Shown: piece by piece, positions 1-32,000 of the stretch | Position numbering within the stretch: position 1 is the stretch's first letter | Layout of the letters: each line of letters opens with the position of its first letter | Source: Polynucleobacter necessarius | GTDB lineage: Bacteria > Pseudomonadota > Gammaproteobacteria > Burkholderiales > Burkholderiaceae | DNA: 32,000 nt | Assembly (NCBI RefSeq): GCF_900095195.1 | Contig: NZ_LT606950.1 | Span: forward strand, 1,027,207-1,059,206 | Reading direction: 5' to 3' | Made by a program: the position numbers and the translations under genes | Notes under the pieces: generated by a model | What the model saw: the letters and a program-made list of their open reading frames with translations, nothing else | Told to the model about the DNA's origin: nothing | Database searches by the model: none

Positions 1-132
1 GATGCAACCATCGAAAAGGCGAATGCATTTGATGGTGCTTCGTATATTGAGGTCATGATTCCAACCTCGGAAAGCCAACCGTTACCAATCGCCATTCAGA
101 ATCAAATCTACAAGAGTAATATTCCTAATTAA
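1..132 (+). CDS. 3' end of a thiamine-diphosphate-dependent 2-keto-acid decarboxylase-like gene (partial; start lies outside the window)
   Basis: Frame 1 is open from the window edge to TAA at 130-132. The tail ...GASYIEVMIPTSESQPLP... resembles the ...LIEVMLP... C-terminal tail of pyruvate/indolepyruvate decarboxylase-family enzymes. Only 43 aa are visible. Confidence 0.35.
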   Translation, partial: DATIEKANAFDGASYIEVMIPTSESQPLPIAIQNQIYKSNIPN

Positions 133-186
133 TTGCGGGTTTATCAAAACAAAAGGTGAGGATTCACCAAAAGAGAAAGCGTTTCA

Positions 187-1870
187 ATGAAGATATTTCC
201 AAAATGGGTTGGCCTAAGCGTAGCACTTGCATCTTTGCAAGTCATGGCAGCAAATTCCAGCGTCTATTTCAATGGCGATATTTTGACAATGGAGGGCAGT
301 AGCCCAAAATATGTCGAAGCTGTTGTTGTGAAAGATGGAAAGATCGCATTTACGGGTAATTTGCAGGATGCGATGGGGCAGGCCGGTACAAATCGCACAC
401 TCCAAGATCTCAAAGGGAAGACCTTATTGCCTGGGTTTATTGATACTTGGGGCCATTTTACATTAATTGCGCAAAATACCTTGGGAGTCAATCTGGCGTA
501 CTTCTCTAATAAGCCGCCTCAAACCACTTAAGAACTTTTTAGTCGTTAAAAAACGAAGCAAGGCCATTTAATGGTTGGATTATTGGCACAATGCCGATGC
601 TTTTCTGAAAGACGGCCCTTTAACGATTGCGCAACTTGATCAAGCCTTTCCGAATGAACCGGTTTTTGTAAACAATATTTCAACATTGACCGGCATCGTC
701 AATACGGCTGGCTTGCGTAAATTAGGAATTACAAAAGCGACTAAAGCAGTGCAGGGAGCCATCCCAGTAGATCCAAAAACCGGCAAGCTTACTGGCGAAT
801 TGATTGGTATGCTAAATGTCAATGCGACAGCAAAAGTATTCGGTAAATACTCGCCCGCTCTAACGCTCGAGACCTTTCGCAAGGCTGAAGAAATCTACAC
901 ATCGTGTGGTTTTACAACTGCGCAAAGTTATGAGACTACAGTAGAAGATATTTGCAATATGCGCCAAGCAGTAGAGCGCAGCATGGTCAATATTGATTTA
1001 ATTGCTTTGCCAACATATCAAGTGGTTGACCAGTTGCTCGATACAAATCCAAATTACCCCTTTGGAATTTATACCAATGGTGATGGCGGTTTTAAGGTGG
1101 CAGGTATTCTGGTGTCAACAGACGGCGCGCCACAATTGCGCTTAGCTGTTTTCAGTAAGCCTTACATTGATACCGCTGGATTTCCGAAAGATTGGCGGGG
1201 GATTGCTTTTATCTCACAAGACATGGTCAATCACTATGCAAAACTGGCTTACCAGAAAAACATTCAATATTTTGGATGCTCCAATGGCGATGCTGGCATC
1301 GATATGACCTTATCCGCCCTCTCAAAAGCGCGGCAGGAGACCGGCATTACCGAAAATCGTCGATCGATCATCGCTCACTCCTTTTTTGTTCGAGATGATC
1401 AGCTGGATCAATAAAAGCTAACAAAGTCATCGCCCAATTCATGATGAACCATATCTGGATGTATGGTGATGTCTACCGTAAGGTTCTGGGTGATGAGCGA
1501 GCAAGCAATATCAATCCGTTGAAATGGGCGCAATCAAAAGATGTCGAGTTTGGAATTCACAATGACACTCTATCAATCTGGCCCAAGCGCCTTATTCACG
1601 ATGTGGACATCTGTTAATCGTAAGACCTATGGAGGCGATACTTTAGGACCGGATCAACGAGTAGATGCTTACACAGCATTGCAAGGCTTTACAACGAAGG
1701 CGGCCTACGAATATAAAGAGGAAGATAAGAAGGGAAGTATTACAACTGGAAAATTAGCGGATTTTGTCGTGCTCGATCGCAACCCCTTGAAAGTCAATCC
1801 AATGGAGATTAAGGACATTCAGGTGCAAGAAACGATTAAGAATGGCAAGTCTCTCCACTCTCGTCCCTAA
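187..1870 (+). pseudogene. Amidohydro_3 (YtcJ-like metal-dependent amidohydrolase), fragmented
   Basis: Three tracked ORFs (187-531, 575-1414, 1541-1870) are colinear parts of one roughly 550-aa amidohydrolase. The N-terminus has a signal peptide plus ...GKTLLPGFIDTWGHF. The C-terminus is ...GSITTGKLADFVVLDRNPLKV...IKNGK. The joins at about 511-600, 1410 and 1565 need frame changes: I can read LKNEARPFNGWIIG and KANKVIAQFMMNHIWMYGDVYRKVLGDERASNINPL in other frames. A stop occurs at 529-531. Confidence 0.8.
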
Positions 1871-2293
1871 TGAAAGATTCTTTAAAACCTGGTTTGAAGT
1901 ATGAGCACCGTTATACGGTGCCGTTTACTAAGACTGTTCCTGGGTTGTATCCAGAGGCTCCCGAGTTTTTAGTCATGCCCGAAGTGTTTGCTACGGGTTT
2001 TATGGTGGGCTTTTTAGAATGGGCTTGCATCAAAGCCATTAATCCACATTTGGATTGGCCGGTCGAGCAAAAGGTGGGCGCCTATATTGATGTGAGTCAT
2101 GAGGCGGCTACACCACCAGGTCTAACGGTCACAGCTCAGGTCTAGCTGATTGCTATCGAGGTAAAAAACTGATTTTTAGGTACAAGCCCACGATGGAGTG
2201 GATGTGATCTCTCGAGGCCGTCATGAGCGCTACATCATTAATAAGAAAAAGTTTGATGAGCGTCTGAGCCAAAAGCGCCACAAATCTGTATAA
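1870..2293 (+). pseudogene. Hotdog-fold thioesterase (fluoroacetyl-CoA-thioesterase-like family), disrupted
   Basis: The start overlaps the upstream stop (TAATG at 1868-1872). The reading ...PPGLTVTAQV stops at TAG 2143-2145. It continues LIAIE / GKKLIFR / VQAHDGVDVISRGRHERYIINKKKFDERLSQKRHKSV* only after two further frame changes, near the A6 run at 2163-2168 and near 2183, and there is an extra TAG in the last frame. Family assignment is from the overall sequence pattern. Confidence 0.65.
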
Positions 2294-3148
2294 GCGTTAT
2301 CGGCAGGTATGCTCTCTATGGGTTGCAGTGAGCGGTCGGCAAAGCGGAGTACTTTCATGCCCTCCATGTCCTCAAACCCACACTTACTACATCCCCATAT
2401 TTTGGCAATCTCTTGATCGGTAGATAAGCCACAGGCATGCATGGTAGACCCCGTTTAATGTCCTTGATCCAAAACCCCGGGCTGCCGCATTGTGGGCATA
2501 AGGATTTTATTTTCTGAATGGGGTCACTCGTCGCCTTACGAATGTTTTCCATTCTGGTTGGGTTAGCAAAGGCACGCAAATCATTTTCCACATAGATCAC
2601 GCCATTTGAAGAGAGTTGTTTTGCCCATTCAAACGCCTTGCGAAGCATTGCTTGATTACAAATTCCCTTGATTGATTTAGGGTGATATTCATCTGTTGGT
2701 TTCATAACCAAATAGTGTGTTGGAAAGAGGGTGGATGCGGCAAACCAGACTAAATCTTCCAAGTGGCTGATGGAAGCGTCATCGTTTTGGGCTGGGGCCC
2801 AGAGAAGCCGGTAATTTCGAGGCCCTGCTGTTCATCTATCAGAATGACTAGCTCATTGTTCCACGCTGTCATTCCAGAGTAAGGGTCACTTACAAAAGCA
2901 CCTTCATTGGCTATTCCTAAGTCCAGGTTTAGCAACTCCATCCCCAGTTTGGCCTTTTTGCGTGCAGCATCTAGTTGTGAGCCATACCTTGCAACGTCGT
3001 TGGTAAAGGTGCCCAAAAGATCTGTATCGTAACCATCTGTATGGACGACATGGCACTGTAGTTCTTCTGTAAACAATGGTCCAATGGTTGCTTCTTTTCC
3101 GTGCTTGGTCAGAAGACTCGCCGAACGATTTGCAAACGTATTCATCAC
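2230..3148 (-). pseudogene. Conserved hypothetical protein (DUF6671-like), split across three frames
   Basis: ORFs 2750-3148, 2355-2762 and 2230-2442 are consecutive and overlapping on the minus strand. They read as one protein: N-terminus ...LLTKHGKEATIGPLF...GTFTNDVARYGSQLDAARKKAKLGME, then ...ENDLRAFANPTRMENIRKA...CPQCGSPGFW, then ...CSKCGFED. Frame changes occur near 2755 and near 2440. The DUF assignment is from memory of the family motif and is unverified. Confidence 0.55.
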
Positions 3149-3169
3149 AAAATCATGGTTTAAAGATCG

Positions 3170-4138
3170 TTATAAGAATTGCTTTGCCAAGATAGTGTAC
3201 AGCGGAATGCCTAGAATGATGTTGAATGGAAAGGTAATCCCGAGTGACATGCCAATATACAGCGCAGGATTGACTTCTGGTAAAGCGTGACGCAAGACAG
3301 CGGGTACCGCAATATAGGATGCGCTCGCCGCAAGAACCATCAATAGAATGGTGTTACCAAGGGGTAGATTAATGACACTGCATAGAAGTAGTGCGAGTAA
3401 GGCGTGCGACAGGGGCGCCGTAATTGCGTAAAGCAATGTGACTGGCGGTTTGCCTTTGAGACCTTTTAGATTCCTGGCTGCCATGAGACCCATATCAAGT
3501 AAGAAGAAGGCTAACATTCCTTTAAATAAATCGATCGAGAATGGCGCCATGAGTTTTTGACCGGCATCTCCGCTGACTAGTGCTACCACCATCGATCCCA
3601 GAAGAAGTAGTTGGGCGCCGTCCGTAAAGGACTCATGCAATATGGTTGAGATGCTGGTAGCTTCGTGCTGGGTATGCGTTTTTTTGGATTGGTAGGCTCG
3701 TGCTTTATTTGCCAAAACGATAGCCAAGATAATAGCGGGCGATTCCATTAACGCCATGGCTGCAGCCATATGTCCGCCGTAGTGAATATCAAATTGATCT
3801 AAGTATTGTGTGGCGGTAATAAAAGTAACTGCGCTGACTGAACCATAAGTCGCGGCGATGGCAGCGGCATCAAATGCATTTAACTTTCTTCTGAGGAGAA
3901 GGTAGCCAATCCAAGGAATGATGACTGCTAAAAAGATAGCCAGCCCCAAGGAGAATCCGATTTCACTTGTAAAGCCGGATTTGTGTAATGCAAATCCACC
4001 CTTGAGTCCAATGGCCATTAATAAGTAAAGTGATAAAAAGCGAGAAATCTGAGGCGGAATTTCCAGATTAGATTTAACGCTGCCAGCGAATACTCCGAAG
4101 ACAAAAAAGAGGATGGCGGGATCTAAAAAATTTGTCAT
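3170..4138 (-). CDS. Sodium-dependent bicarbonate transport family permease (SbtA-like, Sbt_1/DUF897)
   Basis: Intact 322-aa polytopic membrane ORF. The N-terminus MTNFLDPAILFFVFGVFAGSVKSNLEIPPQISRFLSLYLLMAIGLKGGFAL is characteristic of this permease family. Its start overlaps the upstream regulator stop (ATGA at 4135-4138). Confidence 0.75.
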   Translation of the reverse strand: MTNFLDPAILFFVFGVFAGSVKSNLEIPPQISRFLSLYLLMAIGLKGGFALHKSGFTSEIGFSLGLAIFLAVIIPWIGYLLLRRKLNAFDAAAIAATYGSVSAVTFITATQYLDQFDIHYGGHMAAAMALMESPAIILAIVLANKARAYQSKKTHTQHEATSISTILHESFTDGAQLLLLGSMVVALVSGDAGQKLMAPFSIDLFKGMLAFFLLDMGLMAARNLKGLKGKPPVTLLYAITAPLSHALLALLLCSVINLPLGNTILLMVLAASASYIAVPAVLRHALPEVNPALYIGMSLGITFPFNIILGIPLYTILAKQFL

Positions 4139-5043
4139 GATGCTGCTTTAGATTTATTACTTGATTCCTGCTTGATGATTGCTTGCACTAAGGGGTGCTC
4201 AATTTTCTTTTCTGAGCGGATAGCGTAGAAGTATTCGTAAATATCTTCACAACCTCCAAGCAGTTCAATTCCATAGGTTTCTTTGAGATCTTTCTCAATC
4301 AATTTTCCCGCTGGAAAGGCACCCAGGCCGCTTGCAGCAAAGGTTTTGAGAAGGGCGCTATCCCCAAATTCTCCAACGATGTTTGGTGTAATGCCATGTT
4401 TGCTAAACCACTGATCAATTAAGAGGCGAACCGTGGAGTGGGATGTGGGTAGCAAAATCGGTAACTCTTCCAAACACTCTGGAAGAGGCTTTTTCGCCTC
4501 TTGCAAAAAGGGCTTTGGGCAAAACCATGCCATAGACGATCGGGTTAACTCCTCACTGTAGACGTTGAGATTTTTATTATTTGGCGCTGGTCTGTCTGCC
4601 AGCACAACGTCTAAATGATGTAGCGCTAAACCAGCGAGTAGGTCCTCAAATTCTCCTTCGTGAACAACCAACTGAACATCCTGATGTTTGAGAACGGGGT
4701 CTAGAGGTTGTTTGGTAATGAGCTTTGGGAGGCCATTTGAAACGCCAACCGTGATTTTGGTCCGCGGGGATTTGGCAGCATCTCGAACGGCCTCAGGAAG
4801 TTTCTCGCCAATCGAAAACACTTGATCAGCAATTTCCCGTGCCGCGTAGCCAGACCCCGTCAGCGCAATACCTCGACCAGCGGGTTTGAATAGCATGTAG
4901 CCGAGTGATTTCTCGAGTTCATGGACTTGGGCGCTAATGGTTTGAATGGCCATATCGAGGCGTTCAGCCGCCTTGGACATATTGCCCTCTTTTGCCACCA
5001 CCCAAAAATAATACAGATGCCGATAGTTATAGGAGTTCGTCAT
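4135..5043 (-). CDS. nhaR: LysR-family transcriptional regulator, NhaR-like
   Basis: Intact 302 aa. It shows NhaR hallmarks: NYRHLYYFWVVAKEG (E. coli NhaR has NYNHLYYFW) and GEFGDSALLKTFAASG (E. coli has GEFDDAALMKAFGA). The N-terminal wHTH is followed by a LysR substrate-binding domain. Confidence 0.8.
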   Translation of the reverse strand: MTNSYNYRHLYYFWVVAKEGNMSKAAERLDMAIQTISAQVHELEKSLGYMLFKPAGRGIALTGSGYAAREIADQVFSIGEKLPEAVRDAAKSPRTKITVGVSNGLPKLITKQPLDPVLKHQDVQLVVHEGEFEDLLAGLALHHLDVVLADRPAPNNKNLNVYSEELTRSSMAWFCPKPFLQEAKKPLPECLEELPILLPTSHSTVRLLIDQWFSKHGITPNIVGEFGDSALLKTFAASGLGAFPAGKLIEKDLKETYGIELLGGCEDIYEYFYAIRSEKKIEHPLVQAIIKQESSNKSKAAS

Positions 5044-5168
5044 AGTCAGTTTTTTTCGAAATTATTGTCAATATATATCTGCTTTTTCTTAATTTCAAAC
5101 GCCCGCACATTAACCCCATCGGAAACCCTGGCATTTAGGTGCCATACAACATGTAAAAGGTTGATCAA

Positions 5169-5628
5169 TTGGAACTTTTTAGCCCTGAATTCTTTTTGGC
5201 ACTACTGGCAATCATTATGATTGATTTGGTTTTGGCTGGAGATAACGCCATCGTGATTGCGATGGCAGCCCGAAATTTACCTTCTCATTTGCAGAAAAAA
5301 GCAATTGTCTGGGGAGCGGTAGGCGCTATCGCAGTACGTAGCGCAATGACTTTAGCAGTGGTGTACTTACCCAAGATCCCGGGCTTGAATTCTCAAGCTG
5401 GTTGAGCGTTATCCATCGATCACCTATTTAGGTGCTGGTGTATTGGCTTGGACGGCAGCAGAGATGATGACTTCAGAGCCCATGGTGCAAGAGTGGCAAG
5501 TATTCAACAATCCCGTATTTGAATACGCATCCCAGGCCCTAGTCATTATTGGTGTTCTTAGTGGTGGATTTGTAAGAAGTAGGTTGGCTCTTGAAGAGAA
5601 GATTGCGCCAGCTGTAAGCGCTGCCTGA
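5169..5628 (+). pseudogene. TerC-family (YjbE-type) integral membrane protein, fragmented and shortened
   Basis: The N-terminal piece (TTG start) is ELFSPEFFLALLAIIMIDLVLAGDNAIVIAMAARNLP...KAIVWGAVGAIAVRSAMT, a typical TerC motif, ending at a stop at 5403-5405. A C-terminal piece sits in another frame (5443-5628). The total length is well below that of intact family members. Confidence 0.7.
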
Positions 5629-5659
5629 ACAGCAGTCACCTAACTTAGGAGGTAATGTA

Positions 5660-6169
5660 ATGAATAAAGTTCTGATTCCTGTAGATGGTTCAAGCAATGC
5701 CTTGCTAGCTCTGAAACATGCAGTCAATGTTTATGGCAAGGACGCTCATACCGAAATTCATATTTGCAATGTGCAGCCAAAGCTGTACTTCCATATCGGA
5801 AAATATTTCAGCAAGAAAGATATTTATGAATGGCAAGCAGAGCGCGCAAAATGTGCTGCCCAGTCTGCTGTAGAGTTTTTAGAAAGGGCTGGTGTAAATT
5901 TCTCATTTACTTACGTTAGCGGCGATAAGGGAGAGGCCCTGCGAGACGAAGCAGAGCGACTCGGATGCGGTCGGATTGTGATTGGATTCGCAAAGAAAAA
6001 TACTCTTAGCAGATTGTTTGAGAACTCCACCACAGCCAAGTTGTTGGAAATCAGCAATATCCCAGTAGAGGTGGTAACTGGTAAATCCATTCCAACTTTA
6101 GAGCGTTGGGGTACTCCAGCCCTGGGTGCTGGCGCTGCTACAGCACTGGTAGCTGCCGTCATTGATTAA
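5660..6169 (+). CDS. Universal stress protein (UspA family)
   Basis: Intact 169 aa with SD-like taggagg 6-8 nt upstream. MNKVLIPVDGSSNALLALKHA... and ...GCGRIVIGFAKKNTLSRLFENSTTAKLLEISNIPVEVV fit the Usp fold. The Ala/Gly-rich C-terminal tail is unusual. Confidence 0.8.
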   Translation: MNKVLIPVDGSSNALLALKHAVNVYGKDAHTEIHICNVQPKLYFHIGKYFSKKDIYEWQAERAKCAAQSAVEFLERAGVNFSFTYVSGDKGEALRDEAERLGCGRIVIGFAKKNTLSRLFENSTTAKLLEISNIPVEVVTGKSIPTLERWGTPALGAGAATALVAAVID

Positions 6170-6201
6170 CCCACCGTCACTTTTTTGCGGTACTTCCCTT
6201 G

Positions 6202-6226
6202 GCCCTCCTCGCGAGGGCATTTTTTA
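6202..6226 (+). terminator. Rho-independent terminator downstream of uspA
   Basis: GCCCTC-ctcgc-GAGGGC hairpin (6202-6218) followed by a TTTTTT run (about 6220-6225). Confidence 0.6.
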
Positions 6227-6333
6227 TCAATAATTCAGAAAAAAACAGAAATATAGTCAATTAAATTCTGCTTTATTAAGAATATGTAGATTTCTATATT
6301 GAATCTGTAGTGTTTTCATAAGGAGATATAAAT

Positions 6334-6549
6334 GTGGATGTGATCTTGGATTCAAAAGAGTTGCCTGAGCCTGAGTTAAAAGCGTTTACTGAGAATCGAG
6401 TGAAATGCTCTCCAAAGCGTTTATTTTGGCTTGTGCGAAAAATTAAGATTCAATATGCAGCAGTGCCCCATTCAAAAACCCAGTGCAATCAAAGCTGCTC
6501 GATTGAATTGCAGGCCTTTGATCATCAGCTGATTGAAGTCTCAGCATGA
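6334..6549 (+). CDS. Hypothetical small protein (71 aa, GTG start), orphan
   Basis: AGGAG at 6321-6325 lies 8 nt upstream of GTG 6334. The stop overlaps an ATG (ATGA at 6547-6550) that opens a further 40-aa basic ORF (6547-6669). I recognise no family. The ORF lies in an AT-rich spacer. Confidence 0.25.
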   Translation: MDVILDSKELPEPELKAFTENRVKCSPKRLFWLVRKIKIQYAAVPHSKTQCNQSCSIELQAFDHQLIEVSA

Positions 6550-6699
6550 CGGCGCGGGATAAGCGTACCGCTTTAGAGATGTGTTTAAAGAAAGTCTATA
6601 AACATGTTCAGAAGATCTTTCATAAGGCCCAAAAGTATGGACGATTATCAAAGCATGTTTACGTTTAAATTAAAGTACATTTAAGTATGATTTAATAGA

Positions 6700-6805
6700 A
6701 AAATAAACGGGGAGTAGCCCGCCTAGCAATAGGTCTCATATATCGACATTCCGACTGAAAAGTCCGGTATATGGGCAATAATTAGGGGCAAGACCATTTA
6801 CTTTA
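6700..6805 (+). promoter_or_regulatory. yybP-ykoY (manganese) riboswitch-like aptamer
   Basis: Three conserved blocks appear in the correct order and spacing. GGGGAGTAGC (6709-6718) is the 5' L1 signature. An internal loop TCGACATT (6743-6750) is flanked by CATATA/TATATG (compare conserved UUGACAU). TTAGGGGCAAGACC (6782-6795) is the 3' signature (compare UUUAGCAAGACC in the L. lactis element). P1-like pairing is possible between AAATAAAC (about 6701-6708) and ATTTAC(TTT) (6796-6804). An inner hairpin GCCTA-GCAA-TAGGT has a GNRA loop. A downstream hairpin CCATTT...AAATGG (6794-6814) competes with the P1 3' strand. Confidence 0.7.
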
Positions 6806-6923
6806 AGCAAATGGCCAAAAAATATTTTTCCTCCCTTGTTTATCGCGCATGTTTTGGTGCTTTGCTGCCCTAGATTGGGGAGCAATAGTAAGGCGTTGCG
6901 TAAATGCTGAGGATAATTTGTAC

Positions 6924-7380
6924 ATGCGGCACCGAAGTGCATTCCACGGGACATTTTCCGTTTGGTTTTTGCTAGCCTTTATTGGTAGTTTTGGCCCATC
7001 CATGGCCCATGGCCAGGCCGCTTCACAAGATAAAAAATCGTATTCAATTAACGACCTCATTCAGGTTGCTCTAGAATCCAGCCCTCAAGTATTGGCGGCT
7101 CGAGACCAAGCAAAAGCTATCAGAGGTCAACTATCTACTGCTCGAGCAATACCCAATCCAGGTTTGAAGTGGCTATTGGACAGCAGCGTTCAGTAACTGG
7201 ACCATTGACGGTTGGAAATGTCTCATCTTGGTCTGTTACTCAACCTTTAGATATGCCATATACCAACCCGAGAGTGATTGCAGGAGGCACCATGCCTTCT
7301 AGCGCAATCTCGCTAGGGTCGATGTATGGCCGATTAGCTGATGACATTGGACGATTGTACGAGTATGAAACGCTTTTTGC
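6924..7380 (+). pseudogene. TolC/CzcC-family outer membrane efflux protein, N-terminal fragment only
   Basis: A signal peptide MRHRSAFHGTFSVWFLLAFIGSFGPSMAHG is followed by SYSINDLIQVALESSPQVLAARDQAKAIRGQLSTARAIPNP, the typical OMF N-terminus. There is a frameshift near 7170-7196. Similarity runs to ...PRVIAGG...RLYEYETLFAQ and ends about where the convergent queG stop lies (7381-7383). About 150 of an expected 420 aa or so remain. Confidence 0.7.
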
Positions 7381-8481
7381 TCAAACCGCACAACCAAGTG
7401 CCCACGTAATATGCTCTGCCACCAATGAATCTGCGCTCGGCAAACTCTCCTGCAACGCTTTGCGCATGAGCTCTTTGTCTTGATCTGGAACTTTAGTACT
7501 GGCCAACGCATTTCCCATGGCAACTGCAAGATTACGACGCCAACGGTGATAACCAATTCGACGAATCGCACTGCCCTCATGACGCTGTTCAAACTCCGCT
7601 TCAGTCCATGACCATAAATGCAACAGGCTCGCTTGACCGAGACCGTGACGTTGCGCAAAATCCGGCAAATCGGTTCGCTTGGCAAATTTATTCCATGGAC
7701 AAATGAGCTGACAGTCATCGCATCCATAAATACGATTACCCATGGCCGCTCGAAACTCTGTCGGAATAATGTCAGGATTTTCAATTGTTAGATAGGAGAT
7801 GCAGCGCCGCGCATCCAATTGGTATGGGGCTGTAATGGCTTTGGTTGGACACACATCAATGCAGGATTGACAGGTACCGCAATGCTCTTCCTGTGGTGCA
7901 TCGATGGGTAGCGGGATGTCTACCAAAATCTCGCCCAAGAAAAATGTTGAACCTGATTCTCGATTGATTAATAAGGTGTGCCTACCTCGCCAACCCAATC
8001 CTGCCTTTCGCGCGAGTTCAACTTCCATTAATGGGGCAGAGTCTGTAAATACACGATAACCAAAAGGTCCGATTTTTTTCTCAATCTCGGTAGCAAACGC
8101 TTGCATGCGCTGACGAAGCACTTTGTGATAATCGCGCCCTCGCGCATACAGTGATATCACCGCTTGCTCAGGCTCCTCAAGGCGCTGCCATTCGGAATCA
8201 AAGTTAGCATCTGGCGGCAAGTAATTCATCATGACGGATATAACGCGTCCTGATCCAGGAACAAGTAATTGCGGGTTAGACCGCAAATCTGCATGACGCT
8301 GCATGTATTCCATATGTCCATGTCGCCCCTCGGATAACCATGCCTGCAATCGCTCGCTCGCCTGACCAAGCTGCGTATCAGCAATCCGTAGACCGTCAAA
8401 TCCAAATTCCCTAGCTTTTTCAGAGAGCCAAGCGCGTAGCTGGGCCTCATTAACAGTGGTGGAATGGTTTGATAAAGGCAC
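7381..8481 (-). CDS. queG: Epoxyqueuosine reductase (tRNA epoxyqueuosine(34) reductase)
   Basis: Intact 366 aa. It has two ferredoxin-type Cys clusters (CGTCQSCIDVCP ... CDDCQLICPWN) and a C-terminal HEAT-like tail, with overall QueG colinearity. Confidence 0.9.
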   Translation of the reverse strand: MPLSNHSTTVNEAQLRAWLSEKAREFGFDGLRIADTQLGQASERLQAWLSEGRHGHMEYMQRHADLRSNPQLLVPGSGRVISVMMNYLPPDANFDSEWQRLEEPEQAVISLYARGRDYHKVLRQRMQAFATEIEKKIGPFGYRVFTDSAPLMEVELARKAGLGWRGRHTLLINRESGSTFFLGEILVDIPLPIDAPQEEHCGTCQSCIDVCPTKAITAPYQLDARRCISYLTIENPDIIPTEFRAAMGNRIYGCDDCQLICPWNKFAKRTDLPDFAQRHGLGQASLLHLWSWTEAEFEQRHEGSAIRRIGYHRWRRNLAVAMGNALASTKVPDQDKELMRKALQESLPSADSLVAEHITWALGCAV

Positions 8482-8523
8482 ATGAATAGAGAATGTAGCG
8501 CAATAATTGAATAAACTAGAAGA

Positions 8524-9039
8524 ATGTCCAATACACTAGCTATTTTTGAGCAACATTGTAGGCAAGAGGCAGATACCGCCAAACTTGCCAAACAACTTGC
8601 CGGCAGGATTTCTGGATTTTTAGAGCGTCACCCTCAGGGGCACCTTAATATCTCGCTCATTGGTAATTTGGGGGCAGGTAAAACTACATTTGCCCGCTAT
8701 TTGATTCAGGCCATGGGGCATGAGGGGAAAGTCAAAAGTCCAACGTACACCCTGTGCGAACCCTACTCTATTCAAATGCGATCGAGCTCGGTCACAGCTC
8801 ACCATTTTGATCTTTACCGAATGCGAGACCCGCTCGAATGGCAGGAGGCCGGTTTTGCAGAATATTTTGATGTGCCTGGCTTTTGTTTAATTGAATGGCC
8901 AGAAAAAGCGGAGGGCACTCTTCCGTCTTTTGATCTTCAAATTGAGTTGCTTGCTGGTGCCAATGAAAATGAACGCACGATCACGATCACCGGATTACTC
9001 CGTGATGGGGTAACCGTTTTAAAGAGTCTGAACCAATAA
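8524..9039 (+). CDS. tsaE: tRNA threonylcarbamoyladenosine (t6A) biosynthesis ATPase TsaE
   Basis: Intact 171 aa. It has the P-loop GNLGAGKTTFARYL, ...SPTYTL... and HFDLYR motifs typical of TsaE/YjeE. It is divergent from queG and directly abuts amiC (TAA ATG). Confidence 0.9.
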   Translation: MSNTLAIFEQHCRQEADTAKLAKQLAGRISGFLERHPQGHLNISLIGNLGAGKTTFARYLIQAMGHEGKVKSPTYTLCEPYSIQMRSSSVTAHHFDLYRMRDPLEWQEAGFAEYFDVPGFCLIEWPEKAEGTLPSFDLQIELLAGANENERTITITGLLRDGVTVLKSLNQ

Positions 9040-10374
9040 ATGATCAGCAACAATAAGACCAATCTTGCGAGAAGACGCAATCTTAAGACCTCTGCCAAGC
9101 TGATTAGTTTTGCCCTACTACTGACTGAGGTAGAGATTGCTTGGGGCGCCAAAATTTTAGGCGTACGTGTCTGGCCATCCGAGGATTACACCCGCATCAC
9201 TCTGGAATCCGATACGCCACTTCCGATCAGTCAACAGATATTGACTAACCCAGATCGCTTAGTGGTGGACGTACAATGCTTGGAACAAAATTCCACCCTC
9301 AAAGATTTGGTAGCCAAAGTAAAACCGAACGATCCCTACATCTCTCAAGTGCGCGTGGGTCAATTTCAACCCGGGGTAGTCCGTTTGGTCTTTGACTTAA
9401 AAGAACCAATCAAGCCACAACTTTTTACACTCGATCCCGCTGGCGAATACAACTACCGCATGGTGTTCGATTTATATCCAACCACACCGCCTGACCCCTT
9501 AATGGAATTAGTCAAGAGTAGCGCTCGCAAAGAAGCGGCTTTAGCAAAGCCAAATGAAGAGGTGGATTTAATTGCTCAATTTGCTACTAAAAAAGATATT
9601 CCTAAGCCACCGGTGGCTCAAGCCATTCCGGAAACAAAAGAAGTTCCGGCACCAGCAAAATACAAGCGCCTGATTACGATTGCAATCGATCCTGGTCATG
9701 GCGGTGAGGACCCTGGCGCCATAGGCTCACTGGGATCACGTGAGAAGCACGTTGTCCTCTCGATTGCCAAAAGACTGAAAGATAAGATTGAGAACGAGGC
9801 TTATATGCGCCCGTTTTTAACCAGAGACGGCGATTATTTTGTGCCACTGCATGTTCGGGTACAAAAAGCGCGGCGCGTAGAATCGGATTTGTTTGTCTCC
9901 ATCCATGCAGATGCATTTATTCAGCCGCATGCGAAAGGTGCCTCAGTTTTTGCTCTATCGCAAATGGGCGCTAGTAGCTCGATGGCGCGGTGGATGGCCA
10001 ATAAGGAAAATGCATCGGATTTAATTGGCGGCATCAACATCAAGAACCAAGATCGACAAGTCGCTAACCTATTGCTGGATATGTCTACTACCGCCCAGAT
10101 TAAAAATTCGCTAGTGGCTGGTAATTCAGTCCTCAAGCAAATCGGAGGATTTGCGCCCTTACATAAAGGGAAGGTTGAGCAGGCAAGTTTTGCTGTTTTA
10201 AAGGCCCCCGATATTCCATCCATCCTTGTGGAGACAGCTTTTATTAGCAACCCCCAAGAAGAGGCTAAACTGAATGATGATGGCTACCAAGACCGAATCG
10301 CCGATGCTATTTTGAAGGGGATTAAGGATTATTTTTCCAAAAATCCGCCCGTGGCCCGCAGAATGAATTCATAA
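9040..10374 (+). CDS. amiC: N-acetylmuramoyl-L-alanine amidase (AmiC-type, AMIN domain plus Amidase_3)
   Basis: Intact 444 aa. It has a twin-arginine-like leader (ARRRNLKTSAKL), an AMIN domain (ILGVRVWPSEDYTRITLESD), a Pro-rich linker and a catalytic domain (ITIAIDPGHGGEDPGAIG ... SIHADAF ... LVETAFISNPQEE). Confidence 0.9.
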   Translation: MISNNKTNLARRRNLKTSAKLISFALLLTEVEIAWGAKILGVRVWPSEDYTRITLESDTPLPISQQILTNPDRLVVDVQCLEQNSTLKDLVAKVKPNDPYISQVRVGQFQPGVVRLVFDLKEPIKPQLFTLDPAGEYNYRMVFDLYPTTPPDPLMELVKSSARKEAALAKPNEEVDLIAQFATKKDIPKPPVAQAIPETKEVPAPAKYKRLITIAIDPGHGGEDPGAIGSLGSREKHVVLSIAKRLKDKIENEAYMRPFLTRDGDYFVPLHVRVQKARRVESDLFVSIHADAFIQPHAKGASVFALSQMGASSSMARWMANKENASDLIGGINIKNQDRQVANLLLDMSTTAQIKNSLVAGNSVLKQIGGFAPLHKGKVEQASFAVLKAPDIPSILVETAFISNPQEEAKLNDDGYQDRIADAILKGIKDYFSKNPPVARRMNS

Positions 10375-10439
10375 ACAAGTCGCAACTACAAGGACTTATG
10401 GGCAGCCCCCATAGACTGAGAGATTGCCCACCAAGTTCT

Positions 10440-10448
10440 TGCTATAAT
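10440..10448 (+). promoter_or_regulatory. Extended -10 promoter element for tRNA-Lys
   Basis: TGcTATAAT at 10440-10448 lies 13 nt upstream of the mature tRNA 5' end. I see no good -35 at 17-bp spacing, which is compatible with an extended -10 promoter. Confidence 0.45.
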
Positions 10449-10461
10449 CTATGGCTTAACT

Positions 10462-10537
10462 GGGTCGGTAGCTCAGTCGGTAGAGCAGCGGACTTTTAAT
10501 CCGTTGGTCGCGAGTTCGAATCTCGCCCGACCCACCA
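10462..10537 (+). tRNA. tRNA-Lys (anticodon UUU), CCA encoded
   Basis: The manual cloverleaf is: acceptor GGGTCGG/CCGACCC, D arm GCTC-AGTCGGT-AGAGC, anticodon stem GCGGA/TCCGT with loop CTTTTAA, variable TGGTC, T arm GCGAG-TTCGAAT-CTCGC, then A-CCA. Length 76 nt. Confidence 0.95.
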
Positions 10538-10545
10538 GTTATACA

Positions 10546-10575
10546 AAAGCCACCCTTAAGGTGGCTTTTTCTTTT
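10546..10575. terminator. Bidirectional rho-independent terminator (tRNA-Lys / convergent hydrolase remnant)
   Basis: AAAGCCACC-cttaa-GGTGGCTTT hairpin flanked by an A-run upstream and TTTTTCTTTTT downstream. Confidence 0.7.
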
Positions 10576-11580
10576 TCAATGAGGTACTTGAAAAGTATCG
10601 AGTAAACCATTTTTTCTTTAGCCAAGCTTCAATCAAGTCAGCTATCAGAATATTATTTCGGTCCATCATCATCAGCATATGGGAATTACCTTTAATTCCA
10701 ACGTCGGGCAAATTAATCACATCCACACTATCACCAGCCTCAATATATTTTTGATTCAAGTCAAGTTGGGTTTTGCGAATATTAGGCCAACGAGAATCTT
10801 GATCTATGTAGTCACCATATATTGTCAATATAGGTGTATTTTTTAGAGCAGCAGCCTTAGCTGGATCACCAAAACCAGCAGGTTCAACCAAAATTAGCGC
10901 CTTTACCTTATCCGGTCTAGCTTGCGCAACCTTCTGTCCAAATTGACCAGTCTGACTATGCACCAAAACCACACAAGGGCAAACTCGATCAACGAGCTCA
11001 GTACAGTATATGCAGCAATCGTTGCAGCGTCTGTAGTAGTCCATCGAGGCACAACCTGCTTCATAAAGTTCTGGTAACCTTCCGCAGGAAACAAGCTTCC
11101 AGGAAATTGGGTGCGCTTAGAGGCATCATTACTCCAATTGCCGGCCCCCATGCGAAATCGGCCCCAAGGATTCTCAACTGTTAAAAATTGTGGCTCAGAC
11201 GGCCAAATATCAGGGGAAGCTCAGCCTAAGCGTCCACGCTCAACCGCATCAGATACATAAGTTTTCCACCCTTTACGAATGAAGTAGTTCTGCCAACCCT
11301 CTCTACCATCAGGCGTGGTTTCATAAGTAACGCCAGTCAAGCCACCAGCATGCCAAAGCATAATAGGCAATTTTCCCTTAACGTCCCTCGGAATAAAGTA
11401 CTGCACATACATTTGCTCAACTAAATAATTACCATTGGGATCAATTTTTGCAGGGGCACTTCCAGGACTAAAAACAACTTCTTTAATCGGGCGACCTGAG
11501 ATCTCCACTAAGCAACCTCCAACATGAAAGGATCCCATATCCACCACATTGAGTGGCGGCAACTTAGATTGCGCGATTAG
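10556..11580 (-). pseudogene. Alpha/beta-fold hydrolase (esterase-like), frameshifted and lacking its own start
   Basis: Three minus-strand frames read colinearly. First: ...VDMGSFHVGGCLVEISGRPIKE...KLPIMLWHAGGLTGVTYETTPDGREGWQNYFIRKGWKTYVSDAVERGR. Second: MGAGNWSNDASKRTQFPG...FMKQVVPRW. Third: VVLVHSQTGQFG (nucleophile-elbow-like) ...KALILVEPAGFG...GNSHMLMMMDRNN. The N-terminus is fused in frame to efflux-gene remnants. An A-run indel near 10605-10612 shifts the C-terminus. Confidence 0.7.
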
Positions 11581-12340
11581 CAGCTTGGTCGGCCAGCTGG
11601 CTAGCACTTTTGCTTTTAAGCATGCCAACTGGGATTGTGTTAATTCTGTTGAAGTAATCTTGGCTAATACATCACCCTGCTTCACGACCTGACCGCCCTT
11701 AAAATCCCAAATAGGAATACTTATCTGCAATCCATACAAACGATCGGTAAAGTTCGGGTCATTGTATTGAGAAACTTTAAAAGCCAATTTCGGTAAACGA
11801 GAATTTTTCTCAAAACTTAATTTTGACTCACTCGCCTCAACATCAGCTTTTGCTTTTTGCAATTCAGGGCTTTGTGCTTGTAATTCACCCAATAAGATAT
11901 TTAATAGTGGTAAGTTTTCAACTTTAGGTTGCTCATGCACAACGCTAAAATTATCTGGCAGTGCATGTCCAACCACCTGACGCAATCCGTTGCGAGCCTG
12001 CTCTACTCTCAGCTTTCCAGATTCCGAGGCAATTTGAGCATTCAGAAATTCGGTTTGAGCACGAATCAGTTCAAACCGCGCAGTCTCACCAACGTCATAA
12101 CGTAATTGCATACGATCCCGAATCTGTTTTGTAAGGTTAAGATCCTCATCGGCAGCTTTAGACTCAGCTTCGCATCGCATGAGCTCATAAAACGCTGCTG
12201 CACTTTAGAAATAACCTCGATTTCAAAAGCAATGCGAGTTGTTTCTGCCGAACGGTAATTGGCCTCGGCAGCGTTTACTCGTGGGAAACGGGTATATATT
12301 AACCCGCTGTTCTTCTTGCTCACATTTACCGAAGTGAAGC
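11581..12340 (-). pseudogene. Remnants of an RND-type efflux operon: TolC/CzcC-family outer membrane factor (middle part) fused to a short HlyD/MFP adaptor fragment
   Basis: The OMF-like coiled-coil repeats are ...PRVNAAEANYRSAETTRIAFEIEVISKVQQRF / YELMRCEAESKAADEDLNLTKQIRDRMQLRYDVGETARFELIRAQTEFLNA...LPLLNILLGELQAQSPELQKAKADVEASESKLSFEKNSRLPKLAF...GLQISIPIWDF. There is a 1-nt frameshift in a T run near 12185-12190. This is followed directly by GGQVVKQGDVLAKITSTELTQSQL, a lipoyl-like motif of membrane fusion proteins. Both ends of the OMF and nearly all of the MFP are missing. Confidence 0.65.
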
Positions 12341-12410
12341 CTTGGATCAATCGTATTGCGATTTTTATGGGATGCATCTTTGGCCCGATCTTCTTTGTGA
12401 TTGATCGTGA

Positions 12411-12994
12411 GGTAATGACCAATTCACCTTTGAGATATTCAATAACAATGCTTTTACCGTTTGCATCATGCAATGTCATCCGCACTGGTGCGGATTGATT
12501 ACGGAATGCTGGAATAATGGAGCGATTCACCATAATCTTCGGAAAAGCCGCCTTCACTTCATCAACAGTAGAAAAATTAGTGAGAGCATAAGTCAACATT
12601 TGCACTGAGGCGATGCTCTTGGCAGAGTCACCTGGGGGCACCGCTTGATATACAGCAGTATTTTGGGCATTTAACAATCCCCCAACCAAGCCTTTCTCAT
12701 TCATACCATCAACCAACACTGGCAAACCAAGGCCATTCATGCCTGCCGTTGCGTATTTGGTAGTCTAATTAAGACCGGTTCCAAGCTTGCTGTCTACACC
12801 CACACCAAACATCGCAGTATTTTTTGGAATTACTGTAACTTGGGATTTCAGAGGCAAGCCGAACTCCATAGTACGGCCATATACGTATCCACCATCATTT
12901 CCTTTAATCAAAAAAAACTGGTACAGGCATTACCAGCCATTGGAATAAACGCGATCGATGTTGCTAACGATGTAGCGATGATTTTCTTAAGCAT
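12411..12994 (-). pseudogene. Choloylglycine hydrolase family (linear amide C-N hydrolase, Ntn-type), N-terminal two-thirds with lesions
   Basis: ATG at 12994-12992, then a signal peptide MLKKIIATSLATSIAFIPMAGNA and the nucleophile Cys (CTSFF). A T8 run (12910-12917) breaks the frame; with T9 it would read CTSFFLIKGNDGGYVYGRTMEFGLPL. An in-frame TAG at 12765-12767 sits where family members have Trp (..LN*TTKYATAG). The hallmark VDGMNEKGLVGG is present. Similarity stops after ...SIVIEYLKGELVI (about 12411). Confidence 0.75.
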
Positions 12995-13094
12995 ACTTAT
13001 TTCCTTTTAAATACAGTTTGAGTAATAGCGGCTTCTTTAGTTCAAATCTTAAGGCCGGATCGATAAATAATTTGCAAGCAACGGCACAACAAAG

Positions 13095-13127
13095 TTAATA
13101 AGGCATTCCAAAAGAATGCCTTATTAA
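13095..13127. other. Perfect 14-bp stem-loop (terminator-like) in a spacer
   Basis: TTAATAAGGCATTC-caaaa-GAATGCCTTATTAA. There is no clean U-run on either side. It lies about 75 nt downstream of a start-less minus-strand open frame that ends at 13202. Confidence 0.4.
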
Positions 13128-13494
13128 AATTTATCTGCTTCGATTTCATTTGCATTACGTTTATCTCTAAATCGAGCAGATTGTTACAACTTATGTATTC
13201 GTTATTTAAGTACAACCAGAGTAACTGTCGCGCGAGCGCCCCAGCCTGATGGACCACCCAGTGTATTGCTGACGTAGTAAATCGGGCCCGCACCAAATGA
13301 AATCGGCACGCCATCAAACACCATTAACTTCGATACACCCGCATAAAGAGCTATGGGAATCACTGCACTGATTCTTTTTCTATTATTTGGAATTACGGCA
13401 GTTTTGCAAACTGTGTTTCCGGAGTACTCAAACTTCTAACAAATCCGAGATAAGACGCCAAGCCTGGGTCTTATCCGCGCGATTAATGTTTATC

Positions 13495-14182
13495 ACTCAA
13501 TCCAAGTGGTAAATTCCTCCGCCCAAACACGTGGAGTGCGGAAGGTATTCACGATATCGCTTTGATCAGCATGTCCGAGCGCCATACCGCATACCAGCAT
13601 CTCATTCTCTTGAGCGCCAATAAACGGCAAGATGATTTTTGAGTAATTATTCTAGGCGGCTTGCGGACAAGTATCAAGACCCTCACCCCTCGCGGCAATC
13701 ATGAAGTTTTGCAGAAACATACCGTAATCGAGCAGCGAACCTCTGCCAAGCTCTTTATCAATAGTAAAAAAGATTCCTACAGGGGCGCCAAAGAATTCAA
13801 AGTTCTTGCGGTGTTGGGCATGCATCTTATCTTTATCGCTCTTAGTGATACCAAGCAGTCCATAGAGGCCCCAACCGTTTTCACGACGGCGATCAATATA
13901 GGGGCTAAACCATTTGCTAGGATAGTAGTCATAGCCCGCCGGAAACTCTTTTTCTAACTCTGGATTCTTTGCGATGGCATCGTAAGCATCACAGACTTGA
14001 CTGCACAAATCGCGCAACCTTTCCCCCTCGAGTACATATGCTTTCCATGGTTGCGTATTGGTACCTGACGGCGCTCTAGCAGAGAGATTGAGTAATTTCA
14101 AAACCGTCTCTCGGGAAACGGGTTCTTTGGTAAATGCTCGCACGGACATTCTGGATTCAATGGCTTTGGCAACAGAATTCAT
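13495..14182 (-). pseudogene. Nitroreductase-family protein interrupted by a single in-frame TAG
   Basis: 176 aa (MNSVAKAIESRMSVRAFTKEPVSRE...SGTNTQPWKAYVL...) end at TAG 13652-13654. The same frame continues without a shift as NNYSKIILPFIGAQENEMLVCGMALGHADQSDIVNTFRTPRVWAEEFTTWIE* to TGA 13495-13497. The context ...CPQAA*NNY suggests an original Trp codon. Confidence 0.7.
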
Positions 14183-14277
14183 TTCTTCCCCAATTCATCT
14201 TCATTTTGCTTCGATCGTAGTGCTATTCAGATGTGATATTTTGACTCAACCCAATTGCATAACTTTTTATCGTCATC

Positions 14278-15203
14278 ATGATCAATATTAGTAGACCCCG
14301 CCGCTCTGTTCTTTATATTCCTGGCGCCAATACACGCGCCTTGGAGAAAGCCAAGACATTGGCAGCAGATTCGCTGAATCTGGATCTTGAGGATCCAGTT
14401 TCTCCAGATACTAAAGTTGCGGCCAGACAAAATATCCTGGCAGCACTAGAGGGCGGCTTTGGTCACCGTGAAGCAGTGGTTCGGATTAACAGCCTCAATA
14501 CCCCATAAGGCATCGACGACCCCAAAACATTTCCAACAGCAAAGCGGATGCCATCGTTCTACCTAAAGTGGAGTCTGCGGGACAGATTCAGAAAGTTGCG
14601 CAGACACTTCAAGATCTTAATGCTCGACCTGACTTGACGATTTGGGCGATGATCGAAACACCTAAAGCGATATTCAAGCTTCCCGAGATTGCCAATGGAC
14701 ATCCATTGCTTGAAGCGCTAGTTTTAGGAACGTCCGATCTTGTCAAAAACCTTCATGCAAGACACACGCCTAACCGAGTTGAAACACAAACCGCTTTGTC
14801 ACTTTCCATACTAGCAGCCCGTGCGTTTGGACTTTGTGTTTTAGATGGCGTTCGCTTGTCCTTAAATGATGAAGTGGGATTACGCCAGTCCTCCATTCAG
14901 GGGCGGGATATGGGCTTTGATGGCAGAACACTCATCCACCCCAATCAGATTGCTATCGCCAATGAAACCTTTGGACCATCTCCCGCAGAAATAACTGAGG
15001 CTCAAGCACGCATCACAGCCTATGAGGAGGCAATTAAGTCGGGAGCAGGAATTGCAGTACTCGATGGCAAACTGATCGAAGAACTGCATATTCAAGATGC
15101 CAAACGTATTCTTGCTTTAGCGACGACTATTGCATCTTTTAGCAATGGTCCAGAATATTTCCTGACTAACGCACTAGTTAGGTGCGTTTTCAAGAACCAT
15201 TAA
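14278..15203 (+). pseudogene. HpcH/HpaI aldolase / citrate lyase beta (CitE)-like acyl-CoA lyase, disrupted
   Basis: The N-terminal part RRSVLYIPGANTRALEKAKTLAADSLNLDLEDPVSP...VVRINSLNTP ends at TAA 14506-14508, where family members have Trp. Downstream, ...ADAIVLPKVESAGQI...WAMIETPKAI...LGTSDL...RTLIHPNQI is in a different frame, with the frameshift between about 14520 and 14550. Confidence 0.75.
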
Positions 15204-15330
15204 GCCGACATCCTGCGGAGTTATGGGTGCCCTCACATCCAAGTCATTTTTTAACACTCAATTGGTGCATTCCATATTCTTGTTTGTGATATGCATATCG
15301 AGATGCTCGTCACCAATTCTATGGTGGGGC

Positions 15331-15549
15331 ATGCATATAAAAATTACTAAAAGTTTGGTTCTAAGCGGCCAACTTCACAGTCTGGAGACTATTCCGGAAA
15401 CCCTGTTTCCGGAGGGGGAGTACTTGGCCAACCTGACGCCTGACGGCAAGATTGAAGTAATTAATACCAAGCCCATTAAAGCGCTATTTTCATTTTCCCA
15501 ATTTCGGGAAAAGATTTCACAAGGCGACTTTATCGTCGTTGAGGCCTAA
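15331..15549 (+). CDS. Hypothetical small protein (about 72 aa from the internal ATG; start uncertain)
   Basis: The open frame is 15223-15549. The upstream 36 codons look non-genic, and the first plausible start is ATG 15331, which lacks a well-spaced SD. No family recognised. Confidence 0.25.
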   Translation: MHIKITKSLVLSGQLHSLETIPETLFPEGEYLANLTPDGKIEVINTKPIKALFSFSQFREKISQGDFIVVEA

Positions 15550-15562
15550 TAATGAAGCAGGC

Positions 15563-15775
15563 TTAGTGATCTAAGTGAGCCCATTTACTCTGTTGCAAGC
15601 GATATTTACAGTCCTGCGCATGATTTTCAAGTAGGCCAAAAATCACCGTGGTTGGAATTTTGCAATGCTTACAACGATAAGCATGTTGCTGCTCTTCTAT
15701 TTTTTCTTGCGGGTAATCAACATAGAACGCCTTCACGATTCGCTCCTGTTCGTTGGACTTCTTGAAAGCATACAA
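15563..15775 (-). CDS. Hypothetical small protein (70 aa, CxxC-containing)
   Basis: Intact ORF convergent with the previous one. It contains CKHC plus a distal Cys/His (HAQDC). No family recognised. Confidence 0.3.
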   Translation of the reverse strand: MYAFKKSNEQERIVKAFYVDYPQEKIEEQQHAYRCKHCKIPTTVIFGLLENHAQDCKYRLQQSKWAHLDH

Positions 15776-15912
15776 AATATCTTACACCTCTGCCTACCGA
15801 ATTCTCGTGATCCCTCTAAGTAAAAGTGCGGATAGGTTTTATTCGAAATCGAATTAGCCTGGTCAGGCTATTTAGGGTGTATGCCCCACATTATTCGTAC
15901 AAGGCTAAAATT

Positions 15913-16558
15913 ATGATCTGGTTCGGTTTGGCAGTTGCTATCTTTTGCATAGCACTTTATTACAGCCCTCCTCAGATTTTTACCCAACATCCCCTGTCGA
16001 TTTTTGCTCCTGCAGTCATTCTATTTTTGGCTATAGCTTGGAATATTTCACCAACATGACCTGGGCAAGCATCTGGAAAATTTTATGGCTTAATCTTCCA
16101 TTTTTATGGCACATCCTTATTAACTGCAATGTTTTGTCCAGCAATTGCGTTAACGATATTATTTCCAGTGGCATTTCTTGGTATCTATGTCATACAGGGG
16201 GGATATATAGATGCCCCATCAACATTATTTAATGGTGTGCGTTTTACCAACCGTATTTGCCTATCTCACCATTAAGCTCATCCAAAAATATGTTCCCAAA
16301 CATCTTCTTGTACTAATCTTGGGCAATGGTTACGTTGCCGCCTTTCTGAGCGTGATCCTGTCTGGCACGCTACTGTTGATTCTAAAAACGGTCTTTGGCG
16401 ATGACGCAAATCATATCGATATCGAAGGCTGGACCTTAGGACTCATCATCATTGCGTTCATGGAAGGGTCACTATCTGGAATGCTACTGGCAATCTTCCT
16501 AATTTATAGACCAAACTGGGTCTCAACCTATAACGAAGAAGCCTATATGAGTCGATAA
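15913..16558 (+). pseudogene. Energy-coupling-factor/CbiM-like polytopic membrane protein, frameshifted
   Basis: Three frames read colinearly. First: MIWFGLAVAIFCIALYY...LFLAIAWNIS. Second: (IFHFYGTSLLTAMFCPAIALTILFPVAFLGIYVIQGGYIDAPSTLFNGV), seen in a frame not listed in the track. Third: LPTVFAYLTIKLIQKYVPKHLLVLILGNGYVAAFLS...AFMEGSLSGMLLAIFLIYRPNWVSTYNEEAYMSR. The HxxGxxLLTxMFGP-like and YRPxWVxT(F/Y) motifs resemble Burkholderiales proteins annotated as ECF transporter permease. Family recall is unverified. Confidence 0.5.
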
Positions 16559-16591
16559 TAGGGTATTACTAACGCTGGAGTCACCAAGCCC

Positions 16592-17257
16592 ATGTTGCCC
16601 TGTATCGAACTCGAAACTCAACCAAACCCAAGCGCCGCGATCATTTGGCTCCATGGTCTTGGAGCCGATGGCAATGATTTTGTTCCGATTGTTCCTGAAC
16701 TCGATTTGACCAGATGCCCTGGTATTCGGTTTGTGTTTCCAAGCGCCCCGAGTATGCCGGTGATCGTTAATGGTGGCTACGTTATGCCCGCTTGGTACGA
16801 CATCATCGGCCGAAATCTGATGGATCAAGAGGATGCTACGGGCATTCATCGTTCGGCGCATGCTATTACCAAAATTATCGAGCGTGAAGCAAGTCGAGGC
16901 ATAGCTTATGACAATATTGTTTTAGCTGGCTTCTCACAAGGGTGTGCCATGGCATTGCAAATTGGCTTGCGTTTCCCGCACAAGCTAGCTGGCATCATCG
17001 CCCTTTCTGGGTACTTACCATTGGCAATGTCGCTCAATACCGAAAAACATTCTGCCAACCAAACGACTCCCATCTTTATGGCTCACGGAATGTATGATGC
17101 TGTCGTTATTCCAGAGCGAGCTGAAGCTTCATATGCGTTGCTTGAAAAAATGGGTTACGCAGTGAGTTGGAATGAATATCCCATGGAGCACTCTGTCAAT
17201 CGCGAAGAACTGATGGATATCTCACGCTTTATAAAAGCCGTGTTAATTCGCCCTTGA
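16592..17257 (+). CDS. Carboxylesterase/phospholipase family alpha/beta hydrolase (Abhydrolase_2)
   Basis: Intact 221 aa. It has IIWLHGLGADGNDF, the nucleophile elbow LAGFSQGCAMAL, and MAHGMYDAVV...H, giving a catalytic triad layout. Confidence 0.85.
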   Translation: MLPCIELETQPNPSAAIIWLHGLGADGNDFVPIVPELDLTRCPGIRFVFPSAPSMPVIVNGGYVMPAWYDIIGRNLMDQEDATGIHRSAHAITKIIEREASRGIAYDNIVLAGFSQGCAMALQIGLRFPHKLAGIIALSGYLPLAMSLNTEKHSANQTTPIFMAHGMYDAVVIPERAEASYALLEKMGYAVSWNEYPMEHSVNREELMDISRFIKAVLIRP

Positions 17258-17284
17258 GCAACTAAACGCCAATCATTCATGAAC

Positions 17285-17310
17285 ATTAAGGACCCGAAAG
17301 GGTCCTTAAT
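17285..17310. terminator. Bidirectional terminator hairpin between the convergent esterase and TRAP SBP genes
   Basis: ATTAAGGACCC-gaaa-GGGTCCTTAAT, a perfect 11-bp stem with a GNRA loop. Confidence 0.65.
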
Positions 17311-17327
17311 GGATAAATTGAAATGAA

Positions 17328-18422
17328 TTAGAGTTTCTTATTAAAACTGTATTGCGCAAACGCCTGTTCTGCCACCCCAAACCACTGCGCCTCCATATTT
17401 CTGAAGACACGGTAATCATCAAAAATTTTCTTGAACTGAGGATTTTTGGCGGACTCTTCTGCATAAGTTTCTTGGCTAACCTTAAAGCACGCATCCATGA
17501 TGGAAGAGTTGAACTTACGAAGCACTGCGCCGTTTTGCAATAAGCGCTGCAATGCTGGTGGATTTAGCGCATCATATTTTGCACACATATCAGTGTGTGC
17601 CTCAAAACAAGCAGACTCCCATCCCGCCCGATAAGAAGGAGGCAATGCATCCCATTGTTTTTTATTAACTAAAAAGGATAGGCCAGCAGCGCCTTCCCAA
17701 AATGCTGGGTAGTAGTAATTTTTCGCCACCTTTGCCAAACCCAATTTCTCATCATCATAGGGACCAACAAACTCAGCTGCATCAATTGCTCCCTTTTCTA
17801 ATGCTGAATATATTTCCCCAGCAGGTAGTTGCTGAGGTACTACACCCAGCTTTGCTAAAACCTGACCAGCAAAGCCAGCAATCCGGAACTTTAGCCCCTT
17901 CAAATCTTCTGGTGATTTAATTTCTTTACGAAACCAACCACCCATTTGAGTACCAGTTTGACCGCCCAAAAAATTCACGATGTTATAGCTAGCATAAAGT
18001 TCTCGCATTAGTTTCATACCATTGCCATGAAGCATCCAAGCAGACTGCTGGCGTGCGGTCATACCAAAGGGTGCGGCAGTATCAAAAATGAAGGCGCTAT
18101 TCTTTCCTAAATAGTAATAACTGGCGGTATGGCCGCATTCAACCGTACCAGTTTGAACTGCATCGAGCACTTGCAGGGCCGGAACCACTTCCCCCGCTGC
18201 AAACACTTTCACGTTAAATTTCCCATCGGTTGCCTTCCGAAGAGCATTAGCAAAAACTTCGGGTGTTCCGTAAAGGGTATCTAGCGATTTAGGAAAACTC
18301 GAAACTAAACGCCAATTTAATGTCGGTAAATTTTGCGCAATGGCGGGCGCTCCAATGCTAGCAACCCCGGTAGCAACGCCAACACCTGCGGTTGCCTTCT
18401 TGAGGAAAGAACGTCTTTGCAT
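17328..18422 (-). CDS. TRAP transporter solute-binding protein (DctP family, COG4663-like) with Tat-type signal
   Basis: The tracked ORF runs 17328-18479. I place the start at ATG 18422 because AAGGAG lies 6 nt upstream. The leader MQRRSFLKKATAGVGVATGVASIGAPAIA has a twin-arginine motif. The body (NWRLVSSFPKSLDTLYG...GGWFRKEI...) is typical DctP-type. No DctQ/DctM genes are adjacent. Confidence 0.85.
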   Translation of the reverse strand: MQRRSFLKKATAGVGVATGVASIGAPAIAQNLPTLNWRLVSSFPKSLDTLYGTPEVFANALRKATDGKFNVKVFAAGEVVPALQVLDAVQTGTVECGHTASYYYLGKNSAFIFDTAAPFGMTARQQSAWMLHGNGMKLMRELYASYNIVNFLGGQTGTQMGGWFRKEIKSPEDLKGLKFRIAGFAGQVLAKLGVVPQQLPAGEIYSALEKGAIDAAEFVGPYDDEKLGLAKVAKNYYYPAFWEGAAGLSFLVNKKQWDALPPSYRAGWESACFEAHTDMCAKYDALNPPALQRLLQNGAVLRKFNSSIMDACFKVSQETYAEESAKNPQFKKIFDDYRVFRNMEAQWFGVAEQAFAQYSFNKKL

Positions 18423-18465
18423 TTCCATCTCCTTTTTAATTGATGAATAGATTCTATAGGGCAAC

Positions 18466-19540
18466 TTATTTTTCGCCAACAGTCATCGAACAAATCAAAA
18501 TTGAACCCGTTTCTTTGGTTCCACGAATTAATGTATCGCTACTAATTAGCTCGATATCAAGAAGCATATCGCGCAAGTTGCCTGCAATAGTCACCTCCTC
18601 AACAGGATATTGAATTTCACCATTCTCAACCCAGTAGCCAAATGCACCCCGCGAGTAATCACTAGTCACATAATTTACGCCCTGACACATCGACGCGAGA
18701 ACCAATAATCCAGTGCCCATTTGTTTTGGTAGCGCAGGCAATCCACCCTTTGGTGTTTTTTTGCTCTGCAGTGTTAAATGATGGGAGCCACCCGCGTTGC
18801 CAGTAGTCTTCATCCCCAATTTGCGAGCAGAATACGTCGATAAAAAGTAGCCCTGCAATATTCCCTTATCCACTACAGTACGGGCCTGTGTTTTGACACC
18901 CTCCTCATCGAATGGCGCGTTACCCGTCATACCCACCTAACAAGCCGGCCGCCGGAGGCGCCTCAAATATAACAGGGCAACGTCGCGTAGAAAGAGATCT
19001 TGCTTTTAAGCGCGATAGGGCACGCTGGGCTGCATATATTCCGATGGCCGCTGGGTCAGCCAATTCGGCTGGCATGCGCGAACTGGAATACCAATCATCA
19101 CGTTGCATGTGCAATTTTTTTCCACCTTCACTGGCAATAGGCGCACAAGAAATGTAGTGACGCGAAAATGGATACCCGCCAATAAAGCCGTGCGAGGTGC
19201 CCATCATGAAATGGGCATGGTGAGCAGATACGGAAGCGCCATCGCTATTTTGAATTTGCTTGCTGACTGCAAAGGCAGCGGCGTCTACTGTCGCCTTAAG
19301 GGATGCTTTAGAAAAATCTCTTGTGCTGGCATTGCCACGTCGATGCCCTAAAAATACAGTCACCCCCACTTGCTTATCCAGACTTTGCTCAATCGTCTCG
19401 ACCTCGCCCTTGCGAACCGTGACGGAGAGGCCCTGCCCCTCTGAGACTTCCGCAACCGCATCTGTGGCACCCCGTCTTTTGGCCTCTTTGAGCATGAAAT
19501 CGATGATTTCTTGAAACTGACTACATGAATATGTAAACAT
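18466..19540 (-). pseudogene. pmbA: PmbA (TldE) metalloprotease, internally deleted and frameshifted
   Basis: Compared with the roughly 450-aa E. coli PmbA, the N-terminus (...GLSVTVRKGEVETIEQS...GVTVFLGHRRGNAS) jumps from ...KATVDAA to ...IQNSDGASVS, missing about 50 aa. After ...VIFEAPPAAGLLG, a further 45 aa or so are missing and the frame changes (about 18920-18940). The C-terminus is conserved (FDEEGVKTQ...LSTYSARKLGMKTTGNAGG...DYSRGAFGYWVENGEIQYPVEEVTIAGNL). Confidence 0.85.
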
Positions 19541-19566
19541 GACCTAATAATAGCTAGAATAGAAAC

Positions 19567-20191
19567 ATGAAGCATACTGAAGCCCTAAAACGCACCTCCC
19601 CAAATGAGATCAAAATTGGTTTAATCTCGATTTCCGATCGGGCCAGTAAAAGCGTTTATCAAGATGAGGGGATCCCAGCGCTCCAAACCTGGCTTATGAA
19701 AGCCATCAAAAATCCCTGCGCCTTTCATGAGCGCTTAATTGCCGATGAGCTTGAAACGATTACTGAATCCATAGTTGAGCTGGTAGATGACATGGGCTGT
19801 GATCTCGTCCTCACCACCGGGGGCACGGGGCCTTCAAGACGCGATGTGACGCCCGAAACAACCCTAGAGGCTGGCACTCGTGAAATGCCTGGTTTTGGCG
19901 AACAAATGCGCCAAATCAGCCCGCATTTTGTTCCGATCGCAATATTGTCTAGGCAAATAGCTTGTGCTCCGAGAAATCGAAGATCACGCAGCGCTAGTAA
20001 TCAATTTACCCGGCCAACCTAAGGCGATTGCAGAGACGCCGGAAGGCCTAAAAGATGAAAATGGTAAATCGATTGTGCCGGGTATTTTTGCCGCAGTACC
20101 CTATTGCATCGATTTAATTGGCGGATCCTATATCGAAACCAACGAGGAAGTAATTAAAGTGTTTCGACCGAAAAGTGCTATTAAGAAATAA
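19567..20191 (+). pseudogene. mog: Molybdopterin adenylyltransferase MogA, single frameshift
   Basis: IKIGLISISDRASKSVYQDEGIPAL...LVLTTGGTGPSRRDVTPE...EMPGFGEQMRQISPHFVPIAILSRQ is near-colinear with E. coli MogA. At about 19955-19965 the frame changes, and the remainder (LREIEDHAALVINLPGQPKAI...VPYCIDLIGGSYIETN...FRPKS) is in ORF 19964-20191. Confidence 0.85.
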
Positions 20192-20221
20192 GCTATTGCA
20201 GTGCCAATCTAGCATCTAGTA

Positions 20222-20821
20222 TTACGGTAGCGGAACAATAAATGTATCGCGGTAGTACTTCAACTCTTCAATCGATTCCTCGATATCTGCCGGAGCAGTG
20301 TGCGCCTGCTTTTTGATAAAGCCTTTGACCAACTCTGGATGCCAACGTTTACATAACTCTTTTAATGTAGAAACATCTACGTTTCGATAATGAAAGTAAG
20401 CCTCTAATTTTGGCATGTACTTAGCCATAAAGCGCCGATCCTGTCCGATCGTATTCCCACACATAGGTGCAATGCCTGCCTTAATGTATTTCTTCAGGAA
20501 AGCAATACATTCCGCCTCGACATCAGCCTCGGTCATGGTGGAGGCTTTCACCTTATCGATCAACCCAGATCGTCCATGAGTCCCCTTATTCCAAGCGTCC
20601 ATCGCATCCAAAATGGCATCGTCCTGATGCACCACCCAAACCGGAGCAATTGCAATCGTATTGAGATGAGCGTCCGTCACAATCATAGCTATCTCGAGGA
20701 TGCGTTCGGTTTCTGGATTTAGTCCAGACATCTCCATATCGACCCAGATTAAATGCTCGCTGGGTGATGCCGTTTTAGAGGGTGTTGTATTACTTTGTAC
20801 AGTACTCGTTTGTTCGCTCAT
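20222..20821 (-). CDS. orn: Oligoribonuclease
   Basis: Intact 199 aa. It has the DEDDh exonuclease motifs [13 protein letters not shown], ...[11 protein letters not shown]... and ...[11 protein letters not shown]. Confidence 0.9.
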
Positions 20822-20836
20822 AACTACAATGATCTC

Positions 20837-22087
20837 ATGACATTCACAATTATTTTCCTAATTGCCTTTATTAGCAGTTTTGGCCTGCGCCACTGGCTAT
20901 CCCTGCGCCAAATTCGGCATGTTGCCCAGCATCGAGATACGGTTCCAGCAGAATTTGCTAACAAAGTAACCTTAACCGAACACCAAAAGGCTGCCGACTA
21001 TACGATTGCTAAATTGCGTTTAGGTATCCCCGAAAATGGGGTCAGCGCCATCATTTTAATTGCCTTCACTTTGCTTGGCGGTTTACAGATTCTGAATCTA
21101 TTTCTTCTGCAATTATTCGGTGAGGGTGTTGCCCAACAAATAGCGCTATTAGTATCCGCCGTACTCATCTCCGGCGCCATTGATCTACCATTCTCTTGGT
21201 ACAAGCAATTCCACCTTGAGGAACGCTTTGGCTTTAATCGTATGAGTAAAAAGCTATTTTTCAGTGACATGATGAAAGGGATTGCCGTTGGTGGAGCAAT
21301 TGGTATCCCCCTTCTCTGGGTGATCCTGGCCTTGATGCTCAAAGCAGGTGACCTTTGGTGGATCTGGGCTTGGGCGGTGCTATCTTCTTTCAGCTTGTTG
21401 ATGCAGTGGATTTTCCCAACATTCATTGCCTCTTTGTTTAATAAGTTCGAAGCCTTAGAAGAGGGACCACTCAAAACGCAGATTGAAGCACTACTTGCAC
21501 GCTGTGATTTTGCCAGCCAAGGGTTATTCGTCATGGATGGCAGTAAACGTAGTGCTCACGGCAATGCATTTTTTGCCGGCATGGGCAAAGCCAAGCGCAT
21601 TGTATTTTTTGACACATTAATTGAAAAGCTCAATCCCGGTGAAGTTGAGGCTGTCCTTGCGCACGAACTTGGACACTTCAAGTGCAACCATATTCGCAAG
21701 CGCCTGCTGGTGTCATTCGCGTTGAGTTTTGGCATGTTTGCCCTACTCGGATGGGTTAGCACCCAATTTTGGTTCTATACCGATCTAGGTGTGATGCCGA
21801 ATTTGGACGGGTATAACGGTGGACTAGCATTGGCACTATTTATGTTGGTATCGCCTGTATTTAGCTTTTTCTTTACCCCCTTAAGTAGTCTTGCTTCTCG
21901 CAAGCATGAATATGAGGCAGATGGCTTTGCTGCACAAAAATCATCGGCACAAGATCTTATCTCTGCTCTAGTGAAGCTTTATCAAGATAACGCTTCAACA
22001 CTCACCCCGGATCCGATCTACACCGCTTTTTATAGTTCGCATCCTCCCGCGCCACTGCGAATTGCCAACTTGCAACGCCAAAGCTAG
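20837..22087 (+). CDS. M48-family zinc metallopeptidase (Ste24-like, with Peptidase_M48_N membrane domain)
   Basis: The tracked ORF starts at 20795 and overlaps orn. The likely start is ATG 20837 ([11 protein letters not shown]...). It has the [10 protein letters not shown] zinc motif, distal EYEADGFA, and multiple TM helices. Confidence 0.85.
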
Positions 22088-22369
22088 TCATCCCTCAATG
22101 GAAACGTTTCGCGTGCTACTGACCCGCCTCCTATGGAAGGCATTATCTAGCGCAACGTTTGGCATCAAACCATTGGGAAAATGAATCTCCGTGCCGGCCC
22201 ATTGATTCAAGTAAGCACCCCTGCTAAGCAACACATTGGTGCCGTGGGTGACCGCCTCCTCTTGGAAATGACCTCAGCAGATCAAGCCCGCATTATCGAG
22301 ATTGAACCCCGCGAAAATATTTTGTATCGTTCCGATGCGTTTAAAAGCAATATTATTGAATCGAATGTA

Positions 22370-22381
22370 GATCAAACTTGG
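22370..22381. repeat. Left arm of the imperfect inverted repeat bounding the rsgA inversion
   Basis: GATCAAACTTGG. The reverse complement of the right arm (22567-22579) is GATCAAATTTTGG. Confidence 0.75.
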
Positions 22382-22566
22382 CGAAACCTCGCTCACTGCG
22401 TAACCCATGCGAGCATAGGGTTCGATCATTTTACAAGCATGCTCTAAGTTGTCTTTGAGGGCACACTTATTGAGCAGAATGTGAAGGTCGATTTGGTTGA
22501 CTTCCGCTGCAACCACTGCCCTACCTAATAAGTCTGGTGAAAATGCTGGCTGCGTTGCTAGTACTA

Positions 22567-22579
22567 CCAAAATTTGATC
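22567..22579. repeat. Right arm of the imperfect inverted repeat bounding the rsgA inversion
   Basis: CCAAAATTTGATC, which is the reverse complement of GATCAAATTTTGG. It matches the left arm in 11 of 12-13 positions with one indel or mismatch. Confidence 0.75.
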
Positions 22580-23055
22580 ATGCCTCGATAGATGCTTTGC
22601 GCCCTATTTTGGCTGGAAAGGTATCTGTCTTTGTTGGTCAATCTGGCATGGGAAAATCTAGCCTGCTAAATGCTTGGGTGCCAAATGCCGCTGCACTGAC
22701 CCAAGAATATTCAGTGCGTCTGGATACGGGAAAACATACAACAACTGCGTGCCGCTATTTTGAATTACCAGAATCATGGGGACGTGGTGAAACAGGTAAA
22801 TTGGGTGCCCTCATTGACTCCCCGGATTCCAAGAATTTGGTTTGGCGCGTATGTCGGTCAGCGAGTTGCAGCATGCATTCCGAGAATTTAAGGATTTGCT
22901 CGGTAAATGTCGCTTTCATAATTGCGCGCATTTATCTGAACCCGATTGCGCAGTCCGCGATGCGGGCGAGCGAAATGAAATAGCGCCAGAAAGACTGGCG
23001 CTATTTAGACAACTGCGTTCTGATTCGAAAACAGCGGATATTCAAATACAGGGAA

Positions 23056-24015
23056 TTAGCCAAGCCAAAGAGCGATGGTCAGCATTAGCAACAAAGCCAT
23101 CCAAGCGATAACTAGGCGCCACACCAACCCTACTGCAGAACGCATCGTACGCTCAGTAGGCTCAAGACCCACCTCATACACCAAAGGTTCACCAGCCTCT
23201 GCCATATGTAAGGCCTCATCGCTATCAGGCTCGCTCAACGGCTCACCTAAACGTACACCTAGCGCACCACTGCCGGCAGCCAAAATGACCGCAGACAATG
23301 AGTCGGCCCATTTTTGCGTGAGATAACGCCATGCATATACAGCTCCCTCAAAATTACCCACAATGGCAAAGCCCATGGCGGTAATGCGTGATGGAATCCA
23401 ATCCAGTACGTAGAAGAAATGACGAGCCGCTTCACTCAAGTTGTAGTCACCGCGCTCAGACCAACGCTGAGCTGCAATATCCGCCAAACGATAGAGCGCG
23501 ACACCAGCAGGACCCATAGGCATCATGAACCAGAACAGGACACCAAATACATGGCGGTGCGAACCAATAATCGCACGCTCAAGCGCTAATGAAATCACTT
23601 CAGTCTCCGACAGATTGGTGGTATCCAACTCTGGGCCATACCATTCACCAAGTGCGGCACGGGCCGCAGACAGAACATGCGCTTCAATCGCTTCATGAAC
23701 CAAGGTAAACGAGTGACTAAATTGGCGAAAGCCAAAAAACAAATACGCAATCACTATGTTCCACAAGAACCCTAGAATGGGGTAAGTCACCATACAAGTG
23801 ACATACACGATGAATACCAAAAGGGTTGGTAATATAAATGCCACCAAGCAAGCCATTCGCGCACCGACTGGACTTGCACCCTCTTTAGTCTTGCCACCAA
23901 ATTCCGCGGCGACCCAATCCAACCAGCGGGCACTTAAACGTGCGATCAAATGGTTTGAGGTTACTGGGCGATATTGCTCAGCAATGAGGGCGAAGAGAAT
24001 AGAGAAGAAAGTCAT
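23056..24015 (-). CDS. CobD/CbiB-family (AmpE-like) integral membrane protein
   Basis: Intact 319 aa. MTFFSILFALIAEQYRP... and ...IIGSHRHVFGVLFWFMMPMGPAGVALYRLA...DWIPSRITA match the Burkholderiales CobD/CbiB-family protein usually found next to the CoA pyrophosphatase gene. Its start overlaps the upstream stop (ATGA at 24012-24015). Confidence 0.7.
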   Translation of the reverse strand: MTFFSILFALIAEQYRPVTSNHLIARLSARWLDWVAAEFGGKTKEGASPVGARMACLVAFILPTLLVFIVYVTCMVTYPILGFLWNIVIAYLFFGFRQFSHSFTLVHEAIEAHVLSAARAALGEWYGPELDTTNLSETEVISLALERAIIGSHRHVFGVLFWFMMPMGPAGVALYRLADIAAQRWSERGDYNLSEAARHFFYVLDWIPSRITAMGFAIVGNFEGAVYAWRYLTQKWADSLSAVILAAGSGALGVRLGEPLSEPDSDEALHMAEAGEPLVYEVGLEPTERTMRSAVGLVWRLVIAWMALLLMLTIALWLG

Positions 24016-24755
24016 ACTTTTAATAAATGATAAAGGTTACGCAACATACCCGCTGTAGCACCCCAAATAAAGCGGTTTTCATAAGGCATGGAATAAAAAC
24101 GGCAACCACCTTGTTCGCTTTGCCACAGTCTAACCTGATGGTTAGCGGGATCCAACAAAAAATGGAGTGGCACTTCAAATACATCCGCCACCTCAAAGGC
24201 ATCCAAGGCATATTCTGCCTGAGGCTGCACCAATCCGACAACTGGCGTAACGCTATAACCGGAAACGGTGAGGTATTCAGGGAGATTGCCAATAATCTCA
24301 ACCAGCTTAGGGTCCAAACCAACTTCCTCCCAACTTTCCCGCAATGCAGTATCTTCTGGAGACAAATCTTCTGGATCCATTCGGCCACCCGGAAAACTAA
24401 TCTGCCCAGCATGGTCCCGCAAATGGTTGGTTCGCTGCGTCAGCAATACTGAAAGCCCAGCCTGTTTTAATAACAACGGTATCAGCACTGCTGCACGCGT
24501 CACCTTTCCGGCGGCCTGACGCTTGGCAATAATATCCGTCGCAATCACGTGACGATTCTCATCCGTAATCTCGGGCTCCCACGGAGGTGGGTTTTGTAAG
24601 CGTTCTTTTAATGCCTGTGGATCTAAAAACTTTGGGGATACCTTTTGATCATGAGTGCAAACCTGATGCACTGGAATCGCTTGTGCATCAAACCCAGGAG
24701 GCGCAGCAACATCGAGCGCGTCTTCTCCTGGCTTCGGGGTCTTATGCATAGTCAT
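24012..24755 (-). CDS. Nudix hydrolase, CoA pyrophosphatase (NudL-like)
   Basis: Intact 247 aa. It has the Nudix box GQISFPGGRMDPEDLSPEDTALRESWEEVGL and an upstream AAVLIPL...LLTQR motif typical of CoA pyrophosphatases. Confidence 0.85.
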   Translation of the reverse strand: MTMHKTPKPGEDALDVAAPPGFDAQAIPVHQVCTHDQKVSPKFLDPQALKERLQNPPPWEPEITDENRHVIATDIIAKRQAAGKVTRAAVLIPLLLKQAGLSVLLTQRTNHLRDHAGQISFPGGRMDPEDLSPEDTALRESWEEVGLDPKLVEIIGNLPEYLTVSGYSVTPVVGLVQPQAEYALDAFEVADVFEVPLHFLLDPANHQVRLWQSEQGGCRFYSMPYENRFIWGATAGMLRNLYHLLKV

Positions 24756-24770
24756 ATTCTAAGGCAGCAA

Positions 24771-24793
24771 AAAAGGCGACCGAGGCCGCCTTT
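24771..24793 (-). terminator. Rho-independent terminator after rplS
   Basis: On the minus strand: AAAGGCGGCC-tc-GGTCGCCTTTTTT, a GC-rich hairpin plus a T run, 19 nt downstream of the rplS stop. Confidence 0.65.
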
Positions 24794-24811
24794 GATGTGA
24801 GCAGCAAATAA

Positions 24812-25204
24812 TTACTCTGCAGCTGTAGTAGCCACTTTGTTACGTGCTTGCAACTTTTCTTTAATACGTGCTGACTTACCAGAACGATCGCGCAAGTAGT
24901 ACAACTTAGCACGACGCACATCACCGCGACGCTTCACTCCAACGCTAGCAATCAATGGTGAGTGGGTCTGAAAAGTACGCTCAACGCCTTCGCCAGAAGA
25001 AATCTTACGCACGATAAAGCTGGAATTGAGTCCGCGATTACGCTTAGCAATCACAACGCCTTCAAAGGCTTGGGTACGCTTACGGGTACCTTCAACAACG
25101 TTTACGCTAACAATTACTGTGTCACCAGGCGCAAAGCTTGGCAATGTTTTGTTAGCACTTAAGCGAGCAATTTCTTCTTGCTCAATTTTTGCAATTAAAT
25201 TCAT
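24812..25204 (-). CDS. rplS: 50S ribosomal protein L19
   Basis: [12 protein letters not shown]...[46 protein letters not shown]... The start is taken at ATG 25204 (AAGGA lies 8 nt upstream) rather than the tracked 25222. Confidence 0.95.
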
Positions 25205-25315
25205 TTTTAAATCCTTAAACATCGTATTAGCGTTTTATCCCGTGGCATCAATCCACGGACCTAACAGAGGATGCAGTTAAAACTCTTTCACTAAACCAAA
25301 AACAAAACGACTTAT

Positions 25316-26062
25316 TCACAAAGAGCGAAGAAATTGTTCATCTTCTCGGGTTAGCAACCCATTGGCCCTGGCCGATTCAATTAAATCTGGCCGTAACCTT
25401 AGCGTCAGCTCTAAAGACTTCTGCCGACGCCAATCTGCCATTTTAGCGTGATGTCCACCCAAAAGCACGTCCGGCACCGATAAATTTTCGTAAACCTCAG
25501 GCCTGGTGTAGTGCGGATAGTCCAAAAGACCGTTCATAAAGCTATCCTGGGCGGCCGACTCCCCATCCCCCAAAGCCCCCGGAATTAGCCTAATAACGGC
25601 ATCCATGATGGCCATAGCAGGGATTTCACCCCCTGAAAGCACGAAATCCCCAATCGATATCTGCATATCGACGTTTCGTTCGACAAAGCGTTGGTCTATT
25701 GCCTCATATCGACCACAAACAAAGGTTAAATTTCCCAATTTCAGGATATCCGAAGCTATTTTTTGGGAAAAACGCTCACCTTGGGGGGATAACAAACAAA
25801 CGGGGCCAGACTCAATTCCAGCATCCCGATGGGCGGCCTTAATGCCTGCAACAGTATCGTCAAGGGGCTTTGCCATCATCACCATGCCAGGACCGCCGCC
25901 ATAAGCACGATCATCCACCGTCTTGCGCGAATCCCGACAAAAATCTCGCGGATTCCACAATTGAACACTGGCCAAAGATTGCTCGCAAGCGCGACCCGTC
26001 ACACCCCATTGGGTGAGTGCAGAGAACATCTCTGGAAAAAGGGTGACGACGTCAAAGCGCAT
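25316..26062 (-). CDS. trmD: tRNA (guanine37-N1)-methyltransferase
   Basis: Intact 248 aa. MRFDVVTLFPEMF..., ...DDRAYGGGPGMVM..., ...CGRYEAIDQRF... and SIGDFVLSGGE are classic TrmD motifs. Confidence 0.95.
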   Translation of the reverse strand: MRFDVVTLFPEMFSALTQWGVTGRACEQSLASVQLWNPRDFCRDSRKTVDDRAYGGGPGMVMMAKPLDDTVAGIKAAHRDAGIESGPVCLLSPQGERFSQKIASDILKLGNLTFVCGRYEAIDQRFVERNVDMQISIGDFVLSGGEIPAMAIMDAVIRLIPGALGDGESAAQDSFMNGLLDYPHYTRPEVYENLSVPDVLLGGHHAKMADWRRQKSLELTLRLRPDLIESARANGLLTREDEQFLRSL

Positions 26063-26088
26063 ATTGATACTCAGTCATGAATGGTGGT

Positions 26089-26655
26089 TTATTGCCAATC
26101 CAATTGCCAATCAAGCGTAATCGTTTTATTAGGTAAGTCAACGCCCTGCACAACCTCTTTTACTAAGGGCACTAAATACTGAATATTTTTTATAGTGGCG
26201 TTACCGATCGCAATCACACCATGCGCGCCATTTTCAGTCACGTCCAACACTTCACCGAGAGTTTCGCCTTGCAGATTGACTGCTTGACAGCCTATAAGAT
26301 CGACCCAGTAATAGGCATCTTTTTCTACGCTCGGAAAAACGTCTCGCGCCATCAAAATACGTGCGCCTTTTAATGCTAACGCTTGATCTCGATCGGTCAC
26401 ACCTTCAAGTGCAACCACTACATTACCGCTGTGCATCTTAGCGCTCATCACTTGGTATTGCCTTAGCGATGCCTGCTCAACAGGCACAGATACACCAGCC
26501 TCCCGACGAGGGATAGGCGATAGCCAAACGGTTTTAGAAGAAAGAAGTGCTACAGGGTCTGTTGAGTGAGGCCTTACCTTCACTTGCCCTCGCAAACCTT
26601 GCGCCTCAGAGATGGCGCCAAGTTCAATTAAATCATTTAGAGACGGTGTGCTCAT
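26089..26655 (-). CDS. rimM: Ribosome maturation factor RimM
   Basis: Intact 188 aa. It has LIELGAISEAQGLRGQVKV (the RimM N-terminal beta-barrel) and a PRC-barrel C-terminus. Its position between rpsP and trmD also supports the call. Confidence 0.9.
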   Translation of the reverse strand: MSTPSLNDLIELGAISEAQGLRGQVKVRPHSTDPVALLSSKTVWLSPIPRREAGVSVPVEQASLRQYQVMSAKMHSGNVVVALEGVTDRDQALALKGARILMARDVFPSVEKDAYYWVDLIGCQAVNLQGETLGEVLDVTENGAHGVIAIGNATIKNIQYLVPLVKEVVQGVDLPNKTITLDWQLDWQ

Positions 26656-26703
26656 TTATAAGACACCATGATTCCCCAATCGAACTGCAAATTCATTTTG
26701 AAA

Positions 26704-26736
26704 CTTGAAGTATCAACATACCGGCGATACTTCAAG
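26704..26736 (-). promoter_or_regulatory. Intra-operon stem-loop between rpsP and rimM (possible attenuator or processing site)
   Basis: Perfect 11-bp stem CTTGAAGTATC / GATACTTCAAG with an 11-nt loop. On the transcribed (minus) strand it is followed by TTTCAAAATG, only a partial U run. It lies 10 nt downstream of the rpsP stop. Confidence 0.45.
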
Positions 26737-26746
26737 CAACAGAATA

Positions 26747-26992
26747 TTAAGCAGCTGGATTGTTCTTAATTAAACAAACAACAGTCGGAGATACTTGCGC
26801 ACCAACACCAGTCCAGTAAGTCAAACGATCTTGAGCAATACGCATAGCTTGCTCTTTTTCTGCTGCTTGTGGATTGAAGTAACCAATCCGCTCGATAAAG
26901 TTCGAGTCGCGACGGTTGCGCTTATCAGCAGCAACGATGCTGTAAAAAGGGCGCTTCTTGGAGCCACCACGTGCTAGTCGAATGACGACCAT
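26747..26992 (-). CDS. rpsP: 30S ribosomal protein S16
   Basis: [41 protein letters not shown]..., a canonical S16 of 81 aa. Confidence 0.95.
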
Positions 26993-27215
26993 ACTTATTC
27001 CTTAAATCTAAAAATGAAAACCGGTTAATTACAACCCAATGAAATTTCGATAAAAATCTTGGGCTTCAGCTCACCAACAAAATGTACGGTAAAGCAGAAA
27101 ACCTCATATTCTAGACGAAAACCCCTACTTCTTCCACCTATTTAGCCGTCGAAGCCAGTAGAATGAATGTGCTTCTATTTAAAATAATTTATATAAATCA
27201 ACAACTTAAGATAAT

Positions 27216-27746
27216 ATGGTCGGCCAAATACCGAGTTTCCGGGCGCCTAGAGGCTCTCAAAATCGCCTTTTCAGAACATTGACCTGCCTTGGGCTGGGCC
27301 TTTTGACTGCCTGCGCCAATGTCACCCCCCCTTGCAGCGCCAAAATTAGTCCTCCAAGCGCAGAGCTGCGCAATACCAAATGGGAACTAACCCGCTGGAA
27401 TCTGCCCCCACACTCCATAGGTGAAGTGCGAACCCGTCAAATCCCTCAGGGAGAAGCAAGCAATCCGATTTACATCAGCTTTGATGCCAACGGACAACGG
27501 GTCAGTGGCTCTACTGGGTGCAATCGCTTTACTGCTGAGCTGGACGAGGACTCTCGTGGATTTAGTCTGAGCAAAATTGCCAGCACCAAACTGGCGTGCT
27601 CCCCGCAGCGCATGGAACTCGAAAATGATTTTTTGTATGAACTCAATGACTATCGCAGCATTGTTCGCAATGGCGATCAACTACTAATGATCGGCACCGA
27701 TCGCGAAGTGCTTAGCTTTAGTCAACGCCCAATTGGTAATAAATAA
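27216..27746 (+). CDS. META domain-containing lipoprotein (HslJ-like)
   Basis: It has a lipobox GLLTAC and META-domain motifs (LRNTKWELTRW..., SGSTGCNRFTAEL..., LACSPQRMELENDFL). The start codon choice is uncertain. Confidence 0.75.
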   Translation: MVGQIPSFRAPRGSQNRLFRTLTCLGLGLLTACANVTPPCSAKISPPSAELRNTKWELTRWNLPPHSIGEVRTRQIPQGEASNPIYISFDANGQRVSGSTGCNRFTAELDEDSRGFSLSKIASTKLACSPQRMELENDFLYELNDYRSIVRNGDQLLMIGTDREVLSFSQRPIGNK

Positions 27747-27751
27747 TTTTT

Positions 27752-28210
27752 ATGAAACATTTTGTTAAAAAATCCAAACTATTGTTTTGTGCCTTAGGTT
27801 TATTTTTTCCCGGTACCGGTCTGAATTGTTTTTATTTGCAAGGCATCAAATCATTTTGGGGCTGGGCACAATTTTTCGCGTTATTCGGTGGCTTTGTAGG
27901 TTGGGGTCTACTCAAAGACGCGCATTTTCAATCCGGACCTGGCTGGGTGTTAATGACCTTTGGCTTTATTGCACTTGAGGCCAGTTGGCTTACTACGATT
28001 GCTTTTGGCTTGCGTCCCGATGACAGGTGGGATGCGCAATTTAATCCTGGTATTGCAGATGCGGAACGCAGTCAATCTGGCTGGCTCGTCGTGCTGACAG
28101 TGATCTTTGCATTGGTTTTGGGTGCTGGAGTCATGATGACCTTTCTGGCCGTTGCGTTTGAGCAATTTTTTATTTCGCAACTCAAAGAAGCGAGAAAGCT
28201 ATCCCAATAA
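27752..28210 (+). CDS. Hypothetical membrane protein (TM2-domain-like N-terminus)
   Basis: Intact 152 aa with 4 predicted TM segments. LFCALGLFFPGTGLNCFYLQG resembles the TM2 motif (G.HrFYLG), though the His is absent. It lies 5 nt after the META gene. Confidence 0.5.
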   Translation: MKHFVKKSKLLFCALGLFFPGTGLNCFYLQGIKSFWGWAQFFALFGGFVGWGLLKDAHFQSGPGWVLMTFGFIALEASWLTTIAFGLRPDDRWDAQFNPGIADAERSQSGWLVVLTVIFALVLGAGVMMTFLAVAFEQFFISQLKEARKLSQ

Positions 28211-28247
28211 TGCGGATAGCCTTCAGCAGATTGCTGCAAATAGCGTC

Positions 28248-30033
28248 TTAGAAGTGTTCTACCTCTAACGCATTCGTAGAGTGACCGCCCTCAACTATGG
28301 ATGTTGCCAATGTTTGTGCTTGTGGCAATAAGTTTTCAGCATAGAAATGTGCTGTTGCAATCTTGGTATTGTAGAAAGTTGGATCGCTATCACGCAAGCG
28401 CTCAGCCGCCAAAAGACCACGCGCCATTTGCAGCCACCCAAGACTAAACCCGATAAACGTAGGTATGCAAAGCTACCAGCATAGACCGCCTTCGCATCTG
28501 ACTTTGCGTTAGCAAGGACGTAGGCAACCGCCTCATCAAATGCTGCACGCCCTGCAATCAACTGCTTCAGAACGGCTTTGGCAACGGCGCTACCACTTGC
28601 CGAAAGCGCTTTTTCAGTATCCGCAATTTGTTGTGACAATACTTTTGCAGTCGCACCACCATCGCGCACTGTTTTTCTTCCAACCAAATCGTTTGCCTGA
28701 ATCGCTGTAGTGCCTTCATAGATCGTCAAAATTCGCGCATCATGGTAGTGCTGGGCTGCACCAGTTTCTTCGATAAAGCTCATACCACCATGAACTTGCA
28801 CCCCGAGACTGGCCACCTCAATCGACATCTCGGTCGAAAAGCCTTTTACGATCGGCACTAAGAATTCGTAAACTGCTTGATTCGCTTTACGCACAGACTC
28901 GTCAGAAGCGGCATGCTGCGCATCATAAGCAGCGGCAGCGTAATACGCCAAAACACGAGAAGCTTCAACATAAGCACACATGGTCATCAACATGCGCTTC
29001 ACATCAGGCTGATGAATAATTGCCACAGGACCAGGATATCCCGCTAAATCACGACTTTGTACGCGATCTTTAGCGTATTGCACTGCCTTTTGATAGGCGC
29101 GCTCTACAACCGCAATACCTTGCATGCCCACTGCAAAACGTGCGGCATTCATCATGACAAACATGTATTCCAGGCCACGGTTCTCTTCACCAACTAAATA
29201 GCCGATTGCGCCACCATGATCGCCAAATTGGAGAACCGCCGTTGGGCTTGCCTTGATGCCCAGCTTATGTTCAATCGATACGCAATGCACATCATTGCGC
29301 TCACCTAATGAGCCGTCTGCATTCACTAAAAACTTTGGCACCACAAATAAGGAAATCCCTTTTACGCCCTCAGGAACGTCTGGTGTTCTAGCTAAGACCA
29401 AATGAATAATATTCTTGGCCATATTGTGCTCACCATAGGTGATAAAGATCTTGGTGCCAAAATTTTGTACGTACCGTCACCTTCTGGTACCGCACGCGAT
29501 CTAACCATGGATAAATCTGAGCCGACTTGGGGCTCAGTCAAATTCATAGTGCCCGTCCATTCACCCGAAATCATCTTCGGTATATATTGCTCCTAGAGTT
29601 CTGGGCTTGCTGCAGTCAATAGAGCCTCAATGGCCCCATCAGTCAACAAAGGACATAAAGCAAACGACAAATTGGCAGAGTTCACCATTTCTAGACAAGC
29701 GGTCGAAATCAACTTTGGTAAACCTTGGCCACCGAACTCTGCTGGATGAATAACGCCTTGCCAACCCGCTTGAGCATATTGCTCAAATGCATCTTTAAAA
29801 CCTGGCGTGGTAGTGACAACACCATCTTTTAGAGAGCTTGGGTGTTGGTCGCCAGTCCAATTAAGGGGCGCGATGACATCTTGATTAAATTTCGCCGACT
29901 CTTCCAAGATGGCTGGAGCCAAATCAACATCAGCACCTGCTTCTGCATACGCTGGATAGGCCACGACATCAGCTAGCCCCGCCAGTTCATTCATCACAAA
30001 CAACATGTCTTTAACGGGGGCTACATATGGCAT
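28248..30033 (-). pseudogene. Long (about 595 aa) acyl-CoA dehydrogenase with three point lesions
   Basis: The protein is colinear across three pieces. (1) An in-frame TAG at 29593-29595 (...[33 protein letters not shown]). (2) A 1-nt deletion in the run around 29457-29466 (YKI[F][24 protein letters not shown]). (3) A 1-nt deletion near 28437 (LGG[W]QMARGLLAAERLRDSDPTFYNTKIATAHFYAENLLPQAQTLATSIVEGGHSTNALEVEHF*, with the stop at 28248-28250). The central domains are intact (YEGTTAIQANDLVGRK). Confidence 0.85.
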
Positions 30034-30070
30034 ACAACTCCTGAAAATTTAAATCAAAGGAAGAATGAAA

Positions 30071-31006
30071 TTACGATAATGCTTTAGTTAACTCCGGGAC
30101 TGCCGTAAACAAGTCGGCTACTAAACCATAATCCGCTACACCAAAGATCGGTGATTCAGGATCTTTATTAATCGCAACGATTACTTTAGAGTCCTTCATG
30201 CCGGCTAAATGCTGAATCGCACCCGAGATACCAACCGCTACATACAGTTGTGGCGCCACAATCTTGCCGGTTTGACCCACTTGATAATCATTTGGTACAT
30301 AACCAGCGTCCACTGCAGCACGAGATGCGCCCAAGGCAGCACCCAACTTATCAGCCAATGGAACAACAAGCTCTTGATACTTCTCACCGGATCCTAAGCC
30401 ACGACCGCCTGAGACAATAATCTTGGCGCTAGTTAACTCTGGGCGATCCGATTTCGTAAGCTCGCGCCCAACAAAGGAGGATTGCGCTTGACTATCAGCA
30501 GCAGTACCTTTCTCAACTGAGGCAGAGCCACCCGTACTAGCGACCGGATCAAATCCTGTCATACGCACGGTAATGACTTTGATGGGATCGCTGGACTGCA
30601 CTGTCGCAATGGCATTGCCAGCATAGATGGGACGCTCAAAAGTATCGCTTGATACCACTTTTGTAATATCAGATAACTGGGCAACATCCAACTTGGCAGC
30701 AACGCGAGGTAAGACGTTTTTACCGCTCGCAGTTGCAGGAGCAAGGATGTGGCTATAGCCATTGGCAATGGATAAAATCTGCGCTGCCAGAGGCTCTGCT
30801 AGTTGATCTGCTAATGCAGGAGCATCAATCTGGATAACTTTACGTACGCCAGCAATTTGAGCGGCGGCCGCTGCAGCAGCATCTGCGCCACCACCTGAGA
30901 CTAATACATCCACTTCAGTAGCACATTGCAAAGCGGCAGCAACCGCATTTAAGGTGGCCGCTTTTAAGGATTGGTTATCGTGTTCAGCAATTACTAGAGC
31001 AGCCAT
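30071..31006 (-). CDS. etfA: Electron transfer flavoprotein subunit alpha
   Basis: Intact 311 aa. ...IIVSGGRGLGSGEKY..., QVGQTGKIVAPQLYVAVGISGAIQHLAGMKDSKVIVAINKD is the FAD-binding signature. Confidence 0.95.
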   Translation of the reverse strand: MAALVIAEHDNQSLKAATLNAVAAALQCATEVDVLVSGGGADAAAAAAAQIAGVRKVIQIDAPALADQLAEPLAAQILSIANGYSHILAPATASGKNVLPRVAAKLDVAQLSDITKVVSSDTFERPIYAGNAIATVQSSDPIKVITVRMTGFDPVASTGGSASVEKGTAADSQAQSSFVGRELTKSDRPELTSAKIIVSGGRGLGSGEKYQELVVPLADKLGAALGASRAAVDAGYVPNDYQVGQTGKIVAPQLYVAVGISGAIQHLAGMKDSKVIVAINKDPESPIFGVADYGLVADLFTAVPELTKALS

Positions 31007-31756
31007 TTAAATCACCTTCGCTTCATTTTTGAGTTTTTCAACAAGAGCAGCTACATCAGCAACCATGACTCCGGCACAGCGCTTCGGCGGCTCTTCTACT
31101 TTGATGGTTTTTAAGCGTGGGGTGATATCAATGCCTAAGCTATCTGGGGTAACTGTGTCGATTGTCTTCTTCTTCGCCTTCATAATATTGGGCAAGGTGA
31201 CATAGCGTGGCTCATTCAAGCGTAAGTCCGTAGTAATGACTGCAGGCAATGAAAGCGCAATGGTTTCTAAACCACCATCAACCTCACGAGTCACGATCGC
31301 GTTACCGTCAGCAACCACTACTTTTGAAGCAAATGTTGCTTGCGGAATATCCATCAAACTCGCGAGCATTTGACCCGTTTGATTGCTGTCGTCATCAATC
31401 GCTTGTTTACCCAAAATAACCATTTGCGCCTGCTCTTCTTCCGAGAGCGCTTTCAGAATCTTTGCCACTGCCAAAGGTTGCAACTCAGCGTCTGTCTCAA
31501 CCAAAATTGCACGATCAGCACCAATTGCTAAAGCGGTACGAAGGGTTTCTTGACACTGGGTTACGCCAACAGAAACAGCAACCACTTCTGTTGCAACTCC
31601 GGCCTCTTTCAGGCGTACCGCCTCTTCAACGGCGATCTCATCAAACGGGTTCATGCTCATTTTGACGTTGGCTATGTCCACGCCAGAGTTGTCTGATTTC
31701 ACTCGAACTTTAACGTTGTAATCAACAACGCGTTTTACAGCTACTAAGATTTTCAT
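31007..31756 (-). CDS. etfB: Electron transfer flavoprotein subunit beta
   Basis: [20 protein letters not shown]...[14 protein letters not shown]...[19 protein letters not shown]. The start is taken at ATG 31756; the tracked ORF begins two codons earlier at TTG. The stop abuts the etfA start (TAA ATG). Confidence 0.95.
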
Positions 31757-31851
31757 GCGCAATTCTCAATAATGATTAAAACGTTACAAAAGGTGAACTT
31801 GCCACCATTAAACAGTGATCCGCCTACTTTATCTGCCCCATCCATTGACTT

Positions 31852-32000
31852 CTAGACGTCTATCGCAGAGGCAGATCCAGCTTGCTTGCGAAGCTCAAAC
31901 TTCTGAATTTTTCCCGTCGAAGTCTTCGGCAGTTCACAACATACAATCGCCTTAGGCACCTTAAATCCTGCCAAGTGTTGCTTGCAATGGGCAATGATGC
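31852..32000 (-). CDS. 3' end of an AMP-dependent acyl-CoA synthetase/ligase (partial; start lies outside the window)
   Basis: The minus-strand frame reads ...IIAHCKQHLAGFKVPKAIVCCELPKTSTGKIQKFELRKQAGSASAIDV* with the stop at 31852-31854. PKTxxGKIxKxxLR is the conserved C-terminal motif of adenylate-forming ligases. Confidence 0.7.
   Translation of the reverse strand, partial: IIAHCKQHLAGFKVPKAIVCCELPKTSTGKIQKFELRKQAGSASAIDV

Follow-up and report, generated by a model that had tools for sequence, protein, structure and literature searches.

A P4-less yybP-ykoY-class aptamer in Polynucleobacter as the probable relic of a czcCBA-type efflux operon leader

An aptamer of the yybP-ykoY (Mn2+) riboswitch class lies at positions 6701-6803 on the plus strand of the window, the whole 32-kb stretch of Polynucleobacter DNA analysed here. 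Sequence comparison confirms it as structurally intact and of the three-way-junction type that lacks helix P4. It very probably belonged to the leader of an ancestral czcCBA (HmyCBA-like) operon and is now a recent orphan without an exporter. The assignment draws on covariance models, covariation among relatives and comparison with Rfam, and Mn2+ is the presumed ligand from the likeness of the element to characterised members of the class.

Architecture of the aptamer

Three signature blocks had drawn the first-pass annotation to this region, and all are present as it described them: GGGGAGTAGC at 6709-6718, CGACAT within a CATATA/TATATG helix at 6736-6775, and TTAGGGGCAAGACC at 6782-6795. The two strands of P1 (6704-6710 and 6794-6800) lead into L1, with its 5′ strand GGAGTA at 6711-6716 and its 3′ strand AAGA at 6790-6793. 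P1.2 is formed by 6717-6720 with 6786-6789, and P2 (6721-6725 with 6730-6734) is capped by a GCAA loop. P3.1 (6735-6745 with 6765-6775) and P3.2 (6753-6756 with 6761-6764) flank the 7-nt L3 bulge ACATTCC at 6746-6752, and an AU-rich linker at 6776-6785 takes the place of P4.

All metal-site nucleotides of the class are present in this aptamer. The 5′ strand of L1 follows the consensus GGGGAGUAG with GGGGAGTAG at 6709-6717, which is invariant across 26 reference relatives (the element-bearing relatives minus the decaying copies in L033 and L011). The 3′ strand, A-R-G-A and then the CC of P1, reads GCAAGACC at 6788-6795; it is likewise invariant in relatives and aligns with GCGAGACC of Escherichia coli mntP. 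Within L3, C6747 and A6748 correspond to C40 and A41 of the L. lactis riboswitch and are invariant in 16 of 16 aligned sequences. The N7 of A41 contacts Mn2+ (PMC6649816, PMC11672702). The bulge itself occurs as UCAUUAC, UCAAUUC or ACAUUCC, with the C-A constant in each, and the first of these is identical to L3 of E. coli alx. Overall, the window aptamer matches 43 of the 45 columns that are invariant in the 26 relatives, and its two deviations are one compensated pair and one position within the linker. The decaying sister genome L033 has eight changes, located in L1, P3 and P1.

Four-way-junction members of the class (L. lactis yoaB, E. coli mntP and alx, RF00080) share with the Polynucleobacter element the L1 strands GGGGAGUAG and GCAAGACC, the 7-nt L3 with its C-A, the arrangement of P1.2, P2, P3.1/P3.2 and the candidate P1, and a position in the 5′ leader of a metal-export operon. 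In mntP and alx, the leader from aptamer to start codon is also long (~110-150 nt). The Polynucleobacter element differs from these members in scoring below the Rfam 15 gathering threshold, in its regulated genes, which encode a tripartite RND pump in place of MntP, TerC/Alx, GDT1/UPF0016 or a P-type ATPase, and, in the window, in having lost its regulated genes to destruction. It also differs in P4, which is absent in the window; only an AU-rich linker of 10-14 nt or, in some relatives, a mini-hairpin of 3-4 bp is found in its place. This does not disqualify the element, as the validated mgtA riboswitch of Streptococcus pneumoniae also lacks P4 (PMC6649816). There, too, a short single-stranded linker replaces P4 in a three-way junction, L1 and the C-A of L3 are conserved, and a hairpin 3′ of P1 competes with it (PMC6649816). 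The mgtA linker is an invariant UNAAA, whereas that of Polynucleobacter is AU-rich and 10-14 nt long (UAAUUUUUAA or a mini-hairpin). The Polynucleobacter element further differs in having a beta-proteobacterial host and an RND pump in place of a P-type ATPase as its target, and not all of its lineages show a canonical U-tract terminator immediately 3′ of P1.

Class membership

A hand-drawn class structure is paired in 94% of cells across 16 orthologues, against at most 45% for slid controls. Eight base pairs are altered on both sides in these orthologues, a covariation score reached by none of 500 shuffles. P1.2, P2, P3.1 and P3.2 covary, with 95-99% of cells paired per helix, and are recovered independently by RNAalifold. 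P1, AAA(C)GG / CC(A)UUU, is paired in 83% of cells without double changes, and its conserved C.A mismatch becomes U-A in two sequences. Among the P1-P4 helices that had been proposed as a check on the call, those of P1.2, P2 and P3 are therefore backed by covariation, while P1 lacks it and P4 is absent.

Two covariance models, R1 and R2, were made from Polynucleobacter sequences only; R2 is a leave-one-out model built from 13 relatives with the window excluded. R2 gives a single match in the 32-kb window, at 6701-6803, with 106.1 bits (E 3e-30), and R1 scores the same aptamer at 111.6 bits. Both models match the validated E. coli mntP riboswitch over their full length (32 bits, E 1e-7 to 4e-7) and E. 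coli alx weakly (14 bits). R2 also detected 16 metagenomic aptamers, at least 11 of which lie upstream of Alx/TerC, GDT1 or MntP genes.

RF00080 is the best Rfam match on the plus strand of the region (27.7 bits, E 7.5e-6, 451 nt searched). The first-pass annotation had proposed the gathering threshold of this family as a test, and here the window formally fails, 27.7 being below 45 bits; a default scan reports nothing. At the gathering score, RF00080 likewise had no match in seven relatives, and the relative L009, whose orthologue lies at L009:11044-11145, reached 14.8 bits in an E-value-mode scan. The failure is uninformative, because validated riboswitches also fail with the Rfam 15 model: E. 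coli mntP, run as a control, scores 41.6 bits, and E. coli alx is not found at E<=1. The RF00080 model of Rfam 15 ends at P4 and leaves out the 3′ strand of L1 and P1. The riboswitch call itself is borne out by the motifs, the covariation, the 106-bit leave-one-out match and the mutual recognition with mntP.

Association with czcCBA

In all 28 element-bearing Polynucleobacter loci, the next gene is czcC of a czcCBA operon that shares the strand of the element and begins its coding sequence ~150 nt beyond the aptamer; the element occurs in none of six loci without czcCBA. As is usual for the class, the element thus lies in the 5′ leader of a metal-export gene on its own strand in 28 of 28 relatives, whereas in the window only a broken czcC follows. 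These loci directly support the annotation's second reading, in which the riboswitch ancestrally controlled a czcC-like RND operon, and czcCBA is very probably the ancestral target. In three lineages (L032, L034 and L011), czcCBA persists although the aptamer is deleted or degenerate, and the switch is therefore dispensable.

Two upstream neighbours were considered as partners of the element and rejected. The TerC-Usp gene at 5169-6169 (+) is degraded in its TerC part, with a ~250-bp deletion at 5388, while the Usp part at 5660-6169 is still an open reading frame. In relatives, the two parts form one 418-aa ORF (TIGR03717 YjbE-type TerC plus Usp), downstream of which lies a terminator-like hairpin. 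No aptamer was found upstream of TerC-Usp in the 37 sources searched, nor in the E-value-mode Rfam scan of L009. The degraded TerC gene that had been reported upstream is thus real and, as had also been stated, not regulated by the element. Between Usp and the riboswitch, at 6334-6662 (+), lies a frameshifted copy of a conserved 110-aa ORF, matched by tblastn as two pieces in different frames (6334-6543 and 6546-6662) and without a Pfam or NCBIfam match. The element tracks czcCBA rather than this ORF: the element occurs without the ORF in L011 and L022, and the ORF without the element in L002.

Outside the genus, the association was sought by several routes. Polynucleobacter saturates a CzcC protein search, filling all of the best 120 matches, each with at least 84% identity. 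No aptamer precedes the three closest homologous loci on plasmids or chromids, those of CH34 hmy, Ralstonia OE1-1 and Methylomagnum. A metagenome pattern scan built to skip Polynucleobacter returned 80 loci, 16 confirmed by covariance model and 64 without such support; CzcCBA homologues occur in none of the 80, and no RND gene follows any of the 16 confirmed aptamers, 11 of which have classifiable genes. No paper was found on an Mn2+ riboswitch paired with czcCBA or an RND pump.

The type of pump

The operon of the relatives encodes an OEP protein (PF02321), an HlyD_D23/CzcB protein (TIGR00999, TIGR01730) and a permease matching TIGR00914 at 1110 bits. It has the tripartite make-up of HME-RND systems, with outer-membrane factor, periplasmic adaptor and CusA/CzcA-family permease, of which the window holds fragments only. 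The nearest solved structures to the permease are ZneA and CusA. The TM4 motif of the permease, AIGIMVDGSVVVVEN (AIG-DGS-VEN), is shared by every Polynucleobacter copy, by hmyA of CH34 and by the Ralstonia and Methylomagnum homologues. The HME1/HME2 (Czc/Cnr/Ncc) signature, DFG-x3-DGA-x3-VEN (PMC3637150), is not matched. As the motif is not DFG-DGA-VEN, the pump is classed as HmyA-like (HME3b in PMC2864759) and not as Czc proper.

The closest plasmid or chromid homologue is HmyCBA (HME3b) of Cupriavidus metallidurans CH34 (PMC2864759), with an RND subunit of 64% identity, the same gene order C-B-A and the identical TM4 motif AIGx3DGSx3VEN; it differs in having no Mn-riboswitch match upstream, as do the Ralstonia OE1-1 and Methylomagnum homologues. 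Substrate predictions for the HmyA-type HME subgroup differ between PMC3637150 and PMC2864759, and no paper was found that ascribes manganese export to a pump of the CusA/CzcA heavy-metal RND family. The czcD (NiCo) riboswitch is also a metal-ion ON switch before czc-named efflux genes (PMC11672702, PMC9389577), yet its fold is unrelated, its metal-site chemistry is different and it has no sequence or structure similarity to the Polynucleobacter element.

The leader and a model for switching

Directly 5′ of the aptamer, a block reading TGTGATCTAAT/TATGATCTAAT is kept in nearly all of 29 leaders. It contains an extended -10-like element, TGaTTTAAT in the window (6688-6696, +) and TGnTCTAAT in relatives, which as a putative promoter would set the transcription start a few nucleotides 5′ of P1. 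A promoter scan offers TTTAAA-16-TATGAT at 6664-6691 as an alternative.

On the other side of the aptamer, the candidate switching helix is the hairpin H1 (CCATTTAC/GCAAATGG) at 6794-6814 (+). The competing hairpin CCATTTAC...CAAATGG that had been proposed at these positions is borne out and overlaps the 3′ strand of P1. As this strand is also the 5′ arm of H1, the two helices are mutually exclusive. H1 is paired in 93% of cells across 16 orthologues, and is conserved in sequence without covariation. Its folding energy is -4.5 kcal/mol in the window and -5 to -8 in relatives; it is more stable than the isolated P1 duplex, which is weak (-1 to -3 kcal/mol), and is predicted by RNAalifold as well. 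H1 is AU-rich, and a U-tract follows it in only one subgroup of relatives.

Further downstream, at 6864-6883 (+), lies a conserved stem-loop T (GCTGCCCTAGATTGGGGAGC) that is short (4-8 bp) and terminator-like in relatives. Its core CCCY...RGGG is kept in 28 of 29 leaders (disrupted in L027), and its outer pairs vary. A U-rich tail follows T in most relatives, for example GGGGAGTTTTTGT in L033 and GGGGACGTTTTCTTG in L009, though not in every lineage, and is gone in the window (AATAGTAAGG). In L034, which lost the aptamer, the GGGG arm of T is degraded. Of the two candidate terminators, H1 overlaps P1 but is AU-rich, and T, whose link to P1 is conjectural, is U-tailed in most lineages. RNAalifold and constrained folding recovered only H1 and T, and no consistent anti-terminator pairing. 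Long-range pairing between the L1 GGGG and pyrimidine tracts further downstream shifts in position from lineage to lineage and was not trusted.

A GATAAT block at 6912-6917 (+) is kept in 27 of 29 aligned leaders; it is missing in L005, and the decaying L033 departs from it at one position. L032 and L034, which have czcCBA and no aptamer, still carry the block, and no conserved upstream ORF accounts for it. The block is possibly the -10 element of a second, riboswitch-independent czcCBA promoter, and its survival in aptamer-less loci suggests that czcCBA can also be expressed independently of the switch. The idea that the stretch from the aptamer to czcC encodes a small ORF or leader peptide was rejected: a frame is open in some lineages, but it has no conserved start codon, and in others it ends early, at stops that differ among relatives. 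The annotation had held that an intact, conserved small ORF at 6806-6923 in relatives would speak against a leftover riboswitch; none was found.

These elements can be combined into a model. In free-living Polynucleobacter ancestors, the element very probably formed the 5′ leader of a czcCBA-type RND efflux operon, with its own putative extended -10 promoter. At high cytoplasmic Mn2+, the ion would bridge L1 (GGAGUA / AAGA) and the L3 bulge (C6747, A6748) and thereby stabilise the weak P1. At low Mn2+, H1 (6794-6814) would capture the 3′ strand of P1 instead, and this capture, together with the terminator-like T downstream, would stop transcription or expression before czcC. Metal binding would relieve the block, so that the pump would be turned on. 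To our knowledge, metal binding means ON in every characterised member of the yybP-ykoY class, and an ON polarity is presumed for this switch as well.

Decay of the operon in the window

In the window, the element is followed by the 5′ fragment of czcC, an outer-membrane-factor pseudogene at 6924-7285 (+) delimited by tblastn, blastn and ORF analysis. The fragment keeps a signal-peptide-like N-terminus and is frameshifted near 7160-7196: in tblastn with CzcC of L009, residues 51-114 fall at 6978-7169 and residues 86-154 at 7055-7285 in a second frame. Homology of czcC to relatives stops at 7260-7264 in blastn. The truncated CzcC-type gene of the first-pass annotation is real, although its homology ends near 7264-7285 and not at 7380. 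The accompanying statement that no recognisable exporter gene lies downstream was too strong, since truncated czcC is the first gene of the regulated exporter.

The gene was broken at codon ~145 by a rearrangement. A displaced middle part of czcC (residues ~145-350) lies ~5 kb away at 11680-12296 on the minus strand, opposite to that of the 5′ fragment, and is identified by tblastn (82% identity, E 4e-89) and Pfam OEP. The junction is exact in blastn, position ~11600 of L009 corresponding to window positions 7264 (+) and 12296 (-). A czcB remnant of 127 nt (residues ~171-212; tblastn and blastn) is found at 11569-11694 (-). The 3′ end of czcC and the 5′ end of czcB, ~0.8 kb, have been deleted; the rest of czcB is also absent from the window, and a tblastn search of the whole 32 kb gave no match to CzcA. 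A single simple inversion was considered and set aside, as the order of the CBAH-family gene and the czc remnants is at odds with it; the apparent history of loss is left as a rearrangement plus deletions.

With czcC broken, most of czcB deleted, czcA absent from the window, and TerC and the small ORF reduced to pseudogenes, the exporter operon appears destroyed, and the riboswitch would therefore be a recent orphan with no exporter under its control. The annotation's first reading, a leftover riboswitch whose exporter had been deleted, is right for the present state, the lost exporter being that same czc operon and no other. The queG gene (7381-8481, -) is now head-on to the element, ~580 nt downstream of the aptamer.

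Alternative explanations

The scores below the Rfam gathering threshold in the window and eight relatives could be taken to mean that this is no riboswitch, and that a conserved czcCBA leader, such as a protein- or sRNA-binding structure, mimics yybP-ykoY by chance. This is extremely improbable: the Rfam model misses validated members too, the class-defining loops are all invariant and the helices covary, and models of Polynucleobacter sequences alone match mntP and the 16 metagenomic aptamers, with at least 11 before Alx/TerC, GDT1 or MntP. A specificity variant, with the same fold but Cd2+, Co2+, Zn2+, Ni2+ or Fe2+ rather than Mn2+ as its ligand, is unlikely. It would suit the membership of the regulated genes in the CusA/CzcA heavy-metal RND family, for which the literature yielded no manganese exporter; in crystals of class members, Cd2+ is also bound at this site, and the S. 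pneumoniae riboswitch is Ca2+-responsive as well (PMC6649816). However, the metal-site nucleotides (L1 GGGGAGUAG, GCAAGACC and the C-A of L3) match those of Mn2+-responsive members, there is no sequence mark of an altered pocket, and the pump is not a canonical HME1/2 Czc (AIG-DGS-VEN instead of DFG-DGA-VEN; PMC3637150).

Another reading grants the aptamer its class and gives the window copy a new role, for example as an Mn2+-gated promoter and leader for a short regulatory RNA, or through a read-through transcript antisense to queG. Aptamer, promoter-like block and H1 are all intact, the loss of the U-tail of T would favour read-through, and the rearrangement placed queG head-on ~580 nt downstream. 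Such re-use is nevertheless very unlikely. Intactness is expected after a recent rearrangement, and at most two changes in 103 nt are within neutral expectation; the aptamer is eroding in the sister decaying lineage L033, and the module's neighbouring genes are all pseudogenes. The preferred reading is that of a P4-less Mn2+ riboswitch aptamer that outlived the czcCBA operon it once preceded.

Implications

Mn2+ riboswitches precede inner-membrane exporters (MntP, TerC/Alx, GDT1/UPF0016 and P-type ATPases) in the published accounts that were found and in the 11 classifiable metagenomic aptamers. The riboswitch link described here, conserved across 28 Polynucleobacter lineages, is to a periplasm-spanning RND pump, and czcCBA would be a new exporter type for the yybP-ykoY class. 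Pipelines that rely on the Rfam gathering score likely miss these aptamers, and even those of E. coli mntP and alx. The window offers a case of a cis-regulatory RNA outliving its own operon during genome decay, intact here and eroding in the sister lineage L033.

Polynucleobacter is among the most abundant freshwater bacterial genera. It is tentatively proposed that, in its free-living members, an Mn2+ riboswitch may gate an HmyCBA-type (AIG-DGS-VEN, 'HME3b') RND pump, which would imply manganese export and make the window copy the fossil of this circuit. If true, this would be the first manganese-exporting RND system to be described, and it would assign a substrate to this HME subgroup. Relic though it is in the window, the element hints at an RND pump that may export manganese, and its link to czcCBA provides a testable hypothesis on the substrate of this heavy-metal RND subgroup.

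A manganese-class aptamer without P4

The signature blocks of the yybP-ykoY riboswitch lie where the first-pass annotation placed them, with GGGGAGTAGC at 6709-6718, CGACAT inside the CATATA/TATATG helix and TTAGGGGCAAGACC at 6782-6795, as does the competing hairpin, CCATTTAC...CAAATGG at 6794-6814 (H1). With default settings, an Rfam scan of the window yields a tRNA as its sole match. A permissive scan of 6550-7000 places RF00080 (Manganese) clearly on top (6697-6846 (+), 27.7 bits, E 7.5e-6); the anticipated score above the gathering threshold of 45 bits was not reached. This shortfall is uninformative because experimentally validated riboswitches are missed as well: with the Rfam 15 model, E. 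coli mntP (L037:5462-5576) scores 41.6 bits, also below gathering, and the E. coli alx leader (L038:4377-4471) gives no match at E<=1. The printed consensus of the Rfam 15 model stops at P4, without the 3' L1/P1 strand.

The class architecture, drawn by hand on a 16-sequence alignment, consists of P1 (AAA(C)GG / CC(A)UUU), L1, P1.2, P2 with a GNRA loop, P3.1, L3 as a 7-nt 5' bulge, and P3.2. In this structure 94% of cells are paired, against at most 45% in shifted controls, and eight pairs carry changes in both partners; the observed covariation score was not equalled in 500 shuffles. P1.2, P2, P3.1 and P3.2 are independently recovered by RNAalifold. Invariant in the alignment are GGGGAGUAG of L1, GCAAGACC of its 3' strand, and the C-A of L3, which corresponds to C40/A41 of the L. 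lactis riboswitch, where N7 of A41 contacts Mn2+ (PMC6649816, PMC11672702). P4 is missing, its place being taken by an AU-rich linker of 10-14 nt or, in some lineages, by a mini-hairpin of 3-4 bp. The validated S. pneumoniae mgtA riboswitch, a three-way junction with a short linker instead of P4, provides a precedent (PMC6649816). Neither the riboswitch class nor an architecture without P4 is new.

Two covariance models, R1 and R2, include no sequence from outside Polynucleobacter. R2, a leave-one-out model built from 13 relatives only, finds the aptamer (6701-6803) as its single match in the 32-kb window (106.1 bits, E 3e-30). With either model, the validated mntP riboswitch gives a full-length alignment in which its P4 is an insertion (32 bits, E 1e-7 to 4e-7), and alx a weak match (14 bits). 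At the level of sequence and structure, membership of the yybP-ykoY class can be regarded as established by the covariation, the metal-site nucleotides and the cross-recognition by R1 and R2, given that the Rfam failure carries no information.

The pattern GGGGAGTAG-N60-90-GNRAGACCB yields 80 metagenomic matches (L042-L121), 16 of which are picked out as aptamers by the covariance model. The gene downstream belongs to a classical riboswitch-linked family in 11 of these 16: Alx/TerC in six, GDT1/UPF0016 in four and MntP in one. Two further model-supported Mn-type aptamers precede unusual genes, a LysR-family regulator (L043:797-917, 37 bits) and a Na_Ca_ex-family exchanger (L090:8914-9032, 27.8 bits), and the downstream gene of the remaining three is not classified. 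The other 64 matches lack covariance-model support; many, on contigs of 38-47% G+C from a small number of related sample series, are nearly uniform in length (~100 nt) and show no obvious downstream ORF. They may represent a repeated element unrelated to riboswitches.

The leader of an RND efflux operon

Anchoring on the intact Usp ORF (5660-6169), 36 Polynucleobacter loci were fetched; by blastn and then R1, 28 of them carry the element, each in a single copy and mostly ~530 nt downstream of Usp. In the relative L009, the order is LysR (-), a TerC-Usp fusion ORF, a terminator-like hairpin, a 110-aa ORF, the aptamer, czcC (OEP), czcB (HlyD/CzcB) and czcA (TIGR00914, CusA/CzcA family, 1110 bits). 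When tblastn searches of all loci with the L009 proteins are combined with the R1 matches, czcC is the next gene in 28/28 element-bearing loci, ~150 nt downstream, and the element occurs in none of the six loci without czcCBA, each of which lacks the entire block. Two loci (L011, L022) carry element and operon without the small ORF; one (L002) has the small ORF without either. This map identifies the element as the leader of czcCBA, dispensable and situated within a variable accessory module, and bears out the earlier suggestion that it ancestrally controlled a czcC-like RND operon.

Three free-living lineages retain an intact czcCBA after losing the aptamer. Its region is deleted in L032 (11000-11300) and L034 (8747-8930), and in L011 (10713-10807) it is degenerate, scoring 31 bits with changes in 8 of the 45 columns showing no variation among 26 reference relatives.

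The TerC-Usp fusion of relatives is one 418-aa ORF (L009:9254-10510) with a YjbE-type TerC part (TIGR03717). The name of that family, 'R_switched_YjbE', refers to riboswitch control; no aptamer lies upstream of the fusion in relatives. The conserved 110-aa ORF (L009:10669-11001), which most relatives have between Usp and the aptamer, has no Pfam or NCBIfam match.

A proposed switch

A TGnTCTAAT block conserved just 5' of P1 (TGaTTTAAT in the window, 6688-6696) looks like an extended -10 promoter. Downstream, CCAUUUA serves as both the P1 3' strand and the 5' arm of H1, a conserved hairpin in which 93% of cells are paired. Without ligand, H1 would win over P1 because it is the more stable (-4.5 to -8.1 kcal/mol versus -1 to -3 kcal/mol for the isolated P1 duplex); bound Mn2+ would bridge L1 and L3 and so hold P1. 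Characterised ON switches of the class are laid out in this way. The read-out could be H1 with a trailing U-rich tract, in one subgroup of relatives, or a stem-loop ~65 nt further on (T, 6864-6883), in nearly all lineages, acting through intrinsic termination, Rho-dependent termination or translation. T is conserved, with a CCCY...RGGG core and, in most lineages, a U-rich tail; in L034, where the aptamer is lost, the GGGG arm of T is degraded. RNAalifold and constrained folding yielded no consistent antiterminator.

A second promoter may have its -10 in an invariant GATAAT (6912-6917), which precedes the start codon of czcC by ~35-40 nt and persists in the aptamer-less L032 and L034. In some lineages this hexamer overlaps short, non-conserved upstream ORFs with a stop that shares bases with the czcC ATG (TAATG).

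A recent orphan in a decaying locus

G+C contents of 41-50% across 1-kb windows and many broken genes fit a genome-decaying Polynucleobacter. TerC-Usp (5169-6169) has lost ~250 bp of its TerC part; the Usp part (5660-6169), which has an ATG of its own, is still an open reading frame. The 110-aa ORF (6334-6662) is frameshifted into two pieces (6334-6543 and 6546-6662). By homology, the 5' part of czcC runs from 6978 to ~7264 (+), with a frameshift near 7160-7196, and its middle part, equivalent to L009 ~11600 to 12204, from 12296 down to 11690 (-). After a deletion of ~0.8 kb, a czcB remnant of 127 nt follows (11694-11569, -), and no czcA exists anywhere in the 32-kb window. For the present state, the alternative suggestion of a riboswitch left behind by its exporter therefore holds.

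Between the czcC pieces (7265-12740) lie queG (-), tsaE, an amidase gene and a tRNA (10462-10534), and an ORF at 11221-12180 joins alpha/beta-hydrolase-like gene fragments in frame to czc remnants. The position of the CBAH-family gene (12066-12740) is not accounted for by a single inversion, so the history of the locus is given simply as rearrangement plus deletions.

The aptamer itself is intact, differing at 2 of the 45 invariant columns, one difference being a compensated pair (C6720-G6786) and the other falling in the linker. The leader retains H1, T and GATAAT; the U-rich tail of T is lost. With the operon broken and the aptamer intact, the element is, judged from its sequence, a recent orphan and a fossil. 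In the window's closest relative at this locus, a MAG of an uncultured Polynucleobacter (L033, 78-86% DNA identity), the aptamer is eroding (72.7 bits, 8/45 invariant columns changed, including L1 and P3 closing pairs). Like the genome of the window, L033 is rearranged and decaying, with TerC split, czcB and czcA in pieces, and part of czcA inverted and adjoining TerC.

An RND pump as riboswitch target

The TM4 motif of the RND subunit is AIGIMVDGSVVVVEN, and the DFG-DGA-VEN signature of HME1/HME2 (PMC3637150) is absent. The nearest of its plasmid and chromid homologues (64% identity) is encoded on CHR2 of C. metallidurans CH34 in the order OEP, adaptor, IS30-type transposase, RND, in agreement with the published hmyCB|IS1088|hmyA cluster of class HME3b (PMC2864759). 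In Ralstonia solanacearum OE1-1, a small gene with the annotation P-II family protein (L040:9057-9380) comes after the HmyA-like RND gene. No aptamer is present at the CH34, OE1-1 or Methylomagnum homologue loci, and CzcCBA homologues occur in 0/80 metagenomic loci.

Nothing tying yybP-ykoY to RND or czcA was found in the published full texts searched. As far as these literature searches reach, an RND pump operon is a new target for this riboswitch class, which leads us to hypothesize that the HmyCBA-type pump of Polynucleobacter handles manganese.

Follow-up and report, generated by a model that had tools for sequence, protein, structure and literature searches.

An Inverted Segment Between Short Inverted Repeats in the rsgA Pseudogene of a Polynucleobacter Endosymbiont

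The window analyzed here, a stretch of DNA of 32,000 nucleotides, comes from the 1,550,368-bp chromosome of a Polynucleobacter necessarius symbiont of Euplotes, a bacterium with an eroding genome. The ciliate Euplotes is the host of P. necessarius, which lives in it as an obligate endosymbiont. Nine ORFs of the window match RefSeq proteins of P. necessarius exactly. On the plus strand, from an ancestral ATG to a TAA stop (22098..23111), the window carries an rsgA pseudogene, delimited by tblastn, blastn and a MAFFT alignment with six intact orthologues. A tblastn search of the window with the intact 337-aa RsgA of a free-living Polynucleobacter (P0001) as the query returned five HSPs in three frames and on two strands: aa 10-35 at 22126-22203 (frame +1), aa 33-92 at 22196-22375 (frame +2), aa 88-156 on the minus strand at 22588-22382 (85.5% identity, E 1e-30), aa 155-242 at 22561-22824 (frame +1, 89.8% identity) and aa 242-337 at 22821-23108 (frame +3, 91.7% identity). 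The middle plus-strand fragment (aa 158-242, 22573..22824, frame +1) contains the G1 P-loop GQSGMGKS (22636-22659, plus strand), and the C-terminal fragment (aa 242-337, 22821..23111, plus strand, frame +3) contains the zinc-finger region CRFHNCAH...PDC. The G4 motif lies on the minus strand (22460..22471, alignment columns 384-395), where it is degraded to N-K-C-A (AAT AAG TGT GCC). The lesions of the gene are four 1-nt indels, an inversion and the change from NKCD to NKCA.

Once the inverted block is turned back, the rsgA remnant is collinear with the intact 337-aa orthologues (MAFFT, n=6), and the motif order of the de-inverted protein, NKCA (G4) before GQSGMGKS (G1), is that of the circularly permuted RsgA/YjeQ. 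A repaired protein, in which the suspect block was flipped and the frameshifts were closed, matches the Pfam family RsgA_GTPase (PF03193) with an E of 1.2e-44 and is 90% identical to P0001. By these matches, the locus is the remnant of a gene for the circularly permuted GTPase RsgA/YjeQ; with neither a single frame of ~337 codons nor the G4 Asp, it is not a functional gene.

The inverted block itself spans 196 bp (22377..22572, minus strand) and encodes RsgA aa 93-157 (ILVVLATQ...YAVSEVS-AK), as delimited by the HSP, its translation, Pfam and the de-inverted alignment. The initial annotation had proposed an internal inversion of ~190 bp bounded by short imperfect inverted repeats, and such an inversion, of ~190-200 bp, is indeed present. 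The strand order plus/minus/plus that had been predicted for a tblastn search was found with the intact P0001 at the protein level, and blastn agrees, giving the same order with all 12 best-scoring loci inspected among 80 orthologous loci. The minus-strand piece was also correctly placed between the OB fold and the G1 P-loop of RsgA, as seen from its HSP and from Pfam: the minus-strand peptide alone matches positions 28-88 of RsgA_GTPase (E 5.9e-8) and carries the G4 motif. Its assignment to the minus strand stands as well, while the codon positions first given for it were up to 5 nt off, LVV...SEVS running from 22570 down to 22382.

Both repeats described in the initial annotation occur at the positions given for them, with a perfect part of 7 nt. 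The left arm, GATCAAACTTGG (22370..22381, plus strand), consists of a perfect GATCAAA at 22370-22376 with an imperfect extension to 12-13 nt; its positions beyond 22376 derive, by reverse complementation, from what was once the right arm (GCC AAG TTT GAT C, encoding AKFD). The right arm, CCAAAATTTGATC (22567..22579, plus strand), holds the perfect TTTGATC at 22573-22579 and corresponds, in reverse complement, to the original left arm, GAT CAA ATT TTG G (DQIL). The inferred ancestral arms are GATCAAATTTTGG and GCCAAGTTTGATC, codons for VDQIL and AKFDH, respectively; the arms are thus codons of the conserved VDQIL and AKFD(H/P) (GCC AAR TTT GAT C), which happen to be near reverse complements of each other. 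The repeats were thus present at both breakpoints beforehand, as expected of an inversion mediated by short inverted repeats.

The reverse complement of 22377-22572 aligns from start codon to stop codon with the six intact orthologues. After de-inversion, the left junction again reads NVDQILVVLATQ and 1 nt is missing (GAGGTTTC-GCCAAG) near the right one, so that the earlier report of a flip in frame on the left and 1 nt out of frame on the right was reproduced by the de-inverted alignment. No bases were gained or lost at either junction. Since the mismatched positions of the arms moved with the inverted block, the exchange must be placed inside the 7-nt core GATCAAA/TTTGATC. When 200,000 inversions of 100-400 bp were placed at random in the de-inverted sequence by simulation, 7 nt or more of microhomology at the junctions arose with a frequency of 6e-4, and the coincidence of repeat and breakpoint is therefore not one of chance (P about 6e-4). 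Breakpoints within a repeat, microhomology above the chance level and clean junctions are together what an inversion mediated by short inverted repeats should show. About 19 other 7-mer inverted pairs occur in rsgA at similar spacing, and the pair that was used, which can be extended to 12-13 nt, is one opportunity among several.

For comparison with intact genes, 80 orthologous loci were taken as the best intact matches from a scan of GTDB species representatives, a set from which the source genome and other fragmented rsgA copies were left out. Within these best 80 loci, the rsgA reading frame is uninterrupted and collinear in every case, and in 20 of the 80, all told, free-living Polynucleobacter species these two codon sites form a perfect inverted repeat of 7 nt or more (7-11 nt), the pair in locus L035 being a perfect 10-nt GATCAAATTT. 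The substrate for the inversion is thus widespread, and its product is presumably purged by selection where rsgA is functional. One of the 80 uninterrupted genes, with 337 codons, is from another Euplotes symbiont, P. necessarius isolate PPGSP2 (LT606947; locus L068, 4001-5014), which shows that the loss of rsgA is confined to the window's lineage and is not shared by the symbionts at large. In Mollicutes, rsgA is encoded in >80% of genomes (PMC12641178). The loss of RsgA in the window's lineage is mildly notable and is not explained by the inversion.

A sister strain allows the lesions to be placed in time. We recovered its locus twice, once in an ENA metagenome assembly (ERZ27248707, contig k141_302483, 87.8 kb; L081/L085) and once in a Logan assembly (L082/L086) that belongs to a different accession; the two agree at every one of the 1,041 bp of rsgA, and 3 of 10,190 positions distinguish them. 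Over 21.9 kb of collinear sequence, the sister strain differs from the window by 1.33% substitutions (~98.7% identical). Divergence within rsgA amounts to 2.4%, as against 1.33% overall, a difference that is consistent with neutral drift.

Three of the four frameshifts in the window's rsgA are found base-for-base in the sister strain. These are a +1 nt insertion at 22192..22194 (plus strand; CCG-T-GCC, CCGTGCCGG; frame +1 to +2, alignment column 97), a 1-nt deletion in DSPGF at 22825..22827 (plus strand; CCCCGG-ATTCC; frame +1 to +3, column 732) and a 1-nt deletion in a Ser codon at 22382..22383 (minus strand; GAG GTT TC- GCC AAG; column 471). The fourth, an additional C near codon 9 (22123..22125, plus strand; ACCCGCC vs ACCGCC; column 26), is specific to the window, being present neither in the sister strain nor in any of the six orthologues. 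The deletion at 22382/22383 is the source of the 1-nt offset at the right junction. We considered this offset as a scar of the inversion and rejected it as such: in the sister strain the same deletion sits in uninterrupted sequence (GGTTTCGCCAAGTGTGATCATGC, joining the blocks termed B and C below), and the offset is therefore older than the window's inversion. The G4 Asp, which confers guanine specificity, has been lost in the window only, the sister strain retaining GAC; this is consistent with neutral decay that continued after the two strains split.

The sister strain does not have the window's 196-bp inversion. The left part of its gene reads AATGTAGATCAAATTTTGGTAGTACTAG, with the ancestral NVDQILVVL intact and in place. 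It has instead an inverted block of its own, 312 bp long, running from ancestral GCAACGCAG to GCACTGACCC (aa about 98-203, P-loop included; L081 11357-11667, equal to L082 4800-5110, and corresponding to window 22382-22705), after which the plus strand picks up again at AAGATATTCAGTG. This block takes in most of the one inverted in the window. Inverted microhomology at its breakpoints is limited to 1 nt, indicating that not every inversion in this lineage is repeat-mediated. The inverted blocks of the two strains overlap by ~175 bp.

To relate the two arrangements, rsgA was divided into five blocks (a, x, B, C, D; ancestral order 1 2 3 4 5), giving signed orders of (1 -3 -2 4 5) for the window and (1 2 -4 -3 5) for the sister strain. 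Derivation of one arrangement from the other by a single inversion was excluded by enumerating all single reversals. The two orders lie two reversals apart, and the sole two-step path between them, again by enumeration, passes through the collinear order. The two inversions are therefore independent, one in each lineage, and both postdate the split. As the three shared frameshifts occur in a strain that lacks the window's inversion, the common ancestor already had a dead rsgA, to which the inversion was added afterwards.

The sister's rsgA contains a further lesion, in which 15 nt (ATAATTGCGCGCATT, encoding HNCAH) have been replaced by 16 nt (GCTATTTCATTTCGCT; L081 11127-11142). The new 16 nt are the exact reverse complement of AGCGAAATGAAATAGC located ~45 nt downstream (donor L081 11075-11090; the two sites correspond to window positions about 22915-22930 and 22968-22983), and with the flanks the match extends to 18 nt. 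The replacement has the hallmarks of a classic template-switch mutation making a perfect hairpin, and template switching is thus a route at work in this lineage. Apart from this one, no template-switch clusters were found in the 21.9-kb alignment of window and sister strain, and a single cluster over this length does not support a generally high rate of template switching.

The surroundings of rsgA are likewise eroded: measured against a free-living relative, 3 of the 12 genes within ~4 kb on either side are pseudogenes. In addition to rsgA, they comprise one of the PmbA/TldD family (18469-19540; 448 aa in relatives), which has lost aa 255-294 and acquired a frameshift, and one with a MoCF_biosynth domain (19567-20188; 207 aa), which has a single frameshift near 19962. 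The gene rimM, which encodes a partner of RsgA, is intact in the window (26089-26655).

Window and sister strain also differ by heavy rearrangement in the window's left half, and these differences were polarized with the free-living reference L087 (CP061311). An inversion of ~5 kb (about 7290-12296) is specific to the window when compared with both the sister strain and this reference, and its breakpoints lie inside pseudogenes of azlC (aa 18 / 192) and of an outer-membrane factor (TolC/OEP). Some 45 nt of OEP sequence are seemingly present at both of its junctions (about 7255-7290 and 12250-12296); the copies are strongly diverged, too much so for a breakpoint duplication to be called with confidence. 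A block comprising DUF6671, Sbt, LysR and TerC-Usp has been rearranged in the sister strain (L085/ENA merged 19395-23518), through at least two inversion steps and with one breakpoint inside a TerC-Usp pseudogene near aa 335; across the same block (2229-6492), the window is collinear with the free-living reference. At 10574-11571, the window has a deletion that removes czcA, a P-II gene, a 271-aa gene and the greater part of czcB, all present in the free-living reference. Fragments of these genes survive in the sister strain (ENA merged 23627-25459), so that large deletions, too, differ between strains ~1.3% apart.

Within 32 kb, the window and the sister strain are thus distinguished by two micro-inversions in rsgA, one templated inverted copy and at least two kb-scale inversions, each strain having acquired one rsgA micro-inversion and at least one kb-scale inversion since the split. 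Every breakpoint that can be placed lies in a dead gene. This fits a scenario of frequent inversions that persist only in DNA free of selection.

We consider it very probable that the 196-bp inversion was a spontaneous, one-off micro-inversion in an rsgA that was already dead, and as such a by-product of genome decay. According to this scenario, three or more 1-nt frameshifts had inactivated rsgA in the common ancestor; once the strains had split, 196 bp between two short inverted repeats that were already there was flipped in the window's lineage, with the exchange occurring inside the perfect 7-nt core GATCAAA/TTTGATC and both junctions left clean; and the product was retained because, in a pseudogene, selection did not oppose it. 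The initial annotation had instead presented the inversion as a mechanism of pseudogenization. It is true that the inversion alone would destroy the GTPase domain, and that from a single genome the order of events is not directly readable, so that the frameshifts might have followed an inversion that was the primary lesion. Against this, the sister strain, in which the inversion is lacking and the left junction is still ancestral, shares three identical frameshifts, and one arrangement can be reached from the other only by way of the collinear order, which places the inversion after the split and the shared frameshifts before it; a primary role for the inversion is thus very improbable. The remark that rsgA is usually retained was fair, considering the intact frames in all of the best 80 relatives and the figure of >80% for Mollicutes genomes (PMC12641178); the comparison with orthologous loci that had been suggested, carried out here on these 80 best-matching relatives, found them intact and collinear.

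A slightly less improbable alternative, although still one to which we give little credence, is that the inversion is an artefact of the assembly or the library, for example a chimera from strand-displacement amplification. Such chimeras join inverted sequence at short complementary stretches, and the signature of the junctions, a short inverted microhomology, resembles them. The window's arrangement also rests on one public assembly: look-ups of exact proteins for the window's ORFs found no second assembly of its strain, and a metagenome scan gave no matches to the left junction. Eleven metagenome contigs that contain the frameshift motif AGCGAGGTTTCGCCAAGT were dismissed as chance hits, their blastn matches being no longer than the motif itself (two 23-nt matches) and showing no rsgA homology. 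For a balanced inversion in place, however, the consensus must contain both reciprocal junctions, and a k-mer assembler should not be misled by repeats as short as 7-13 nt. Moreover, a comparable inversion in the sister strain is reproduced in two assemblies, which belong to separate accessions and show no difference over 1,041 bp, and the window has the 5-kb lineage-specific inversion besides, making inversions a feature of these genomes. The least credible of the alternatives is a programmed, recombinase-driven invertible segment as known from phase variation, or a hotspot of repeated site-specific flipping. A hint of a hotspot might be seen in the two inversions that overlap the same ~175 bp of rsgA in strains ~1.3% apart, but the breakpoints differ at both ends between the strains and one of the inversions is essentially free of repeats. 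The kb-scale inversions elsewhere also argue against rsgA as a special hotspot, though three events of the inverted type within 1 kb are still notable. For a programmed switch, a cognate recombinase would be expected nearby; no recombinase, invertase or transposase domain was found by Pfam in window ORFs of at least 120 aa, nor did the sister contig show any recombinase or transposase family in its genes with Pfam annotation, a set that corresponds to most of the window. The repeats belong to the normal coding sequence of a housekeeping gene and occur in the intact, collinear genes of 20 of the best 80 relatives, and the segment lies within a frameshifted pseudogene, where there is nothing to regulate. 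The Pfam tables thus agree with the initial annotation, which saw no invertase or recombinase in the vicinity, and its preference for a one-off event at short homology over a programmed switch is well founded, the former being much more likely given that no recombinase was found in these ORFs and genes and that incidental codons make up the repeats.

Arms of 7-13 nt are far below the requirement of RecA-mediated homologous recombination, and the event in the window's rsgA was therefore illegitimate. For its molecular route we infer one of two possibilities: (i) a nascent replicating strand would have switched template twice at the repeat arms, as in inverted-repeat spacer inversion, or (ii) the DNA would have been broken and rejoined at the microhomology. 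Both routes give the same product. We favor template switching over breakage and rejoining, but only slightly, on account of the template-switch cluster in the sister strain's rsgA. A link between the inversion and a loss of DNA repair genes may also exist: mismatch repair has been reported lost in Polynucleobacter symbionts (PMC4285135), and without it such events would be expected to become more frequent.

The window's rsgA provides a well-resolved natural inversion between repeats of 7-13 nt, for which the ancestral state, the occurrence of the repeat in relatives and the timing of the lesions can all be recovered. It also illustrates a problem for annotation, as pipelines and pseudogene counts that consider only frameshifts and stops will misdescribe a gene of this kind, taking it for two or three pieces that lie on opposite strands and have nothing to do with each other. 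The more promising lead is the contrast with the sister strain, which suggests that illegitimate events of the inversion type are frequent in the dead DNA of symbionts free of insertion sequences. If the rest of the genome has the density seen here, lineage-specific inversions would number on the order of a hundred, accumulated without insertion sequences, and, if this is true, the strains would constitute a natural system for measuring the spectrum of illegitimate inversions in bacteria. That small inversions and template switches are a major mode of pseudogene decay in Polynucleobacter symbionts is a possibility that we raise tentatively, and at present we would lean against it.

The erosion seen in the window resembles that known from Euplotes symbionts. 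In the first P. necessarius symbiont genome, 13-18% of the coding capacity survives as pseudogenes, mobile elements have not proliferated, and the symbiont is polyploid (Boscaro et al. 2013, as reviewed in PMC4285135); rearrangements and deletions in Polynucleobacter symbionts have been ascribed to illegitimate recombination (PMC4285135). The window, similarly, has many pseudogenes (3 of 12 genes around rsgA), and no mobile elements were seen in it. We found no description of sub-kb inversions within pseudogenes, or of independent overlapping inversions in sister strains, in the literature searched; the primary Polynucleobacter papers lay outside this search, and such events may be reported there.

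With the invertible switches of bacteria (Hin/Gin/Cin, FimB/FimE, ‘invertons’), the window shares a short inverted segment flanked by inverted repeats. It differs from them in having no recombinase, in repeats that are incidental codons, in breakpoints that are not reused between strains, and in a segment that is internal to a housekeeping pseudogene and has neither a promoter nor an alternative coding function.

A closer parallel is found in inversions that arise at short inverted repeats during DNA synthesis. The model of quasipalindrome or template-switch mutagenesis has been traced to Ripley 1982, and inversion of the spacer between inverted repeats by intermolecular template switching has been described in yeast coding genes (PMC8604942); in organelle DNA, U-turn-like inversions occur at short inverted repeats (PMC4417113). 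As in inverted-repeat spacer inversion, short imperfect repeats pre-existed exactly at both of the window's breakpoints, the exchange took place in the perfect core, the junctions are clean, the segment is an exact reverse complement, and no recombinase is involved; a template-switch cluster, moreover, is present in the sister's copy of rsgA. The dimensions differ, with a spacer of 196 bp as compared to 2-5 bp in the coding-sequence cases of yeast, and a core arm of 7 nt as compared to arms of >9 bp (PMC8604942). The setting differs as well, the window's inversion lying in a pseudogene of an endosymbiont as opposed to coding genes of yeast. With these differences in mind, the event in the window's rsgA is a known kind of spontaneous rearrangement and calls for no new mechanism.
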